Source: Nitrosopumilus sp. (GTDB lineage Archaea > Thermoproteota > Nitrososphaeria > Nitrososphaerales > Nitrosopumilaceae). Taken from it: a stretch of 64,000 nt of DNA. A model generated the notes under the pieces. That model had not been told where the DNA came from, made no database searches, and saw only the letters and a program-made list of their open reading frames with translations. This document shows positions 1-64,000 of this stretch, one piece after another. The stretch is taken from assembly GCA_965218695.1 (NCBI GenBank), contig OZ244651.1, forward strand, positions 640,001 to 704,000. The letters are read 5' to 3'. Positions within the stretch are counted from its first letter, which is position 1, and the number at the start of each line of letters is the position of its first letter. A program made the translations under genes and the position numbers.

Positions 1-1
1 C

Positions 2-133
2 AATACCGGCGTCTGGCACGTCTGCAAGGAGTGCTATACGGCCGGATGGTGCTATCGTTGTGGACGGCACAAGATGACTTTGAAGGGTGAATGGTGCAAG
101 AACTGCAAGAAGCAGGTTTACGGCCGGGTCTAA
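2..133 (+). CDS. Cys-rich zinc-binding microprotein (5' end outside window)
   Basis: Hand translation NTGVWHVCKECYTAGWCYRCGRHKMTLKGEWCKNCKKQVYGRV*; paralog of 165..332. Confidence 0.7.
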   Translation, partial: NTGVWHVCKECYTAGWCYRCGRHKMTLKGEWCKNCKKQVYGRV

Positions 134-164
134 AGTCCTTTTATCATTATCATGTCATTTGGAC

Positions 165-332
165 ATGGCCAAGTGCATAAGGTGCAGCAATACTATCACG
201 AACGGCGGCATGTGGCATATCTGCCACGAATGCTATGCGGCCGGATGGTGCTATGACTGCGGGAAAAACCAGCGGTCCGGCGGCAACGCCTACTGTGCCA
301 AATGCGGCAAGAGGTATTCGGGCCAAGACTGA
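165..332 (+). CDS. Cys-rich zinc-binding microprotein, 55 aa, four CxxC
   Basis: MAKCIRC...ICHECYAAGWCYDCGKN...CAKCG; TTTTA box 26 nt upstream of ATG. Confidence 0.75.
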   Translation: MAKCIRCSNTITNGGMWHICHECYAAGWCYDCGKNQRSGGNAYCAKCGKRYSGQD

Positions 333-407
333 CCTAATCAAGCCGGCGGTTTTTATCATTTCCATGACTGCCAGACATGGGCATCAGGCGGGTTCCACGA
401 CAACGAC

Positions 408-575
408 ATGGAAGCCGGGATCATCGAGGACAGGTGTCCCGCATGCGGCGCGTCCATGAAGAGGGTGCGGTGCAACGGGTGCGACGGCGCGGCGATTTGT
501 TGCCAGAAATGCGGCTACGTCGACAAGTCACACGTCGCGAACAGGCCGGATGCGTTGTACCGTTTTCAGGCATGA
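408..575 (+). CDS. Zn-ribbon microprotein, 55 aa
   Basis: Hand translation MEAGIIEDRCPACGASMKRVRCNGCDGAAICCQKCGYVD...; below ORF-track cutoff. Confidence 0.55.
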   Translation: MEAGIIEDRCPACGASMKRVRCNGCDGAAICCQKCGYVDKSHVANRPDALYRFQA

Positions 576-747
576 ATGCAACCGGGTGCGCCTGAGTACT
601 GGCTCGTGTACAGTCAGCCCAGTTGCTGGCAGACATGGCAATTACCACTGAATGTGATGAATTTGTCACATTCAGCGGCAATCAGGCAGCCATATCGGAT
701 TCGGTCCGGATGCGTTGTCAACTGGCACGACTGTCCAAACACCGACC

Positions 748-1068
748 TCACGCGGCCGCTTTTTTGACGACGAACTCAAAATATCCCTCGCGGCAATAAT
801 ACCCGGCACAGCACGTCTCCTCTGGGCAGTTTATGATGCCTATGATCCATATCGGCTTGCCGGCCACGTTAACCACCGTGTGCTTGTCGTTTAGCTCCAC
901 AGGCGGGCCGCACCTCGGGCACGCCAGCACGAACGTGGCGTAATCCATTTTTCCTTCAGGACCGATCCAGGGCGCGTGCTTCTGTCGCTGCCAGAACGTG
1001 CATTCGCCTGGCTTCGGTTTGGACCATTTTTTGTCGACCAACACAAGGCCCGGTTTCTGTTTTCTCAT
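748..1068 (-). CDS. Hypothetical Cys-containing protein, loosely DUF6527-like
   Basis: ACPRCG...INCPEETC..YY.REG pattern; TATA box 27 nt upstream. Confidence 0.6.
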   Translation of the reverse strand: MRKQKPGLVLVDKKWSKPKPGECTFWQRQKHAPWIGPEGKMDYATFVLACPRCGPPVELNDKHTVVNVAGKPIWIIGIINCPEETCCAGYYCREGYFEFVVKKAAA

Positions 1069-1149
1069 GGAACAACGGGCTGAATTCTATAAAAAGGGAG
1101 TTATAGCGTGCCCGCTATACTGCTTTTATGCTGAACGGTTCTTGGCAGC

Positions 1150-1371
1150 GTGGGGATGCACGTCAAGAAGATAAAGAAGAAACAGTACCTGTATTTCACT
1201 GAGATGCAGAACGGCAAAAAAGTGGAGACGTACTGCGGCTCGGTCGAGAATCCGGCCTCCAGGCTTAAGGCGCTGTCGCTGGAAAAGAAGAGACTGGAAA
1301 GGAAACAACAGGAGGATCTGGCCAACCTGGAGGCCATCCAACTGCAGTTGGGGCCGATGACCGTTTCCTAG
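1150..1371 (+). CDS. Small basic DNA-binding protein of archaeal virus/plasmid type, with coiled coil
   Basis: KKIKKKQYLYF...GKKVETYCG resembles the SSV1 D-335-like/integrative-element motif. Confidence 0.6.
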   Translation: MGMHVKKIKKKQYLYFTEMQNGKKVETYCGSVENPASRLKALSLEKKRLERKQQEDLANLEAIQLQLGPMTVS

Positions 1372-1401
1372 CCTCTTTTAAGTAGGGCTGCCATGGAATG
1401 C

Positions 1402-2199
1402 GTGTCCGAGTATTACACGGAGGGCGAAGAGTCCGGCGGCAAAAAAAAGTACGTCATATTGGGCGCGGTTGGAGCTGCAGGCGTGGTTGCGGCATTGCTG
1501 GTGTTTTCCGGAATTTTGGATATCATGGTGAATGATGAGCCAGTCGGGGTGCCGGAGATTGACGAAGACAGGCTGTCCGTGTTTACCGACCTACCTGAGA
1601 TAATGGACGGGTTGGAGGTGCCGGAGATTGAGGTTGTCCCAGTACAGGAGGAGGAAGAGGGTGACGGCGACACCGGACTGGTTCCTGCAGAAACAGAGGT
1701 GATTGAGGACGCGCAGGAAGGCGACGTCCAAAGCCTTGCGGAACTGGCGATGGACCTGCTTGTTGACACGCAGGAGGAATACGGATTTGTCAACGAGCCT
1801 GCCGACGACAGCGGCCTGACCATGGAGGACATACTGGGCGCGGATCCGCCGGACCCGGAGGACGTGGCAGAACCCGGCGCCGACATACTTGAAAAGGTCG
1901 AGGAGTTCAAGAAGATACACGCAGAGCCGGTCCCTGATGGCGCGACGTCAGGCACCGTGACGTGGGTGCTTACAGGAAACACCATCAACATAAACGAAGT
2001 AATTATACACCTGGCCGGGGTGCGCGCAGGCGGTGTGGGCGACAGGGACGATCTGATGCGGGAATGCCCGCGCGACACGCTGGTGCTGTACACGCTTGAC
2101 GGGAGGACGGATTCAGACGGCAATCTGTATGGAAAGGCCTGGTGCTACGGGTATACCCCGACCCAACCAGAGACCAGCGTAAATAATATCCTCAAATGA
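1402..2199 (+). CDS. Membrane-anchored acidic protein with degenerate C-terminal thermonuclease (SNase)-like domain
   Basis: N-terminal TM helix, D/E-rich linker, GTVTWVLTGNTI...HLAGV...CP...D..GNLYGKAWC; GTG 26 nt after TATA (ATG 1393 is the alternative start). Confidence 0.7.
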   Translation: MSEYYTEGEESGGKKKYVILGAVGAAGVVAALLVFSGILDIMVNDEPVGVPEIDEDRLSVFTDLPEIMDGLEVPEIEVVPVQEEEEGDGDTGLVPAETEVIEDAQEGDVQSLAELAMDLLVDTQEEYGFVNEPADDSGLTMEDILGADPPDPEDVAEPGADILEKVEEFKKIHAEPVPDGATSGTVTWVLTGNTININEVIIHLAGVRAGGVGDRDDLMRECPRDTLVLYTLDGRTDSDGNLYGKAWCYGYTPTQPETSVNNILK

Positions 2200-2292
2200 T
2201 TGCCCGCGCGACACGCCGCGCGCACAGTCTTGGCATGTTTGGACTTGCGGCCAAGACTTTGCTCCTTTTACGTGCCACAAGGTAGCAGTACG

Positions 2293-2472
2293 ATGTCAAA
2301 AGACGACAGGGAGAGGCTGGTCGAACTGCAAAACTTCCTAGCCGGCCTTCAAGAAAAGATTAACAAGTACAGCGGGGACCCGACGAAAAAGAAGGACCTT
2401 TACCTTGCCAAGAGTATGGCGCGAAAATGCAGAAACGAGATCAACGAATTGCACAAAAAACTTGGATACTAA
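2293..2472 (+). CDS. Small coiled-coil hypothetical protein
   Basis: MSKDDRERLVELQ...; TATA box 27 nt upstream. Confidence 0.6.
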   Translation: MSKDDRERLVELQNFLAGLQEKINKYSGDPTKKKDLYLAKSMARKCRNEINELHKKLGY

Positions 2473-2645
2473 TCTTCACACACATTGATCCCGTGCTCGT
2501 ACTCGATGGCGTACAAGCCGTATGACAGGCAGTCCAGCATGACGGCTATCCTTTTCCTGTGTTCGGCAGTGTCCGGATCTGGATCCTTTTCCCCGGACTG
2601 CCGCATGTATTCGGCGCCGCGCAGCAGCTCTTTACAGTAATTCAT
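2469..2645 (-). CDS. Small hypothetical protein
   Basis: MNYCKELLRG...; TATA-like box ~27 nt upstream. Confidence 0.5.
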   Translation of the reverse strand: MNYCKELLRGAEYMRQSGEKDPDPDTAEHRKRIAVMLDCLSYGLYAIEYEHGINVCED

Positions 2646-2686
2646 GACATGGTAATGGCAAAGTGGGATAAATGGATTCTGCGTGA

Positions 2687-3244
2687 TCAACCCAGAATGT
2701 TCATTATTCTGGCATGGACGTCTTCTGTCGTGCCCGTCGCGTCCACGACGCGCCATCTTCTCTTTTCTGCCATGGAACGGTACACCTCACTTACCCTGCT
2801 GAGGAAGGCAAGATCGGACTCAAACACGTCGCGGTCCTTTTTTCTCCGCCTGAACGACTCTTCTGGCGGGATGTCCAGCAGTATGACGATATCGGCCTTG
2901 GGCATGCCGTCGTCCAGGTTTTCCAGCCACGCCTTGGGCATGCCGTTTACCATACCGTACACGAGGTTGGACTGGACGTAACGGTTCATTACGAGCACAT
3001 CGTGTTTTGCATGCCTGATGCCGTGCACGGCCTCCCAGTGGTTCGCGGTCATCAGGCAGTGCAGTACCTGCGGCGCAACGTAGCCGCCTGCCAGGATTTC
3101 ACCGATGACGCCACCGATCCGCGTAGTATAATCTGGAAAGTCAAACCGCCTGACTGTCTTCCCCGCGTCTTTCAGGGCGCGCTCCAGCATGATCGACTGC
3201 GTCTTCTTGCCTGCCTGGTCCACTCCCTCGATTACGATGATCAA
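2687..3244 (-). CDS. tmk: Thymidylate (dTMP) kinase
   Basis: IIVIEGVDQAGKKTQ P-loop, FPDY, MNRY..SNLVYG, LDIPPEES; TTG start inferred from TATA spacing (ATG 3268 is the alternative). Confidence 0.92.
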   Translation of the reverse strand: MIIVIEGVDQAGKKTQSIMLERALKDAGKTVRRFDFPDYTTRIGGVIGEILAGGYVAPQVLHCLMTANHWEAVHGIRHAKHDVLVMNRYVQSNLVYGMVNGMPKAWLENLDDGMPKADIVILLDIPPEESFRRRKKDRDVFESDLAFLSRVSEVYRSMAEKRRWRVVDATGTTEDVHARIMNILG

Positions 3245-3304
3245 CGGGATTGATGGAATGGTTGGCATAAAAGGAAACCCAACTCCTTGTACCAAAATGC
3301 CGCT

Positions 3305-3553
3305 ATGAAAAACAAATGCAACTGCAGGCCGTGCTCTGACACGTCTGGCAAAAACAAAACGCGCGCGTGCGGCATGTGCGGCGGGACGATGAAGAACGTC
3401 CAGGTCGTGTGTTACAACGAAAACTCCAACGTCATAGGGCAGCAATGGGTTACCAAGAGAGGCGATCCACGGACGTCGAACCACGGTTGGTCACAAATGC
3501 GGCGGCGAATGCATGGTCTAGCATGCAAGAATTCTCCCTTTTTACGTGGATGA
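3305..3553 (+). CDS. Zn-ribbon hypothetical protein
   Basis: CNCRPC and CGMCGG motifs. Confidence 0.45.
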   Translation: MKNKCNCRPCSDTSGKNKTRACGMCGGTMKNVQVVCYNENSNVIGQQWVTKRGDPRTSNHGWSQMRRRMHGLACKNSPFLRG

Positions 3554-3565
3554 TCCCTCGGCATC

Positions 3566-3760
3566 ATGCCAAAATACAACGTGACTGTCCAACTGTCAGG
3601 CATAAACGGCAACGCCATCGCAACGCTCAACGCCGTCAGTCGGGGGCTGAAAAGGGCAGGCGTGCAGCAGTCAGAGATAGACAAGTTTCAGAGTGAAGCC
3701 ACGTCCGGCGACTATGACCGCGTGATCCAGACGGCCATGAAATGGGTCAACGTGGCATAG
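3566..3760 (+). CDS. Small conserved phage/mobile-element-type protein
   Basis: V.V.L.G.NGNA...V...LKRAG...F..EA.SGDY motif, recognised from small phage/ICE hypotheticals. Confidence 0.7.
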   Translation: MPKYNVTVQLSGINGNAIATLNAVSRGLKRAGVQQSEIDKFQSEATSGDYDRVIQTAMKWVNVA

Positions 3761-3793
3761 CCACTTTTTTACGGAAGGAACCGACAAAGCCAT

Positions 3794-4042
3794 ATGTGGA
3801 TTTTCCACAAACCATCCATGGCCATAAAGGCAGACGTATTGGAGGACAAAATTGAGAACGAGGAACCTGAAACCACCACCGATGTCGAGCACCTGGTGTG
3901 GAAATTCCTGACGCGCACCCCCGAAAATGAAAGGGAGGTACGGTTGCTGGTAGAGCGTATCAAGGCCAAGCTGCTGCTGGAGAACAAAATCGTCGAGTCC
4001 AAATACACGATGTTTGAGCTGTGGCAGCAGTCGAGACGATGA
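3794..4042 (+). CDS. Hypothetical protein
   Basis: Open frame with TATA box 27 nt upstream. Confidence 0.55.
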   Translation: MWIFHKPSMAIKADVLEDKIENEEPETTTDVEHLVWKFLTRTPENEREVRLLVERIKAKLLLENKIVESKYTMFELWQQSRR

Positions 4043-4310
4043 GGCCGTTTTAAGCAAAAAACATCCCATAGTCCATGAGTGAATGCGCCTGCCACACCCC
4101 GACGCCGGTGTTGGACGAGGTAGCAGGAGAAACCGTCTGTTCCAAATGCGCGCGCGTGCTGGATGATTCAATGGAACAACCATGCAAGAACCAGGGCCAG
4201 AACCACATGGTGCTTGGAAACCGCGTGTCATCCACGAAAATACAGGGAAACGCCAAGATGCGGCGCGCCAGCAGATGTCCAACAGGGTCGACCAAAAAGG
4301 AATGGACACG

Positions 4311-5483
4311 AGACATAATCCGTAATTAGAAATTGTACATATTTTCCTATACTGTGTAGGTTTTTTGACTCCTATCAGGTTGCTTCCCGGACTAGGAGAA
4401 CCCTGAGGTTGGCAAATCCGCAGACGATGTCATTGACGGTGTCGTATTTTTTCAGGCGGTTTCGGTAGACACCGCTCATTATGCGAAACCGTTTGACCCT
4501 GCGGATGGCGTGCTCCACATACACCCGTGCCTTTGAGTGCTTTTTGTTGAATTCCTTCTGCTCGGGGGACAATTCTGCGCCTTTTTGCTTCTTGTACGGC
4601 ACTACTGCATCCCGGTCAGGAAATTCTTTGTTGATCCCCTGGTATCCGTTGTCCAGGATCTCTCTGACTTTGATCCTTTCCTTGTCCTTGCTCCCGTCCT
4701 TGCGTGGAAGGTTGTCAGGGAATGTCGGGTGTTTCTTTTTGAATACTGCAAAGTCGTGGATCCTGCCCGGGGAATGCCGGGTCTTGTGAATGATGAGGCC
4801 ATCTGTGGCCGACGTGTACTGGATCTTGGACGTGTGCCTGTGTGCCTTGCCCGAGTAGTGGGACCGTTCCATGTCCTTGCGTCCGGGACGTTGTATCTGC
4901 TGCTCTGAGGCATCAATCAGGGCAGTCAGGCCCGGAATGATCTCCTCAAGATCGTCAAGCGTCTTGGTGGCCTTGATGTTGGCGTAGATCTTTGACGGAA
5001 GCGGAACGCACTGCCGGATCGACGGCTCCAGTGCCCCCATGCTGCGGGACACGCTAGCCTGGCCCATCTGAAACACCATGGCAAGAAGATCCTGCGTAGC
5101 GTATGTCCTGTAATAAAACAGGACCAGAAGAAACCTGTTTTTCAGATCCAGTTTCCACCTGCGTCCGGCACCAATGCCGCGCACCCTGCTTCTTTTGGCG
5201 AGTCGCTTTTGCTCTGCCTTGGGGTATTTTTTTGCCAGCCGCCCTGCCACCAAATTAAATTCGGAGACTGTCAGTCCAGTGCACCGGATGAACAGTTTGG
5301 GCTTTTTTGCTAATTTGTCGTATAATGACATGCTTTGACATTGGCAATCAGAATAAAACACGGCTGACGTATAGTTTTGATCATCGGGCAAGTTCGAATT
5401 GACATGCAATTCCATGCAGTCAGCCAGATTTGTCCTGCAATGCGTCCAATCTCGTGATTATGCCCAATTACGGATGATGTCTC
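4311..5483 (-). mobile_element. IS5-family (ISL2/IS702-like) element, copy 1
   Basis: TIR (G)AGACATAATCCGTAATT / AATTACGGATGATGTCTC; 2-bp CG duplication; near-identical to 61253-62425. Confidence 0.92.
4375..5331 (-). CDS. IS5-family transposase (HTH_Tnp_4 + DDE_Tnp_4)
   Basis: LIDASE, ILDNGYQG, RVYVEHAIRRVKRF triad. Confidence 0.92.
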   Translation of the reverse strand: MSLYDKLAKKPKLFIRCTGLTVSEFNLVAGRLAKKYPKAEQKRLAKRSRVRGIGAGRRWKLDLKNRFLLVLFYYRTYATQDLLAMVFQMGQASVSRSMGALEPSIRQCVPLPSKIYANIKATKTLDDLEEIIPGLTALIDASEQQIQRPGRKDMERSHYSGKAHRHTSKIQYTSATDGLIIHKTRHSPGRIHDFAVFKKKHPTFPDNLPRKDGSKDKERIKVREILDNGYQGINKEFPDRDAVVPYKKQKGAELSPEQKEFNKKHSKARVYVEHAIRRVKRFRIMSGVYRNRLKKYDTVNDIVCGFANLRVLLVREAT

Positions 5484-6123
5484 CGGACTACATGATAAAA
5501 TCATGCTGCAACAAACTCTGGATTCCACAGACGGTAGCGGACCGCGCCATGATCATATTTGACAAGTTCAGGAAGAGTCTTGGCGGCGGAAACCCGGCCA
5601 ACCATACAGCGGCTGTCGTATACATGGCGTGTAGGGAGCGCGGCGTGGCGCGCAGCATGAAGGAGATATTTTCGGCACTTGACGCAGATTCCAAGAAGGC
5701 CCGCCGCGCGTATTACAAGCTGCACAAATCAATGGATGCTGTCTTGCCGGTCCCAGATGCGGCCGGTTTTGCCACGCGTTTGGCATCAGACCTCAACTTA
5801 CCAGAAAAGACGGCGCGCAGGGCGTTAAAGATACTGGAACGGTTGAACGATGCGGGCTTGACGACCGGACACGGTCCAACCATACTGGCCGCGTACGCCA
5901 CGTATGCCGCATTGAACCGGACAGAGGGCGTCACGCAAGGAATGATAGTCAAGGCGGCCGGGATATCCGAAGCTGTGCTGCGTGAGCTGGGCGTGGCAGT
6001 CAGGGCCGATGAGTTTGCAGTCAGGATGAACGCGACAGGTTCAGTCAGGTGAAATTTGTCTGAAATGTCGGAAAGAAAAAGAAGGATTTGCCCTTTATAC
6101 CGTTTTCATTTCTTATGCGTACA

Positions 6124-6255
6124 ATGAATGACGTCTGCGTGCCTGCAAACCCACTATGCACATCTTTGGATCCTGTGCGCATGACCAAAAAGATCCCCCC
6201 ACCCGGGGCGGGAATAATCAACGCTGAACGGCCGGAGGCCGCGCCGCGATGTTAG
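6124..6255 (+). CDS. Short leader ORF (43 aa) overlapping the pilin-like start
   Basis: MND...RPEAAPRC*; positional homolog 61149..61247 (MNG...HPEAAP*) behind the same promoter motif. Confidence 0.4.
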   Translation: MNDVCVPANPLCTSLDPVRMTKKIPPPGAGIINAERPEAAPRC

Positions 6256-6587
6256 TGTCCGGCATAGTCATAATCGTCCTGGTCGTGGCAGGCGCGGCAG
6301 TGATGTTCTTCTTGACAGAATCAAACAACCAGACCATAGCAGCGGGTACCATAATCGCCATACATGACAACGAGCGCGTCAAGGAAGACGTGGACATCGT
6401 GTGGGGCGGCCAGGACTTGAAGATGCACAACGCCGGGCCTGAGACGGAGATACTTGAATACCGCGTGCTTGATGATGACGGCACCCTACTTCGCGTCTGT
6501 ACGGTCGAACATGAGGTGGGAGCGTCCGTGAAAGAGACGGTCAATACGGCGGCATTCGACGAATGCTGGCAGGAGTTTTTGACATGA
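6249..6587 (+). CDS. Archaeal type IV pilin-like small protein
   Basis: N-terminal hydrophobic helix, amphipathic helix ending ERVKE, small beta domain with two Cys; no clear class III cleavage site. Confidence 0.6.
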   Translation: MLVSGIVIIVLVVAGAAVMFFLTESNNQTIAAGTIIAIHDNERVKEDVDIVWGGQDLKMHNAGPETEILEYRVLDDDGTLLRVCTVEHEVGASVKETVNTAAFDECWQEFLT

Positions 6588-9286
6588 GGACAAAACTGGC
6601 TGCAGTCGCATTGGTATTGGCAATAGCCGCCGCAGCATACGCGGGATTCGCAGAGGACGCGTTTGCCAAACAGCTCCAGGTGGTTACGTCGCGCGGCAAC
6701 GTCTTTACCGTAAAGGTTGACATACCGACCAACAGCACGCATACTGTCCTGGTAATCAACAGCACGCAAATAATCAACAGCACGCAGGTGATCAACAACA
6801 CCAACCCCGGGATAACCTTCCCGATGGAAATCGTCACGAAGAACGCAGAGGGCCACATCGTCTACGGGAACGGCACGAGTGGTGCAGAAAAGCCGCTGGA
6901 CCCGTACACGTTCCCAGGCGAGTTTGAGTTTGCAGCAGTCGTGCTGGACGCGGACGCCAAGAATACGATGCCCATACCCAAACTCCTGGCAAAATACGAG
7001 ATGGTTAATGACGATTCGCTGAACTGGATAGAGGACACCGACACCGGCGACAACATCCTGGTTCCGCTGGACGTGGATCCGGCAACATACGGGAACGGGT
7101 GGAAAGTGGAAGGCGATTGGACAGTACTTGACAACACTCCAGGGGAAAGCCGCAAGACACAGGCCAGCATAGACCTCCCGCTAAACGAGCAGCTCACGAT
7201 GAAGGGCGACATTTCAAGCGGCATGACGGTCCAAATCATATCGGTCGTACGGCCTTTCAACCCCAACACCGTCAGTTATTACAGTCAATACGTATCGTCT
7301 TCTTCTTCGTCTTTGGAAAAAAAGTATTTCGAGTATGACGGCCCGACATTCAGTTATTTTGGCAGTAAATACATACCCAAACAATGTACATGGTGGCCAA
7401 ACAGTTTGACATACCAGGGATTCAAGACCAACTATCCGAGTCCCGGACAGGGACTCGGGCCAAACCACATCGTCTATAATGGATACGGACCTACCAACGT
7501 GGCCACTAGCGCGGGCTGCGCAATACAACCACATATAACCACATACATAAATGGACCCGGGTCGAATATCGGATTCGACGGCGACCGATGGACAGGTTAT
7601 ACAATATACGGAGAGATGTTGAGAAGCACCAGCGGGCTTACCCTGTATCCAAACGTTTACGCTCTTGGCTGCCAGTCGTCAACGCACATAAGCGTAACGA
7701 CAAGTTATAGGGAAGGCGGAAGTAGCGGCATACACACCGTGAATGTGCCGTACACTAAAACGCCTACTGTGACTTGTGTCAGTGAACACGGATACCAAAA
7801 AATCACGAGAATTGACATCCCAGGCGAGTCCATACGAAAGAAAATAGAACGTGTTGGTTATGGTTCTGCTCCCACCTTGACGTTTTACGTGCCTGTGACT
7901 GCATCTGTCCGGATCGACATACCGCAAATACCGCCCACAATACAGGTGCTGCACTCGTTCAGCGGGCAAGACATTAGCCATCCTTTCACTATGCAGTCGT
8001 ACAGCGGAAACCTGTATCTCAGGACGGTCGGCGGTGACGCCACGTCGACGGCACAGATCAAGGTGTTTGAGGGAGAGGAGATCCCGCCGGCATTCATAGT
8101 TACGAACATGCCAGAGAATGCGCCGTACAGGATAACGGCCGACGGCATCACCATAATATCCGGCCTGACGTCGAGCGCAGGCGGCATAGAAGTCACTCCT
8201 GCAGACATGGATTTTGATTTCTTTGAGGGCAAGAATCTTGAACTCACGATATGGCCCGACTCCCTGTCCAGACGCGGAGGCAGCAGCGATGCCGTGATGT
8301 TTGACGCATACAACAAAGAAACCAAGGACTTTCGGTGGCACGTTCCAATCATATACGTGGCCGAATCCATGCTGCAGGTAAGCATAGATCAAGACGGCAT
8401 GGACATTGCCGGAGTCATATTGGAAGGCGGGTCTGACATCAGTTTTGATGGGCGCCAGGGGTTGTACAATGACGGGGACGAGTTGCTTGTCCCGCTGTAC
8501 CCGGATGCCAATGCGATTGCAATCAGGGTCAACGGGGAATGGGCAGACGGCATCCTGGCAGATATCCAGCAGTTTCCGCATTCTGTAAGAATGACAGAGG
8601 CCGAAAACTCCGCGACCAAATACGCTTTCAGCAATGACCTGGGATTCACGGTGGCGCGCGCGTCTGACAGGATCGCCGCGTTTGCCAACAGCACCGGCGA
8701 CATGCAGATCCAATTCGTCAATGCCAAGGCGTCCGGAAGCGCGGAATTCCCGTTTGACTCCTATTACTATGGAAACTTTACCCCGCCCGGAGCGCCTGAC
8801 ACGGAGGAGTGTTTCGTGTATGACAGGTGCGGTGTATGGGTGGACAGTGCCACGCATGCAGACCCGACCAGCGTCAGTTGGGGCCCGATAACGCAGTGGG
8901 TAATAGACAACAATCCGGCGGGGGTGCAGCAGGTGATGGCAGCACAGGGGCCGCTCACGGTATACGTCAATGCGTACGTAAACGGCGAATGGGTCCAAGG
9001 CCAGACGATATTTGAAAGCACGGACGTCACTGTCGTGCCCGGCGATTACTTGGACAGGCACCTCGTATACCAGTACAACGGCGGCCTGGAATACGGCATG
9101 GAAGACGACGATGCAACCATGCGCGTGCCGGTCCAATCAGGCGACTTTGTGGAGTTTGTGGTGAGCTCCAGAACAATGGCGGCCTCGACTCCGGTGTATG
9201 CAGGCAGCGGCACTTCAGCAGACGTATGGTGGGGAAACAGCACGTCGCGAATCCACAGCGGCCTCATGCAAGTCAGCATGCCGTGA
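6584..9286 (+). CDS. Large secreted beta-rich protein (putative adhesin) with variable central domain
   Basis: ATGA overlap with upstream gene, signal peptide ending AYA/AFA, paralog at 62757. Confidence 0.85.
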   Translation: MRTKLAAVALVLAIAAAAYAGFAEDAFAKQLQVVTSRGNVFTVKVDIPTNSTHTVLVINSTQIINSTQVINNTNPGITFPMEIVTKNAEGHIVYGNGTSGAEKPLDPYTFPGEFEFAAVVLDADAKNTMPIPKLLAKYEMVNDDSLNWIEDTDTGDNILVPLDVDPATYGNGWKVEGDWTVLDNTPGESRKTQASIDLPLNEQLTMKGDISSGMTVQIISVVRPFNPNTVSYYSQYVSSSSSSLEKKYFEYDGPTFSYFGSKYIPKQCTWWPNSLTYQGFKTNYPSPGQGLGPNHIVYNGYGPTNVATSAGCAIQPHITTYINGPGSNIGFDGDRWTGYTIYGEMLRSTSGLTLYPNVYALGCQSSTHISVTTSYREGGSSGIHTVNVPYTKTPTVTCVSEHGYQKITRIDIPGESIRKKIERVGYGSAPTLTFYVPVTASVRIDIPQIPPTIQVLHSFSGQDISHPFTMQSYSGNLYLRTVGGDATSTAQIKVFEGEEIPPAFIVTNMPENAPYRITADGITIISGLTSSAGGIEVTPADMDFDFFEGKNLELTIWPDSLSRRGGSSDAVMFDAYNKETKDFRWHVPIIYVAESMLQVSIDQDGMDIAGVILEGGSDISFDGRQGLYNDGDELLVPLYPDANAIAIRVNGEWADGILADIQQFPHSVRMTEAENSATKYAFSNDLGFTVARASDRIAAFANSTGDMQIQFVNAKASGSAEFPFDSYYYGNFTPPGAPDTEECFVYDRCGVWVDSATHADPTSVSWGPITQWVIDNNPAGVQQVMAAQGPLTVYVNAYVNGEWVQGQTIFESTDVTVVPGDYLDRHLVYQYNGGLEYGMEDDDATMRVPVQSGDFVEFVVSSRTMAASTPVYAGSGTSADVWWGNSTSRIHSGLMQVSMP

Positions 9287-9917
9287 TTGGCCAAAACGCG
9301 GCATAATTGAAAGATGGTACACCATACTGTACCAACAACCGTACATGCCATGTTTACTTATCATGAATACACATCCCTTTATTACTGACGGAACATCAAT
9401 AATGTCATGAACCTGACCAACCCACGGATATTCATCCCGCTGGCGTGGCTTGGCTGCACGGTCGCGTATTTCGTGGCGGCGTTCTGGCTGCCGAGGCCGG
9501 ACTTTGCGGTCCAGGAGACGGCAGTGCCGGTAAGCGGCATACTTGAGATTTGGTGGCACGAGATAATGAGGAGCGCGCCAGTGCTGATACCGGGGTTTGG
9601 TGCAGTATGGGGAATCCTTTCCAGCATGGGCTTTGCCCACTCCGTGTTCTTCATGTCAGAGAACGGTATGTTTGCCATGGGACCGCAGTTCATGTTCGTG
9701 ACGTTTCCGTTCCTTTCACTGTACTTGTTGGCGCAGTGCATCATGATCAGGCGCGGAATCCTGATACTCATGGCCTTGCGGCAGCCTGCAGAAACCGAAG
9801 AGGTGGCAGCAGCGTATAGTGCCCATCATAAAGATCCGGAACGGTAAACCCAGTTTTGGTTCCGGTACTGCCTGAATAATCAAAACCTTAAGATCAGCGA
9901 TACCTCCGCGCTTAATC

Positions 9918-11018
9918 ATGGCTGGTACAAAACGCCGAAACGAAAACATACCCAAGGGAGACGCGTTCATGGCAGGCACATCCATGAGGGAGATCCAAGA
10001 GGCCCTCAAAAAAGAGAAGAACGGCAAAGCAGTCAACATACTGCTTGCCTGCATGTGGAGGCGTGAGGGAGAAGACGGGGTATGGATCGCAGGCAAGCTG
10101 CACGTGCCGGTCAGTACCATTTACGACCGGCTGCACCGCATGCACTTGGGCGGTCTTGATGCATGTCCTGACAAGACCAAGCCCGGAAGGCCAAGAAAGA
10201 TCCAGCCAGAAATCCATTCAAAGATATCCGAGTCCATCGACAGGCAGCCGGGCGGATGTGGGATAAAATCCAACGTCTGGACCGGAAGGCTGATTCTGAT
10301 CATGATCTCCAGTCTGTTCTCCATTGACAACGTCTCTCCCAGTACGGCATACAGGACGATGCACAGGCTGAACAAGACATACAGAAAACCCGGAAGGCCG
10401 CGCCACGGCCGCTCGCCTTCTGACGAGGTAAAGGCAGAATTTAAGCGCGGCCTGGCAAAGGAGATTTTTAGCAATACCGTGGATGGACACCGCCTCTTCT
10501 GGATGGACGAGTCCCATTTTACCACAAAAACGATCCGCGGCATGACCTGGCTTGCGCGTGGCCTGTCAATACCGCAGGTGATCAAGCCGTTTGGCAGGAG
10601 CTACACGTGCTTTGGGGCACTGGGATTGGACGGTCTGCTACACCACAGGTACTATGACTGCGGCAACACCGATTCGATGATTGATTTTGTCAATGGCCTG
10701 CACGATGCCTACGGGAAGGTACTCTTGGTGATGGACAATGCATCCATCCACAAATCCAAAAAGCTGATGGCAGAGTTGAAAAAGTACGATGGGGACGTCA
10801 GGATTGCCTACCAGCCGACATATTCGCCGGATCTCAACCCAGTCGAGATGGTCTGGAAAGAACTCAAGAGGTACGTCGCCAACGGCCTGTACCGGCGTGT
10901 GGAGGACATGACGGGAGCCATGGACGAGATGATTCAGTCAGGCACGGTAAGTCTGCCCCAACTGCCAGAATACGCGACAGATGCAATCAGGCGCGCCAAG
11001 GCGACTGCTGCTGCCTGA
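9918..11018 (+). CDS. IS630 transposase
   Basis: WMDESHF, VMDNASIH, YSPDLNPVEMVW. Confidence 0.95.
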   Translation: MAGTKRRNENIPKGDAFMAGTSMREIQEALKKEKNGKAVNILLACMWRREGEDGVWIAGKLHVPVSTIYDRLHRMHLGGLDACPDKTKPGRPRKIQPEIHSKISESIDRQPGGCGIKSNVWTGRLILIMISSLFSIDNVSPSTAYRTMHRLNKTYRKPGRPRHGRSPSDEVKAEFKRGLAKEIFSNTVDGHRLFWMDESHFTTKTIRGMTWLARGLSIPQVIKPFGRSYTCFGALGLDGLLHHRYYDCGNTDSMIDFVNGLHDAYGKVLLVMDNASIHKSKKLMAELKKYDGDVRIAYQPTYSPDLNPVEMVWKELKRYVANGLYRRVEDMTGAMDEMIQSGTVSLPQLPEYATDAIRRAKATAAA

Positions 11019-11052
11019 CGACTTGGGGGCGAGGTGCGCGTACCTGTGGGAG

Positions 11053-11340
11053 TCAGGCCCGATCCTTCGAGTATGGATCACGACACTCGTGCCGCGCATC
11101 TAGCCCGCCGTGGTGCATCCGGCACAGCCAGTCCTCGACTGTATCGGGTGACATGTAAAACATGTCTGCAATCTCCGAGCACCCGTCACCTTCCTTGCGC
11201 CGTAGGCAAATGAGTAGCGGAAAACTGCTCCAGGCATACCTGTCCATCCCGTGTACTGCCCGGATGTCATTGGCAGATATGCCCTCCATGAATTTGTCCC
11301 CCTTGGGCACCTTGTCGTCCGGGTGTTTTTCTCCGGTCAC
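11053..11340 (-). CDS. HTH-only paralog of the IS630 transposase N-terminus
   Basis: PKGDKFMEG...LLICLRRKEG...IA...RMHHGGLDA aligns with transposase PKGDAFMAG...LLACMWRREG...IA...RMHLGGLDA. Confidence 0.75.
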   Translation of the reverse strand: MTGEKHPDDKVPKGDKFMEGISANDIRAVHGMDRYAWSSFPLLICLRRKEGDGCSEIADMFYMSPDTVEDWLCRMHHGGLDARHECRDPYSKDRA

Positions 11341-12089
11341 GGCATGGTCTGGGAGTGGAATGATCTAAACGTTTCTGCTGTCCCGGTAGTGCGATGCCGG
11401 ACGCGTGACGTGCCAAAATCCCCGTCACCATTCCGGATATTTATGACGGGTACTATACCACGAGTCCGAACAGACCGCTGGATGGAGCGAAAGCGGTAGC
11501 GGTGGATATGACGCCTCCTTTATTGACAAACTTGCTCCGATGGCAAGGCCGTTCCTGCGAGATGCCGGCATATTCTTCGCGCTGCTGTTCGTCTCGGCTG
11601 TCCTGACGTTCGTGGCATGGGGCGAGGCGCCGTCAAGCACGACGCTCCAGGCATATTGGACATACAACGGAATGCTTGACTATTGGGCAACACTGCCAGA
11701 AAGGATCGGTGAATTTGTGCCTGTCGTTGACTGGGACACCATGGTTGGCACCGCGTGGGAATCGCTTGTTTGATCCCGGCCGGCGTGCCATGACGAGGCG
11801 TGAATCTGCCATCGCGTGAATGACCCTCAATTGGAACCATCCCGCGGTACGTACGCATGCATGCACAGTTTCTGCAACGCGATGCTGTCTGTCTTGCCGC
11901 GCAAATGCCAGGTCATCTGCCAAACCATATTGTAAACGGCTCCGAGGTGGCACCGCCAAGATGTGTATATCTTAAGCTCATTCCGGCCAGATTGCCTTCG
12001 TACCGGTGCTCAAATTCGGCATGGCCTTTCCATGACATGCTGCCATGAAGCATTATGTGTCGCGTAGGGTCGGTGCGCGTCCCTCTGTC

Positions 12090-13634
12090 GTATGAATTCA
12101 CCTGCCCCTTATATCAGTCGACCAACTTCTTCGGCCACGCTCTTGCCATGTGCCCTCCACGTGAGGACGCACGTGACAAAATCTGCAAGGCGCTTCATGG
12201 CCTTGGAGCCGCCCTTGGTCTGCCCGCTTATCTTGCGGAACACCACCAGGTAGCGCAGCGCCCTCTCGCTGGCGTTGTTTGTAGGCTCGACGCCGGGATG
12301 CTCCAGGAACGCAAACATGCGGTGCAGGTGCCTCTCGAGCTTGTCCAGCACCTTTTGCATGTCGTCATCGTCACCACCACCACCGGCATCGCGGTACCGG
12401 TCAAGCACGTCCTGCATGGTGCGGTTCATCGTATGCCGCAGCTGTGGCGAGCGCGCCTCCTGCGCGGCCAGCAGTTTTGCCCTCTCAAACACCCACTTGT
12501 GGTCCTCGTGGAGCTGCCGCCGCCGCCGCCGGACACGTTTGGTCTCGGGAGGCACGGCGCAGTATTTTTCTGCCAGGTGCCTTGTCTGCCGGAGGTCGTG
12601 CGCCCAGCACGACTGGTGCATGCCGTCCTTGTCAAACCTGTCATATCCGGTGTACCCGTCAGTTATCGCCACCCCGTCAAATTTGTCCATGGCATCGAGC
12701 ATGAGCGTGGCCCTGCTCTGGCTGATGTTTATTGCGATGTTTTTGCCCGACTGTGCCACGTTTGCGTGTACCTTCTGGCCGTCGTTTCGCCAGCTGGTTT
12801 CGTCAAACCCGGCACAGTCAGAAGCCTCCACTTCCCCGAGGATCCTGCCTGCCTCGTGGCCCGAGGCGTCCCCGACGCGTGCCATGATGTTGTTGACGGT
12901 GGATCCTGCAAGCATAATGCCCGTTATGGAGCGCACCGCGACCGAGATTCCCTTGAGCGGCACCCGTGCCGCGCGCAGTTCTGAGACGAGTCCGACCATG
13001 CCCTTGCCGAAGTTGCCCCGCCGCGGCAGGTCGTTTGGAGCATCTTCCCTGCGGCCGCATGAGCCGCATACTGCAGTCTCCACGCGGTGCCGCGTCTCGC
13101 ACGCAGTCACCCTGATGTCCGTGATGTCCCGCACGCGCGGACTGCCAATCGCCATCCGGCCGCCGCCGCCGCCGCACCCGCATTCCGGGAGCACCGGCAC
13201 CCGCCTCCTGCCCGACTTCCTGCGCCCGAACCTGTGGGATACGGTCCTTTCCGGGTCGTGGGGGCGCGACGCCCCCGCGTGTCCCTTTCTTCCCCCGCGC
13301 TTGGATTTGCCCTCCTTTTCCTGTTTTTTTGCCCGCTCCCTCTTCTGGGCCTTCCATTCCAGGGATTCAGATGAGGGCGGCGTGTTGGGGTTTGTATAGT
13401 ATGTCATGAGGCGTTCGCTGTACCCCAAGGCCCTTTCAAGACGTTCTATCCTGCCAAGTGCCTTCTCAAGATCGGATTTGAGGGTGGCAATCTCCCGGTT
13501 CCGTGCTAGGAGTTCCTCTTTTAGCTGGTCCCTGCTCATGTGCCGTGAATTTACCATGTAAAGTGATGTGTATTGCCAGCATATGGATCAGTATGATCAT
13601 TTTTTTGTGACAGGAAGGACAGGTGAATTCATAC
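12090..13634 (-). mobile_element. IS66-family single-ORF (ISBst12-like) element, copy 1
   Basis: TIR GTATGAATTCACCTG; 8-bp TSD CCTCTGTC. Confidence 0.95.
12109..13557 (-). CDS. IS66 transposase
   Basis: NTPPSS, FDETSW, TDGY, QSCWAH, PTNNASERALR. Confidence 0.95.
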   Translation of the reverse strand: MVNSRHMSRDQLKEELLARNREIATLKSDLEKALGRIERLERALGYSERLMTYYTNPNTPPSSESLEWKAQKRERAKKQEKEGKSKRGGRKGHAGASRPHDPERTVSHRFGRRKSGRRRVPVLPECGCGGGGGRMAIGSPRVRDITDIRVTACETRHRVETAVCGSCGRREDAPNDLPRRGNFGKGMVGLVSELRAARVPLKGISVAVRSITGIMLAGSTVNNIMARVGDASGHEAGRILGEVEASDCAGFDETSWRNDGQKVHANVAQSGKNIAINISQSRATLMLDAMDKFDGVAITDGYTGYDRFDKDGMHQSCWAHDLRQTRHLAEKYCAVPPETKRVRRRRRQLHEDHKWVFERAKLLAAQEARSPQLRHTMNRTMQDVLDRYRDAGGGGDDDDMQKVLDKLERHLHRMFAFLEHPGVEPTNNASERALRYLVVFRKISGQTKGGSKAMKRLADFVTCVLTWRAHGKSVAEEVGRLI

Positions 13635-13912
13635 CCTCTGTCCGCTCAAACCTTTAAAAGAAAAGCATCCCAATACAAAACGTGGTTATTATAAACTGCA
13701 ATATTGTAGCGAAAGTTCGTATTTAAACTGCTTTTGGAAAAACTGGTATTCCCGTTTTGGCCGGTTCCGTGTAGGGCACAAGATACGGATTGCCGCCGTT
13801 GCACAACTCGATGTTTGACGCATGTCTGCAGTGTACCCTGCATGCTGGGAATCGGAGACGGCACAATGAAGAAGTTTTGCGGCCGTTTTATTAGATTCAA
13901 TGCCTGCTTCCC

Positions 13913-14128
13913 ATGGAACGCAGGCGGGCATGTCGCTGGGGGCCGATATCGGACATGTCAGTGGTTGTGAGCATGTCGGCGTTCTGGGCCGTCTGCGGGT
14001 GGCTGTTTGCGCAGATCATGTTTCCCGAACTGCCGCACATGGTGCCAATCACGATATCCCTGATACACATAACGCATGTGGCATATTTTGCCATTGCAGA
14101 CTGGCGTGCGTCAAGAACTATCCCTTGA
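13913..14128 (+). CDS. Small membrane protein
   Basis: Two hydrophobic segments; GGCCGTTTTA box 27 nt upstream. Confidence 0.45.
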   Translation: MERRRACRWGPISDMSVVVSMSAFWAVCGWLFAQIMFPELPHMVPITISLIHITHVAYFAIADWRASRTIP

Positions 14129-14174
14129 ATGCCGAATAGTAACGTGCTTCGTGGCAGTGTCACTTGCCGCATGA

Positions 14175-14321
14175 TCATTTGAGAAAGCAGTATTTGCACT
14201 GCGATGCGTATCCGGCCTGCCTGTTCTTGCCGCAGTCGTCGCACCACCCGTTGCCTATGCATGACTCACATACGGTCACGTTACTCTCACACCGATCCAT
14301 TCTGCAATGATTGCACATCAT
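14175..14321 (-). CDS. Cys-rich microprotein, paralog of 165..332
   Basis: MMCNHC...VCESCIGNGWCDDCGKNRQ...CKYC. Confidence 0.7.
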   Translation of the reverse strand: MMCNHCRMDRCESNVTVCESCIGNGWCDDCGKNRQAGYASQCKYCFLK

Positions 14322-14545
14322 GGACGGATATGCTCCAAAATGGTATAAGGGAAAAGTCACATGCAGGCAGACAGGCAGCACCGTATGGCGTTATGGTTCA
14401 TCCAATGTGAATGCAAATGGACCGCAAAGGCGCATCATGCACGGAATCTGGACGTGAGCGATACTGTCGTTGAGGTGGCACGCCCGTAAACCACTGCAAT
14501 CCAAGACGGGGTTTGTATAAATATCGAAAATGATCTACGTATCCC

Positions 14546-14686
14546 ATAGCAAAACGAGTTACAATCATGATCAGTGACGATCTGGACCGCAAGGTGCGGG
14601 AGTACCAGGCCAGGACAATACAGGAAACCAACAGGGCATACAGTTACTCCAAGGCCATCAACGACTTACTGAGAAAGGACATCTGA
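14546..14686 (+). CDS. Ribbon-helix-helix microprotein (ATA in the start position)
   Basis: (I)AKRVTIMISDDLDRKVREYQA...YSYSKAINDLLRK; same length as paralog 53831..53971. Confidence 0.65.
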   Translation: MAKRVTIMISDDLDRKVREYQARTIQETNRAYSYSKAINDLLRKDI

Positions 14687-14839
14687 CGGCGCACAGTCCG
14701 GCTCGTGTTGCTGGTGTCATGGGCCACCGGCTGGATTTCCCGGGGGGCATAGTGGCGGTACCTGCCAGATTCATGTCAGGGTGCGCAGGTCACGACTCCA
14801 TGACAACATTCAGATCCGGATGATGGTGTATCCTGCAGA

Positions 14840-15121
14840 TCAGCAGTACTTTTTGAGCTGCTCCACCATGGCATCGAGTATGACATCGCGGCTTATTAGT
14901 ATGCATGGGATGTTATTCTCCCTGCACGCCTTACCATTTTCAACATCCTCTGTAATCAGCACCATGCCGTTGTCCCTGACATAGCTGATCACAGAATAGT
15001 CGGTCTTGAGCGGATGGCCCTGGGCCAGGAGCTTCTTGACGCTGTACGCCTTGCACTTGAGGCCAAGGCTGTTAATCTTGTAATCAAAGCCGTCATACAT
15101 CTCGTCAAGCAGTACGTCCAT
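14840..15121 (-). CDS. DUF5615/Mut7-like PIN-domain protein
   Basis: MDVLLDEM...D..VI.Y......VLITED. Confidence 0.75.
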   Translation of the reverse strand: MDVLLDEMYDGFDYKINSLGLKCKAYSVKKLLAQGHPLKTDYSVISYVRDNGMVLITEDVENGKACRENNIPCILISRDVILDAMVEQLKKYC

Positions 15122-15455
15122 ACGCGCAACTTGCAGGCTGCTTGGTATTAACATGTTTGGACATGTCCTGTCCGGGCTAGCCGGCCACATCAGTCTGGCC
15201 ACCTGCAGGCTGCTGCCAAGATCAAAAAAGGTGCTACCCCGCATGAAAGCACTGGGGTGTTCTGGAACGGCGCAATGCCTGCCAGTGCAGTGCCGTTCAG
15301 GCGCAGTACAGTTCCGGATGCTGTCGCGTGTGACGTCATATGCGTACGTGCAGAGTCATGCAGCCTGCCCGGATCGGCAGCCATGTCATATCATGCCTTG
15401 TAGAGCAGTCCCTGCAGGCGTCAGGTACTTAACCGCCAATGGCATACTGTCGATT

Positions 15456-15698
15456 GTGGAGGACAACAAGGAGGATGACCCAGGGGCATCAAAAAGGGAC
15501 CACATGGCATACTACAGATCACTGTGCAGGACCATCTCGGAGATCAAACAGGAGATGGGATCCGAGGAAGACCCCACCATAAGGAGCCATCTTGACGGAA
15601 GGGTCAGGGCCATGGAGCAGGATCTTGACAGGATAAAAAAGATGTTTCCAGATGTCACGCCAGAAGAGTGGGATGCAGAAGCCGCCCCCGGCGACTGA
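15456..15698 (+). CDS. Conserved hypothetical protein
   Basis: Helical, charged ORF with core-like codon use. Confidence 0.65.
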   Translation: MEDNKEDDPGASKRDHMAYYRSLCRTISEIKQEMGSEEDPTIRSHLDGRVRAMEQDLDRIKKMFPDVTPEEWDAEAAPGD

Positions 15699-15751
15699 CA
15701 GGCACATTCTACAGGCACGTCGGATCCAGGCAAAGCCGCAGACTGGAACCG

Positions 15752-16084
15752 TCATTCGGGTTGGCCCTGCCCGGTTCCGCCCTGCACCATGTCATGCAGT
15801 CGGCAGCACAACGCATCCAGGTGTTCGGGGGATACGCCGTCAAACCACACCAGTTCGGGGTCTATGGAGAATCCCTCGGATGTGCCGGGACGCGATCTTA
15901 CAAAATCCGCCTCCGCCTCAAACATCTCTTGTATTGCGTCCTGTTCGCGCAATGACAGTCGGCGGCCGCACGGCACCATGTCCATCTGCACGTGGTACCT
16001 TCCGTGCACGGGACTTACCTTTGCCCTGATAAACGGCCTGCCCGAATGCTGGCACTCCCTGTAGTACCTGTCATACTCAAACAT
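15752..16084 (-). CDS. Hypothetical protein
   Basis: Open frame MFEYDRYYREC... Confidence 0.6.
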   Translation of the reverse strand: MFEYDRYYRECQHSGRPFIRAKVSPVHGRYHVQMDMVPCGRRLSLREQDAIQEMFEAEADFVRSRPGTSEGFSIDPELVWFDGVSPEHLDALCCRLHDMVQGGTGQGQPE

Positions 16085-16155
16085 CTTTGAATCCCCGATG
16101 TACTTGTGCGGAACCAACAGCATCACACATGGCGCCTGCATTATCTAATGGTTTG

Positions 16156-16533
16156 CTAAATCATGGAGGTGATCTTCTTTACCTTGGTTATCAGGCGGGA
16201 CATCGTGACAGGCGGCATCTCTGCCTCTGTCGTGAAATAGATGATGCTTCGCCTTGTGTACACGACCAGTTGCGATACATGCTCCCTTTCAACATGGACA
16301 TACCTGACCTTGCCAAGCGACGTGTCAAACTCCTTGCGCATGGTACGCCTTTGTGCCACCTGCATGCAAAAGTGCTCCTGCTCCTTTTGGGACTTGAGGT
16401 TGGTCTTTCCCTTCTTCATGATGGCCTCGCGCACGTTGCCCTTTGAGTCAATGATTGCAGCAAACCTCATCTTTGGACTGATGTCTATGATGTCCTCGAC
16501 GATCTTCAGAAGGTTTGACTTTGCTACTGACAT
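16156..16533 (-). CDS. Thaumarchaeal roadblock/profilin-like protein (DUF6659-like)
   Basis: MRFAAIID.KG...R..MRKEFD.SLG.V.Y..VERE. Confidence 0.8.
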   Translation of the reverse strand: MSVAKSNLLKIVEDIIDISPKMRFAAIIDSKGNVREAIMKKGKTNLKSQKEQEHFCMQVAQRRTMRKEFDTSLGKVRYVHVEREHVSQLVVYTRRSIIYFTTEAEMPPVTMSRLITKVKKITSMI

Positions 16534-16711
16534 GTATTTTTGTGAGGATAACAGGCTAAATATAAGCTATCAAAACATGCAGGTACTGCAAATCCCGGTC
16601 GTGGGATTGCCAGGCCATCGCAGCGTCAATGGATGGCCACAATCAGAATCGCACGCCAATCTTTGATGACCCCGCAGGCCTCCGAATCTGTTCATGCTGT
16701 GGCGTGCCGAG

Positions 16712-16993
16712 TCAGTCCTCTATGCGCACGCCGTTCCAGAACGCAATCCTGCCCTTGATCTTTTTGGCCGCATCGTTTGGCTCTGCATAGTACCACGCGC
16801 AGTTCCTGTTGGTCCTTCCGTTTACGGTAACAGAGTAGTAGCTTGCCATTCCCTTCCAGCCGCAGACGCTTGTAGTCTGGCTCTTTGCAAAGTATTCTGT
16901 CTTGATGGCCTCGGGCAGAAAGTACTTGGTTCCGTCAAGGTCGACTATGTCGCTTCCTTCTGCAATCACGACATCGTTCCATATGGCCCGCAT
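16712..16993 (-). CDS. DUF427 protein
   Basis: C.WKG.ASYY...AWYY.EP...IKGRIAFW. Confidence 0.9.
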   Translation of the reverse strand: MRAIWNDVVIAEGSDIVDLDGTKYFLPEAIKTEYFAKSQTTSVCGWKGMASYYSVTVNGRTNRNCAWYYAEPNDAAKKIKGRIAFWNGVRIED

Positions 16994-17265
16994 GAAACTC
17001 GTTCAATGGAGCCATATTTAAAAAATTGCCATGTGCCGTTCCCCCAAATGTGGGGCGCAGGCACGCCAAGACGCATCTCCTAATGTCTGGGAGTCATTGA
17101 GCCATGCCCTCCAGTCGGACAGGATTCGTCATTTCAGGATATCCGGGTTACCTGCAACATCACGGAACGGCCTTGGATACTTTGTGTGTACCGTGCCTAC
17201 CCGGAGGTTTGTCAAGATGCAGTCAGCACATGCACTGTTATTAGTCGGGGCAGGATATCCATGGT

Positions 17266-17484
17266 GTGAAGGGAGAGACTGCAGTCCTCATCGCAGGGAT
17301 GGTCATGTTTGTAGCGGGACTGGCCATGTTTTATCTCATAGAACGGGGACCCACGGAACCGGTTCTGGGATTTGTCAAGAATGCAGGCACGTTTATCGGC
17401 CTGAGCGGCATCGGGGTGTTCGTTGCAGGCATCATGCTGCGCCTGATAAGGCGGAACACGCCTCCGCTGCAGGAAGACGTCTGA
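17266..17484 (+). CDS. Small two-TM membrane protein
   Basis: Two hydrophobic helices. Confidence 0.65.
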   Translation: MKGETAVLIAGMVMFVAGLAMFYLIERGPTEPVLGFVKNAGTFIGLSGIGVFVAGIMLRLIRRNTPPLQEDV

Positions 17485-17780
17485 AGGAAACAACCATTGG
17501 CATGGATTGGTACGAACACATCCGCATGACGGCTCTGCAATGCGGCAGACTTTCGTACAGGCCAGTACCAGATGACCCAAAAGGCTGCTTAGTGTGATAC
17601 TGCCTGAACCACCACCGGATCCTGTGGTGCCGTGATTACTTCTGGATTGTCTGGAGTGTCAGTCTTTGTAAATGTGCCCCCATGACGCCCTGAATTCTCA
17701 GGATCGCGCGGCAGCCTGTCAAAACAGATGTGGTGGCGTACCACGCGTTTGAACACACCGCGGATTGCCTGACAGTGAAG

Positions 17781-17886
17781 GAATTCGTGCTGGCTAGACT
17801 GGGATGCCATGGCTGGCACCGCGTGGGAATCGCTCGCCTGATCCCCGGCCAACGTGTCGCAAGGAATGAATCCGCTATCACGTGAA
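17781..17886 (+). repeat. Degenerate copy of 11711-11820 (3' end of island membrane gene plus downstream sequence)
   Basis: GACTGGGA..CCATGG.TGGCACCGCGTGGGAATCGCT.G..TGATCCC shared. Confidence 0.8.
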
Positions 17887-17944
17887 CAATATGCAATGAG
17901 ATCATGGCGGCATGCAAGTCGGCATAACCCACGTTAGGCCATAT

Positions 17945-17970
17945 TCAAAATAAAAAAAAGAAAAGGGGTG
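17945..17970 (-). terminator. Oligo-T archaeal terminator after S-layer gene
   Basis: T-tracts on the minus strand immediately after the stop. Confidence 0.55.
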
Positions 17971-17976
17971 TGTGTT

Positions 17977-20900
17977 CTAGTTTACAGTTATTGCTATCGT
18001 TGCGGTTGGTGAGAGTGCAGTCGGGTTGTCGATGGATTCCCACACGAACGCAGTCACGTCGTACGTGCCTGCCTCGTCTGGAGTCCAAGAGACTGCCGGA
18101 CTGAGTGACTGTGATGCCGTCAGCGAACCCTTGATCCAGTCAAGTGAGACCGTGACGCCGTTTTCATCCTGTACCTGTATGAGGTAGGCAAACGCCTGTT
18201 CCTTGTCCTGTCCGTTGGTCACGTCAGACTCTAGCTGAATCTGGGTGTCAACGGATACGGTGTCCAAGGTGTTGCCGAATGAATCGACTGCTCGCAGGTC
18301 AGAGATTGGTGCCCTCTCCAGTGGCGGCACGATGGTACCGATCAGAGTGGTGGCGCCAACTCGGAGCCTTTCTGTCTCCTTGAACGGTGCCGGCAGCGTG
18401 TTGTCGTAGTACTGCGCGGTTACGGTGTCGCCCTCTACTACCCTGAGCCTGTGACCAGATGTGTCAACTCCAACACCAAAGAAGACGGTGCCTTCAAAGA
18501 TGCCGGTTGCAGCATTGGTCTCAGTCACGGTGAGGTCGATTCCGCCTCCGTCAGAGTCGGACCAGACGGTCACGTCAAAGTTGTCGACTGCCTCCGGGTT
18601 CAGGTTCATGTCTGGATCTATGATCCTGACTATTCCTGATCCGCTGGCAGGATAACTTGCCTCGAGCCACTGGACCTCTCCTACGTTCCACCTGATTAGG
18701 GCAGAGTTGCTTACTGTCTCGCCGTCAGAGAACTTGAATGATACGGATATTCCGCTTTCGCTGTCGGTTCCTATCTCGCCGTTGGTCGGTCCGCTTCCAT
18801 CCGGAGATGTCCTTCCGGTCGCGTCGCCGTCGCTGCCGTCGCCGTCTGCGTCATGATTGGAGAATCCTGTCAGGATTACCTCGCCTGTGAAGATGCCGGT
18901 GTCGGCACCAGTCTCGACAAGCTTGTACTCCTCAATGGCCTCTCCGCGTGTGGATACCCTTACCGGGTAGTCGTCGTTGTTGCCTATCTCGTCAACCTGG
19001 TCTGCATCGATGTTGTGGTCCGGTGCGACTACTGTCACGTAGACCTTGTCGGTCCACGTGTAGACGCGCTGGTCCAGCTCGATGGTTGCGCCAAAGTTGG
19101 ACGTGTAGATGGTGGCAGTTACGGATTCGTCCTTGTCTCCGACATAGTCAGAGCCGGATGGTCCCCAGTCTGTATACTCCAGTGTGATCTCCTCACCCCT
19201 CTCGAGGCGGTCATCGTCTATCTCGTTTGGAATGCTGATCACGACCTGGAATATTCCAGTGTTGGTGCCGGTTTCAAGGAGATTGGAGGGCGTCGCGCCG
19301 AACACGCCATCATCAAGTGTGGCTGTGCCCGCGTCAGAGTCCCATTCTATCAGGTCAAGGGTGTACGTCTCTGTGGAGTCGCTGTCAAGGTTCAGGTCGG
19401 GTTCGATGAGTGTCAGTATCGCGTCGCTTCCGATGATGTACGCAGTCTGGTCGGACTGGAGTACGCCGTTTCGCAAGTCGAACGTTGCAGAGTCGGTAAC
19501 GGTGTTTGGACTGCCTGATGCGTCGGATGGATCCTCGTATTCAGCATGGAGAATGTCTCCCTGCATGATACAGTTTTCCAGCTCGTCTGGACATTTGTTG
19601 CTGGATGGACCAGTCGCGTATGTGATGGTCATCTCGTGCTCAAATATGCCAGAATTGGGTGCAGTCTCAGAGATTGCATTGGCTGCTGAGTCTCCAACAG
19701 GAGCAAATTCGTAGGGAGCAGAACCGCCGCGGAGTACGCTCACCTTAAGGGATGCGTCTTCGATGGTGTCTATTCCGTTGGCTGACGTGTCATAGTCAGG
19801 ATCGTTGATGCTGACATAGACGGTCAGGTCGCCTGCTGAAAGGGTATCGCCTGCTGCCGTCTTAAAGGAGGTTGCACTGAATGGCACCGGGTAGACGGTC
19901 CTGTCAAGGCTTACGGATCCTGTTGCGGATCGTATTCCCGCAGAAGCGCTTACGCTGATGGTTGAACCAGAGTCGTCCCTGAAGTCAAGATACTTGACTG
20001 AGATGTCAGCGCCTGTGACGCCGGCTGGACTTCCGTTAGGATGACAGTAGTTTGCCGGAACCGCGAAGGTACCGGTGAACACGCCTGTGGCGGCTCCTGT
20101 CTCCTGAAGCGTAAAGTCTGTAGCGTCAAGTCCGGTCATGCCGTCACATCCTGCCTCCCATGGGTTGCTGTCGATGGATACGATGAGCAGTTCGCCGTTT
20201 GTGAATTCGGTCGAGGCGACGCCGACAATGTCACTGTCGATCGTCGTATAGACGTCGGCCTTCCCGCTATCAACGTTCAGGTCTGCGTCCTCTACGGTCA
20301 CTGTGGCTGTGTCTGCCACCTTGTAGGCGTCAGAGTCGAAGTATACCGCACCCGAGTGTGTCGGGGTGGCTGCCTCGGCCGTGAACAGCGTCTCGTCGCC
20401 ATTGGTGTCGATGTCAAGATAGTCTACGGAAACTGAGCTGTCGTCGGATATCAGTATGATGTTGTCATCGATTGCCTGAATGCCGGTGTATGTGTCATCA
20501 TTCAGTATGTTGACCTGGTTGAGTCCGATGTACTCCAGAGTGCCTGTAAAGTCACTGCTGTTGTCTCCGTCCTCTTGGAGTTCAAGCCTGTAGATGGCGT
20601 TGTTGACCAAGTCGGTTCCGTCTATAAGACCGAACGAGAATACGTCGATCACGATCATGTCATCTGATGCGTCTCCACTGTATCTGATGTTGACTGCATA
20701 GTCGTCATCGATGTACTCAGTGACGTCTACCAGACCACGTCCATCAGTATCCACGCGATTACTATTGATAGTAACCGATGCATCGTCGCCAAGTGCGCTT
20801 ACATCATAGTTCAGCATGTGCACGCCTTCGAAGTTACCGTCCGGAATGTCCAAGGTTCCCGTGGCACTACCTGAAGTGGATGCGGCAATTCTGCCGTTAT

Positions 20901-22845
20901 CATCGCCTCCAAGTGTGAACGGTTCTCCAATCGTTATGGTTGGAATGATGTGGGATGATTTCGTAACCGATAGGTCGTCGTCGTTAAGTGAGTTGGTGTT
21001 GGCGTCACTGTCTGTCAGCGTGATGCCGATCTCCTCGCCAGAGTTCCATTCGTCACCTGCGTCTATTACGATGTTGGTCTCACCGAAGCCTATGGAGGAT
21101 GTCACGGTGTTGTCATATGTTACTGAAAATGACAGTCCCCTGTCGGCATTTGCGGTGGTGCGTACGTTTGGCGTGTCGCCGGGTGCGTTGGTGAATACTG
21201 AGGTGTTCGAGTCGTCCTCGCCGAATTCTATCAGGAATTCGTCTGTGCTGCTTGTGCTACAAGATTCAACACATTCTACCAGGGCGGTGTTGCCGTTGTT
21301 GTATTTGGAGAGGCTAAAGCCCTCGTCGGTTGAAACTGCGATTCCGTTACTGTCAGTGGGATCTGGGTTGTCAGTTACAGCATCACCAGATTCTGTAGTA
21401 TAGGTAGTATTTGCGGATTCAACATCATCATCGTATGTTGCATGTGCGCTACCTTCTACGGTGCCACCTGGGCCGTCACCTGCGATTACTTCGTATTCTG
21501 CCTGTGCGGTACCCTTGTATGCAGCATCGGCTGTATCTGTGATAGTTTTGTCTCCATTGACTGCGGTGTAGGTTGCATCAGCTGAGCCGTCCGCAACAAG
21601 TGCGGTCTGTGCAGCAGCGTCGCCGTCAGTCGCATAGGCAGGTGGAGTGCCGCCCTCATAGAAGGTACTAAGCTTGGTGTTGACAGCAGTTATGTAGGCA
21701 CCTGCATCGGGAACCGTATTGATGTCATCGAATGGTTCGAATCCGGCGATTATCTCGTACTCTAGCTGCGCGATGCCCTTGTAATTGGCTATCTCCACAG
21801 CTTCAATAGGATCGCTAAATTCGATGTCTTTGTCTCCTAGTACCTCTTGTGCGCGGTTCTGTTGTTCTACTGTCAGGGTGATGTCGTCAACGGCCTGAGT
21901 GGATCTAGTGATGGCAGCGTCTCTCTTTTCTGCGGCTTCAGCAATGGCTGTAGCCGGGACTGCTGCGGCGATCTTGGCGTCTCTATCTCTTTCGGCCTCG
22001 GTGATCTTGGCGTCTCTATCCACTATGGCTTTAGCCAAAGCAGCGTCTCTTTTGTCTATGGCGGCAGATTCGGCTTCAGCTCTGTCTGCATTGCCTTGAA
22101 CAGAGTTTGGAACGTCCCTGTAGTATGAGGTCCCATCACTGCCAAGGTACCAAGTATCCGCAGATGTTGGGTCCACGTTGAGTGCCTGGTCGTCGAGCGT
22201 GATTACCACGCCTGTACCCTGCGGGTATACCGACCTGTCGAGGCTTGCGCTCTCGGACGGATCGTCATAATCCATGGATACGGTCTGGTCTGCTCCCGGC
22301 CTCTCATAAACAACGTCAAATCCGCTGCTTAGATCCTCAATGAGTTGGACTCGATGGTCAGCAAATGGTGGGTCGCCAACAAGAGAATTAACTTCTGTAC
22401 AGCCTCGCATCGCAATATTATAGAGACCAGCGTCTGTTTGAACGGGTGCTAGTGCAGCCGTACAAGCATTGCCGTCGGCGTCGTTAGCTAAACCAGACCC
22501 CCGGATTTCATCAGCTGCAAAGTATCCATACCATGCACCAGAGAAAAATTTCATTCCAAGGCGGTTTCCGTCCACGGTTACTATTGGTCGGCTAGTATTT
22601 TCGTCAGTCAGATCGTCAATAATCACGACCTCCACTATGTTGGTCGCTGCTATCTCGTTGTCGGCGTTCTGTCCCTCCGCTGATACCTTCAGGTTCGGGT
22701 TGCTTGATATCTGTGCGGCCTGTGCCGGCTCCATGCCGGGTATGGCAAACGTGAGTCCGCCGGCCACCATTATCGCCATCAGTGCTATGCTTGTAAGGTT
22801 TCTTAGATCTGTATCACTAAATTGCTTTTTAGATTTGTTTTTCAT
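17977..22845 (-). CDS. Major S-layer protein (Nitrosopumilus SlaA type) with a large insertion
   Basis: LTS..LM.IM.AGG.TFAIPG signal, repeated ETG..TG.F.G modules, C-terminal FVWES.DNPTALSP. Confidence 0.9.
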   Translation of the reverse strand: MKNKSKKQFSDTDLRNLTSIALMAIMVAGGLTFAIPGMEPAQAAQISSNPNLKVSAEGQNADNEIAATNIVEVVIIDDLTDENTSRPIVTVDGNRLGMKFFSGAWYGYFAADEIRGSGLANDADGNACTAALAPVQTDAGLYNIAMRGCTEVNSLVGDPPFADHRVQLIEDLSSGFDVVYERPGADQTVSMDYDDPSESASLDRSVYPQGTGVVITLDDQALNVDPTSADTWYLGSDGTSYYRDVPNSVQGNADRAEAESAAIDKRDAALAKAIVDRDAKITEAERDRDAKIAAAVPATAIAEAAEKRDAAITRSTQAVDDITLTVEQQNRAQEVLGDKDIEFSDPIEAVEIANYKGIAQLEYEIIAGFEPFDDINTVPDAGAYITAVNTKLSTFYEGGTPPAYATDGDAAAQTALVADGSADATYTAVNGDKTITDTADAAYKGTAQAEYEVIAGDGPGGTVEGSAHATYDDDVESANTTYTTESGDAVTDNPDPTDSNGIAVSTDEGFSLSKYNNGNTALVECVESCSTSSTDEFLIEFGEDDSNTSVFTNAPGDTPNVRTTANADRGLSFSVTYDNTVTSSIGFGETNIVIDAGDEWNSGEEIGITLTDSDANTNSLNDDDLSVTKSSHIIPTITIGEPFTLGGDDNGRIAASTSGSATGTLDIPDGNFEGVHMLNYDVSALGDDASVTINSNRVDTDGRGLVDVTEYIDDDYAVNIRYSGDASDDMIVIDVFSFGLIDGTDLVNNAIYRLELQEDGDNSSDFTGTLEYIGLNQVNILNDDTYTGIQAIDDNIILISDDSSVSVDYLDIDTNGDETLFTAEAATPTHSGAVYFDSDAYKVADTATVTVEDADLNVDSGKADVYTTIDSDIVGVASTEFTNGELLIVSIDSNPWEAGCDGMTGLDATDFTLQETGAATGVFTGTFAVPANYCHPNGSPAGVTGADISVKYLDFRDDSGSTISVSASAGIRSATGSVSLDRTVYPVPFSATSFKTAAGDTLSAGDLTVYVSINDPDYDTSANGIDTIEDASLKVSVLRGGSAPYEFAPVGDSAANAISETAPNSGIFEHEMTITYATGPSSNKCPDELENCIMQGDILHAEYEDPSDASGSPNTVTDSATFDLRNGVLQSDQTAYIIGSDAILTLIEPDLNLDSDSTETYTLDLIEWDSDAGTATLDDGVFGATPSNLLETGTNTGIFQVVISIPNEIDDDRLERGEEITLEYTDWGPSGSDYVGDKDESVTATIYTSNFGATIELDQRVYTWTDKVYVTVVAPDHNIDADQVDEIGNNDDYPVRVSTRGEAIEEYKLVETGADTGIFTGEVILTGFSNHDADGDGSDGDATGRTSPDGSGPTNGEIGTDSESGISVSFKFSDGETVSNSALIRWNVGEVQWLEASYPASGSGIVRIIDPDMNLNPEAVDNFDVTVWSDSDGGGIDLTVTETNAATGIFEGTVFFGVGVDTSGHRLRVVEGDTVTAQYYDNTLPAPFKETERLRVGATTLIGTIVPPLERAPISDLRAVDSFGNTLDTVSVDTQIQLESDVTNGQDKEQAFAYLIQVQDENGVTVSLDWIKGSLTASQSLSPAVSWTPDEAGTYDVTAFVWESIDNPTALSPTATIAITVN

Positions 22846-23078
22846 GTTATTGGAATTCAATCAGGAAGACGATCCTTAGGTGTAATGAGCAACTGATCTA
22901 CATTTTTCCCCGCAGGACGGCATCCGGGTTTTCGCGGCGTTTCCCCCCAACACGAATTACATTTCTCAATGCATTCGCACACAAGTGCCAGCCGCAAGGA
23001 TGCGCGAACATGCAGCAACCGGTGTACCATCTGCAGCACGCAACCAAATTTATAATGATGAAACAGACCGGCAGTGAA

Positions 23079-23501
23079 ATGTCAGAGAAGGCATGGATTG
23101 GCGCAATCTACCTCAAGGACGAGGGCGGGTACCGGATAGTGCTCAAATCACTGCACCACTACAAAAAGAGATTGAGAACCATAGGACGCAGTCCGGAGCT
23201 CAAGGATGCAGCAGCCATGTTTGGGCCGGTCCTGGTCCAGCAGGCGGCAAAGACCATCCCGAAGATCAACGAGACGGTTCTGGCCATCCAGGAGTGCCTG
23301 GACGGCACCAGGCAGATCGACGAGCTAAGGGGAGAGCTGCCGTTTCTGAAAAAGTCGCTTTCATGCTATGAGGCAGACATCCTCAAGGCGCGGGACTCCG
23401 GATACGACTATTTTGTGGATCTTGTGGGGGACATGAGGGAGGCAGAAGGCGACCTGGCATCCATCGGCACCGCGCTGGAGAGGCTGGGACAGTTTTCATA
23501 G
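23079..23501 (+). CDS. Conserved thaumarchaeal hypothetical protein
   Basis: Open frame with canonical BRE/TATA (ACCAAA-TTTATAA) upstream. Confidence 0.75.
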   Translation: MSEKAWIGAIYLKDEGGYRIVLKSLHHYKKRLRTIGRSPELKDAAAMFGPVLVQQAAKTIPKINETVLAIQECLDGTRQIDELRGELPFLKKSLSCYEADILKARDSGYDYFVDLVGDMREAEGDLASIGTALERLGQFS

Positions 23502-23798
23502 TCCCTGGAGGTACCAGTCAAGGTAGGGGGTCAGCGCCCTGCAGAGGCGCTTTCGTTCGGCCCCGTCTGAGACTGCCTGAATCTTTTGAATCTTGCCCCG
23601 GAGGTACTCGGACGTGAGGCTGCTCTGAAGGCTTGGCAGAATCTGGTTGATGATTCCAAGGAACTCGTCTGCAGAGACGCCATCAAAGTTGTGCAGCGCG
23701 TTTCTTGCCTGCCGTTCCAGGGGAGAGGGGCGCCGTCGTGGTGGTGGTGCGCCTGCCGGCGGATCATGCGGCGGCGGCGGCGGCGGTTCTGCAGTCAT
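23496..23798 (-). CDS. Hypothetical protein with Pro-rich N-terminus
   Basis: Coupled to upstream gene; ends PYLDWYLQGL. Confidence 0.7.
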   Translation of the reverse strand: MTAEPPPPPPHDPPAGAPPPRRRPSPLERQARNALHNFDGVSADEFLGIINQILPSLQSSLTSEYLRGKIQKIQAVSDGAERKRLCRALTPYLDWYLQGL

Positions 23799-24025
23799 TT
23801 CAGGACATCCCCGTCATCCCACGTAAGCCTGAACTTGCCGGTAACCCGGAACATCTTGAGCCGTCCGCCCTTTTTGAAGTTGAGCCGGTATGACTTGTGG
23901 GACGTGTCCTCGATCTCAATGGATACGCCGTCCTTGACTGTCTGGAATATGATGGGGTCATTGGAGATTTGATCCCATTCCTCGCTCTCAAAATCCATGT
24001 AGAACTTTGTGTACAGCAGTCCCAT
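23795..24025 (-). CDS. Conserved hypothetical protein
   Basis: MGLLYTKFYMDF...; downstream of EF-2. Confidence 0.7.
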   Translation of the reverse strand: MGLLYTKFYMDFESEEWDQISNDPIIFQTVKDGVSIEIEDTSHKSYRLNFKKGGRLKMFRVTGKFRLTWDDGDVLK

Positions 24026-24131
24026 GGAGTAGTAGCGGGGCGTACCTGAATAAATAACCTGGGGGTGCATGGGATGGCTCTGCTGCTGCTACTACCTGCT
24101 CTGCATGCACCGTGGGAGGCGTGCGCGAGTC

Positions 24132-26324
24132 CTATTCCCTGTCGATGAACTCGCTTGCGACAGGCGGGTTGGGTGCAAGCCCCTTGCGTTTTCTGATGTC
24201 AGAGACTGCCGTCTGCAGCAGGGACTTTGGGATCTCGATCCACGCCTTGAATGACGTGTTCCATGTTGCGCGTCCTGCAGTATGGCCCCTCATCTCTTCT
24301 GAGAGCGTAAAGGTCTCGGATGCCGGAATCTCGCCGGTAATGATGCTTGATGCGCCCTTTTGGACCATGTCAAGCACCTTGCCGCGCTTGCCTGACAGGA
24401 CAGTCGCCACGTTTCCCACCAGGTCGGTCGGAACGCGCACCTCCACTGCCAGCACCGGCTCGAGCACGGCGGTCCCCGCAGTGAGCAGCGCCCCCATGCA
24501 CGCCCTGCGGGATGCAGGGCCAAGCTGGGAGAGTCCCCTGTGGGCAGTATCCTCGTGCGGAACAAAATGGGTAAAGATGAACTTGCAGTCCCTCATCTGC
24601 TCCCTGCACAGCGGGCCCTCCTTCATGACATCGTCGAATCCGGAGTTTATAGAGTCGGTGGACTCCTGGACGAACTGGACCCCCTTGGTTCCGTTTATCA
24701 GGACGTTGCCGCGCGAGTCAAACCTCATGATCCTCTTGATGGTGTCAGTGTCCCATCCGGCGCCCTTTAGCAGGTCAGAGACGATCTGCTTGTCCTTGAG
24801 ATCGCTTATCTCGCCGGTCCTGAGCATGTGTGCAATCTCGGGCTCAAGGGACTCGACTTTCATGAAGATCTTGTTGTGCCTGTTGGGCGACTTTGCCATT
24901 ACCGGCTCGCATGAGGCCTTGACAGTCTCCCTGTAGTTGATCAAAGGCTCCGAGGTGACTATGGGCACCTTGGCGTCCTGGATTCGGTGCGTTGCCACGT
25001 CCAGGTGCAGCACCCCCATGCCTGCGACTATGGTCTCGCCGCTCTCCTCGTCTATCTTTACCACCAGGTTGGGATCCTCTATGGTCAGCTGCCGCAGCAC
25101 CTCTACCAGTTTGGGCAGGTCCTTGGGGTGTTTTGGCTCTACTGCCACCTGGACTACGGGTTCTGAGACGTACTTTACCCCCTCGAACATCTGAATGCCC
25201 TTGACAGAAGATATCGTGTTGCCGGCCCGGGCCTCGGTCAGCCCAAGCAGCGCGGGGATGTTTCCGGCGCCGAGATGGCCGACCTGCTCCCTCTGGTTTC
25301 CCATGAAAAAGTTCACAGACTGGATTCGCCCCTCGCGCTTCTCGTCAATTATGTTGATCGTCTGGCCGTCCCTGATGGTACCAGAGAACAGCCTGCCGAT
25401 TGCGACGGGGCCGGCGGCAGGATCCAGCACCATGTTGACTATCATCATTATGGTCGGCCCGTCGTCGCTGCATGCAAGAAGCGCCTTTCCGATGTCCGAG
25501 TCGAGATCCCCCTTCCATATCTGGGGAATCCTGTACTTTACTGCCTCGTGCGGGGCAGGATGGTGCTTTACGACCATCCCGAGCACGGCATCGGCCAGGG
25601 GCGCCTTCTCCACCAGGTCAGGGACGGTCCCCTTCTCGTAGGCGTCTATCACGTCCTTGAAGGTGATCCCCCGCTTCTTCATAAGATCAATGTTGATGGC
25701 CCACCTGTCCTTTGCAGAGCCAAACGTCACGCTTGCGTCCTGGATGGAGACCTTCCACTTCTCCCTGTACTCGGGTTCCGCGTATGTATCGAGAAGCTGG
25801 TTAAAGTTTGAGACGACGTCCACCAGCTGCTGCTGCATCTTCTCCGGGGTGAGCCTGAGCTCCTTTATGAGGCGGTCCACCTTGTTTATGAAGAGCACCG
25901 GCTTGACCCGCTCCTCGAGGGCCATCCTGGTTACAGTCTCAGTCTGGGTCATTATCCCCTCGACTGCGTCACACACCACGACTGCCCCGTCGATTGCCCT
26001 GAGGCTCCGAATGACCCTTCCGCTAAAGTCCACGTGTCCGGGGGTGTCTATCATGTTAATCACGTACTCTTTGTCGTCTTGGGAGAAGTGCAGCGTGACG
26101 TTTGCCTGGTATATGGTGATTCCCCTCTGCTGCTCCTCCTTGTCAAAGTCCATTGCAAGCGCCTTTCCGGCAGCAGAAGGCGCTATTATCCCAGAGTACG
26201 CCAAGAGGCTGTCACTCATGGTGGTCTTGCCGTGATCCACGTGGGCTATAACGCCAAAGTTCCTGATCTGGTCCTTGTTTTTGATGATCTTAAGAACTTC
26301 CCCAGTCGACTTGAATTTGACCAT
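24132..26324 (-). CDS. fusA: Archaeal elongation factor EF-2
   Basis: AHVDHGKTT, RGITI, DTPGHVDF, NKVD, diphthamide loop HEDTAHRG. Confidence 0.99.
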   Translation of the reverse strand: MVKFKSTGEVLKIIKNKDQIRNFGVIAHVDHGKTTMSDSLLAYSGIIAPSAAGKALAMDFDKEEQQRGITIYQANVTLHFSQDDKEYVINMIDTPGHVDFSGRVIRSLRAIDGAVVVCDAVEGIMTQTETVTRMALEERVKPVLFINKVDRLIKELRLTPEKMQQQLVDVVSNFNQLLDTYAEPEYREKWKVSIQDASVTFGSAKDRWAINIDLMKKRGITFKDVIDAYEKGTVPDLVEKAPLADAVLGMVVKHHPAPHEAVKYRIPQIWKGDLDSDIGKALLACSDDGPTIMMIVNMVLDPAAGPVAIGRLFSGTIRDGQTINIIDEKREGRIQSVNFFMGNQREQVGHLGAGNIPALLGLTEARAGNTISSVKGIQMFEGVKYVSEPVVQVAVEPKHPKDLPKLVEVLRQLTIEDPNLVVKIDEESGETIVAGMGVLHLDVATHRIQDAKVPIVTSEPLINYRETVKASCEPVMAKSPNRHNKIFMKVESLEPEIAHMLRTGEISDLKDKQIVSDLLKGAGWDTDTIKRIMRFDSRGNVLINGTKGVQFVQESTDSINSGFDDVMKEGPLCREQMRDCKFIFTHFVPHEDTAHRGLSQLGPASRRACMGALLTAGTAVLEPVLAVEVRVPTDLVGNVATVLSGKRGKVLDMVQKGASSIITGEIPASETFTLSEEMRGHTAGRATWNTSFKAWIEIPKSLLQTAVSDIRKRKGLAPNPPVASEFIDRE

Positions 26325-26625
26325 ATCGCACAGCCTAAAACTCTGGTATTAAATCATTCCCTTATCTTAGCAACATGGGGTACTGCCTCTGCCAGCCCGC
26401 TTGGTTCTCTTCCAGCGCCGCCCGTTCTGCTAGTAGCCGTATCTGAGTACTCGAACCAAGCGATCCTGCTTGCAGCATCGAATGTGATCCCCGTACAAAT
26501 TCCTGATGACTTTAAACACTACCTCCATGATGCTCCCCGGATGGCACTCGGACTTGAGCCAGACTGGATTCTTAAAACGTGGACGGTGCTGTCCTGCATC
26601 GGAAAGAGAATACCTGCGCTCTCCG

Positions 26626-29583
26626 CTAATCCTCAGACGGGGTCTGCCAATTCTCCAGGCTGCGCCTGTCTTTCATTCTTCTGGCAACTGCATGAACCGC
26701 AAGCAAGGGCGCTACCACGTAGATTCCTGCCACGGCTGCAATTGAGAGCAGGCCAAATGCGATGACGGAGAGTTCTGATCCCGGATCTGCAAGCATCATT
26801 ATGCTCAACGCGTATACTCCTGGGGTTATCGTTGTTCTGACCACGTCCCTGAACACTGCATTCTCCCTCTCAATGTCTGCCACTACAGGAGAGAACGAGT
26901 AATAGAACTGGTTGAATCCGGTCATGAACGACGCGCCCGATGTCGTAGAGAGGAGCGAGTTGTCCCTGATCTCGCGCAGGAACTGTACCTGCGGTGCAAG
27001 CTCGCTGCCGTACGCGGCAGTCGCAATCAGGCATCCGCCTCCATCGTCAGGAGTCACAGCAGCATCATCATCCGGCGTGGCATCGTCAGGAGTCACAGCA
27101 GCAGCATCATCATCATCCGGCGTGGCATCGTCAGGAGTCACAGCAGCAGCATCATCATCATCCGGCGTGGCATCGTCCAGTCCAACTCCCTCTACAAATA
27201 CCAGTACGTCAGACGCCGAGTCGTATGACCCGAGCAGTGTCCATACAGATTCATTTATGCTGTATACGTCGTAGGTAGCCTCGGCTACATCGCCAGCATC
27301 GTTGAGTACTATCGTTCCAGTGGCTCCAGAGTAGGTCTCCAACACAACAGGCATTGCGGATATGATATCGTCCGTCTCAGTCGAGTCCCCCTCAAGTATC
27401 GAGAGTCCGATCCCCCAGACGGCATCGTACGCAGAGAGCGCGTATGTGTTCGGAGCCCTGCCGACGGTCTCGATTGCCTGTTCATTGATCCTATCTGATA
27501 CCGGGTTTGAGGACAGGGCGTACGCGGTTACAACCAGTCCGGCCTCGTTCAGGAATTTTTGGGCTATGGCGTCGTTTGCAAGCTCCTGGTCATTTACGAC
27601 CGTGTCAGTGCTAAGCCATAATACCTGCGACAGCGATTCGTACTGCGATGCGGATTGCATGATGGGTGTAATCTCGCTGAAGGTTATGACTATGACTGCA
27701 ACCTTGTCAAATCCCACCTCGGATGCGTGCTTTTCGACTGCGTCGGCAAGAAATGAGACCTCGGTGGAGAATTCGTTTGCGTCTGGATTGTACGTCACCC
27801 CGGCATCCATCACGCCCCCGATATTCGTAAACTCTGACCTTATGGCATCTATCAGCCCGTTGCCCCAAGCATCGTTCCTCCATATGGGAACCAAGTTTGT
27901 AACTCCAATTTCTGCAAAGTACCTGGCAATTGCTGGCGCCTGCTTTGTATCATCAGGTACAAACCGGAATACTTTATCCCCGGGCAGTGCAAGGGAAGGA
28001 GCCACAGAGCCGTAACTGATTAGCAACATGTTGTTTTTCTCTGCATATCCCATGACATTGCTCAGTTCGGCACTAGAGTACGTCCCTACCACGCCATTGA
28101 TGCCCTTTGCCTTGATGGCTGACAACTTGTCAAGCGCGATAACGGGACTGCTTGCCGTATCCTCGGCTACTACATTGAGCCTCCAGTCTATTCCGTTTTG
28201 TTCAAGATATCTGTTAAAGTCATCTTCTGCCAGACTTACTGTAAACCTGATGTCCTCGCCATGATCCGAGGCACCGCCCGTGACCGGAATCAGCGCGCCT
28301 ATCTCTACTGTTCCCTCAAGGGTGGACTCTGCCGAATCCTCGGGTTCAACTTCATCTACAAATGCCAGTACGTCAGACGCCGAGTCGTATGACCCGAGAA
28401 GCGTCCATACAGGCTCCCTCACGTCGTATATGTCGTAGGTGGCCTCGGCCAGATCGCCTGCATCGTTCAGCACTATCGTTCCAAGAGCCCCAGAGTATCC
28501 CTCCAACACTGTTGGAAGTACGGATGTGATGGTGTCAGCATCCGTCGAGTCTGCCTCAAGTATCGAGAGTCCGAGTCCCCAGACGACATCGTACGCAGAG
28601 AGCGCGTATGTGTTCGGAACCTTGCCGCTGATCTCGACTGCCTGCGCACTGATCCTCTCCGCTACCGGGTTTGAGGACAGGGCGTACGCGGTTACGACCA
28701 ACCCAGACTCGTTGAAGAACCTTTGGGCTATGGCGTCATTTGCAAGCTCTGCGTCGTTTACGACCGTATCCGTGCTAAACCATAATACCTGCGACAGCGA
28801 GTCGTACTGTGACGCGGATTGCGCGATGGGTGTAATCTCGCTAAAGGTTACGACTACGACTGCAACCTTGTCTTGACCCACTTCAGCTATGTGCCCCTCG
28901 GCTATCTCGGCAAGCAGCGAGACCTCGGAGGAGAACTCGATTGCATCGGGATTGTACCTCACCCCGTCATCCACTACGCCCCCGATAGCAGTAAACTCCG
29001 ACCTTACGGCATCTATCAGTCCGTTGCCCCACTCGTCATTCCTCCATATGGGAATCAGGTTTGTAATGCCGACTTCTGAAAAGTACTTGGCAATCGCCGG
29101 TGCCTGTTTTGTCTCATCCGGCACAAACCGGAATACGCTGTCCCCAGATATGGAAAGGGAAGGAGCCGTTGAGGAGTAGCTGACTAGCATCATATCATTT
29201 TTCTCGGCGTATCCCTTGATGTTGCGCAGCTCGGAACTCGAGTACGGTCCGGCCACGGCGCTGATGCCCTTTGCACTAAAGCTTGTTATCTTTTCAAGTG
29301 CTACAACAGGCATGGATGCCGTATCCTCTATGACTACGTTGAGTCTCCAGTCTATTCCGTTTTCCTCAAGATATCTGTTAAAATCAACTTCTGCAATCTC
29401 TACGGTAATCCTGATGTCCTCGCCATGACCCGAGGCGTCACCCGTAACTGGAACCAGTGCGCCTATCTCTACTGTTCCCTCAAGGGTGGACTCTGCCGGA
29501 TCCCCGGAATAATCCTGCGCATACGCTCCAGTACCCACTAGACTGACTGCAAGTACTGCAATTATCATGTATGCATGATACAT
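26626..29583 (-). CDS. Tandem double LivJ-type substrate-binding protein with acidic repeat linker and CFI-box-CTERM
   Basis: Two ~400-aa internal repeats (TLEGTVEIGAL.PVTG), C-terminal GGCLIATAAYGSELAPQVQFLRE plus TM. Confidence 0.9.
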   Translation of the reverse strand: MYHAYMIIAVLAVSLVGTGAYAQDYSGDPAESTLEGTVEIGALVPVTGDASGHGEDIRITVEIAEVDFNRYLEENGIDWRLNVVIEDTASMPVVALEKITSFSAKGISAVAGPYSSSELRNIKGYAEKNDMMLVSYSSTAPSLSISGDSVFRFVPDETKQAPAIAKYFSEVGITNLIPIWRNDEWGNGLIDAVRSEFTAIGGVVDDGVRYNPDAIEFSSEVSLLAEIAEGHIAEVGQDKVAVVVVTFSEITPIAQSASQYDSLSQVLWFSTDTVVNDAELANDAIAQRFFNESGLVVTAYALSSNPVAERISAQAVEISGKVPNTYALSAYDVVWGLGLSILEADSTDADTITSVLPTVLEGYSGALGTIVLNDAGDLAEATYDIYDVREPVWTLLGSYDSASDVLAFVDEVEPEDSAESTLEGTVEIGALIPVTGGASDHGEDIRFTVSLAEDDFNRYLEQNGIDWRLNVVAEDTASSPVIALDKLSAIKAKGINGVVGTYSSAELSNVMGYAEKNNMLLISYGSVAPSLALPGDKVFRFVPDDTKQAPAIARYFAEIGVTNLVPIWRNDAWGNGLIDAIRSEFTNIGGVMDAGVTYNPDANEFSTEVSFLADAVEKHASEVGFDKVAVIVITFSEITPIMQSASQYESLSQVLWLSTDTVVNDQELANDAIAQKFLNEAGLVVTAYALSSNPVSDRINEQAIETVGRAPNTYALSAYDAVWGIGLSILEGDSTETDDIISAMPVVLETYSGATGTIVLNDAGDVAEATYDVYSINESVWTLLGSYDSASDVLVFVEGVGLDDATPDDDDAAAVTPDDATPDDDDAAAVTPDDATPDDDAAVTPDDGGGCLIATAAYGSELAPQVQFLREIRDNSLLSTTSGASFMTGFNQFYYSFSPVVADIERENAVFRDVVRTTITPGVYALSIMMLADPGSELSVIAFGLLSIAAVAGIYVVAPLLAVHAVARRMKDRRSLENWQTPSED
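27042..27178. repeat. About 3 copies of a 39-45 bp in-frame tandem repeat (TPDDATPDDDDAAAV)
   Basis: CATCGTCAGGAGTCACAGCAGCA...TCCGGCGTGG repeated. Confidence 0.9.
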
Positions 29584-29702
29584 TACACTAATGTTACTAT
29601 CATGCAGTAAATAAGTACATCGTATCTGAAAAGCCTGAAAGCCGCATTGGCAGAAGATCAAACAGACTGCCAAGGGCTGCATGCCCACAAACCCATTACC
29701 GC

Positions 29703-30608
29703 TCAGTAGATCATGTGGTTGCTGATGCTGCGAAGATTCTTGGCGGTGACAAAATGACACTCGTTTTTGCCTTCGGCTTCTGCCTGGCGCAGAGAGAGCA
29801 GCTGTGAAAAAAACGTGCGGTATATCGTGGCCCGGATGTCGCCTGACGGAACATCAGGATGAACCACGTTGATTCCCGCGTCCTGGAGGCCGTCTGCAAG
29901 GTTCCTGTTGTGCCTGTTTCGTCCCTCGAGTAGTATTACGGTGTCCCCCCTCCCAGCAGAGAAGAGCTCCATGTGCGAGAACTGCTCTGTCCTGGAGTAG
30001 TGCGCATCATGCCCGACAGTCTCATAGAGCTTTGCCGCACAGTACATTGCAAGCGGGTATGCGGACTGGCCTCCCAGGATGTAGGGGCGCCCCGAGATAT
30101 GCGCGTCTGCCGCATCGGACTCTGCCCTCAGGAACAGCGCCTCGGGGTCAGGCATCCGAAAACGCCTCACCAGGGAGACGCAGGCAAGCGCGCTTGCCAG
30201 AAACGAGATGCTTCCCGCGGTGAATACGCCGCTGCCGGGAAACCCTAGCAGTATCGTGTCCCTGGAGGCGCAAGCAAGCCTGCTTCTGGGATTGGCAGTG
30301 ATGGCAGTGGCGTTTCCTGCGAGTTTGGCTGCCCGGATTCCGGCCACGGTCTCCCCGGATATGGAGATGATGTACGGGTGCTTTGAGCGCGCAATGGTCC
30401 TGTTCCGGGACAGATCCAGGGGATCCATTGCCCGAATGCGCCCTTCGGAGAAAGATTCTGCAAGCATCGCAGATGCCAAAGAGTCCCCGCTTCCTGAAAA
30501 GACGCACCCGTCCTGCTCATCTGCAGGTATTGGCTTTTGCATCCCAAACGACTTGAGAAATTCAGGCTGCAGCCTGATCTCCTGCCGGTATGCCTCGATG
30601 GTGTTCAC
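29703..30608 (-). CDS. SIS-domain sugar isomerase
   Basis: FSGSGDS, ISISGET, AITAN, AAKLYE, EQFSHMELF. Confidence 0.85.
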   Translation of the reverse strand: MNTIEAYRQEIRLQPEFLKSFGMQKPIPADEQDGCVFSGSGDSLASAMLAESFSEGRIRAMDPLDLSRNRTIARSKHPYIISISGETVAGIRAAKLAGNATAITANPRSRLACASRDTILLGFPGSGVFTAGSISFLASALACVSLVRRFRMPDPEALFLRAESDAADAHISGRPYILGGQSAYPLAMYCAAKLYETVGHDAHYSRTEQFSHMELFSAGRGDTVILLEGRNRHNRNLADGLQDAGINVVHPDVPSGDIRATIYRTFFSQLLSLRQAEAEGKNECHFVTAKNLRSISNHMIY

Positions 30609-30772
30609 ACGGTGGTACCGTCCCTGAGATATATTAGAGGAGTGGCCGCGGCGGTGCAGGCGCATCACAGACGCCGGCCGGGACTGAGGCAGCAGGTTCG
30701 CGCCCAAGCCACGTGCCGCACCGCCCGACTTGTGGGGGATTGGTTTTTATTAATTCAGTCTCAAACCCGGTT

Positions 30773-31603
30773 GTGAGGATAACTGTAGGGCACACGCCTG
30801 ACGCAGATGACGCATTCATGTTTTATGGCATGCTGACAGGCGCCGTCCCCTCCCCGGGGTTTGAAGTAGAGCATGTAATCGGGGACATTGAGAGCCTGAA
30901 CCGCGGTGCCAAGAACCCTTCCCTTGACGTCACGGCAGTCTCTGTCCACGCCTGCGCGTACATCAGGGGGTACACGATACTGAGAAGCGGCGGAAGCTTT
31001 GGGCTGAATTACGGTCCCATCCTCATAGGACGGGACATGATGAGCCTAGACGAGGCAAGGGGGCGCAAGATCGCGGTGCCCGGAAGGATGACTTCTGCGT
31101 TTCTGCTGCTCCAGCTTATGATTGGAAGATTCGAGTATGTGGAGATGGACTTTGACAAGATCCCAGAGGCCGTAAAGAACGGGGACGTGGATGTCGGTCT
31201 TGCAATACACGAGACCCAGCTGTCGCACATGCAGGAAGGCGTCCAGAAGATCCTGGATGTCGGGGAGTGGTGGAACGATACGACCGGCGGGCTTGCCGTG
31301 CCGCTTGGCATAAACGTGATGAGGACCGAACTGGGCGAAGACACCATAGCAAGGTTTGACAGGTACCTTCAGGAATCAATAAAGTACGGCCTTGAGCACA
31401 TGGAGGATGCGCTGGACTATGCCATGCAGTACTCTAGGGGCAAGCCGCGCGAGTTGATTGGGCGGTTTGTAAGGATGTACGTGAACCATGTCACAGTCAA
31501 CATGAAAGAGTCCGGGGAGCAGTCCATCAGGAAGATGTTCGAGATGGCACGCAAGAAGGATTTGGTTCCCGACTTTGAGCTGAGCATGGCCAGGCAGTCA
31601 TGA
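30773..31603 (+). CDS. mqnD: 1,4-dihydroxy-6-naphthoate synthase
   Basis: GHTPDADDAFMFY, DIESLN, G..YGP, AVPG.MTSA, IHE, PLG. Confidence 0.9.
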   Translation: MRITVGHTPDADDAFMFYGMLTGAVPSPGFEVEHVIGDIESLNRGAKNPSLDVTAVSVHACAYIRGYTILRSGGSFGLNYGPILIGRDMMSLDEARGRKIAVPGRMTSAFLLLQLMIGRFEYVEMDFDKIPEAVKNGDVDVGLAIHETQLSHMQEGVQKILDVGEWWNDTTGGLAVPLGINVMRTELGEDTIARFDRYLQESIKYGLEHMEDALDYAMQYSRGKPRELIGRFVRMYVNHVTVNMKESGEQSIRKMFEMARKKDLVPDFELSMARQS

Positions 31604-31622
31604 TATGGGGGAATGGTGAGGC

Positions 31623-31913
31623 TTGGGAGACGGAATCGGCGGTCCTGTGATCAGAATACTCACAGGCGACACCTTTGAGATGCTTGTAAGCCACGTCAGA
31701 AAGGACAACAAGGACGAGTACGGAAAGACCGAGAGGGTAATGGTTGCAAAGATTGACGATCCGGACAACCCGCAGTACCAGAACACCACGCAGGAGCAGC
31801 TGGAACGGACGCTCCGCGGAAGGTTTGTCTCGTGCAACGTGCAGTACAGGGACTCCAAGACCGACGTGCTTGTCTGCAACGTATTTGTCCAAAAGCCGCC
31901 CGAGGGCTTTTAG
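31623..31913 (+). CDS. Small SNase/OB-fold-like protein
   Basis: GPVIRILTGDTF...V.C.V..RD. Confidence 0.55.
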   Translation: MGDGIGGPVIRILTGDTFEMLVSHVRKDNKDEYGKTERVMVAKIDDPDNPQYQNTTQEQLERTLRGRFVSCNVQYRDSKTDVLVCNVFVQKPPEGF

Positions 31914-31999
31914 CGGGGACAGCCCCATATCTGAAATTCTGGTATCGGGTCTGGACATGGACAATGTCTAATATATGGAGGAGCGATAGACTAGACATC

Positions 32000-32278
32000 A
32001 TGGTTCTTGTAGACAAGAGAATCCTTGGGGGGGGCATTGCAATGATAACTGTGGGGGTGATCCTGACCACCCTTCTCTCTGCCTCGGTTCCCGCAGGACA
32101 GGCCGGGATGACAGAAGAGGAGATAATCGATCTCCTGACGGCGCAGCAGGAGATAGATGACTACAACACCCTGTCAGGAATACTGATCGGGGTGGGGTTC
32201 CTGTTGGTGCTGATAAGCTTTGGCGCCAGAAGACGAAACAGCGCCAAAAAGATTGAGAAAAAGACTGCTGCAGAGTGA
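32000..32278 (+). CDS. Small two-TM membrane protein
   Basis: Two TM helices and basic tail. Confidence 0.7.
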   Translation: MVLVDKRILGGGIAMITVGVILTTLLSASVPAGQAGMTEEEIIDLLTAQQEIDDYNTLSGILIGVGFLLVLISFGARRRNSAKKIEKKTAAE

Positions 32279-32571
32279 CTGCGCAGTAGGCGGCATGACG
32301 TTTCACTCGTTTGGGGGGGGGGGTGAACAGGCACCGCTTTGCAGCCGAAAAGTCTTGATCCTGGGGTGCGTTGAAAATCAGTGTGACGTCTTTAAACGCG
32401 CTGTACAGGCAAGCAGGTTAACCCAGATGAGACAGGTTCCAGTGGTAAGCCGGGTGGTTGACCAGAGACAGTCAGGCAGGGCATGTGGACACAGGCTACA
32501 AGAGAAGAGGTAGAACGAGCCGGCGTACTGCATGCAACATGTTGAAAAACCTCCATGACGCAACAATTCAC

Positions 32572-32877
32572 ATGATACACGCCGAGATCAGCATATACCC
32601 CATGGCCACAAAGGATGCCAGCGTGAGCTTTTACATCGCAAAGGCGATAGAGTCCATACGGGACATGGACGGCCTCAGGTACGAGATCAACCCCATGGGG
32701 ACGGTCCTGGAGTCAGAGGATATAGGCGCCATACACGAGGCCACAGACAGGATGATGGAGGTTGTCCACAACCTGGGGGTGGGCAGGGTGGAGGTAGTGC
32801 TCAAGATAGACTCCCGGAGGGACAGGAACACAAGCATGGAGGAAAAGGTAGAGTCGGTAAAGAGGCACATGTGCTAA
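32572..32877 (+). CDS. MTH1187/YkoF-family thiamine-binding protein
   Basis: AEISIYP, PMGT.LE, KID.RRD...MEEKV.SV. Confidence 0.9.
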   Translation: MIHAEISIYPMATKDASVSFYIAKAIESIRDMDGLRYEINPMGTVLESEDIGAIHEATDRMMEVVHNLGVGRVEVVLKIDSRRDRNTSMEEKVESVKRHMC

Positions 32878-33971
32878 AAGCGTCTTAGGATGCCAAAGTG
32901 CGTGTTCCTCTGGGCCGGACTGCGTCCAATCTCCTTTGCCATTACTGCCAGCTCGTCGACTGAGGACGAGGTGGGTTTTCCTGCAGCACGGTAGATCTCC
33001 TCTGAGAACGCGGTGCCCACCAGGTCGCTGCCGCCGTTGGAGAGTGCGACCTGTGCGAGTTTTTTGCCGTAGGCCACCCAGTACACGGATATGTTGTCAA
33101 GGACGCCTGCAAGCATGAGCCTCGAGAGGGCAATTACCCTCAGGTCGTACACCGACGAGCACTCGTGATCCACGAGGTGCTCCTGCTCAAGTTCGGTGTT
33201 GTCCATGCTGAACTTTAGCGGAATCAGGGTGAGGAACCCGCCGGTCTTTTTCTGCAGATCACGGATCTTTATCAGATGGTCCACTATGTGCTCCGGCTTC
33301 TCTATGTGCCCGTACAGCATGGTGACGTTGCTCCGGATTCCAATGTCGTGCGCCTCCCCGATGACGTCAAGCCACTCCTGTCCGGAGCACTTGCCGCGGA
33401 CTATCCTGTTTCGTATGTCCGGGTGAAACAGCTCCGCGCCGCCGCCTGGCATCGAGTCAAGGCCCGCATCCTTGAACCTGTGCAGGATCTCCTTTGTGGA
33501 GTTTTTGGTAAGCTTTGAAAGATAGAATATCTCGGCTGCAGTAAGAGCCTTGATGTTAAGGTCCGGGTGCCGTTCCTTGATGGTCCTCATCATGTCCTCG
33601 TAGTACTCCAAGGGCAGCTTGGGATGAAACCCTCCCACTATGTGTACCTCTGTGGCGCCCATCTGCTTGGCAATTCCGACCCTCTGCACTATCTCTTCGG
33701 GGGTCAGCGTGTATGCATCGTCTGCGCCGTCCTTTCTGTAAAACGCGCACATCTGGCAGCTGGCCGCACAGACGTTTGTATAGTTCATATAGTATGATGC
33801 TGCAAAGGTCACAGTGTCGCCCACCAGCCTCCTGCGGATAGCATCCCCCACGGCTCCAAGAAGATGAATGTTGTCATAGTCCATCAGTTCGACGCCGTCC
33901 TTGTACGAGAGCTCCTCTCCGGCAATGGCACGATCCAGCGCACGCGAGTCGCCTGCAAGCCCATTCAACAT
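32874..33971 (-). CDS. mqnE: Radical SAM CofH/MqnE family, probably aminofutalosine synthase
   Basis: TNVCAASCQMCAF, HIVGGFHP, MPGGGAE, MLYGHIE; mqnD nearby. Confidence 0.75.
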   Translation of the reverse strand: MLNGLAGDSRALDRAIAGEELSYKDGVELMDYDNIHLLGAVGDAIRRRLVGDTVTFAASYYMNYTNVCAASCQMCAFYRKDGADDAYTLTPEEIVQRVGIAKQMGATEVHIVGGFHPKLPLEYYEDMMRTIKERHPDLNIKALTAAEIFYLSKLTKNSTKEILHRFKDAGLDSMPGGGAELFHPDIRNRIVRGKCSGQEWLDVIGEAHDIGIRSNVTMLYGHIEKPEHIVDHLIKIRDLQKKTGGFLTLIPLKFSMDNTELEQEHLVDHECSSVYDLRVIALSRLMLAGVLDNISVYWVAYGKKLAQVALSNGGSDLVGTAFSEEIYRAAGKPTSSSVDELAVMAKEIGRSPAQRNTHFGILRRF

Positions 33972-34148
33972 TGCTCATCACACCTTCGGTTCTTATATAA
34001 TCCTTGAAATCCGGCCTCGCGTATCTGGCTGCATCGAGCACTGCAGGGGCATGGCCACGCCCGTCACGAGATGGGTTTCAGCACCTGAAAGGCAGGACCG
34101 TGCCCTGAAATCTCAAAGGATAAGTACCCGAATGACGTCATCCCCCGT

Positions 34149-34316
34149 ATGGTACTTCCAATCGTAGAGGAGTCCCGCCCAAAGTGCTACCTGTGCCATG
34201 AGGGGTTTGAGGATCTGGAAAAGCTAAGAGAGCACCAGCGCATGGCACACGAGGATTCCGAGGTGCAAGTAAGGCCAGAACGCGAGCCTGCACCCGGGGA
34301 CGTGACTGTATTTTAG
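34149..34316 (+). CDS. C2H2 zinc-finger microprotein, 55 aa
   Basis: Hand translation MVLPIVEESRPKCYLCHEGFEDLEKLREHQRMAH...PAPGDVTVF*. Confidence 0.75.
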   Translation: MVLPIVEESRPKCYLCHEGFEDLEKLREHQRMAHEDSEVQVRPEREPAPGDVTVF

Positions 34317-34373
34317 GAAATAATCGGCATCCGGGCAGCGCAGGATGCCATGGCGTATAGCACAATCATGGCA

Positions 34374-34610
34374 TCAAGACGAGTGCCTGTCCCGCGGGTC
34401 TATCTGGAGTGAACGCTCAAAACACCGCGCCGACTCCTCGTACCTGCCCATCCCCCTGAGCGCGACTCCCTTGAGGTTCCAAAGATCAGGATCGCCTGGT
34501 TTGAGGGCAAGCGCCTGCTCAAATAGATCAAGTGCCTCATCAAACCGTCCCGCCTCGATACACCGCTCCCCCTCTAGGATAACCTTGGATGTGTCAGTCA
34601 CAGGTACCAT
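34374..34610 (-). CDS. TPR protein
   Basis: EALDLFEQAL.L.P...LWNLKGVAL..MGRYEES. Confidence 0.85.
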   Translation of the reverse strand: MVPVTDTSKVILEGERCIEAGRFDEALDLFEQALALKPGDPDLWNLKGVALRGMGRYEESARCFERSLQIDPRDRHSS

Positions 34611-34885
34611 TACTGCTTGCGTGTATTTAATACAGTCTGGTTTTGACTGCGCCCCCAGATCCATGTTGATGCCTCGGCGCGCTCTGGAATGATTCATGGG
34701 AGGGGGGTCCGCGTATGGCTTGATTCAAGGGTATTCACGATTTGTCGTCATTGAAGTGGATTGTCGCCGGGAAGGGCCGCATCCGGATGCGGCATTTCCC
34801 TGTCACAAGACGGCCGCACGGTGGGGGATTAAAGATTGAGTTAGTTTGATCGAATGTTTAAATAAATTTGTTAGATACATACAAT

Positions 34886-35329
34886 ATGAAACTTGATGAA
34901 AAGGACGCAGTCATTCTTAAGAATCTGACAGTGGATGCGCGGCTCTCGGCAAGAAAGATAGCACACATGGTCGGAGTCTCCACGGTGACGGTACTCTCCA
35001 AGATAAGAAAGATGGAGAAGGCAGGAATTATCAGCGGGTACACGGCAGTCGTAGACCATGAGAAGATCGGATATTCCCTGACTGCGGTAATCGAGATCGT
35101 CTCCCAGAAGAGCAAGATTATTGAAGTCGAGGCCGGCATGGCAAAACTTGAAAACGTCTGCGCAGTCTACGACGTTACCGGATCCACAGACATGATGATC
35201 ATAGCAAAATTCAAAGCAAGGGAGGATCTGAGCAGGTTCGTAAAGAAGTTGGCAGCAACCCCCAATGTGGATAATACCATAACTCATGTGGTCCTAGACA
35301 CGGCAAAGGAAGATTTCAGACTGGTGTAG
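34886..35329 (+). CDS. Lrp/AsnC transcriptional regulator
   Basis: LDEKD..IL..L..DAR HTH; YDVTG..D. Confidence 0.95.
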
Positions 35330-35333
35330 GCAC

Positions 35334-35894
35334 ATGATGGCCTTTGTCATTCTCCTTGTGCCCATAGCCATCTCAGGGATGGTCCAGGTCTCCTTTGCGC
35401 AGACTGGGCAGGCGCCGGACATGGTTCTTGAGGTATCGGATCTTGAAAAGACCGTTCTGTTTGGAGGTTTTGCAGTTGCCGTAATCGGGGTGTTTTTGTT
35501 TCTTGCGCGGGATGTCATACTGCGCAAAAGGACGTCGTATGACTCGGAGGATCTCGAGTCAAAGAGGGAGAAGACGTATGAAAAGTATCACTCGGACTGG
35601 GGGGACGACTATGAGGAGATTGGCAGCAGGAAGAACACTAGGATGGACAAGGAGTTTCGCAGTGCTGCGGCAAGCGGGGATCTTCCGGACTATTACGGGA
35701 TTTTGGGAGTTGCCACAGACGCCACGCCAGAGGACATAAAGAAGAGGTTCAGGGAGCTTGCAAAGAAGACGCATCCGGACAAGGCAGGCGGCGACTCTGA
35801 GGAGATGATGGCCGAGATCAACGAGGCATACGAGGTACTCTCCGACAAGGAGAGCAGGGACAGGTATGACAGGCACTCTTCCAGGCTAGGCTGA
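35334..35894 (+). CDS. Membrane-anchored J-domain protein
   Basis: DYYGILGV...HPDK...[10 protein letters not shown]. Confidence 0.9.
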
Positions 35895-36290
35895 TTCCAG
35901 ACCCACGATGGTCATGCCAAGCTCCATCGAATCCGGAGTCTGGACGCTGTTGGTAAGGTGGGTCGTGATTGCAAGGCGGACGGGCCTGCCACTGCAGGCA
36001 ATCTCTGCATCAATCCGGAGCACCTCAAACTCGGTGCTTGGCCCGAGCATCTTTCCGGTAAGGGACGGCGCCAGATTGGTGCCGAGCACGGTTCCGGTGA
36101 TGCGGTGGGCGGACCTGCCTGAAAAGTATACGCCGCCGCGCGTCGTGGGCCTATTAACAGGGGTGGGGGAATCTGCAACGGTGACATTCTCCATCGGGTA
36201 CGAGGCATCGTCCAGACGCAGCATAAACCTTGGGGTGGGTTTCTGGTCAGGCCGCATCAGGATGTCAAGCAGGGCAGAATCTACTGTCAC
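35886..36290 (-). CDS. Conserved hypothetical protein
   Basis: [17 protein letters not shown] motifs. Confidence 0.65.
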
Positions 36291-36712
36291 GCAGTGACAA
36301 AGAGTGCCAATTCTATTGAACCTTTGCACCCGGCTTTGTTGCCTTTTTGTATTTGAGTTATATGCGTGTTATGTGAAAATTAGTTCCGCTAGTCATTAAC
36401 ATCTTCCTTCCTGGTATCCGCACTTGACACGTGATTCTGATCTTTGTAGATCCTTGCGCTGGGCCGAAACGTGTACAATTGCGAGTCAAGCCTATTATAT
36501 ATACAGCAGCCATCAAATGGTGTCATGTTTACAAAGGATTGCCCACATTGTGGACATGAATGGGAATCGTGGGATCCTACAGCCGACCCGCATTGTGAAG
36601 AATTGGGGAAGCGGTTCTACAATCTCTTCGGTGAGTCCTGATGGACACTCTCTTACCCGTACTTGTAGCAGATTCCATCTCTCTTACCGTATATCCCCAA
36701 TCGTACAGCCTG

Positions 36713-37720
36713 ATGGACGTTCTCTTACCCATACTTGTAACGGCCGGAGGGATCGCCGTACTGGTGTTTGGCGGCAATCTCTTGATTCGAGGGGCGGTGG
36801 GAATATCCCGTCTGGTCGGCCTGTCCGGGTTTGTAGTCGGCATGACGGTGGTTGCGTACGGCACGTCTGCGCCTGAACTGGCCGCAAGCATTGCCGCGCT
36901 GGATCCGCACCCGGGGATGGTATTGGGAAATGTCGCAGGCTCCAACGTGGCAAACGTGGGAATGGTTGCCGCCGTCGCACTGATACTGGGCGCAGGGTTT
37001 GGGAGATGGCGCAAATACAAAGAAGAGTTTCTCGTGGTAGTGGGCTGTTCTGCCGGGATCGTGCTTTTGGTGGCAGACGGTGACGTGTCTTTCTTTGACG
37101 GGGCAATCCTGCTTGCTGCAGCCGTCGCATCCACTACCATTCTTCTGCATCGCCACACCAAAAAGAGGGAGAAGGTCGTCGACATGCTTGCAGACAGGAC
37201 CACAACAGATACTGCCACAGGGGACGCCGTGGCAGACGGCGTAATATCTGACAACGAACCCCCGCGACGGAAAGGCGGTCTGGCGAAATCCATCCTGATG
37301 ACAGCCGGCGGCGCGGGCCTGCTGTGGGTAGGCGCCGTATTTGCCGTGAACGGGGCAGCATCGCTGGGAAGCCTTGCCGGCCTGTCGGATCACACCATTG
37401 GGATAACGGTCATAGCAGTCGGCACATCCCTTCCGGAACTTGTCACGACAATAATGGCTGTCAAGAAAAAAGAGTACGGCATCGGCCTTGGCAACGTCAT
37501 AGGATCCAACATCGCAAACATCCTGCTGATTGGCGGGGCAGCAGCACTTCTTTCAGGCGGACTTGCCGCAGGACCTGGCGTCTCGTGGGATCTTGCCATT
37601 GCCGCGGCATTTACCATCGTGTTTGTTGCCGCAACAATACTGGGGAAGATGTCACGCGTCTGGGGGCTTGTGTTTGTGGCAGCCTATGTTGCATGGCTGA
37701 CCATATCCCTGGTTGCCTGA
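36713..37720 (+). CDS. Ca2+/Na+ antiporter (YrbG family); duplicated start at 36641
   Basis: GTSAPE..GN..GSN and GTSLPE..GNVIGSN alpha repeats. Confidence 0.92.
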   Translation: MDVLLPILVTAGGIAVLVFGGNLLIRGAVGISRLVGLSGFVVGMTVVAYGTSAPELAASIAALDPHPGMVLGNVAGSNVANVGMVAAVALILGAGFGRWRKYKEEFLVVVGCSAGIVLLVADGDVSFFDGAILLAAAVASTTILLHRHTKKREKVVDMLADRTTTDTATGDAVADGVISDNEPPRRKGGLAKSILMTAGGAGLLWVGAVFAVNGAASLGSLAGLSDHTIGITVIAVGTSLPELVTTIMAVKKKEYGIGLGNVIGSNIANILLIGGAAALLSGGLAAGPGVSWDLAIAAAFTIVFVAATILGKMSRVWGLVFVAAYVAWLTISLVA

Positions 37721-37957
37721 TAGACAGAATCTGGGACTCTGCCGAAACCATACGCAAAATTCCACGGTACCGCACCATGGCAGCCATTGCCCCGTTTTCA
37801 TTCGTGCACACGGTGGTGGTGGTGGTGGTGTTGTTGTTGTTGTTGTTGAGCATGAATCTTTGACTGCAGGGCCAACATGCCGGTAGAGAGATTTGAAAGA
37901 AAGAGTCCAAGATTGCGCTCTAATGATTTTTAATGCGGGGTCTTGTTACGACGCGTG

Positions 37958-38617
37958 ATGAAACGCGTGATGGTCGCAGGTGCGCTTGCGGCCGTGGCTG
38001 TAACTACGGTGATCTTTGGCATAATGTATGCCGAGCAGGCAGATTCCAGATCCGTTGCCAGGATCGCGCTGGACTACAGGACGCCCCTTGGGGATTACGA
38101 GGTATTGCATGCCGACAAGTACGAGCTTGAATTGCCCGCCGACTGGCAGAGCCAGTCCTCGAACGTGTTGTCTGACTTGGAGACTGACGGGATAATCAGG
38201 GAAGCCACCGGAGGCAGGGTGCATGACAACAAGTTTTATGGGCATGCCGAGCCTGAATCGCTTGCGGATGGCGTCTTTCCGACTAACATCATGATACACA
38301 CGGCAGAGTCGGATTTGGCACAAGACGAATACGAGGGCGCGCTGCTTGACATAATGGCAGCATCCGAGACTCATTACGGCATAGACGTCAGGATCCTCGA
38401 CAGCAGATGGGGCGAATTGGGCGGGAGGCCTGCCATAACCATGGAATATACAATAGGCGACACGCAAGACTCCGACCTGCCGACCATCAAGGCCGTGGAG
38501 ACGATCACTGTCACTGGCTCCACCATGTATTCGATATCGTACGGGAGCGAGATTGATGGCTACTATGAAAACCTGCACCATTTTGATCATGCCGTCAAGA
38601 CGTTCAAATTCAGATAA
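37958..38617 (+). CDS. Membrane-anchored PsbP-like protein
   Basis: N-terminal TM, L.LP.DW, LGGRPA, F...VKTFKF. Confidence 0.7.
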   Translation: MKRVMVAGALAAVAVTTVIFGIMYAEQADSRSVARIALDYRTPLGDYEVLHADKYELELPADWQSQSSNVLSDLETDGIIREATGGRVHDNKFYGHAEPESLADGVFPTNIMIHTAESDLAQDEYEGALLDIMAASETHYGIDVRILDSRWGELGGRPAITMEYTIGDTQDSDLPTIKAVETITVTGSTMYSISYGSEIDGYYENLHHFDHAVKTFKFR

Positions 38618-38694
38618 TTCCAGTTGAGTACGAAACCATGCAGACCGCCGCATAATACAGAGAGCTTAAAAGAGTCAATCGTGATAGATGTGTA

Positions 38695-40002
38695 TTGCAG
38701 CAGATTGCTAGCATCCAGTCCCTAAGAGATGAGATTCTCGACCTGATGGCACGAAAGGGACTCGACGACAAGTGCTATGCGGAGATGCTGGACTATACCA
38801 TCAACCTGTTTGAGACCCGGGGGCTGGGAAAGATGTACTACGGGTACCACAACATCAACCACGAGCTGGAGGTGACGTACGTCTCGCTGCTCTCCACTGA
38901 GCAAAACGAGGTTCAGATAAGCAAGGAGGACGTAAAGTACATGTATGTCGCCGCCCTGCTGCACGACTTTGACCCGCAAAAGAACGTAGACAAGCCGCAC
39001 GAGGCCAGCGTCATAAGGTTCGTCGGCGTAGACGAGAAGCTGCAGGAGATGATGCAGGCAGCCGGGATTGACTTTGAGATAATCAAGGTGATGATTCTGA
39101 GGACCGGATACCCGTGGAGGGGCGAGTTGAAGAGCGATGCAGAAAAGCAGATAATGCAGTGCTTTGAGAGATCGAACATCCCCGAGGACAGGCAAAGGTA
39201 CATCATGGACATGGGTATGTGCCTGTCGGTGGCAGACAGGATCAGCGGGTATGCGATGGGAGACTTTACAAGATCGATGGAGCGGGCCAAGATGAACGCG
39301 CATGCAAACGCGATGAGGCCCTCGCTCATAGTGAGGAATACGGTGGCATACTTTGAGGAGCTCCTGGATACGGAGAAGAGGATGACAAAGGCCGTCCTCA
39401 GATGCCTTCCAAAGGCCATGAGGAAGAATTTTTTCAACGCGGTCCTGTCATTTATGAAGATAAGGGAGCAGGAGATCCTCATACAGGCAGACCACGCCTA
39501 CGAGAACCTCAAGCTTGTGCCCACCATAGAGATGATGGGCACGAGAAGGGATCCGAACTTTATCAAGACGCTTTATGACATATTCAAGGAGATCCCCACG
39601 CCGCTGCAGTTTGAAAAGGACAGGTTCGGCGAATCGGTCATGGATCCCAGGACCATTCTGAACACCCTGAGGCTCAATGACAAAAACGGCGTGATTGTGG
39701 GGTTTGCAAAGGGCGGCCCGCTGGAGAGGTACCAGATTCGGGAGGACGTAACAGACAAAAACCGCGGTCGCGGAAACACCGTGTTCCTGGAACCGCTGGT
39801 GCTCAAGATGGGATACTGGGGCCTCAGGGGCGGAAGCGAGATGAGGCACCTGTTCATCATGCAGGCCCAGTCCAAAAAATACCAGTACCTGACAAGTTTT
39901 GCGCTGCGCGACGTAATCCGGGCCCGGATGGAAAAGGAGAATGCAGAGTTTGTCCGGTATTGTGATCCGGAGAGATGGGATTACTATCGAGTCAGGGTCT
40001 AG
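38695..40002 (+). CDS. HD-domain protein
   Basis: YHN..H, ALLHDFD, SVADR. Confidence 0.85.
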   Translation: MQQIASIQSLRDEILDLMARKGLDDKCYAEMLDYTINLFETRGLGKMYYGYHNINHELEVTYVSLLSTEQNEVQISKEDVKYMYVAALLHDFDPQKNVDKPHEASVIRFVGVDEKLQEMMQAAGIDFEIIKVMILRTGYPWRGELKSDAEKQIMQCFERSNIPEDRQRYIMDMGMCLSVADRISGYAMGDFTRSMERAKMNAHANAMRPSLIVRNTVAYFEELLDTEKRMTKAVLRCLPKAMRKNFFNAVLSFMKIREQEILIQADHAYENLKLVPTIEMMGTRRDPNFIKTLYDIFKEIPTPLQFEKDRFGESVMDPRTILNTLRLNDKNGVIVGFAKGGPLERYQIREDVTDKNRGRGNTVFLEPLVLKMGYWGLRGGSEMRHLFIMQAQSKKYQYLTSFALRDVIRARMEKENAEFVRYCDPERWDYYRVRV

Positions 40003-40018
40003 GAGAGGGGGGAGACGC

Positions 40019-41410
40019 ATGAAGGGGACGGCCAAGGCGCTTGAGAGGGCGGTCCGCGGAGACGTGCTGGTGCAAGATGAGATGATGAATCTGTACTCTG
40101 TTGATGCAAGCATGTACCAGGTGGTTCCAGACGCGGTGGTCATTCCAAGGGACGAGGACGACGTCATCGGGGCGGTGAATGTGGCAGCAGAATCAAACCT
40201 GCCGGTAACCGTGCGCGGGGCAGGGACCGGACTCGTCGGAGGCGCGCTGAACAGGGGGATCATACTCGACATGAAAAATTTGGACAGGATCGGCCCTGGC
40301 GGGGTCGACGTGGGTGCGGGGGCCACCATCGGGCGCCTCGGTATGGTTCTGGAGGGCCAGGGAAGGTTCTTTGCCCCAAACCCGTCAGTCGGGGCATTCT
40401 GCTCCGTGGGGGGAATGATCGGGTGCAATGCAGGCGGGAGCAGGAGCCTCAAGTACGGCAGCATGATCGACAACGTTGCCCGGATCACGTTCATCGACGG
40501 GAGAGGCGACAGGGTGACGCTTCCGGACGATGAGGATGTGGGACGGAGCGTTCTTGGGATGGCATCCAAGATTCAGAGGGACAGGTTCCCCCGGGTGACA
40601 AAGAACGCCTCTGGGTACAGGCTGGATGCAGTAAGGGCGATTGGGGACTCCCACAGGATTCTCATCGGCTCGGAGGGGACGCTTGGGATAGTCACGTCAG
40701 CAGAACTCAAGATACGCGACATCCCGGAGTACCGGCTCCTTGTCGTGATGGGGTATGATTCCATCCGTGCCGCACTGCAGGACTGCAGCATCATTCGCAG
40801 GACGAACCCGGCGGCAATCGAGTTTGTGGACAGGGCGATACTTGCGCATATTGATGCCGGAATCGATCATGCCACAGAGTGTCTGCTGTTTGTAGAGTAC
40901 GATGAGGAGGGGCATCCAGAGCCAGAGACTGCAGGCAGGGTTGTTGCACGGACAGAAGACGATGCAGAGATTCTCAGATGGCAGAGGTACAGGGGCTCGG
41001 CGCTCCACTACAGCCTAAAGGATACAGGAAAAGCGTACAGGGTCCCCCACATCATCGAGGATGCAGCAGTTCCCCCCGAGAGGCTGCCGGACCTGTTTGC
41101 AGCACTCGAGGGAATCAACAAGAGGCATCATACCCGCACCATCACGTACGGGCATGCGGGGGACGCAAACATACACGTCCGTCTGATATCTGAGGGCAGC
41201 ATCGGGTCAGTCCAAGACATTGCAGGGGAGTACTTTGGGGAGATAGTCCGGCTTGGCGGAACCATGTCTGCAGAGCACGGGGACGGACTGGCGCGCTCCG
41301 GATTCGTCAGGATGCAGTACGGCGAAAGGAACTGCCAGGCGTTTGCAGACACAAAGCGGCTGTTTGATCCCAAGGGCATACTCAACCCGGGCAAGATAGT
41401 CACGGCGTAG
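40019..41410 (+). CDS. FAD-linked oxidase (GlcD/D-lactate dehydrogenase family)
   Basis: RGAGTGL.G, GSEGTLG, GHAGDAN.H, SAEHGDG, LNPGK. Confidence 0.92.
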   Translation: MKGTAKALERAVRGDVLVQDEMMNLYSVDASMYQVVPDAVVIPRDEDDVIGAVNVAAESNLPVTVRGAGTGLVGGALNRGIILDMKNLDRIGPGGVDVGAGATIGRLGMVLEGQGRFFAPNPSVGAFCSVGGMIGCNAGGSRSLKYGSMIDNVARITFIDGRGDRVTLPDDEDVGRSVLGMASKIQRDRFPRVTKNASGYRLDAVRAIGDSHRILIGSEGTLGIVTSAELKIRDIPEYRLLVVMGYDSIRAALQDCSIIRRTNPAAIEFVDRAILAHIDAGIDHATECLLFVEYDEEGHPEPETAGRVVARTEDDAEILRWQRYRGSALHYSLKDTGKAYRVPHIIEDAAVPPERLPDLFAALEGINKRHHTRTITYGHAGDANIHVRLISEGSIGSVQDIAGEYFGEIVRLGGTMSAEHGDGLARSGFVRMQYGERNCQAFADTKRLFDPKGILNPGKIVTA

Positions 41411-41933
41411 GCAGGAGGATGTCTCAGGCGGCTCAGGAGCGGGCCGCGCCGGTCCCTTTTACGCCGGGATTGTGCATGTGGCGCGTGCGGGGGTTGATCC
41501 TGCTGATTGCGCATGGGCGATGCCAGATGCCCCGAAAGGGCCCGGGCCGCGCCGGCAACCTGCATCCAAAGCTTGTCTGTTGGTAAAAAAAAATCAACAT
41601 GAGCCGCTAATAGCGCTGCAGGCGTCCTTTAACCATGACAATTGGATATTGTGTCAAATGTAGGGACAAGCGCAGCATGAGTAGTGCCAGGCCATATACC
41701 ATGAAGAATGGAAGGCCCGCAGTCAGAGGTACCTGTCCTGCATGCAGCACTACAATCTTTAGAATCGGCAGCGGATAATACCCGGGCATTTGCCTGCCTG
41801 TAAATCCATTCCGCAGCCGGAATGGCTCCAATCCTATTTCCCGTAAAATTTGTTTCTTCAGGGTATTTTTAGACACATGACAAGTTTGGACACCCAATAT
41901 TCTGCAGGCACTTCGGTTCTGTGGGGAGCGGTG

Positions 41934-42185
41934 CTAGTGCTGCCACTCGTCTGTAAATCCGTTCCACAGCCGGCGCATCGGGGAGGGATCCAGTCCTATC
42001 TCCTGCGTGATCCTGTTCTTTAAGACGAAGGCAAAGTTCTCAAGCGCGTCAACGCCTCCGTCGTCGTACAGTTCCCTGCCAATCTCGGTGATGCGCAGGT
42101 GTTTTTGTGCGACTTCTGGCGAGTCTGGGTTCTGTAGGCAGAACGTCATCAGGTCGATAAGCTCCTCTTCAAGCATGAAATCCAT
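41934..42185 (-). CDS. Conserved hypothetical protein
   Basis: MDFMLEEELIDL...GG.DALENF. Confidence 0.7.
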   Translation of the reverse strand: MDFMLEEELIDLMTFCLQNPDSPEVAQKHLRITEIGRELYDDGGVDALENFAFVLKNRITQEIGLDPSPMRRLWNGFTDEWQH

Positions 42186-42417
42186 TACAGATACGGTGTT
42201 TGGCTTGGATTTAGGTATTTGGGGTTTTGCGTGTTTTGGCACGGGACAGGTGCAATGGATGCGGCTGCCACGTCCGGATTGAGCCTCTGCCGGGGAATGC
42301 TGCCGGATGAACAGGCAAATCCGGCATGGTGGCGTGGTGTCCGGATTCCTTCACGGGTACGGCTGAGCGGCACGGCATGCCCGGAGATAGAATAAAAAAA
42401 AGTAGGTTAGGTTTCTC

Positions 42418-43680
42418 CTACTGGAACGGATCAATGAATGGGCAGTTGACGATATGGTCGCTGTCCATCGGACGGGCTACGTTGATGTTGATCAGCCCCT
42501 CCTCCTGGTGCGCCTGTATGTCGCCTATGCTCTCTAGAAGCAGTGCCTGTTCTGGGTTCTCCCACCCTACCATGAAGATTCTCCACATGGGGGAGTAGTT
42601 GATGTCGCCTGGGGCGCCGGATGCTATTCCCGGCTGGAATCCGAGCGGGCCGGAGCCCGTGATTCCGTTTCTGAACTGGAACAGGTCAACTGCGGCTGCA
42701 TTTGCAATCATGTTTGCAGAGGTTGGTGTGTAAACTACGCCCATGCCGCCTGCAGGTCCGCTTGGAGTGGCGTCCGTGACGATGTAGTATATTGTCCTGC
42801 CGTCAGGTCCCCATCCGCGGTGGGCGATGAACGTGACTGTCATCTCCTCGGTGTCGATGTCGAGCACCTGCCCTCCGCCGTACGGCGTGTCGTGTTCCAG
42901 ATTTTCAGCCTCATTTATCATCATCTGGCCTTCTGGCCATACGATGTGCGGCATGTTCATGATGACCGGAAGCTCGGACAGCGTAACTTCGCCGCCTTCG
43001 ACTGCATCCAGTACCGCAGCCTCCGAGTCAAGTACCCTCGGAACCGTGTCTGCATGCCACGTCACGTGTATGTGCGCAGTCAGCGCGCTGTATGTGTCTG
43101 TCTGTGCGGGGGTGCTCGTGAAGATCTCTCCTTGGAACCTATGCACGCCGTCGCCTTCGATGCCGTTGGTGAACAGGTATGTCGTTGAGAGCGCCTCCTC
43201 GGGGGCGTGCTTCAGCAGGGGAGCAAGTTCCACCTGCCATCCCTGGCTTGCGGTGACTATATCCGCATGCGTGGGATCACTGGAATCGGTGATGATGAAG
43301 TAAACCTCCTCACCGTCATAGTAGCCCTGGTGCATCGGGATCGTCGCCGGAACGTTTGCCCTTGAGAGCTTGAGCACGGAACCCGGGTCAGCCTCAACGG
43401 CATCCCCGGTCGTCTCCTCGACCACCTCTTCTGGCATCGGTTCGGTCATCATCTCGTCAGTTGCCTCATCGGGCACAGGAACCGGGTTCGAATAGGTGGA
43501 CACGCCAAGTTGTGCAATCCATGCATCCCTTCCTCCGGGGAAGTCAGAGCACAGCTGCAGTCCGCATATTTCTGCAGAGCCGGACGAGGCCGCCTCTGCG
43601 CCGGTATAGTCTGTTCCCAGCCCCGTTAGAAACAGGGGCAGCACCGCAAGAACTGCGATGTATTTAAGACTTGTAGTCAT
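42418..43680 (-). CDS. Secreted protein with two homologous domains (DUF7482-like)
   Basis: Signal peptide, ICG..LCSD.PGG, YFIITDSS / YYIVTDAT repeats, YSPMW, VNCP. Confidence 0.8.
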   Translation of the reverse strand: MTTSLKYIAVLAVLPLFLTGLGTDYTGAEAASSGSAEICGLQLCSDFPGGRDAWIAQLGVSTYSNPVPVPDEATDEMMTEPMPEEVVEETTGDAVEADPGSVLKLSRANVPATIPMHQGYYDGEEVYFIITDSSDPTHADIVTASQGWQVELAPLLKHAPEEALSTTYLFTNGIEGDGVHRFQGEIFTSTPAQTDTYSALTAHIHVTWHADTVPRVLDSEAAVLDAVEGGEVTLSELPVIMNMPHIVWPEGQMMINEAENLEHDTPYGGGQVLDIDTEEMTVTFIAHRGWGPDGRTIYYIVTDATPSGPAGGMGVVYTPTSANMIANAAAVDLFQFRNGITGSGPLGFQPGIASGAPGDINYSPMWRIFMVGWENPEQALLLESIGDIQAHQEEGLININVARPMDSDHIVNCPFIDPFQ

Positions 43681-43686
43681 GAGGTT

Positions 43687-45225
43687 GTATGAATTCACCT
43701 GCCCCTTATATCAGTCGACCAACTTCTTCGGCCACGCTCTTGCCATGTGCCCTCCACGTGAGGACGCACGTGACAAAATCTGCAAGGCGCTTCATGGCCT
43801 TGGAGCCGCCCTTGGTCTGCCCGCTTATCTTGCGGAACACCACCAGGTAGCGCAGCGCCCTCTCGCTGGCGTTGTTTGTAGGCTCGACGCCGGGATGCTC
43901 CAGGAACGCAAACATGCGGTGCAGGTGCCTCTCGAGCTTGTCCAGCACCTTTTGCATGTCGTCATCGTCACCACCACCACCGGCATCGCGGTACCGGTCA
44001 AGCACGTCCTGCATGGTGCGGTTCATCGTATGCCGCAGCTGTGGCGAGCGCGCCTCCTGCGCGGCCAGCAGTTTTGCCCTCTCAAACACCCACTTGTGGT
44101 CCTCGTGGAGCTGCTGCTGCCGCCGCCGGACACGTTTGGTCTCGGGAGGCACGGCGCAGTATTTTTCTGCCAGGTGCCTTGTCTGCCGGAGGTCGTGCGC
44201 CCAGCACGACTGGTGCATGCCGTCCTTGTCAAACCTGTCATATCCGGTGTACCCGTCAGTTATCGCCACCCCGTCAAATTTGTCCATGGCATCGAGCATG
44301 AGCGTGGCCCTGCTCTGGCTGATGTTTATTGCGATGTTTTTGCCCGACTGTGCCACGTTTGCGTGTACCTTCTGGCCGTCGTTTCGCCAGCTGGTTTCGT
44401 CAAACCCGGCACAGTCAGAAGCCTCCACTTCCCCGAGGATCCTGCCTGCCTCGTGGCCCGAGGCGTCCCCGACGCGTGCCATGATGTTGTTGACGGTGGA
44501 TCCTGCAAGCATAATGCCCGTTATGGAGCGCACCGCGACCGAGATTCCCTTGAGCGGCACCCGTGCCGCGCGCAGTTCTGAGACGAGTCCGACCATGCCC
44601 TTGCCGAAGTTGCCCCGCCGCGGCAGGTCGTTTGGAGCATCTTCCCTGCGGCCGCATGAGCCGCATACTGCAGTCTCCACGCGGTGCCGCGTCTCGCACG
44701 CAGTCACCCTGATGTCCGTGATGTCCCGCACGCGCGGACTGCCAATCGCCATCCGGCCGCCGCCGCACCCGCATTCCGGGAGCACCGGCACCCGCCTCCT
44801 GCCCGACTTCCTGCGCCCGAACCTGTGGGATACGGTCCTTTCCGGGTCGTGGGGGCGCGACGCCCCCGCGTGTCCCTTTCTTCCCCCGCGCTTGGATTTG
44901 CCCTCCTTTTCCTGTTTTTTTGCCCGCTCCCTCTTCTGGGCCTTCCATTCCAGGGATTCAGATGAGGGCGGCGTGTTGGGGTTTGTATAGTATGTCATGA
45001 GGCGTTCGCTGTACCCCAAGGCCCTTTCAAGACGTTCTATCCTGCCAAGTGCCTTCTCAAGATCGGATTTGAGGGTGGCAATCTCCCGGTTCCGTGCTAG
45101 GAGTTCCTCTTTTAGCTGGTCCCTGCTCATGTGCCGTGAATTTACCATGTAAAGTGATGTGTATTGCCAGCATATGGATCAGTATGATCATTTTTTTGTG
45201 ACAGGAAGGACAGGTGAATTCATAC
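43687..45225 (-). mobile_element. IS66-family element, copy 2 (transposase 43706..45148)
   Basis: Same TIRs as copy 1; 8-bp TSD ATGAGGTT. Confidence 0.95.
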
Positions 45226-45479
45226 ATGAGGTTCTCCTGCATCATCGGTTGGTGGCACAAATTCAGGATCTTCTCCAGATTTACTTGCCTGTTTTACGCA
45301 CCGTTATGCCATTCCCCATTAAATCATAATTCCTCTAGGGAGAATCTGCCAGTTGTGATGGATAATCCCAGTCATTGCCATGACATGCATTGATGGGACA
45401 TCCATCACGCCAAGGCCAGTCTGGGCTACGTGTGTCGCTGCCGTTGCTACAGCTGCCGTTGCTACTGCTGCTGCTGCGA

Positions 45480-46625
45480 CTACGCTGCTGCTGCAGCAGC
45501 TGCTGCATTACTGATGAGGGTGATCTGCTTGTCCGTTCCAGATATGACGATCCCTGCGGCCTCTGCGGGTGTAATTTTGCCAATGCCGCCATGGGGGCGG
45601 AAAAAGTTGTGGTGGACGATCATCAGCCGCACAAGCGCGGGACTTTCTGTCCCGAACTCGCGGGCGGTCTTGATGCGATCCTTGAATTCGCCGTTAAGCC
45701 TCTCGTGCTTGTTGTTATGACTGAAGCGGTTCTTCAGGTGAATCTCCCGGACGTGGATCAGCCTGAAGCCGTTGCGTCTCCAAAACGCCCTGCGGGCGGC
45801 AGGACAAAACGCCTGCAGGCCGTCTGTTACCAGCACCCACGGGGTGGTTCCGGCCAGATTCCTTGCGGCTGCAAACAGGGGGGCGGGTCTGTAGTTGAGT
45901 TTTGTCTCAGACACGTCATGGGACAGTATGAACCTGCTGGCGCCGTCCATGACGGCAAAAAGCCACCGCGCCTGCGCGCGAACCTTGAAATGTATCTCGT
46001 CGCAGTGCCACTTGTAGCTCGTGCGCGGCTGCAGCCGCCTTGAATATTCATCCATCAGCGTCGAATAATGTGCAGTCCACCTGTATATCGTGCTTGAATG
46101 CACGGTTGTTCCGTCCTGTGCCATCACTGCCTGCACCGCAGCGCAGGACAGCCCGTACGCTGCCTCCCTGAGTGCCCGGGATATCGCCTCTGGGCCGGCA
46201 TGGCGCTTCTTGAAGCCCGGCCGTCCGGAGAATGTCCGGCCGCACGGCTTACACCGGTACCGCCGGATCGGCCCGTACGCGTTGTGTCGGTGCCCGTTGC
46301 GTGCAAACACAGTCGACTTGCAATGGTGGCATGCAGTCTGAGGCATGCTAATGACAATTGTATTTTGGTTCCTGCACCGGTCCCACATCCGGCCAAGCAA
46401 CACGTCCACTGCCCGCACGTGCTTGCACAGGCCGTCACAATTGACGTAATGCTGGCACGCGCATACAAACCCGGCAGAGCCAAGAATCACCAGATACCAC
46501 AGTCCTGGAATAGACTGCGATGCCACATTCCATCGTCTGAGACTTGTCATCCTCACCTGCTTTGGGTCGTTGCTGATCACCTGTCCCTGCCTTGCCGCCG
46601 TTTTGGCGCGTTTTGCCCTGTTCAT
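45480..46625 (-). CDS. IS6-family transposase with SWIM and Zn-ribbon N-terminus
   Basis: CAC...CKH, CHHC...CKPC, WHCDE, VTDG, NNKHER. Confidence 0.9.
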   Translation of the reverse strand: MNRAKRAKTAARQGQVISNDPKQVRMTSLRRWNVASQSIPGLWYLVILGSAGFVCACQHYVNCDGLCKHVRAVDVLLGRMWDRCRNQNTIVISMPQTACHHCKSTVFARNGHRHNAYGPIRRYRCKPCGRTFSGRPGFKKRHAGPEAISRALREAAYGLSCAAVQAVMAQDGTTVHSSTIYRWTAHYSTLMDEYSRRLQPRTSYKWHCDEIHFKVRAQARWLFAVMDGASRFILSHDVSETKLNYRPAPLFAAARNLAGTTPWVLVTDGLQAFCPAARRAFWRRNGFRLIHVREIHLKNRFSHNNKHERLNGEFKDRIKTAREFGTESPALVRLMIVHHNFFRPHGGIGKITPAEAAGIVISGTDKQITLISNAAAAAAAA

Positions 46626-46696
46626 AAATAAACCAATTGGTATTATTACATAGATCTTTCTACCAGTCTTAAATAACAGGCAGCTAAAAAAAATTC

Positions 46697-46873
46697 ATGA
46701 CCCAGTGGGCCAAAGACGCCAAGGAATTTACCGTTTCTGTGATCAAAAACGAGAAGCGTCTGACAAACTACAGCTACATACCAAAACCGATACTTGAAAT
46801 GCTTGGCAATCCCGACAAACTAAAGTTTGTCATTTCCGGTGATGACATAATGGTGCGCAGGCCAGACGAGTGA
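46697..46873 (+). CDS. AbrB/SpoVT-like microprotein inside the IS6 element
   Basis: Hand translation MTQWAKDAKEFTVSV...YIPKPILEMLGNPDKLKFVISGDDIMVRRPDE*. Confidence 0.7.
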   Translation: MTQWAKDAKEFTVSVIKNEKRLTNYSYIPKPILEMLGNPDKLKFVISGDDIMVRRPDE

Positions 46874-46941
46874 ATCTGGAGAAGATCCTGATTTTGTGTC
46901 ACCAACCGATGATGCAGGAGAACCTAGTCATGATGAAAAAC

Positions 46942-48373
46942 TGTATAGTCCCGAAAGTTGTTCACCCCCCACATGAGGCTCCGGCCCGGGGTGGACATGC
47001 CCAATGAAGGACATTATCCGCGGCATGGCATCGCGTGCAAGATTACTGGGAAATGCAGTCAGCCTGTCCCTTACCAGAAACGACGGTGTGTGGGTTTCCC
47101 GTCGGTGGAGACGCTCGGCCGTGTGGCGTCATATAGGAAGACGGAGAGTGCGAGTGATGAAAAAGCTTGACCAGTCCAAAGTCGAATGGATCATACAAGA
47201 AAAGCGCAAGAATTCCCGCAACAAAGAGATTGCAGCAAGCATGGGAGTGTCGGTCCGCTGGGTCCAAAAGCTGTGGAAGAGGTACAGGGACAAGGATCGG
47301 ATCGCGTATCCTGCTCCCATGGGCAGGCCCAAAAAGTGCGCGCCCGGGAGGCGGGATCATTCGGCGGTTTTATCGGCTGCGTCCACTGCAGTCCACGGGG
47401 CAGCGTCCCTGGAGCGCATCATAAAGTCGCTTACAGGAATACATATCCCACACAACGTCCTGCACAGGATATTGAAGGATGCCGATTTTGCAGACACCCA
47501 GCCAAGGAAGAGCCAGCGCCGCAAGTGGATCCGCTACGAGCGCGAGCACTCCAACTCGATGTGGCACACAGACTACAAACAGCTTGACGACGGCAGGTGG
47601 TTCCTGTGCTATGAAGACGACGCCTCGCGCTTCGTGACCGGATTTGGGGTATTTGAGGAGGCGACAACCGAAAACGCCCTGAAGGTGCTCGACGAGGCCA
47701 TAAAAAATTACGGCAAGCCCGCATCGATCCTGACTGACCGCGGCGCCCAGTTCTATGCCACGGAATCCGAGGTCAAGAAGAAGGGAGCCTCCAGGTTCGA
47801 GCAGAGGCTAGTCGAGCTTGGAATCAGGCACATACTGGCGCGCGTGCGGCACCCCCAAACCAACGGCAAGCTGGAGCGCCTGCACGGGGAGATGCAGCGC
47901 AAGCTGCGCCGGTTCGAGGCGGCATCTTCTGCCAAGACCAGGCGCGGCGCCTCAGGGGATTCCCACGTTGGAGGGCCGTTTTGCACCGCGCCAGCAAAGG
48001 ATCCCGTGGAGCGGTTCATGGAGTGGTACAACCACGACCGGCCGCACATGTCCCTTGACTGGGACAACCTCGAGACCCCGGCGCAGGCATTCGAAAGAAA
48101 GATGCCCCCTGCAGGAGAGATGGTAGTGGACGGCCAGACCGGTGAGGAATACCGCGCAGAATAGCTGTCCGGCACGACGTCACAACCGCGCCCCATCCTG
48201 GGGGATGTTGCGCACAATTTTTTGAAAGTCGCCATGCGTGGAGTGGAAATGACAAAAATTCATGATTCCGGACGCAGGATCCAACACAAGACAATTATGC
48301 AACAGCCGGCAACATCAAACATGGAAGTACCTCCAAGTCTTGGAGGGGGGCGAACTACTTTCGGGATCCCACA
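46942..48373 (+). mobile_element. IS481-family element
   Basis: TGT...ACA ends sharing TCCCGAAAGT; 15-bp TSD GTCATGATGAAAAAC. Confidence 0.92.
47157..48164 (+). CDS. IS481 transposase (rve core)
   Basis: WHTDYK, DDASR, LTDRGAQF, PQTNGKLER, YNHDRPH. Confidence 0.93.
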   Translation: MKKLDQSKVEWIIQEKRKNSRNKEIAASMGVSVRWVQKLWKRYRDKDRIAYPAPMGRPKKCAPGRRDHSAVLSAASTAVHGAASLERIIKSLTGIHIPHNVLHRILKDADFADTQPRKSQRRKWIRYEREHSNSMWHTDYKQLDDGRWFLCYEDDASRFVTGFGVFEEATTENALKVLDEAIKNYGKPASILTDRGAQFYATESEVKKKGASRFEQRLVELGIRHILARVRHPQTNGKLERLHGEMQRKLRRFEAASSAKTRRGASGDSHVGGPFCTAPAKDPVERFMEWYNHDRPHMSLDWDNLETPAQAFERKMPPAGEMVVDGQTGEEYRAE

Positions 48374-48490
48374 GTCATGATGAAAAACTTCTGCGATGTC
48401 TTAAAACAGTTTATCCCAATTTGTGGCAGGGCTGCCAGTACCCGGATTCATGCTTGGGATTGCCGGCCTGCCACACATTCGTAGACCCCA

Positions 48491-49111
48491 TCATCCAAGC
48501 CCCGAGAACCTATTTTCCACATAGTCCCAGTTGACAGCATCCCACCACGCATCCACGTAGTCAGGTGTCCTGTCCTGGTATCTGGAACAGTACGCGTGTT
48601 CCCACACGTCAAGGCACAGGAGGGGCGTCCTCTGGAACATCCAGGGGCTGTCGTTGTTTTGGGTCGTCATGATCTCAATCCTGCTGTACGTGGGATTGAA
48701 TGCAAGCCAGCACCATCCGCTGCCCGCAATGCCTGATGCCTCTTGTGAAAATGTACTCCTAAAGTCTTCAAAGCCGTCAAAGTAGACGTCGATGGCGTCC
48801 CCCAGCAGGCCGCCCGGGGAGCCGCCGCCGTCAGGCCCCAGCACGTCCCAGAACATCCTGTGGTTCTCAAAGCCCCCTCCAAAGAAGCGCACCGCGTCCC
48901 GTGCGGATTCGGGCACGGATCCCAGGTCCGACAGGATTGCCGAGATGTGCTTCGGGTGCGACCTGCCGCCAATCTCGTCCAAGGCGCGGTTCAGCCCGTC
49001 GACGCATTCCTGGTGGAACGCTTCATGGTGAATCCTCAGCGTCTCCGAATCCACAAACGGCTCCAGGCAGTCATGCCCGTAGGCCAGCCTGGGAAGCTCG
49101 TAGAGGACCAT
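48491..49111 (-). CDS. Fe/Mn superoxide dismutase-like protein (divergent)
   Basis: YELP.L.Y...LEP, NH.MFW, GSGW.WL, DVWEHAY. Confidence 0.9.
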   Translation of the reverse strand: MVLYELPRLAYGHDCLEPFVDSETLRIHHEAFHQECVDGLNRALDEIGGRSHPKHISAILSDLGSVPESARDAVRFFGGGFENHRMFWDVLGPDGGGSPGGLLGDAIDVYFDGFEDFRSTFSQEASGIAGSGWCWLAFNPTYSRIEIMTTQNNDSPWMFQRTPLLCLDVWEHAYCSRYQDRTPDYVDAWWDAVNWDYVENRFSGLG

Positions 49112-49267
49112 GCACCGGGTTAACCCGCGCCACATATAATCCCAAATACGCATCGTCCCCGTCTGGACCAGGCATGCCATTCGGGTGCAGGCAGTCCCCT
49201 GCACGTCCCCCGGAATCATTCCAACCTGTGGAAAGGATGATAAATCCTGCACGCCGCCACACACACC

Positions 49268-49885
49268 ATGAGAAGACTTGGCACCACGGATCTGGAGATT
49301 CTGCATCTTGCGGTGAGCCGCGGCGGCACGTTTAATGAAAACGATCTTGAACGCTCCAGCCTGAAGAGGCTCGGGGTGGGAAGGATCCTGGATGCGCTGG
49401 CATCGCTCAAGGACAGGGACATGATATCACTCAACCGAGACAGGACGTTTTCGATCACCAGGCAGGCAAGGGCGATACTGTGGACTCTGGACGTTCCGGT
49501 ATGGGCAAGGGTGCTGCGCCTGCTTCAGATAAGATCGTGCAGCATGGCACAGGCATCAGACATACTCAGAGTCGGCCAGGACAGGCTTGAGCCAGTCATG
49601 GAGGAACTGAGAAGGAGGCAGTACGTGCTGATGTCCCCGCAGAGGCGGGAGGGGAGCCTGCTCAGGATGTACGAGATACTTCCCGACGGGGTGCAGAGGA
49701 TAGACAGGACAGAGTCGGAGGGCTTTGGAGAGGATGGGCTTGGAGGTGCAGGATCCGAGGGATCAGAGGCCACGGTCCTAATCGACGAGATTCAGGCGGC
49801 AGTCTCAAAGTCTGCAATGAGCCAGGCAGAAAAGGACAAAATCACAGAAAGGATCGCCGCACTGAAGAAGAGTATCGGGATCTGA
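49268..49885 (+). CDS. Winged-helix hypothetical protein
   Basis: Two wHTH-like segments. Confidence 0.7.
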   Translation: MRRLGTTDLEILHLAVSRGGTFNENDLERSSLKRLGVGRILDALASLKDRDMISLNRDRTFSITRQARAILWTLDVPVWARVLRLLQIRSCSMAQASDILRVGQDRLEPVMEELRRRQYVLMSPQRREGSLLRMYEILPDGVQRIDRTESEGFGEDGLGGAGSEGSEATVLIDEIQAAVSKSAMSQAEKDKITERIAALKKSIGI

Positions 49886-49888
49886 GAC

Positions 49889-51613
49889 CTACTTTGAGTA
49901 GATCCGGTCCTGGATCTGCGCCAGTATCAGTTCGGCCTTCTCCTTGTTCTCAAAGCTCTCAGAGGATTCGTCCATTATCTCGTCAATCTCGTACGTCTTG
50001 TCGACAAGCACGTCGGCCACGTGGTCGTCTAGGGTGCCGCTTCCGATGAGATAGTATGCAAATACAGTGTTCTTCTGGCCGATCCTGTGAAGCCTGTCTT
50101 CTGCCTGCCTGTGGATTGCAGGGCTCCAGTCAAGCTCGGCAAAGATCACGTACTTTGCCTGGGTCAGGTTGATTCCCACGTTTCCGGCCCGGATCCCTGC
50201 AATCATCAGTTTTGATGCGCCGCTTTGGAACGTGTCTATGCTGACCTGCCTGTCTGCGTCTGACTGCCCCCCGATGATCGAGACCGGCGAGAACTCGTGC
50301 AGGTTCTCGTGGAGGAGCCGGTGTATCAGCCTGTGGTGGCAGAACACCACCACGCTCTCCTCGATCTCCATGATGTTCTTGACAAAGTTTATCACGTGGG
50401 GCAGCTTTGCGACCCCGGCTATCTGCCGCTCGCTCTGAATCGCCCGGTAGTATGAGGCGGACTTTGAAAACTCGGTGTCTGCCTTCTTTTGCTCCTCCTC
50501 GAGGGTCTTCCATATCTTGTCCAACTCCTCGAGGTAGTACTCGGTGTCGGATGCTATGATCTCCTTGTAGCGTACCTTGTCCTTGAGCTCCTTGAGCACG
50601 TCGGATTTCTTTCTCCGGAGCATGACGTGCTTTTGCAGCTCGTTTCGAAGCGAGGCGCGCTTGTTCTCAAGGACTATCGCCCTGCCCTTGTCATTCACAT
50701 AGCAGAAATATTCGCAAAACTCCTTGAAGCTTCCAAGCAGGCCGGGCCGTATTATGTCGATGATCGGCCATATCTCCGAGCCGCGGTTGTAGATCGGGGT
50801 TCCTGACAGGCCTATCCTGTACAGTACGGAGGGCAGGGCTGCAAGCTTTTTGACTGCCTTGTACTTCTGGGTCGTCTTTGATCTCAGGTTGTGCACCTCG
50901 TCGCACACTATGGTCCGGATTCCAAGCCGGGCTATGTCGCCGCACCGCTTGAAGAGCAGGTCGTAGTTTATCAGGTAAATGTCAGTCTTTGGCAGCTTCT
51001 CGGACTTTCCCGTGCGGATGGTCGTGACGCTGGGGGAACGCGACTCTTGTATCCTGCCGTTTCTGCTCTTCTTTTTGAGAAACTTTTCAATCTCCCTCTC
51101 CCAGTTGTTCAGGGTTACCAGCGGGGCCACCACGAGTATGGGAAGCGTCTGTTTCTCCGTGGCCGCGTACGCCAGGGTCTGGACCGTCTTGCCAAGGCCC
51201 ATCTCGTCTGCCAGCAGCGCGTTGCCTGAGGACTTTATCAGAAAGTCCAGGCCCTCCTTTTGAAAGTTCAGCAGCCTGCCCCGAAACTGCGGGCCCGGTT
51301 TTGCGCGGCTGAGGTTGTACCGGGGGGATGGCGCAACGGGCTTGGGTTTTATGGTCTTTATTATCTTCCTCTGCCAGACCGACTTTGAGAGGATCGCAAG
51401 CGGGTACCTGTCCAAGATGAACTTGAGGTGCCTGACGTTCTCTGTGCTGTCAGGCACTATCACCTCGCCTGCGCTCTCGCCGTACCATGCCTCAGGAACC
51501 AGCCTTGCAATCATGTTCACCGCCCGATCGCCTGTAATCTTCCAGCTCCACACCTTGGAGTACCTGTCAAGAACGTACTCTAGCGTACCGATTGTCTTCA
51601 TGGATGTTTCCAT
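49889..51613 (-). CDS. SNF2-family helicase
   Basis: LADEMGLGKT, DEVH, LSGTP..N, QAEDR.HRIGQ. Confidence 0.95.
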   Translation of the reverse strand: METSMKTIGTLEYVLDRYSKVWSWKITGDRAVNMIARLVPEAWYGESAGEVIVPDSTENVRHLKFILDRYPLAILSKSVWQRKIIKTIKPKPVAPSPRYNLSRAKPGPQFRGRLLNFQKEGLDFLIKSSGNALLADEMGLGKTVQTLAYAATEKQTLPILVVAPLVTLNNWEREIEKFLKKKSRNGRIQESRSPSVTTIRTGKSEKLPKTDIYLINYDLLFKRCGDIARLGIRTIVCDEVHNLRSKTTQKYKAVKKLAALPSVLYRIGLSGTPIYNRGSEIWPIIDIIRPGLLGSFKEFCEYFCYVNDKGRAIVLENKRASLRNELQKHVMLRRKKSDVLKELKDKVRYKEIIASDTEYYLEELDKIWKTLEEEQKKADTEFSKSASYYRAIQSERQIAGVAKLPHVINFVKNIMEIEESVVVFCHHRLIHRLLHENLHEFSPVSIIGGQSDADRQVSIDTFQSGASKLMIAGIRAGNVGINLTQAKYVIFAELDWSPAIHRQAEDRLHRIGQKNTVFAYYLIGSGTLDDHVADVLVDKTYEIDEIMDESSESFENKEKAELILAQIQDRIYSK

Positions 51614-52086
51614 AGTTTGAGGTTAGGGTGTTGTTTTGATTTATGAATCTTGGGTATTGGCAAGCGTGGGGGGGGGGCTCGTCCGGCAGTCGTCGTCTGG
51701 TCCTCCAACCGCATGCTCTTGGCGCCACGACAGGCACCAGTCAGGCACAAGCTGCGCTGTGTCCTGACTGGCCTCAACGGCTTGGAGGGCGTGTGAGGCC
51801 GGGAATCAGTGGGAACGTCCGACCGGATGGGATTTTGTGTTCTCGTCATGGCAGTCACAGGAACACAGGTAGGTCTTGTGGCTGTTCAGGCAGTCAATAC
51901 ATTCAAAGTGTCTTCTCGTCTCGCATGCAGCACAGATCATCCAATAGTATTGGAGACGGATGAATTTAGTTTTTTCCAGGCAGGTGGCCGCGTACGTGCC
52001 CAGACTTCAGTCAGGCACACGAGTGAATGCCGGGAACGCTCGTGCCCAGGCTTGGCGTGGAGCCGGGCACGCGAAAGGCCGCATGC

Positions 52087-52746
52087 TCAATACCGGACTT
52101 CGCTCCTCTGGAGAAGATCGCCGGTCATGTCCAGGTATCCCTGCGGATCCACCTCCCTTGCAAACCCCCTGTCTATATTGATAAGATATACCGAATGCAG
52201 GCGGGCATGAAGGATGTCGTCGTATCCGATGCGCGGGTTCCTGTAATAGCGGTCGCACAGGTCTCTGACTGCCTGCACGTCGCTGCCGCTTCTTGCATTG
52301 GGTGGCAGCAGAAAGATGGCCGGAATTGGCAGGATGCCCATGACCGGGGTTGCCAGGGAGAACTTTGAGCAGTGTCTGCTGTACCTGGCAATCTTGCTCA
52401 TGATTCTGGCCGCATAGTAGTCGACGGTGTCCAGTGCATGATCCGGGGGAGTGAAGCCGGTCTCTATCTCCACAATGGTGCTGCCGTCGCCCTTTTGGGC
52501 GTAAATGTCGCACACCAGAATCTCAGAGACGCGCTTTTCGACGTCGACTGTATAGCCCCTCGATATGAGGCCGGCAGCGCAGATGATCTCTAGCACGGAG
52601 TGGTTTATCTTGACGAGGTTCTTTTGATACATGTCAACCAGCTGGTGTCTGACATGGCCAAGTTTGGGGATGTCTGAACCGTCGAGGTTTCCGGAGAGCC
52701 TGTCAGTTATCTCGTCGACGTCGTTGCGAAATTTTTCTAGATCCAC
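52087..52746 (-). CDS. Conserved hypothetical protein (possible PD-(D/E)XK fold)
   Basis: VE...CD......VEIETG motif. Confidence 0.75.
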   Translation of the reverse strand: MDLEKFRNDVDEITDRLSGNLDGSDIPKLGHVRHQLVDMYQKNLVKINHSVLEIICAAGLISRGYTVDVEKRVSEILVCDIYAQKGDGSTIVEIETGFTPPDHALDTVDYYAARIMSKIARYSRHCSKFSLATPVMGILPIPAIFLLPPNARSGSDVQAVRDLCDRYYRNPRIGYDDILHARLHSVYLINIDRGFAREVDPQGYLDMTGDLLQRSEVRY

Positions 52747-52903
52747 TGATCATGCTTGAGCATACTTGCTGATTTAGTTTTTTACGGGACGTGGCTGCCG
52801 GGCATGACCCGGCAAACCGGTCGGCGGTCTTTCAGGGTTGCAGTGGTTCCCGTTTACCGGCCCCCGTCGTCCAAACAATTTTTAGCCCAGGCCTGCACAC
52901 GGC

Positions 52904-53233
52904 ATGTGGTTGAAGGTATATCACAAGTCCTCGTGCATCACGTGCAAAAGGGCCATAGCAGGCATCGAGCAGTCAGGCGCATCCATTGAAAAGAGGGACT
53001 TTTTCAAGCAGCCGTTTTCAGAGGCGGAGATAACAGAGATAGTGCAGATGAGCGGCAAGAGGCCGTCGGAGCTTTTGAGAAAGAGGGACAGGATGTACAA
53101 GGAGCTCAAACTGGACGGCGCCGAAAACACGGACTCGCAGATAATCAGGCTGATGGCAAAACATCCGGGGCTGATCATGCGTCCGATAATCGTTACAAAG
53201 GGCAAGGCAAGCGTAGGAAAGACTGGCTTGTGA
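52904..53233 (+). CDS. ArsC/Spx family protein
   Basis: SCITCKRA, HP.L..RPI. Confidence 0.9.
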   Translation: MWLKVYHKSSCITCKRAIAGIEQSGASIEKRDFFKQPFSEAEITEIVQMSGKRPSELLRKRDRMYKELKLDGAENTDSQIIRLMAKHPGLIMRPIIVTKGKASVGKTGL

Positions 53234-53293
53234 AAGGCCGTTACCGGCATGCGCAGAATGTCCGGATTCTGCCTGCTCAAATGATACGAGGCA

Positions 53294-53584
53294 TCACCGT
53301 CTGGGGCCGACTTTCTTCATGGTGTCTGTCCACTGCGCGTCCTGTGCCATTGCATTCTCGTACAGTAGATCAAAGGTCCACGCCAGGATCTCGCCCCAGA
53401 TCATCTTGAGGGACTCCTCATCGGTCCACAGTACGCTGGTCCGGACTGCATTCATTGCAAGTATGCCGTTTGCGTGCTTTGAGGGGTTCTCGTTCCACTT
53501 CTTCAGCACACGATCACAAAACCCGACGATCTCGGGCTTTGTCAGTACAAGGCCGTCGGGGTCAAACTGTGGCTTCTCGGTCAC
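53294..53584 (-). CDS. Hypothetical protein
   Basis: Open helical ORF; start inferred. Confidence 0.6.
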   Translation of the reverse strand: MTEKPQFDPDGLVLTKPEIVGFCDRVLKKWNENPSKHANGILAMNAVRTSVLWTDEESLKMIWGEILAWTFDLLYENAMAQDAQWTDTMKKVGPRR

Positions 53585-53830
53585 GACATGCCCAGAACCT
53601 GCCAGAATTATAACATTTCTGATGGGGTAGCGGCTTTGCAGGGTTTGTGCAGGCATCACACGGGAGCCAGGCAGGCAGGCGGCTTCAGGCACGCGAACTT
53701 CGGACTGCCCAAACAATTACGAAGAGTTTCAAACTACGGTACATGTATGCAGTGCTTTGTTTTTGGATCGTGTGCAGATTGTGATAGTGAAGACGGTCTG
53801 GTTTAAATATTACAATAACGTATGCATAAT

Positions 53831-53971
53831 ATGACGAAACGAGTCACATTCATGATTAATGATGAGTTGGATCGTAAGATACGCCAGTTTCAGGCCAAGA
53901 CCATGCTTGGCAGCAACAAGGCATACAGTTACTCGGATGCCGTCAACGATTTACTAACAAGAAGCATCTGA
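53831..53971 (+). CDS. Ribbon-helix-helix microprotein, 46 aa
   Basis: MTKRVTFMINDELDRKIRQFQA...YSYSDAVNDLL; TTTAAATA box upstream. Confidence 0.8.
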   Translation: MTKRVTFMINDELDRKIRQFQAKTMLGSNKAYSYSDAVNDLLTRSI

Positions 53972-54277
53972 CGGATGCGACTGCACACAGGACACGGCTG
54001 CGTAGGGGCAGCCAAGGCCACTCCCGTTAGTCTTTTTTATCTTATTAATGGAAAATCATACCGCTGTTGTCCCACGACAACGCATCACAAACCGGACGCC
54101 TGCTGCAGCCGGCAGTACAGCGGCAATGCCGGAGCCCCGTAAATAATCAGATGGTACGCGAAGGTGCTGCCGTACAAGAGTGCGTGCGCGGCTTGCCATC
54201 CCAGGCCATGGCCGGACGGCCGCAGGACGCATCGATCCGGCCGATGCAGTCGGCACGGATGGACCTGCCACCGAACC

Positions 54278-55633
54278 AACTTTGTTTCCTAATTACTCTC
54301 GACACAGATACCAGTCTGTGCAATTCTGTCTATGTCATCGTCTTGTCCCCTCATCCCTTGCAGTTTTTGGACCGGGCTTGTAGACTTGCACGATCCTTGG
54401 CGTGCCGTACCCGCCGTCGATCGCAGTATCGATCATCTGGTTGTACAGCTGCACTTTTCCGTATATCTCGGCCTTGACGTTCTCCCACTTGCGCGCGCTT
54501 ATGCACTCGCCCAACACCCGCTTGAACGTGGAAAATACAATCTCGACTGACCACCGGTCGTTGTACCCGGACTCCCTGCGCCACGCCTTCTGGAATTCCC
54601 TCTTTTGTTCGCGCGTGAGGCCTGCAAACTTGAGTCCTGCCGTCTTGTCCATGCAGTCCATGCCACCCAGCTGCCTGAATCCTGCCTCCTTGCGGGGCAT
54701 GCACCCGTCTGCCTTTCCGGCAAAGTCGATGCGGACGGGAATCAGCGGCTCGATTCCCTGTTCGTCGCAGTACCTGCGGATCTTCTTGGTGTCGTACGCG
54801 CCGTCGGCTGCCGTCTTGGTGCTTGCAGAAGTCTCTACGTTTGGGGATTTTTTTGCATTTGCAAGGGCCTGCCCCACCAGTTCCTCAAACTGCGGAGAGT
54901 CCCCGCACTTGTCGTCGGTTATGGCCACGGCGTAGATCTTTTTGGTTTTGGCATCCACCCCGACGTGCAGCTTTATGAAGCCCCGCCTGGTCCCCCACTT
55001 TTTTGTCATCCAGTCGCCGCGGTTTGTGGGCTTGAGTCCAGTGGAGTCGAAGGCAAACAGCTTGATCTCTGCTCTGGTGTTGCCGTCTGAGAACCACGCA
55101 GAAGCCGTGCCGCTGCCATCATCATTATCTGCAACAGTGCAGCCCAACCTGGTCATCCTCTTCTGGAACACCGAATACGTGGGCGCGTCTTCCCTGCCGA
55201 CTATCGTCTCTGCCACGCCCTGGAGCTGCCTGTACCTTATGCCGGTGGCGTTTCTGAACAGGGATGCTGCTGCAAAGCACGCGTTTGAAAATACGTACGG
55301 GCGGCCGACCTTCCCGCAGTTTAGCTTCTCGACTCCCTGAGTCAGGATCTCCGGGCTTATCTGGAGCGTCCACAGCTGGCCGCGGTCTATGTACCTGCGG
55401 TCATCGTATTGGAACCGGCGTTCTTTGGATTTGAAAGATTTTTTAGCCTCATGCGTGCCCGTTTTGTCTGGAGAGGATGTGTTTTCAGTCATGGCTGTAA
55501 CCTGACTGTCTGCACACCTCTCTGATCAATGCAGTTTTCTATTGAAAATGTTTGATATTATGTTCAAATTCAGCTGATCTGGCCTAATTCTGGACATGTT
55601 GGGCGTGGTTGGGAATAATTAGGAAACAAAGTT
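54278..55633 (-). mobile_element. IS5-family (IS903-like) element; transposase 54335..55492
   Basis: TIR AACTTTGTTTCCTAATTA; 8-bp TSD ACCGAACC; DSTG, KLH.GVD, ADGAYD, Y..RW.VE. Confidence 0.93.
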
Positions 55634-55662
55634 ACCGAACCGGCCAACATAATGATTATAAC

Positions 55663-56736
55663 GTGATCCGTCCAATCACAGACACGTCCCTCAAGAGATA
55701 TGTGGCAACCAGGGTGGCTACGATGTTTGGAGTGTTGATGATTACCCTGCTAATCACAATCGCCCTCGTAGGCTCCAACATGGATGTCATCTTGAAGCAC
55801 GGCATAGCGTTTCAGGTCAGGTCGGAGATGACGGAGAACCCGAGGATGATCGAGGGCTTTGCGTCCATCGAGGAGTTTGAAAAGGTGGTCCAGGATACCA
55901 TAGACCAGAGGATCAAGAACCTCGGGCTCGACGAGCCGTGGTACTCGCCGCAGAGGATAGGGCTTACTATGTACAAGATACTGATTCTGGACTTTGGGTA
56001 CGCCACGTTTCTTACCAGCGATGCGGGCTCGTCGGATGTAAGGGACATCATATTTGAAAAGATGCCAAGGACCATCCTCCTCTTCACCACTGCGACCATA
56101 GTGATATCGCTGCTGGGAATATTCCTGGGCGCGCTGGCAGGAAGCAGGGTGGGATCCCCAGTAGACAGGATCACGTCAAGCTTTGCAGTGATAAGCTCCA
56201 GCTTTCCGGTATGGTGGATAGGGATGCTGATGATATTCCTGTTCTCGTTCATATACCACATATTTCCGGCAAGAGCCACGCCGGACATCCCGTCCTCGGA
56301 CCCGGCATACCTGGGATCCCTCCTGTACCACATGACGCTTCCGCTGATCACCATAGTGCTGATTGGCTTTGGGTCGTGGGCGTACATAGTGAGAAACTTC
56401 ATGGTGGGAATCATGCAGGAGGACTTTGTCATGGCAAAGAAGGCCATAGGGATCAAGAGGAGGAAGATAGTCTACTCGCACGCGCTAAAGAACGCGGCTC
56501 CCCCCATCATCACCATACTGGCACTCAGCCTTTCAGGCTCCCTCGGGGGGGCGATAATTACAGAGGCGGTGTTTGACTGGCCCGGAATGGGCAGGCTGTA
56601 CTTTGAGGCCATCACCGTGATGGACCTGCCGGTGATAGTGGGGGCCACGTACATCCTTACTGCCTTCTTTTTGGTCAGCGTCTTTTTTGCGGACCTGCTC
56701 ATAGGCTACTTTGATCCGAGGGTGAGGATAGGCTAG
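55663..56736 (+). CDS. Peptide ABC transporter permease (OppB/DppB)
   Basis: LGLD.P, PRT..L, GGAIITE.VF.WPGMG, DPR. Confidence 0.93.
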   Translation: MIRPITDTSLKRYVATRVATMFGVLMITLLITIALVGSNMDVILKHGIAFQVRSEMTENPRMIEGFASIEEFEKVVQDTIDQRIKNLGLDEPWYSPQRIGLTMYKILILDFGYATFLTSDAGSSDVRDIIFEKMPRTILLFTTATIVISLLGIFLGALAGSRVGSPVDRITSSFAVISSSFPVWWIGMLMIFLFSFIYHIFPARATPDIPSSDPAYLGSLLYHMTLPLITIVLIGFGSWAYIVRNFMVGIMQEDFVMAKKAIGIKRRKIVYSHALKNAAPPIITILALSLSGSLGGAIITEAVFDWPGMGRLYFEAITVMDLPVIVGATYILTAFFLVSVFFADLLIGYFDPRVRIG

Positions 56737-58106
56737 TGAGCGCCACCACATTCCAGGAGATACGGCGGGAGTTCTTTAGGAGCAAGATGGGCATTGCCGG
56801 CGTGTGCATCCTTGCAATCCTTGCCTCCACGTCCGTGATTGCGCTGGTTGCAATCCCGCTTGACACCCTCCAGCAGTGGAACAACCCGGAGAAATGGATA
56901 GAGTATCCAAGGGCCGCGGTTCCGTCATGGGTAAACCTGTTTACAGCAGAGAAGATTCCGGAACACCAGATCCTGGAGTCGCCTGCCGTCCAGCAGAGCG
57001 CCGACGGGGGAATCTCGATAACATCGCACAGGTTCCAGGTGCAGTTTGACTATGACGATTTTCCTGACGACTTTATCTACGAGTTCACGTCCGAGTATGT
57101 CGGGTCCCCCCTGATGCAGGTCTCGGTGCTCAGGCCCGACGGGATCGAGCTGGAACTGATCTCAAGGTCGCTTCCGCAGTCGGATGACATGACGTCGCAC
57201 AGCGGAAGGATATTCTCGACTGACAGCCTGATAAGGCAGAACCTCAACCTGCACACGGAGCCGTTCGGGTTTGACATCAGAAATGCCCCGGTCAGCGACA
57301 CGATCTTTTCACAGGCGCAGGCAAACATCCCCCTGAAGGGAGACTATGTCTTTTCAATGAACTTTTACGGGGTGGGCGCAGGCGCAGTGGAGGTATCAGA
57401 GTCCAAACTGATCATAGGGGGAAAGGCCTTCGGCGTCATGGGAACAGACGAGCTCAGGCGCGACCTGGCAGTGGGGCTGCTCTGGGGAACGCCGCTTGCC
57501 CTGTTTATAGGGCTTGTCGTGTCCATCGCGTCGGTGGTGATGGGGCTGCTCTACGGGGTCTATGCGGGGTTTCGGGGCAAAAAGACCGACGAGTCCATGA
57601 TGAGGGTGAACGACGTGGTGTACGCCCTGCCTGCCCTGCCGTTCCTGGTGATACTCTCGGTGACAGTCAGCAACAGCATATTTGTGATGGTCGGATTCCT
57701 GATGATATTCGGGTGGGTGGGCATTGCAAAGGTCTCAAGGAGCATGTCGCTGCAGATCAAGACCAGGGGGTACGTGGATGCAGCAGAGATCATGGGACAG
57801 AAGAGATCCAGCATAATGTTCAAGCACATCCTGCCCCAGCTGCTCCCCTATGCCTTTGCAAGCATCGCCATCTCGGTTCCTGCGGCCATCACTACCGAGG
57901 CAGGGCTCAGCTTTCTCGGACTGGGGGATCCGTCGTTTCCAACATGGGGCCAGATACTGCACGATGCAAACACGTTTGGGGCATCTCCCAGGGGGCTGTG
58001 GTGGTGGATAATGCCGCCGGGAATCATGATTGCGATTACGGGCCTGGCGTTTGTGTTCATAGGAAACGCCCTGGACACGATAGCAAACCCGAGGCTCAGA
58101 AGGTGA
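56736..58106 (+). CDS. Peptide ABC transporter permease (OppC/DppC)
   Basis: GTD..RD, HILP, EAGLSFLGLG, WWW..PPG. Confidence 0.93.
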   Translation: MSATTFQEIRREFFRSKMGIAGVCILAILASTSVIALVAIPLDTLQQWNNPEKWIEYPRAAVPSWVNLFTAEKIPEHQILESPAVQQSADGGISITSHRFQVQFDYDDFPDDFIYEFTSEYVGSPLMQVSVLRPDGIELELISRSLPQSDDMTSHSGRIFSTDSLIRQNLNLHTEPFGFDIRNAPVSDTIFSQAQANIPLKGDYVFSMNFYGVGAGAVEVSESKLIIGGKAFGVMGTDELRRDLAVGLLWGTPLALFIGLVVSIASVVMGLLYGVYAGFRGKKTDESMMRVNDVVYALPALPFLVILSVTVSNSIFVMVGFLMIFGWVGIAKVSRSMSLQIKTRGYVDAAEIMGQKRSSIMFKHILPQLLPYAFASIAISVPAAITTEAGLSFLGLGDPSFPTWGQILHDANTFGASPRGLWWWIMPPGIMIAITGLAFVFIGNALDTIANPRLRR

Positions 58107-58115
58107 CGATGATGA

Positions 58116-58424
58116 TCAGGAGTACCCGCGGATGAGATCCAGCGCGGAGTTGCTCAGCCTGATGGTGTAGTTTAGGGAGCAGGGATCGTCTTTTGCCTGC
58201 GCAAGCAGATCTGCAAACTGCGTCTTTGCCTCGTCTGTGGCGCCTGCCTCGTGCGCGCACAGGTTGAACGCCTTGAGGTGGAGGTTGTTTTTGAGCAGAT
58301 ACGCGATGAACTTTCTGTAGTCGTCCGGGTTGGTCCAGTCGGCGTCCCTTTCACGGCACGCGGCGATCCAGACGTCCACGGAGTTGTGGAATGCCACCCT
58401 CTTGCGTAGATCATCTAGGGACAT
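58116..58424 (-). CDS. Conserved hypothetical protein
   Basis: FHNSVDVW, FNLCAHE. Confidence 0.7.
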   Translation of the reverse strand: MSLDDLRKRVAFHNSVDVWIAACRERDADWTNPDDYRKFIAYLLKNNLHLKAFNLCAHEAGATDEAKTQFADLLAQAKDDPCSLNYTIRLSNSALDLIRGYS

Positions 58425-58430
58425 CTCGTC

Positions 58431-58754
58431 TCAGAAATCTGCGCGCTGCATCTTTGAGCCGCAGCGCGGACAGGAGCCGCCCTTGTGCTTGTTGTTGCAC
58501 ACAAGACAGACGTACTTTACGCTGCCGGAGCCTTCCTGGGAGCCCATTCCGAAGAACCCGCCACCCCGCGTGCCCGAGTCTCCGCCGTAACCGCGCATGC
58601 GGCTCATGTATCTCCTTCTGAGGAAGAGCGGGAACAGTATGAAGATTCCAAGGGCCGCAGCCAACCCGTACGGGAAGGGAAGAACCATCTGGAGACCTAT
58701 GCTGATTGCCAAGGAGGCAAGCAGAAAGATCAGATAAACCTTGTAGTTAAACAA
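58431..58754 (-). CDS. Membrane protein with C-terminal Zn ribbon
   Basis: Two TM helices, CLVC...CPRCGS; TTG start inferred. Confidence 0.75.
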   Translation of the reverse strand: MFNYKVYLIFLLASLAISIGLQMVLPFPYGLAAALGIFILFPLFLRRRYMSRMRGYGGDSGTRGGGFFGMGSQEGSGSVKYVCLVCNNKHKGGSCPRCGSKMQRADF

Positions 58755-59164
58755 TCTGTTGAATGTACGCCTAAAATGGATATAAAGTTTGTTCCCATGC
58801 ATTTTTTTTGCTTTTATAGATTTTATGGCGCATGCGCGCGTGTGGGGTCTGCAGAAAGGCTGTGCCCGAGGACTTGGAAGGGGTGCAGGCACGGTTTGCG
58901 GGGATGATTGCCGATCCGGTGGCAATGGTGGGGGGGGGGGTGTGGGGTGTCGGCAGACTTGAACTGGAAACCGTGCAGGCAGCACGGACAGGCCGCAGCG
59001 ATTCTGCACCATTCGGCTTGCGGCGATTGCGCCTGACTGTACGACCCACGTTCCCGGCAACATCATGTTGGCCATGATCCCTCCGGCTCGGTGTTGGAAG
59101 GAGGACACGCCAGATCCTGGAAACACTTATGGTAGTCCGTTTGGCACACTGGCCGTAGGATACC

Positions 59165-59659
59165 ATGGAAAGACTGTCAAAATTTGCAATTTATCTGGGA
59201 ATCGGGATTGGCGTGACCGTCTTTGTGTTGTTTTTGATCGCGGCGGTGCCAAGCATACTTGAAAACTCTGTCAGGGATTGGGAACGCCTTGACAGGGGCA
59301 CCCACTCTGAAGAAGAACTGCGTGCAAAGTTTGCAGAACATCCGTCATACGAGGCAATGTATGAGAGGTTTCCGGACGCAAAGGAAGATTTCACGCATTA
59401 CGGAAGAGGCGACGGGAGCATGAGGGTGGGCGTGATAAATTTTGAGAACAACAACCAACTGATACTAGAGTTGGACTATCACGACCATGGGGACAAGGTC
59501 CGTGCACGCGCATACTGCGAAACGGAGTCAGACCGCGACGGACTGTATGCAGACAGCTTGTTTGCAGAGGACTTTATACGAAATACCGACTGCCTGGAAT
59601 TGACAGATGGCGACAGCAAGCCAGTCGAGTCCCAGGGCGCGGCGTTGTCCACCTTTTGA
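59165..59659 (+). CDS. Membrane-anchored hypothetical protein, C-terminus replaced by IS
   Basis: Empty site reads ...ESQGAVAMPPRAGHAAN*; the current stop lies inside the IS end. Confidence 0.7.
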   Translation: MERLSKFAIYLGIGIGVTVFVLFLIAAVPSILENSVRDWERLDRGTHSEEELRAKFAEHPSYEAMYERFPDAKEDFTHYGRGDGSMRVGVINFENNNQLILELDYHDHGDKVRARAYCETESDRDGLYADSLFAEDFIRNTDCLELTDGDSKPVESQGAALSTF

Positions 59660-60875
59660 TAATCCTGCTCTATTTCACACTATTTTTGGTTCATTTTGGC
59701 ATCCCAAACCTGGACTCTGAAGGGGTTTCTGGTGTCGGCAGGCTTGCGGTTGGTCGTTTTTGAGCCGTTTTCATCTAGTGGTGCATGGCATCCGCTGGAA
59801 CCGGAAACCGGCATTCTGCCCCTACCGGGACCCCTATGCTATCAGGTTGTAGCAGATGCTTCGCAGGATTATCTGGAGTCTCTGCATGGGAAACGTCTTT
59901 GCGGCCACGACGGAACCGAACCTCTCCTTCATGGATGAGAACACGGACTCGACAAGACTGCGCTGGTGGTACACCTTCTCGAACCCTTCCCGATCCCGCC
60001 TGAACCAGCGGAGCATCTCTGCCCTGGGATTGAAGCCCTTTGCGGTGTGGTTCTTGCGGGGCCAGATCACCGGTTTTCTGCCGCTGTCGTAGATCATCTT
60101 GCAGTTTGCGTGCGCGTCATACGCCGAATCCAGCATGACGTGCCCGTCGCCGTCTGGCGTGCGGGCAAACATCTTCCGGAATATCGGCGAGTCGTGGGCA
60201 AGTCCGGGCGTCACCATGCATGCGGCGATCCTTCCGTGCGGGGCTACCAGTATGTGCAGCTTGACGAACTGACGCCTGGGTATGATGCCCTTCTTGGCAT
60301 CCTCCCAGTCGGCGTAGATGTTGATGGAAAATCCGCTTGCGTCCCCAAGGAGCGGACCGTGAGCGTCACTCCCTGCCTGTCCCAGGATCACTTCCATCAG
60401 AATCTTCTGCTTTTCTGCCAGCCTCTTGGCTGCCGCATGCAGGCACGATTTGGACGGAACGGCTTTTAAGCCGCAGACGTGCAGTGAACCTGGGTTTGCC
60501 TCGAGGTACGAGACGTGTTCCCGGTACGAGTTGCCGCGAAACTCCTTGTCCATGAGGCAGATCAAGTAGGAGATCATGCGCCGGTCCTTGTCGGACTTGG
60601 GCTTGCAGATCTCGTACAGGATGGTGGTAAGGGCGAGGATTCCGATTGACACTCGTTTCTCCTCCCCACTCCTTCGCATCTCGTATTTTTTGCTGTAGCC
60701 TTTCGGGCGCACCCATTTCTTCTTGTCTTCCTTGTCTCTGTTCTTTGCTTTCCTCTTTTTTCTATTGGAATTCATTAATTGTGGGCAGGATCGGTGATCC
60801 AAAACTTTTCGGATGTCTGACGCTAATGATCTTTAAGCGTAACGCTGCTTTTTTGAGGAAGATGTGGACAACGCC
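59641..60875 (-). mobile_element. IS with DDE_Tnp_1-type (IS5-like) transposase 59834..60775
   Basis: TIR GGCGTTGTCCAC; 10-bp TSD CCCAGGGCGC; DASG, KLH, LDSAYD, YHQRSLVES. Confidence 0.9.
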
Positions 60876-61148
60876 CCCAGGGCGCCGTTGCGATGCCGCC
60901 ACGTGCGGGGCATGCGGCGAACTGACTAAGATTTTGGCAATCGCCTGTAACTGTTAAGGAGTTCATGCCGATGCCGGATCCCGGCAGCCGCATCCTGCCA
61001 GGTCGTGGCAGGACTACACAACCAGACGGCGTACCGAAGGGTCATCGCCAAGTTGGGAGCCGGTCCAATCGTGAACGTTTGGGCGTGAACGCGCGCAAGG
61101 GAAGCGGTAATTTGCCCCTTATACCATTATTCGGCCCTTGCTGGCACG

Positions 61149-61247
61149 ATGAATGGCGCATGTGCACGTGTAACTATGATGGCATATCGCGCTGCATTGG
61201 CCCAGCCCCGCACCAGAGACGCCAGGCATCCGGAGGCTGCGCCATAA
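61149..61247 (+). CDS. Short leader ORF (32 aa), TAATG-coupled to the pilin-like start
   Basis: MNG...RHPEAAP*; homolog of 6124..6255. Confidence 0.4.
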   Translation: MNGACARVTMMAYRAALAQPRTRDARHPEAAP

Positions 61248-61252
61248 TGCTG

Positions 61253-62425
61253 AGACATAATCCGTAATTAGAAATTGTACATATTTTCCTATACTGTGTA
61301 GGTTTTTTGACTCCTATCAGGTTGCTTCCCGGACTAGGAGAACCCTGAGGTTGGCAAATCCGCAGACGATGTCATTGACGGTGTCGTATTTTTTCAGGCG
61401 GTTTCGGTAGACACCGCTCATTATGCGAAACCGTTTGACCCTGCGGATGGCATGCTTCACATACACCCGTGCCTTTGAGTGCTTTTTGTTGAATTCCTTC
61501 TGCTCGGGGGACAATTCTGCGCCTTTTTGCTTCTTGTACGGCACTACTGCATCCCGGTCAGGAAATTCTTTGTTGATCCCCTGGTATCCGTTGTCCAGGA
61601 TCTCTCTGACTTTGATCCTTTCCTTGTCCTTGCTCCCGTCCTTGCGTGGAAGGTTGTCAGGGAATGTCGGGTGTTTCTTCTTGAATACTGCAAAGTCGTG
61701 GATCCTGCCCGGGGAATGCCGGGTCTTGTGAAGGATGAGGCCGTCCGTGGCCGACGTGTACTGGACCTTGGACGTGTGCCTGTGTGCCTTGCCCGAGTAG
61801 TGGGACCGTTCCATGTCCTTGCGTCCGGGACGCTGTATCTGCTGCTCGGAGGCATCAATCAGGGCAGTCAGGCCAGGAATGATCTCCTCAAGATCGTCAA
61901 GCGTCTTGGTGGCCTTGATGTTGGCGTAGATCTTTGACGGAAGCGGAACGCACTGCCGGATCGACGGCTCCAGTGCCCCCATGCTGCGGGACACACTGGC
62001 CTGACCCACATGGAACGTCAGGGCAAGAAGATCCTGCGTAGCGTATGTCCTGTAATAAAACAGGACCAGAAGAAACCTGTTTTTCAGATCCAGTTTCCAC
62101 CTGCGTCCGGCACCAATGCCGCGCACCCTGCTTCTTTTGGCGAGTCGCTTTTGCTCTGCCTTGGGGTATTTTTTTGCCAGCCGCCCTGCCACCAAATTAA
62201 ATTCGGAGACTGTCAGTCCAGTGCACCGGATGAACAGTTTGGGCTTTTTTGCTAATTTGTCGTATAATGACATGCTTTGACATTGGCAATCAGAATAAAA
62301 CACGGCTGACGTATAGTTTTGATCATCGGGCAAGTTCGAATTGACATGCAATTCCATGCAGTCAGCCAGATTTGTCCTGCAATGCGTCCAATCTCGTGAT
62401 TATGCCCAATTACGGATGATGTCTC
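61253..62425 (-). mobile_element. IS5-family (ISL2-like) element, copy 2; transposase 61317..62273 with catalytic E->K
   Basis: Same TIRs as copy 1; 2-bp TG duplication; VYVKHAI instead of VYVEHAI. Confidence 0.92.
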
Positions 62426-62760
62426 TGGTCTCTGGAATAGCCATCATCATCCTGGTGGTGGCAGGCGTGGCAGTCATGTTTGTAATCATGCAGGAGAATG
62501 CAGACGTTGCAGACAATGTAGTTGATGTTGCAAATCACAACAACGAGCGCATCAAGGAAGACGTAGACATCGTGTGGAACGGCCAAGACTTGAAGATGCA
62601 CAACGCCGGCCCGGAGATAGACATACTGGAATACAGGGTGTTGGACGATGACGGCGCCATACTCCGCATCTGTCCAGTCGAGCAGGAAGTCGGCTCGTCA
62701 AAGAAGGAAGTCGTGGACACCACGCCATTCGATGAATGCTGGAGGGAATTCTTGACATGA
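62416..62760 (+). CDS. Pilin-like protein copy 2 (native ATG at 61247; IS inserted at codon 2)
   Basis: Paralog of 6249..6587; in-frame ATGATG supplied by the IS end. Confidence 0.7.
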   Translation: MMSLVSGIAIIILVVAGVAVMFVIMQENADVADNVVDVANHNNERIKEDVDIVWNGQDLKMHNAGPEIDILEYRVLDDDGAILRICPVEQEVGSSKKEVVDTTPFDECWREFLT

Positions 62761-64000
62761 GGGCAAAACTGGCTGCAGCCGTCGTCGTGTTTGCCGTAAT
62801 TGGCGCGGCGTACGCCGGACTTGCAGAGGACGCGTTTGCCAAACAGCTCCAGATAACGACGGCCCGCGGCAACGTCTTTACCGTAAAGGTTGACATGCCG
62901 GTCAACAGCACGCACACGATCCAAATAATCAACAACATGCAGGTAATCAACAACACCGACCCCGGGATAACCTTCCCGATGGACATAGTCACGAAGAACG
63001 CAGAGGGCCACGTCGTCTACGGGAACGGCACGATTGGTGCAGAAAAGCCGCTGGACCCGTACACGTTTCCCGGAGAGTTTGAGTTTGTCGCGGCCGTGCT
63101 GGACACAGACGCCAAGAATACCATGCCCATACCCAAACTCTTGGCAAAATACGAGATGATTAATGACGACTCGCTGAACTGGATAGAGGACACCGACGCC
63201 GGGGACAACATCCTGGTTCCGCTTGACGTGGATCCTGCAACATACGGGAACGGATGGAAGGTGGAAGGAGATTGGACAGTACTGGACAACTCCCCCGGGG
63301 AAAACCGCAAGACACGGGCCAGCATAGACCTCCCGCTAAACGAGATGCTTACGATGAAGGGCGAGATTTCAAGCGGCATGACGGTTCAAATCATATCAGT
63401 CGTGCAACCTTTCAATCCCAACACAGTCTATAGTTACAATAAACACGTAACGTCGTCTTCTTTGTCTTTGGAAAAAAATTACATAGAGTATGACGGCCCG
63501 ACGTACAATGGCCGCATACCCAACCAATGTTCATGGTGGCCAAGCGAATTGACGAAGCAGGGATTCAAGACCAATTATCCAAGCCCCGGAGACGGACTCG
63601 GACCCAATCCAACCGTCTATTATGGGCACAATGAGGTAGCCACGAGCGCGGGCTGCGCCATAGAGTCGCACCTGAATCCTAATAATTTCAATGGTGCCTG
63701 GGATACGGGTCATACGATATACGCAGAGACACTACGCGGCGCCTACGGGCTCACCATTTATCCAAACGTCTACGCCCTTGGTTGCCAATCATCAACCCAC
63801 GTGAGCGTGTCGGCAAGCTACCGCATGGGCACGACCAGCGGCACGACCAGCGTGTCTGTACCGTATACGGGCACGCCGACGGTAAACTGTGTCAGTGAAC
63901 ACGGATACCAAAAAATCACGAGCATCAGCATCCCAAGCCAGTCAATAGAAAAAGAGATAGATCGTGTTGATTTGTTTGATTACACAAAAACGCTCTACAT
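62757..64000 (+). CDS. Large secreted protein copy 2 (runs off window)
   Basis: Hand translation open to window end; paralog of 6584..9286; ATGA overlap. Confidence 0.88.
   Translation, partial: MRAKLAAAVVVFAVIGAAYAGLAEDAFAKQLQITTARGNVFTVKVDMPVNSTHTIQIINNMQVINNTDPGITFPMDIVTKNAEGHVVYGNGTIGAEKPLDPYTFPGEFEFVAAVLDTDAKNTMPIPKLLAKYEMINDDSLNWIEDTDAGDNILVPLDVDPATYGNGWKVEGDWTVLDNSPGENRKTRASIDLPLNEMLTMKGEISSGMTVQIISVVQPFNPNTVYSYNKHVTSSSLSLEKNYIEYDGPTYNGRIPNQCSWWPSELTKQGFKTNYPSPGDGLGPNPTVYYGHNEVATSAGCAIESHLNPNNFNGAWDTGHTIYAETLRGAYGLTIYPNVYALGCQSSTHVSVSASYRMGTTSGTTSVSVPYTGTPTVNCVSEHGYQKITSISIPSQSIEKEIDRVDLFDYTKTLY

Follow-up and report, generated by a model that had tools for sequence, protein, structure and literature searches.

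A second core-promoter class with C-rich BRE positions accompanies integrated mobile elements and broken short TFB genes in Nitrosopumilus sp.

The window analysed here is a 64,000-nt stretch of Nitrosopumilus sp. (contig OZ244651.1, positions 640,001 to 704,000), whose first 14 kb form the right-hand end of one patch of mobile-element DNA. This part contains a thymidylate kinase gene (tmk, 2687..3244, minus strand, start TTG 3244), which is the second copy in the genome, and a short-TFB gene on the plus strand. The 5' part of the TFB gene (4075..4308) encodes a C-x-C...C-x-x-C zinc ribbon and no B-reader, and its reading frame is disrupted by a 1-nt deletion immediately past 4272. A 1175-bp IS (4309..5483, minus strand) with a DDE_Tnp_4 transposase (4375-5415) separates it from the 3' part (5484..6052), which codes for both cyclin repeats, with AGISEAVLREL as the C-terminal helix. 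The altered recognition helix (ISEAVLREL) and the broken state of this copy had both been recognised in the initial annotation and are confirmed here; the five canonical TFBs of the host share an identical helix, V[TS][ED]VTIRNR. About 15 copies of the IS are present in the genome. Its bounds were fixed by a joint in run X6, in which one contig is free of the IS at the TFB site and retains the 1-nt deletion.

Members of the short-TFB clade lack about 30 residues, the B-reader among them, and carry a changed recognition helix. The clade is rare, occurring in 2 of the 151 genomes examined within the genus and in 2 of 401 within the family, and intact members of 256-272 aa are found in other assemblies. 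In this genome, the copy at 554 kb cannot serve as the intact paralogue that the initial annotation had called for, as it also carries a 1-nt deletion. The only other genomic copy belongs to the sister species G002 and is interrupted by IS debris. None of the three genomic copies is intact: two have a 1-nt deletion, one of these being further disrupted by an IS, and the third contains the IS remnants. Three-way DNA alignments confirm the deletions at both TFB loci. The TFB fragments show dN/dS values of 0.25-0.32, implying that they were functional until recently.

The promoters were classified by a two-component EM run on 1815 dereplicated genes, with only genes free of any 20-mer common to another gene's start region as input. 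The run separated ~898 class-1 genes from ~71 class-2 genes. Class-1 (housekeeping) promoters read AA (-34/-33), NN, TTTAWATA and place the first T 29-31 nt before the start codon, in agreement with the A/purine-rich BREs noted earlier for core genes. Class-2 promoters are composed of a C-run at about -30..-27, a TTTTAW box at -26..-21 and a GCAAAC-like tail at -20..-15 from the start codon, with the first T of the box 26-27 nt before it. The predicted difference in base composition upstream of the box is present genome-wide: C frequencies at the four preceding positions are 0.50/0.52/0.70/0.53 in class 2 versus 0.10/0.07/0.21/0.20 in class 1. The class-2 motif is about twice as informative as the core promoter and reaches downstream of the box (GCAAAC). 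With one helix shared by the five canonical TFBs and an A-rich core BRE, the conserved C-run would be an odd target for host factors, and reading by them would leave the 3-4 nt shorter class-2 spacing unexplained. The distance from CCTTTTA to ATG peaks at 26 (12 sites) and 27 nt (7 sites), versus ~2 per other spacing, and that of AANNTTTAWA at 29-31 nt; both peaks are independent of gene calling, which was crude (2371 genes, small ORFs missed). Class-2 matches of at least 10 bits at d=25-28 precede 63 genes, compared with 2-11 genes at five control spacings, and at least three C in the 4 nt upstream were found in 17 of 85 T-boxes at d=26-27 versus 12 of 279 at d=28-31. That these boxes represent a genuine second core-promoter class, differing exactly in the BRE positions, is thus well supported.

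All boxes listed in the initial annotation are present in the window, but those at 1376 and 6094 fall off the expected ATG spacing. Fifteen island boxes were scored against a class-2 matrix learned genome-wide and trained on this same genome (G000), with the 1372 box counted once and the 61113 box kept apart. Six scored at least 10 bits, four 5.6-8.1 bits and five 3.6 bits or less, the low-scoring boxes lacking the downstream GCAAAC-like tail. The highest-scoring box is that of the short TFB, GGCCG-TTTTAAGCAAAA (4043..4059, plus strand; first T 4048, 27 nt to ATG 4075; 15.5 bits), followed by CTCCC-TTTTTATAG (1089..1104, minus strand; first T 1094/1095, 26-27 nt to ATG 1068; 14.0 bits), the tmk box TTCC-TTTTATGC (3267..3276, minus strand; first T 3272, 28 nt to TTG 3244; 12.9 bits), CTCCC-TTTTTAC (3534..3545, plus strand; first T 3539/3540, 26-27 nt to ATG 3566; 11.3 bits), ACTGC-TTTTATGC (1120..1131, plus strand; first T 1124, 26 nt to GTG 1150; 11.1 bits) and CCAC-TTTTTTAC (3761..3772, plus strand; first T 3765-3767, 27-29 nt to ATG 3794; 10.4 bits). 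The 1124 box had been missed, and it stands back to back with the 1094 box, the two being 30 nt apart.

The intermediate boxes, all on the plus strand, include the class-2 box GTCC-TTTTAT (135..144; first T 139, 26 nt to ATG 165 of a small CxxC protein; 8.1 bits), TCCC-TTTATT (9374..9383; first T 9378, 29 nt to ATG 9407; 7.3 bits), CCTC-TTTTAA (1372..1381; first T 1376, 17 nt to ATG 1393 and 26 nt to the in-frame GTG 1402, with which it scores 6.0 bits) and GGCCG-TTTTAT (13881..13891; first T 13886, 27 nt to ATG 13913 of a 71-codon ORF; 5.6 bits). Among the lowest are TGCCC-TTTATACC (6089..6100, plus strand; first T 6094, 21 nt to ATG 6115; 3.6 bits), where ATG 6115 opens a 46-codon ORF ahead of the genes at 6249-6587 and 6563-9286, and CTCC-TTTTAC (2262..2271, plus strand; first T 2266, 27 nt to ATG 2293; 2.7 bits), whose tail is mismatched. 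The T-rich box GGCGG-TTTTTAT (349..355, plus strand; 27-28 nt to ATG 377; 0.1 bits) has GGCGG in place of the C-run and had rightly been set outside the pattern. TCCC-TTATACC (14342..14352, minus strand; first T 14348, 27 nt to ATG 14321 of a small CxxC protein) scores -0.3 bits with a matrix that does not cover the TTATACC variant. Under the island/core split of the window used in the initial annotation, class 2 precedes 5 of 16 called island genes and 0 of 45 called core genes, and class 1 precedes 1 of 16 and 16 of 45, respectively.

The class is not specific to this island. Of 68 class-2 genes (PWM at least 10 bits), 41 lie in patches across C1:500-765 kb, a region with 234 of the 2371 called genes; its bounds were drawn after the hits had been seen, so that a p-value for it is descriptive. 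Of the T-boxes at d=26-27, 17 are C-rich and 16 of these fall in the same region, and two thirds of the class-2 total of ~60 genes fall in its patches. The patches encompass two paralogous pilus/conjugation-like clusters, DNA methylases and spare RNR, PolB, thymidylate kinase and dCMP deaminase genes, the first three of which are second copies. The motif lies upstream of many unrelated genes, and the patches do not include the integrase-like genes at 1607 and 2262 kb, which are also class 2. The class marks mobile-element DNA, but it spreads far past the window, and a regulon based on it would not be private to the island: class 2 belongs to a family of integrated mobile elements, not to the 14-kb stretch alone. 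Three divergent TFB-like genes (554, 645 and 714 kb) were observed inside the patches, together with a TBP gene (552.8-553.3 kb) located 0.5 kb from the 554-kb TFB; both short-TFB genes have class-2 promoters, and extra TBP genes are present in the islands of G000 and G002.

In G002, 24 of 40 pattern matches fall within 1,047-1,276 kb, about 10% of that genome. Across 12 orthologous promoter pairs, identity rises from 0.29 at -60..-36 to 0.58 across the C-run and 0.79 across the T-box, then falls to 0.63 over the tail, and the interspecies footprint is limited to -31..-15. G002 has preserved the 3534 box at unchanged spacing within differing flanks, and the short-TFB promoter, among the best of class 2, matches its G002 counterpart from -31 to -1 except at 3 bases, with an identical box. 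Selection has preserved the C-run, the T-box and their spacing across species. This conservation may stem from the time when the short TFB worked, which would speak against present-day reading by the host. The class-2 genes themselves have evolved under purifying selection despite the broken short TFB, with dN/dS of 0.12-0.28 for four full-length pairs (RNR, p112, p64, p82); four partly aligned pairs gave 0.23-0.32. In a third species, G018, 12 of 22 pattern matches lie in two small islands as putative class-2-like promoters, and one island begins with an integrase-like gene preceded by such a promoter. G018 encodes five canonical TFBs, a ~700-aa fusion protein and only two TBPs, none inside its islands, and neither a short TFB nor an extra TBP. 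Considering the broken TFB copies, the purifying selection on class-2 genes and the TFB-free G018, the short TFB cannot be the present-day reader of class 2 in this genome, nor is it needed for the class to persist.

Mobile elements that bring their own promoter-recognition subunit for their own promoters are represented in bacteria by phage- and element-encoded sigma factors, which belong to another protein family and domain of life; in the present case the link between factor and promoter is putative, and the factor has been inactivated. Pyrococcus furiosus TFB2 is a natural TFB without a conserved B-reader, like the short TFB, but it is chromosomal, and we know of no separate promoter class for it. 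Sulfolobus TFB3, a regulator of the Ups pilus and of the Ced genes for DNA transfer, differs from the short TFB, which retains both cyclin repeats and the HTH. TFB3 is likewise a truncated paralogue of TFB, and it has been linked to cell aggregation and the response to UV (Schult et al. 2018, PMC6101591). Sulfolobus acidocaldarius TFB2 is reported, from ChIP-seq, as a chromosomal, conserved cell-cycle factor with a division-phase regulon (Kuo et al., preprint 10.64898/2026.09.06.749720). As proposed for the short TFB, it is a TFB paralogue with targets of its own, its own gene among them, and its promoters differ in spacing, in its case between BRE and TATA; however, the BRE of TFB2 is said there to resemble that of TFB1, whereas here the BRE positions differ and the factor is element-borne, dead and known from sequence alone. 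Other close parallels are the thaumarchaeal ICEs, all of which are reported by Krupovic et al. (2019, PMC6563490) to encode a TFIIB homologue, and the archaeal type IV pilus loci of Makarova et al. (2016, PMC4858521). The shared feature is a TFB homologue that accompanies FlaI/VirB11-type ATPase and TadC-type genes on elements integrated in ammonia-oxidising archaea. These studies report only gene content, and the word 'promoter' is absent from both main texts; the promoter class is defined here. Unlike the TFBs of those systems, the short TFB is not beside a ParB gene as annotated, lacks a B-reader and is broken.

Several explanations of the class were weighed. It is very improbable that the boxes are an artefact, shared only because genes or IS copies were duplicated or because T-rich hexamers arise by chance. 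IS copies did dominate the initial motif runs, and the two paralogous clusters (528-551 kb and 716-746 kb) make several promoter pairs non-independent, but the EM genes were free of shared 20-mers, the class precedes many genes unrelated to one another, and the spacing control, the interspecies footprint and the C-rich T-box counts at d=26-27 versus d=28-31 largely refute this reading. A reading of the conserved 16-20 nt motif as chiefly the binding site of a dedicated regulator other than a TFB, overlapping an ordinary weak promoter, is also unlikely. Such a regulator could be a small repressor or activator encoded by the element, or the ~700-aa fusion of a wHTH and a single cyclin repeat (G000, G002, G018), which directly follows the pilus ATPase at 536.5-538.5 kb and occurs in all three species; the high information content and downstream extension of the motif would fit such a site, and Pyrococcus TFB-RF1 is described as an activator of weak-BRE promoters (PMC5937170). 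However, no palindrome or repeat is general to the class, with G at only 0.10-0.20 where a palindrome needs it, and in G002 (834 kb) and G018 (136 kb) the fusion gene is not part of a class-2 cluster.

A plausible, though less likely, alternative casts the short TFB as a private, sigma-like initiation factor, whose changed helix would read the C-run and whose shortened linker would set the closer start, so that the elements drive their own genes, perhaps with their own TBP; its copies would be freshly dead and the regulon now silent or leaky. The initial annotation had proposed such an alternative basal factor redirecting RNA polymerase. The distinct BRE class, its association with mobile DNA and the divergent TFB under a class-2 promoter agree with it, as do the clustering of TFB-like and TBP genes in the patches, the recent loss of the TFB fragments, the intact members elsewhere, and the precedents of the ICEs and of Sulfolobus TFB2. 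Moreover, the promoter differs in BRE positions and spacing and the protein in the BRE-reading helix and B-reader/linker; a changed B-reader or linker might be expected to alter the start, which is 3-4 nt closer in class 2. On the other hand, the genomic copies are broken, each in a different way, and G018 has class-2-like promoters, one before an integrase-like gene, without the factor. The Arg of the recognition helix, which we take to be the main base-contacting residue, is kept in most clade members. The 714-kb TFB has no class-2 promoter, its orthologue was not found with this query in G002, G018, G044 or G047, and the four TBPs, compared by eye, are alike at the DNA-facing strand motifs.

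We favour, with a probability of roughly 55%, class 2 as an element promoter class that is now initiated by the host machinery, with the short TFB as a former auxiliary factor. Since every genomic short-TFB copy is broken and the G018 promoters occur without one, initiation at these promoters would at present fall to the RNA polymerase and TBP of the host together with one of its five canonical TFBs, which presumably cannot make their usual A-specific BRE contacts there. While intact, the short TFB may have been an auxiliary or specialised factor for initiation, supplied by the element, that enhanced class-2 use or set its timing. The class-2 transcripts are probably leaderless.

One further listed box lies far from the 14-kb stretch, TGCCCC-TTATACC (61113..61125, plus strand; first T 61119, 30 nt to ATG 61149; 7.5 bits). 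This promoter and the one at 6089 are paralogous, and the 61113 promoter is separated from its operon (62.4-65.4 kb) by a second copy of the IS found in the TFB gene.

Archaeal promoters are usually viewed as sharing one architecture, in which an A-rich BRE precedes a TATA box that lies at a fixed distance from the start site. In the source genome of the window (2.63 Mb in nine contigs, rich in IS copies), two clean promoter architectures were found, the second of which is tied to mobile DNA and conserved between species; we regard the class as well supported, along with its conservation and its association with mobile-element DNA. Genes were called with a crude codon-bias caller, which gave 2371 genes and misses small ORFs. 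First motif runs converged on the promoters of multi-copy IS and were discarded, and the search was redone on dereplicated genes: start regions with any 20-mer common to another gene were dropped, and a two-class mixture was fitted to the 1815 remaining genes, with an in-frame start codon required 22–32 nt downstream of each site. Class 1, representing the housekeeping promoters, comprised about 898 genes with the motif AA-NN-tTTAWATa and 29–31 nt from the first T to the start codon. Class 2 comprised about 71 genes with the motif A..CCCC-TTTTAW-GCAAAC, at a distance of 26 nt (0.54), 27 nt (0.24) or 28 nt (0.12). At the BRE positions, the fit gave C at 0.50–0.70 in class 2, where class 1 has A at 0.63–0.66. 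Class 2 therefore lacks the A-rich BRE found 3–4 nt upstream of the box in canonical core promoters; it has a T/A-rich box at a fixed distance, but 26–27 nt from the start codon instead of 29–31 nt.

Whole-genome spacing histograms, which are independent of the mixture, peak at 26–27 nt for CCTTTTA..ATG and at 29–31 nt for AANNTTTAWA..ATG. The class-2 matrix matched 63 genes at distances of 25–28 nt, compared with 2, 7, 8, 11 and 5 at five control spacings. Among simple T-boxes, at least three C in the preceding four bases were observed in 17 of 85 at 26–27 nt and in 12 of 279 at 28–31 nt. Histograms, control spacings and T-box counts together indicate that ordinary promoters are rarely C-rich at the BRE and that C-richness accompanies the shorter spacing, in agreement with the distinction between island and core promoters drawn in the initial annotation. 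An A-rich patch at −35..−33 of the class-2 matrix was considered as a displaced BRE and rejected, as its interspecies identity is only 0.33; part of it stems from promoters arranged back to back, as in ATAAAAGGGCCTTTTAT. Compact pairs of the form ATAAAAGG(G/C)CCTTTTAT were observed on contig OZ244651.1 (C1) at C1:534,746/534,752, 601,005/601,010 and 510,496/510,502, with T-boxes pointing apart across 5–6 GC-rich bases and each serving a gene 26–28 nt off.

Within the window (C1:640,001–704,000), all boxes listed in the initial annotation were located, with the first T mostly 26–29 nt before the start codon. The regular spacing it described holds for most of them, except that the box at 1376 fits a GTG at 1402 (26 nt) and not the ATG at 1393 (17 nt), and the box at 6094 lies only 21 nt from the ATG at 6115. 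The box at 349, already set apart as an exception, indeed has no C-run. The first 14.4 kb contain genes for small CxxC proteins, thymidylate kinase, three transposases of different families and a TFB interrupted by an IS, along with two paired genes of 112 and 907 aa (the 907-aa protein without a Pfam match). This segment does not stand out by GC content (0.52–0.58 inside, 0.51–0.585 over the whole window), and no tRNA gene was found in the window.

The class had been proposed as specific to this 14-kb stretch, which was not borne out: 31 of 66 regular-expression matches with an ORF behind them fall in C1:503–759 kb. With a matrix score of at least 10 bits, 41 of 68 class-2 genes lie in 500–765 kb, a region with 234 of the 2371 called genes; the corresponding Fisher p of 1e-25 is descriptive only, because the bounds were drawn after the hits were seen. 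The division of the window made in the initial annotation is independent of these bounds, and here class 2 precedes 5 of 16 called genes in 1–14.4 kb and 0 of 45 in 14.4–61 kb (hypergeometric probability about 7e-4, own arithmetic). The class-2 genes form patches at C1:502–511, 524–562, 586–602, 620–644 and 716–760 kb, and the core part of the window sits between two of them.

Two of the clusters in these patches are paralogous, each encoding an ATPase of the FlaI/VirB11 type, a protein of the TadC type and one of 1652 aa. T2SSE (the FlaI/VirB11-type ATPase) was identified at 534.8 and 729.2 kb and T2SSF (the TadC-type membrane protein) at 548.8–550.8 kb, both of which are traits of thaumarchaeal ICEs. 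No VirB4/VirD4-type ATPases were detected among the 40 island proteins scanned, a minority of the island genes, and a PrgI/VirB3-like match in island proteins was weak and below the cut-off. Further cargo consists of an MmeI-type restriction-modification gene, DNA methylases and an SbcCD-like gene pair, and of RNR and PolB genes, both with inteins, and a dCMP deaminase gene immediately upstream of the window. RNR, PolB and tmk in the patches are second copies, the presumed host copies being located at 2154, 1546 and 2104 kb, respectively. From the patch distribution and cargo, the 14.4-kb island is therefore the right-hand end of one of several patches that together form an archipelago of mobile-element DNA. 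Class-2 promoters also precede integrase-like genes at 1607 and 2263 kb; as integrases, the matches at these loci, at 762.8 kb and on contig C9 are weak.

Several additional features were observed in and around the patches. The paralogous 1652/1653-aa proteins (C1:540,330–545,288 and 732,249–737,210) have no Pfam match; their genes, located in the two pilus/conjugation-like clusters, both have class-2 promoters, and the N-termini of the two proteins resemble signal peptides. The inteins of the second-copy RNR (C1:624,518–628,210) and PolB (633,966–637,454) each contain a LAGLIDADG homing-endonuclease domain. tRNA-Met genes are located at the left edge of the first patch (C1:502,300–502,374) and inside the patch upstream of the window (637,817–637,892). 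A TnpB/Cas12f-like gene with OrfB_IS605 and TNB domains (C1:620,211–621,560) lies at the left side of the patch extending into the window.

The sister species G002 (2.2 Mb, single contig, same genus) has homologous islands with 74–82% nucleotide identity and a similar clustering, with 24 of 40 pattern matches in 1,047–1,276 kb. In alignments of the two genomes, boxes and spacing are retained and the sequence upstream is unalignable. Sixteen class-2 genes of the source genome have a G002 orthologue that aligns at the N-terminus; leaving out three paralogues that map to one G002 locus and one IS-like gene gave 12 pairs, which were compared without gaps and anchored at the start codon. Identity was 0.29 at −60..−36 and 0.33 at −35..−31, rose to 0.58 in the C-run (−30..−27) and 0.79 in the T-box (−26..−21), and was 0.63 at −20..−15 and 0.51 at −14..−1. 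As judged from these sequence comparisons, class 2 is maintained by selection between the two species. Behind class-2 promoters, dN/dS is 0.20 for the RNR over 1225 codons and 0.12–0.28 for three small genes, which indicates that class-2 genes evolve under constraint. The value for the 907-aa gene, truncated in G002, is 0.25 over 643 codons.

With the same pattern search, the complete genome of a third species, G018 (1.9 Mb), gave 12 of 22 matches within two islands. One begins with an integrase-like gene directly after a block syntenic with the source genome; in the other, a class-2 promoter precedes an integrase-like gene. G018 encodes five canonical TFBs, a TFB-like fusion protein and only two TBPs, none of them inside its two islands. 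Class-2-like promoters thus exist without the island-type TFB, since the G018 islands contain the class-2 pattern and no such factor. Fifteen pattern matches in another genome, G047, were not counted as independent, as most have a common conserved segment immediately preceding the ATG and look like one repeated family. Pattern counts across 41 genus genomes were uninformative, because AT-rich members predominate and the built-in control shifts with base composition.

The TFB set of the source genome comprises five canonical proteins (helix V[TS][ED]VTIRNR) and a divergent, short TFB in two copies, at 554 kb and at 645 kb, the latter in the window (4075–6052, IS included). Further TFB-like genes include a more divergent one at 714 kb, a 678-aa one-cyclin fusion at 536.5–538.5 kb and one fragment. 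A protein search with the short TFB returned 11 clusters at E<=1e-20, with intact members of 256–272 aa in other assemblies. In the alignment of this clade with a canonical paralogue, the zinc ribbon C-x-C...C-x-x-C is invariant, so that an N-terminal ribbon is present, with a Pfam PF08271 score of 23 bits under the cut-off of 29. The B-reader/B-linker is missing: the segment joining the ribbon to the first repeat is about 30 residues shorter in the clade, and a counterpart of ..GPEWRSF.. is absent. Two cyclin repeats are present (PF00382, 77 bits over two stretches), and the clade aligns to TFIIB/TFB core structures including 1d3u and 1ais. The altered recognition helix reported in the initial annotation was confirmed: ISEAVLREL differs from the canonical VTEVTIRNR at five of nine residues and retains the Arg, aligns to human TFIIB 278–289, and has the clade consensus G[IV][TS][DE]xxLRxL. 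In human TFIIB, we take V283 and R286 to be BRE contacts; in the clade, the position matching R286 keeps Arg and that of V283 is variable. The clade is rare, occurring in 2 of 151 genus genomes and 2 of 401 family genomes (the source genome and G002), and close relatives were absent from viral contigs and JGI metagenome contigs and were found only in G002 among genome contigs.

All three genomic copies of the short TFB lack an intact ORF. The window copy had been described as broken, and it is: one base is missing just after 4272 relative to both the G002 and the 554-kb copy, and a 1175-bp IS occupies 4309–5483. A contig assembled from sequencing run X6 joins 4308 to 5484, showing that the IS insertion is polymorphic; it is identical to the window over 3808–4308, and the deletion is thus retained in the IS-free contig. 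Consistently, removing the IS in silico restored the 3′ frame and not the 5′ frame. The intact paralog that the private-factor proposal called for was not found elsewhere in the genome, since in the 554-kb copy, too, a base present in the other two is missing after codon 7; P0001, an intact relative from another assembly, reads through this site. In G002, the two halves are separated by a transposase fragment and other ORFs (IS debris). The TFB pieces still show dN/dS of 0.25–0.32, which indicates that the losses are recent and independent. The same 1175-bp IS occurs twice in the window (4309–5483 and 61252–62430) and in about 15 copies in the genome; the second window copy parts the paralogous promoter and small ORF (61.1 kb) from their operon at 62.4–65.4 kb.

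Other candidate readers were also considered. TBP genes are located at C1:552,799–553,314, 1,614,010–1,614,525, 76,550–77,065 and 2,261,832–2,262,347, and their products are 72–84% identical; the first is separated by 0.5 kb from the short TFB at 554 kb. The source genome and G002 each have four TBPs, of which two lie within or close to class-2 clusters, and G018 has two. An island TBP was set aside as the class-2 reader, the DNA-facing strands compared by eye being the same in all four TBPs. The 553-kb and 1614-kb TBPs have a common N-terminal extension and a near-identical upstream region that matches neither promoter class; a class-2 integrase-like gene adjoins the 2262-kb TBP, and another lies 6 kb from the 1614-kb TBP. 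The 714-kb TFB-like gene, a possible but unsupported present reader, has no class-2 promoter and is only 25% identical to the short TFB, and with this query no orthologue was found in G002, G018 or two other genomes (G044 and G047). The 678-aa protein (C1:536,495–538,531), which combines winged-helix domains at the N-terminus with one TFIIB-type cyclin repeat at the C-terminus, is a candidate regulator; its gene directly follows the pilus-type ATPase in the source genome, and orthologues occur at 834 kb in G002 and 136 kb in G018.

We favour, with a probability of roughly 0.55, the reading that host TBP and a canonical TFB would initiate at class-2 promoters now, the short TFB being a lost auxiliary. 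In the source genome and G002, factor and class occur together with the factor broken in each; G018 has the class-2-like promoters only. This reading leaves the box-to-start distance, shorter by 3–4 nt, and the conserved C-run without explanation. Class 2 departs exactly at the TFB–DNA contacts and where the start site is set by TFB, and the differences are matched, BRE positions with the BRE helix and box-to-start distance with the B-reader/linker. They fit the private regulon of the initial annotation, which in an extended form would make the elements' own B-reader-less TFB the basal initiation factor for class 2: the altered helix would read the C-rich BRE, the short linker would move the start 3–4 bp closer to the box, and host TFBs would use class 2 poorly. 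The carriers would then be integrated elements, conjugative or of the pilus type, in ammonia-oxidising archaea, and the three independent factor knock-outs would represent hosts grounding the element. Divergent TFB genes inside class-2 patches, the TBP gene beside the 554-kb copy, the extra TBPs of the source genome and G002 that G018 lacks, and class-2 promoters before both short-TFB genes (the window one among the best scores) are consistent with it. We nevertheless find it plausible but less probable, as both genomes with the factor have only broken copies and two G018 islands show class-2-like promoters without it. A separate regulator bound to the extended motif appears improbable, and an artefact very much more so.

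Published work offers parallels. The main texts of two studies report TFIIB homologues in all thaumarchaeal ICEs (PMC6563490) and at many archaeal pilus loci (PMC4858521), and do not discuss promoters. A 2026 preprint on Sulfolobus TFB2 describes a regulon specific to this paralogue, which includes the TFB2 gene itself and differs in BRE–TATA spacing (10.64898/2026.09.06.749720). In the literature, supplements aside, we found no description of an element-specific promoter class in Thaumarchaeota. The long-discussed idea that TFB paralogues act as sigma-like factors, possibly exploited by mobile elements, becomes testable here; a private regulon, if true, would parallel in archaea the sigma factors of phages or ICEs. 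Even with the host machinery as reader, class 2 is a sequence marker for the element family, improves start-codon calls for its many small genes and provides a natural example of a promoter that is BRE-less or C-rich and has its box closer to the start.

Finally, a scattered family of tiny Cys-rich proteins with CxxC repeats was observed in the window (165–332, 377–595 and, on the minus strand, 14175–14321) and outside it at C1:599,771, 600,724(−), 760,722 and 809,520(−). Class-2 boxes precede most members, the exception being ORF 377–595 (0.1 bits), and many are overlooked by the gene caller. Behind the 554-kb short TFB lies the MmeI-type restriction-modification gene (904 aa, C1:554,630–557,344), and behind the window copy the gene for the 907-aa protein (window 6563–9286), of which paralogues occur at 62.7–65.4 kb of the window and perhaps at C1:709–712 kb.

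Follow-up and report, generated by a model that had tools for sequence, protein, structure and literature searches.

A pilin-like anchor and a large secreted all-beta protein with a divergent central domain, encoded in two cassettes of a Nitrosopumilus genome

Ammonia-oxidising archaea play a major part in the nitrogen cycle, and to our knowledge hardly any work has addressed their pili, their cell-cell contacts or their gene exchange. Archaeal type IV pilins carry a class III signal peptide that is cleaved at a K/R-G/A site ahead of the helix. In the variable proteins of diversity-generating retroelements (DGRs), a conserved scaffold bears variable loops. Abby et al. (2020, PMC7554672) describe the function of the Ups/Bas-related pilus of ammonia-oxidising archaea as unknown. 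Makarova et al. (2016, PMC4858521) report that archaeal type IV pilus loci often contain TFIIB homologues, and in all thaumarchaeal integrative-conjugative elements (ICEs) described by Krupovic et al. (2019, PMC6563490), TFIIB is accompanied by VirB4, TadC, FlaI and pilins. In the bacterial tip complexes of PilC/PilY1, with PilK-type minor pilins, and of TadG/CpaL, a large adhesin is reported to be either continuous with a pilin-like module or docked to it, the key strand being given in cis or in trans (PMC13533445). The PilV shufflon adhesins (IncI, TP114) are presented as pilus-borne minor pilins of conjugative elements, whose exchangeable domain sets partner specificity (PMC9045228).

The window, that is, the whole stretch of 64,000 nt analysed here, comes from a Nitrosopumilus genome of 2.63 Mb. 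The whole-genome search found two cassettes, and only two (Table 1). Each contains a pilin-like gene and a gene for a large secreted protein, here called BIG, coupled by an ATGA overlap. In copy 1, the TGA of the small gene overlaps the large-gene ATG at 6584, and copy 2 has the same overlap. The copy-1 BIG ORF is open from 6563, and its homologues begin at the Met of ATG 6584. We consider that the cassettes encode a two-part pilus-linked surface protein, a pilin-anchored accessory protein or adhesin with a head exchanged by recombination, with a probability of about 0.5. The preliminary description of the cassettes is upheld for their number, the promoter-like motif, the coupling and the divergent centre, but not for a leader ORF, and it missed an IS element.

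Table 1. Features of the two cassettes and their surroundings (window positions)
Feature	Position	Strand	Remarks
TFB/TFIIB-like gene, N-terminal fragment	4072..4309	+	Stop-to-stop frame 4072-4329; severed from the rest by IS
IS, 1174 bp, within TFB-like gene	4310..5483	-	DDE_Tnp_4 transposase 4375-5415
TFB/TFIIB-like gene, C-terminal part, two cyclin-type TFIIB repeats	5484..6052	+	Pfam PF00382, E 9.9e-22
Copy-1 promoter-like motif ATTTGCCCTTTATACC, with TATA-like TTTATA inside	6086..6101	+	
Conserved string CCGGAGGCCGCGCC, just 5' of ATG	6232..6248	+	Includes GGAGG
Copy-1 small protein gene, 112 aa	6249..6587	+	Hydrophobic N-terminal helix and beta module; pilin-like anchor
BIG copy 1, large secreted all-beta protein	6584..9286	+	900 aa from ATG of ATGA overlap
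BIG copy-1 N-terminal beta domain, aa 36-237	6668..7273	+	88% identity between copies
BIG copy-1 central four-Cys cassette, aa 238-446	7274..7900	+	63% identity, indels, lower GC, sharp 3' boundary
BIG copy-1 C-terminal beta domains, aa 447-907	7901..9283	+	92% identity; last ~240 aa are a jelly-roll
Membrane-protein gene 3' of BIG copy 1	9407..9816	+	Belongs to duplicated unit; interrupted by IS630-like element 9817-11455
Copy-2 promoter-like motif ATTTGCCCCTTATACC	61110..61125	+	
IS, 1174 bp, same family as IS at 4310..5483 (98% identical)	61252..62425	-	Just past copy-2 small-gene start codon
Copy-2 small protein gene	62419..62760	+	Start ATG now provided by IS end
BIG copy 2, 885-aa ORF from 62736	62757..64000	+	Continues past window to 65393
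BIG copy-2 central cassette	63429 to about 64010	+	

BIG has about 900 aa and starts with a Sec-type signal peptide, followed by a conserved strand, KQLQVVTSRGNVF. The full-length model is all-beta with a mean pLDDT of 70.8. The N-domain and aa 460-907 are confident, and the central domain has pLDDT below 50 in one model and 43.5 in another. No Pfam, NCBIfam or PHROG match was found for the family. The profile search of BIG against PDB sequences returned one row at chance level, and Foldseek gave no match at E <= 0.001. With VIA-align, only the C-terminal jelly-roll was matched, to many unrelated jelly-rolls at Z 8-10 (usual background 7-8).

The sequences and the 9-row alignment of the small protein show a hydrophobic N-terminal helix and then a beta-rich module. 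There is no Pfam, NCBIfam or PHROG match; for the copy-1 protein (P0003), the search found no Pilin_N (PF07790) and 0 Pfam families at E up to 1. No class III (K/R-G/A) cleavage motif is evident in the sequences and the alignment. The ortholog in another genome, G002, could start with MAGGRAA-MLVSG; the same ATG reads ACG in window copy 1, and the other homologues open straight with the hydrophobic stretch. The profile of the small protein had no significant match among solved chains, the best relevant row being a "Flagellin" chain at E = 1. The docking model of BIG with the small protein scored 0.41, against 0.00 for the best control. Of 80 solved complexes, 58 reach the pass mark, as do 2 of 110 mismatched pairs; passes at 0.60 or below comprise only 7 of the 80 solved complexes plus both passing mismatches. 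The model is weakly consistent with a docking of the N-terminal beta-hairpin of BIG onto the anchor module.

Across 24 loci, the small-protein profile matched the N-terminus of BIG itself in nine, a separate gene directly upstream in six, and nothing in nine, three of which look fused by eye. In the relatives with the fusion, probably the majority, the anchor and BIG are one polypeptide, a giant pilin-like protein. Within the organism's own taxonomic family, 30 of 112 genomes were found to have BIG, against 0 of 288 genomes in the remaining families of the order. At 10 of 22 loci from other genomes, a T2SSE ATPase and/or a ~630-aa membrane protein lies within about 8.5 kb; as the genomes are related, these loci do not count as independent samples. 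The linked ATPase is FlaI/BasE-like (PF00437, E 4e-34; NF053672, E 7e-90) and the linked platform protein is UpsF/BasF-like (E 4e-32). The distance between BIG and a high-scoring platform gene is 3-50 kb in 14 of the 15 genomes with both on one contig; it is about 470 kb in G385, and G018 has BIG with no platform match. In the window's own genome, no ATPase or platform gene adjoins either cassette, the nearest platform genes being 36 kb and 96 kb away.

BIG may instead be a structural part of the pilus machine, envelope-spanning or S-layer-anchoring, like the archaellum's helix-plus-beta-sandwich proteins of the ArlF/ArlG type, with a variable domain that tracks the cell's own fast-evolving S-layer or glycans. 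This possibility is to be taken seriously, but is rather unlikely. The small module agrees with it, being a helix plus a beta domain in which no prepilin cleavage motif is evident, although its profile lacks a significant match among solved chains. Other large secreted proteins adjoin BIG (cluster c1_940, in 11 loci), and so does a 1627-aa surface-type protein, which is duplicated with BIG; a 2026 survey of archaeal type IV filament systems (PMC13705601) raises the possibility that the cell wall is primed for the filament by Ig-rich accessory proteins. The patchy distribution, however, fits an accessory gene better than a core part.

The motif ATTTGCCC(T/C)TTATACC occurs at window positions 6086 and 61110 and nowhere else in the genome at two mismatches or fewer; it had been described as a shared promoter. 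The G002 ortholog keeps it with one change. It probably functions as a promoter. A leader ORF ending in PEAAP had also been proposed for both cassettes. The two frames (6088-6255 and 61149-61247) have no more than their last five residues in common, and the frame in the G002 ortholog ends in a stop after 9 codons; the leader ORF is not conserved. The conserved part of this region is the nucleotide string CCGGAGGCyGCGCC directly before the ATG. It looks like a GGAGG ribosome-binding site, and the "PEAAP" similarity is due to this conserved string with GGAGG upstream of the ATG.

The genome is IS-rich; two IS types have 19 and 23 near-full-length copies, the 19 being of the 1174-bp type. In the TFB-like gene, the right end of the IS supplies in-frame ATG ATG codons to the downstream remnant, and a Cys-x-Cys ... 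Cys-x2-Cys stretch in the N-terminal fragment, which has no family match, would be a zinc ribbon by its motif. The IS in copy 2, overlooked at first, separates the promoter-like motif from the small gene. IS elements are in regulatory positions at both cassettes and also interrupt the G002 ortholog. The system may be decaying in this genome.

The two BIG copies are 84% identical overall. The constant N-terminus and the divergent centre that had been noticed are well supported, with 88% and 63% identity. The two-breakpoint maximum chi-square scan placed a divergent block at codons ~262-447 (chi2 163), a value reached in 0 of 200 permutations, whose maximum was 17.2. The C-terminal 460 aa, the copy-2 part of which lay outside the view of the preliminary description, are 92% identical. 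Nucleotide difference is 30.8% within the block and 9.3% outside. The dS value is 0.86 in the centre, about three times the 0.28 and 0.23 of the flanks, and dN/dS is 0.32 in the centre against 0.22 and 0.18. Difficult loop alignment could explain part of the raised central dS, but the gap-free windows 361-400 and 391-430 remain high (1.16 and 0.62). GC is 0.47-0.50 in the centre and 0.54-0.56 in the flanks. T-ending codons, already noted as frequent in the loops, account for 22-29% of the central part of copy 1 and 10-14% of its flanks.

In the central domain, conserved framework blocks are interspersed with variable Y/G/N/S-rich loops. The block QGFKTNYPSPG.GLGPN, described as invariant, is shared by the two copies but not by a third allele type. 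Between copy 1 and the homologue P0005, identity is 93% in the N-domain, 43% in the first half of the centre, 87% in C2 and 60% in C3. P0005 and P0006 are 87% identical in the first half of the centre and 59% in C2, while P0006 and P0007 are 92% identical in C2. Segments reassort among related alleles. This reassortment and the sharp 3' breakpoint point to recombination, and the central divergence is most likely a recombinational mosaic, generated by exchange of segments with no hypermutation. The copies in G292, the sole other genome with two, are 90% identical, with differences over the full length and no divergent centre; thus, the divergence of the head is no rule of the family.

It could also be considered that the cassettes are remnants of mobile islands under relaxed constraint, in which the centre drifts faster without a specific role. 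The IS elements that interrupt the TFB-like gene and the downstream gene and that separate the copy-2 promoter from the small gene, as well as the interrupted copy in G002 and the abundance of IS in the genome, are in line with such decay. Relaxed constraint predicts raised dN with no raised dS, whereas the observed central dS is raised ~3x. Both frames (885-907 aa) are intact with dN/dS of 0.18-0.32 throughout, and the sharp 3' breakpoint and the reassortment of segments favour recombination. This explanation appears improbable.

In the window's own genome, the stretches at 528-551 kb and 716-744 kb form two colinear islands with 71-84% nucleotide identity to each other. Both carry a VirB4-like ATPase (AAA_10 and a TraG P-loop domain, at 718 kb and 530 kb of contig C1) and TFB homologues. 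The islands also carry an ArdC N-terminal domain, in addition to the ICE-like gene set. BIG copy 2 is 12 kb from island B. The VirB4-like protein of the relatives matches VirB4-type NCBIfam models, all below the cut-off. No member of the phage-integrase family PF00589 was found at 520-760 kb, around the islands. With no tyrosine recombinase near them, the term "ICE" denotes resemblance only.

The surface display of BIG had been attributed to either a pilus or a virion fibre. The pilus is supported by the helix plus beta module, the fusions and the linked ATPase and platform genes; the virion fibre is not. A receptor-binding fibre of an integrated virus is very improbable. The fold matches of the C-terminal jelly-roll do include phage fibre tips and viral capsid proteins, at the middling scores given above, and TFB-like genes on archaeal mobile elements are on record (PMC6563490), but there is no PHROG match for BIG, the small protein or most neighbours, no relative was detected among 50,697 phage records, among plasmid records or, with the patterns used, among viral contigs, and the neighbours are pilus- and conjugation-type genes with no capsid or packaging genes.

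The alternation of framework blocks and variable loops, with their odd codon composition, had been taken for an antibody-like domain diversified across paralogs, possibly by a DGR. There are only two copies, and the synonymous sites of the centre have diverged too, with dN/dS at 0.32. No reverse transcriptase (RVT_1, PF00078) was matched in the window's own genome, which is 99.99% complete; of the 14 control genomes, 3 gave a match in the control search. When the central 627 nt were compared with the whole genome by word-7 blastn, only the sequence itself and the paralog at 69.5% were returned, and thus no template repeat or third copy. There is no excess of adenine changes: copy 1 has A at 33 of 93 differing sites in aa 238-360 and at 22 of 78 in aa 361-446, and all four bases take part in the differences, in a comparison limited to two paralogs because there is no template repeat. 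Tyrosine recombinases have three PF00589 matches in the genome (C9, and C1 at 2.26 Mb and 1.61 Mb), none near the cassettes. In-place diversification of the central domain, whether by a DGR or by shufflon-like cassette switching, is therefore largely refuted and hardly conceivable.

In the pilus-linked two-part protein that we favour, a small pilin-like anchor is translationally coupled to the Sec-secreted all-beta BIG. The BIG gene of relatives lies among Ups/Bas-like type IV pilus genes, within ICE-resembling islands that also hold VirB4-like and ArdC-like genes and TFB homologues. BIG would ride on the pilus or sit at its base. Where the two genes are split, the conserved N-terminal beta-hairpin of BIG would dock onto the anchor module and so hold the protein, and the Cys-braced central domain would be exposed as a binding or recognition head. 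The head difference would be an old allelic difference, with an origin other than in-place hypermutation, kept or imported by homologous recombination or gene conversion among alleles and between the two islands.

A more specific and quite tentative proposal is that the central cassette determines the partner specificity of a conjugation-linked Ups/Bas-like pilus. Each island would have its own "type", exchanged between lineages by recombination, and BIG would be docked through the hairpin on the module. Such a system would correspond, in archaea and on the basis of recombination, to the PilV shufflon. The provision of the module either in cis, in the fused form, or in trans, in the split form with a newly acquired Sec signal, would parallel the bacterial PilK-PilY1 logic. 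If the head sets the partner choice of a conjugative island, it bears on the spread of mobile DNA among ammonia-oxidising archaea. If the pilin-anchored reading is true, the Ups/Bas-related pilus gains a concrete surface component, consisting of an anchor, a docking strand and an exchangeable head, and BIG with its anchor is a natural case of one gene both fused and split. Constant flanks with a variable middle can come from recombination alone, without a diversifying machine.

Among the described systems, archaeal type IV pilus and filament loci (PMC4858521, PMC13705601) are reported to encode, as here, a large beta-rich secreted protein alongside pilin-like genes, an ATPase of the FlaI type, a platform protein of the TadC/UpsF type and a TFIIB homologue. 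BIG differs from their accessory proteins in having no sequence-family match to anything named and in being confined to one taxonomic family of ammonia oxidisers; the family may already hold an arCOG number in the supplementary tables of these papers. The small protein resembles an archaeal type IV pilin in its N-terminal hydrophobic helix and beta-rich globular part, and in the ATPase and platform genes near the family in the loci of relatives, but lacks the Pilin_N match. The best-scoring models for the linked ATPase and platform proteins are BasE/FlaI and UpsF/BasF, which connects these proteins with the Ups/Bas-related pilus (as described in PMC7554672). All scores are far below the curated cut-offs (e.g., 108-112 bits vs. 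400), and these proteins are thus relatives, not orthologues. VirB4-like and FlaI-like ATPases, a TadC-like platform, pilin-like genes and TFIIB homologues are shared with the thaumarchaeal ICEs of PMC6563490, but no integrase was found near the islands here. The scaffold with variable loops, as in DGR variable proteins, is also seen in the centre of BIG, but the reverse transcriptase, the template repeat and the confinement of changes to adenine are all absent.

No homology of BIG to PilY1/PilC, TadG/CpaL or CofB-type tip proteins was detected by the PDB profile search, Foldseek or VIA-align. The likeness is in the architecture: BIG and the anchor module form one protein in 9 of 24 loci, and a separate gene encodes the module in 6. 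BIG carries its conserved strand at the N-terminus, whereas in the systems of PMC13533445 the strand is at the C-terminus of the large protein. The closest functional analogy to BIG is PilV, as portrayed in PMC9045228. The cassettes here have neither extra exchangeable cassettes nor an adjacent recombinase, and the BIG variants are instead housed in two separate full-length genes.

The large secreted all-beta protein (BIG) encoded by the two cassettes is best supported, on sequence comparison, as a putative pilin-anchored accessory protein of an Ups/Bas-related pilus. The central Cys-braced domain (aa 238-446, positions 7274-7900 in copy 1) would be an exchangeable head, and recombination would have made the head differ between two pilus-gene islands. 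The contig (C1) containing the window is 2.46 Mb and the archaeal genome is 2.63 Mb. Archaeal amoA is present in the genome, and thus the organism is an ammonia oxidiser. A whole-genome protein search returned exactly two copies of the cassette, those noted in the preliminary description.

The 16-base sequence ATTTGCCC(T/C)TTATACC, described before as a shared promoter motif, occurs only at both cassettes genome-wide when up to two mismatches are allowed, and is kept with one change in the ortholog from the related genome G002. Because it includes the TATA-like TTTATA, it is fair to regard it as a promoter common to both cassettes. The conserved leader ORF ending in PEAAP does not hold up: nothing except PEAAP is common to both copies, and the G002 frame ends after nine codons. 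The conserved element is the DNA string CCGGAGGCyGCGCC, which includes GGAGG and lies immediately 5' of the small-gene ATG. In a contig of sequencing run X5, from another organism, the promoter-like motif (ATTTACCCTTTATACCATTATTC) recurs just past the end of a BIG-like gene, at about window position 9302, which hints that the cassettes may be in tandem there.

Features at the two cassettes (window positions)
Feature	Position	Strand	Remark
TFB/TFIIB-like gene, zinc-ribbon part	4072-4309	+	left upstream of the IS
IS with DDE_Tnp_4 transposase, 1174 bp	4310-5483	-	interrupts the TFB-like gene 5' of copy 1
TFB/TFIIB-like gene, two cyclin repeats	5484-6052	+	left downstream of the IS
Copy-1 small gene	6249-6587	+	112 aa
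Copy-1 BIG gene	open from 6563; likely start ATG 6584	+	ATG overlaps the small-gene TGA; close homologues start at the same Met
IS630-like element	9817		cuts a membrane-protein gene downstream of copy 1
IS with DDE_Tnp_4 transposase, 1174 bp	61252-62425	-	separates the putative copy-2 promoter from its small gene
Copy-2 small gene	62419-62760	+	
Copy-2 BIG gene	62736/62757 to 65393	+	extends past the window end

Among 22 BIG loci from other genomes, which are not independent samples, a T2SSE ATPase, a membrane protein of ~630 aa, or both are encoded within about 8.5 kb in 10. Other neighbors are a secreted protein of ~940 aa (11 loci), a secreted protein of ~360 aa (10 loci), and an AAA_10 ATPase (3 loci). 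The T2SSE ATPase is FlaI/BasE-like, the membrane protein (the platform) is UpsF/BasF-like, and the AAA_10 protein is VirB4-like; their scores are under the curated cut-offs, and they are therefore considered to be relatives, not orthologues. BIG and the platform gene are 3-50 kb apart in 14 of the 15 genomes that have BIG and a high-scoring platform gene on one contig. The platform tally, with matches in 99 of 151 genomes, includes three flagged as unpublished. In the genome itself, two colinear islands are observed at 528-551 kb (island A) and 716-744 kb (island B) of C1, with DNA identity of 71-84%. They contain the FlaI-like ATPase, the UpsF-like platform, the VirB4-like ATPase, an ArdC N-terminal domain, large secreted proteins, and TFB homologues. 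The distance to island B is 12 kb for BIG copy 2. Copy 1 and island A are 95 kb apart, and more homologous blocks occur in the interval. The side of the pilus module on which BIG is found differs between the islands. Downstream of copy 1, a surface-type protein of 1627 aa is encoded at 17977-22860 on the reverse strand. Its homologue downstream of copy 2 (C1:706379-712096) is broken in two by an IS630-like element; the two are 88% identical at the nucleotide level over 1.8 kb. A competing reading of BIG makes it a structural or S-layer-anchoring part.

On the best-supported reading, that of an accessory protein of the pilus, the small protein would be the anchor of BIG. The small-protein profile matches the BIG N-terminus in 9 of 24 loci and a separate gene directly upstream in six. 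No match was found in the remaining nine, three of which appear fused by eye. An internal signal peptide is absent from the fused forms of BIG. In split forms, such as those of the window, a Sec-type signal leads directly into the best-conserved strand of the family, (V/I)(V/I)T..GN(V/I)F. The lineage of the window therefore has a giant pilin-like protein in split form. Complex prediction with the small protein (aa 28-112) and the N-terminal domain of BIG (aa 36-237) scored 0.41 (best of three controls, 0.00). Among 80 solved complexes, 58 attain the pass mark, only 7 of them at scores up to 0.60; of 110 mismatched pairs, 2 attain it, both in that low range. At least 62% of contacts agreed between runs, with partner pLDDT values of 52 or more. 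The prediction weakly favors docking of the small module on the N-terminal domain.

Insertion sequences have damaged both cassettes, which was overlooked in the preliminary description. The 1174-bp IS is present genome-wide as 19 near-full-length copies. At both insertions its end (...ATGATGTCTC) gives an in-frame ATG ATG to the downstream gene remnant, that is, to the C-terminal part of the TFB-like gene and to the small gene of copy 2. The latter now encodes a protein beginning with MMSLVSG, in place of a probable native MLVSG. About ten TFB-like genes (17 repeat matches) are present in the genome. Two copies of an IS66-family element are in the window (12109-13557 and 43706-45148). Genome-wide, 23 near-full-length matches to this element were counted, indicating that the genome is unusually IS-rich. 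At about 7219-8277 of locus L012, the orthologous BIG gene of G002 is broken by an IS-like insert with a 352-aa ORF, almost exactly on the boundary between the N-terminal domain and the central cassette. Neutral decay of the cassettes is a rival to the accessory-protein reading.

The two BIG copies are 84% identical overall. Amino acid identity is 88% in the N-terminal domain (aa 36-237; dS 0.28, dN 0.06, dN/dS 0.22), 63% in the centre (aa 238-446; dS 0.86, dN 0.28, dN/dS 0.32), and 92% in the C-terminal region (aa 447-907; dS 0.23, dN 0.04, dN/dS 0.18). The two-breakpoint maximum chi-square scan between the copies placed the divergent block at codons ~262-447, with a nucleotide difference of 30.8% within the block and 9.3% outside it (chi-square of 163, matched by none of 200 permutations). 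The 3' edge of the block is sharp, identity rising from 58% to 98% over about 30 bases, and the 5' edge is gradual. GC content is 0.47-0.50 in the centre and 0.54-0.56 in the flanks. The preference of the loops for T-ending codons, remarked on before, is real; such codons account for 22-29% in the copy-1 centre versus 10-14% in the flanks.

Diversification of the central domain in place is an alternative explanation of this divergence. Silent sites in the centre are also about three-fold more diverged, and so the centre is DNA of greater age or foreign origin and has not been targeted for diversification at the amino acid level. Nor did the proposed search for a diversity-generating retroelement reveal one. 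No reverse transcriptase was found in the 99.99%-complete genome; the control search was positive for 3 of 14 control genomes. Searching the genome with the central DNA revealed nothing beyond the two known copies, and no bias toward adenine changes was seen at the sites differing between the copies. Only three tyrosine recombinase matches exist genome-wide, and none is close to the cassettes. In-place diversification is thus very unlikely. Six sequencing runs from three studies contain the stretch, with no RNA run listed. Contigs of four runs, compared with the stretch at 80% likeness, lose rare variants and are uninformative on within-population loop variants; their differing letters are mostly those of the second copy because both paralogs map onto the stretch.

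The central domain is common to seven close sequences, the two copies and five public clusters, and its profile matched just these seven among 88 family members. They represent three head types on one framework. The blocks ATSAGC, PNVYALGCQSSTH, and GYQKIT, noted earlier as invariant, are common to all three types. Of the four Cys residues described as conserved, three are invariant in the seven sequences and the fourth is displaced by two residues. Between copy 1 and the related allele P0005, identity is 93% in the N-terminal domain, 43% over the first half of the central domain, 87% at aa 591-700, and 60% at aa 701-790. Over that same half of the central domain allele P0006 shows 87% identity to P0005, against 59% at aa 591-700, where it is 92% identical to allele P0007. 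Such discordance indicates that segments were reassorted among alleles. Several blocks are polymorphic, and the centre is the one that diverges most. G292 is the sole other genome found with two BIG genes (L057 and L058), and it also has two platform genes. Its Cys-rich centre is, if anything, more conserved than the remainder. The G292 copies are 90% identical and differ from end to end, without a divergent middle, which counts against a divergent centre as a general rule.

Neither BIG nor the small protein has a match in Pfam, NCBIfam, or PHROG. Among 1.84 billion representative proteins, BIG has 58 matches at E <= 0.001, most of them confined to aa ~460-907 and some adding aa ~8-150. Of 400 other genomes of the order searched by profile, 112 belong to the same taxonomic family as the organism, and 30 of these have BIG; none was detected in the 288 genomes from 19 other families. 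No relative was among the 23 pattern matches in public genome contigs (query P0001), or among the matches to the family-alignment pattern in viral contigs (41) and metagenome contigs (200). Phage and plasmid records gave no family match. A viral fibre is therefore unlikely, given the absence of PHROG matches for either protein and of relatives in phage records and viral contigs.

The AlphaFold model of BIG is all-beta with a mean pLDDT of 70.8, and is confident in the N-terminal domain and aa 460-907. Residues 232-353 are below 50 in the full-length model (58 sequences), and the central domain modelled alone (7 sequences) has a mean pLDDT of 43.5. Fold matches are limited to the last ~240 residues and include many unrelated jelly-rolls (TNF/C1q-like, the Pgp3 C-domain, fibre tips) at Z of 8-10, barely over the usual background of 7-8. 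Foldseek against PDB gave no match at E <= 0.001, ESM Atlas no usable match, and PDB sequence profiles chance-level rows only.

No description of the BIG family was found in the literature, where supplementary tables of papers on pili and mobile elements may list it. No integrase was found near the islands. Their gene set fits the descriptions of putative integrative-conjugative elements of thaumarchaea (PMC6563490), which the islands resemble, and of the Ups/Bas-related pilus of ammonia oxidisers (PMC7554672). BIG may function in adhesion or partner recognition, as the analogy to PilV and PilY1-type proteins suggests.
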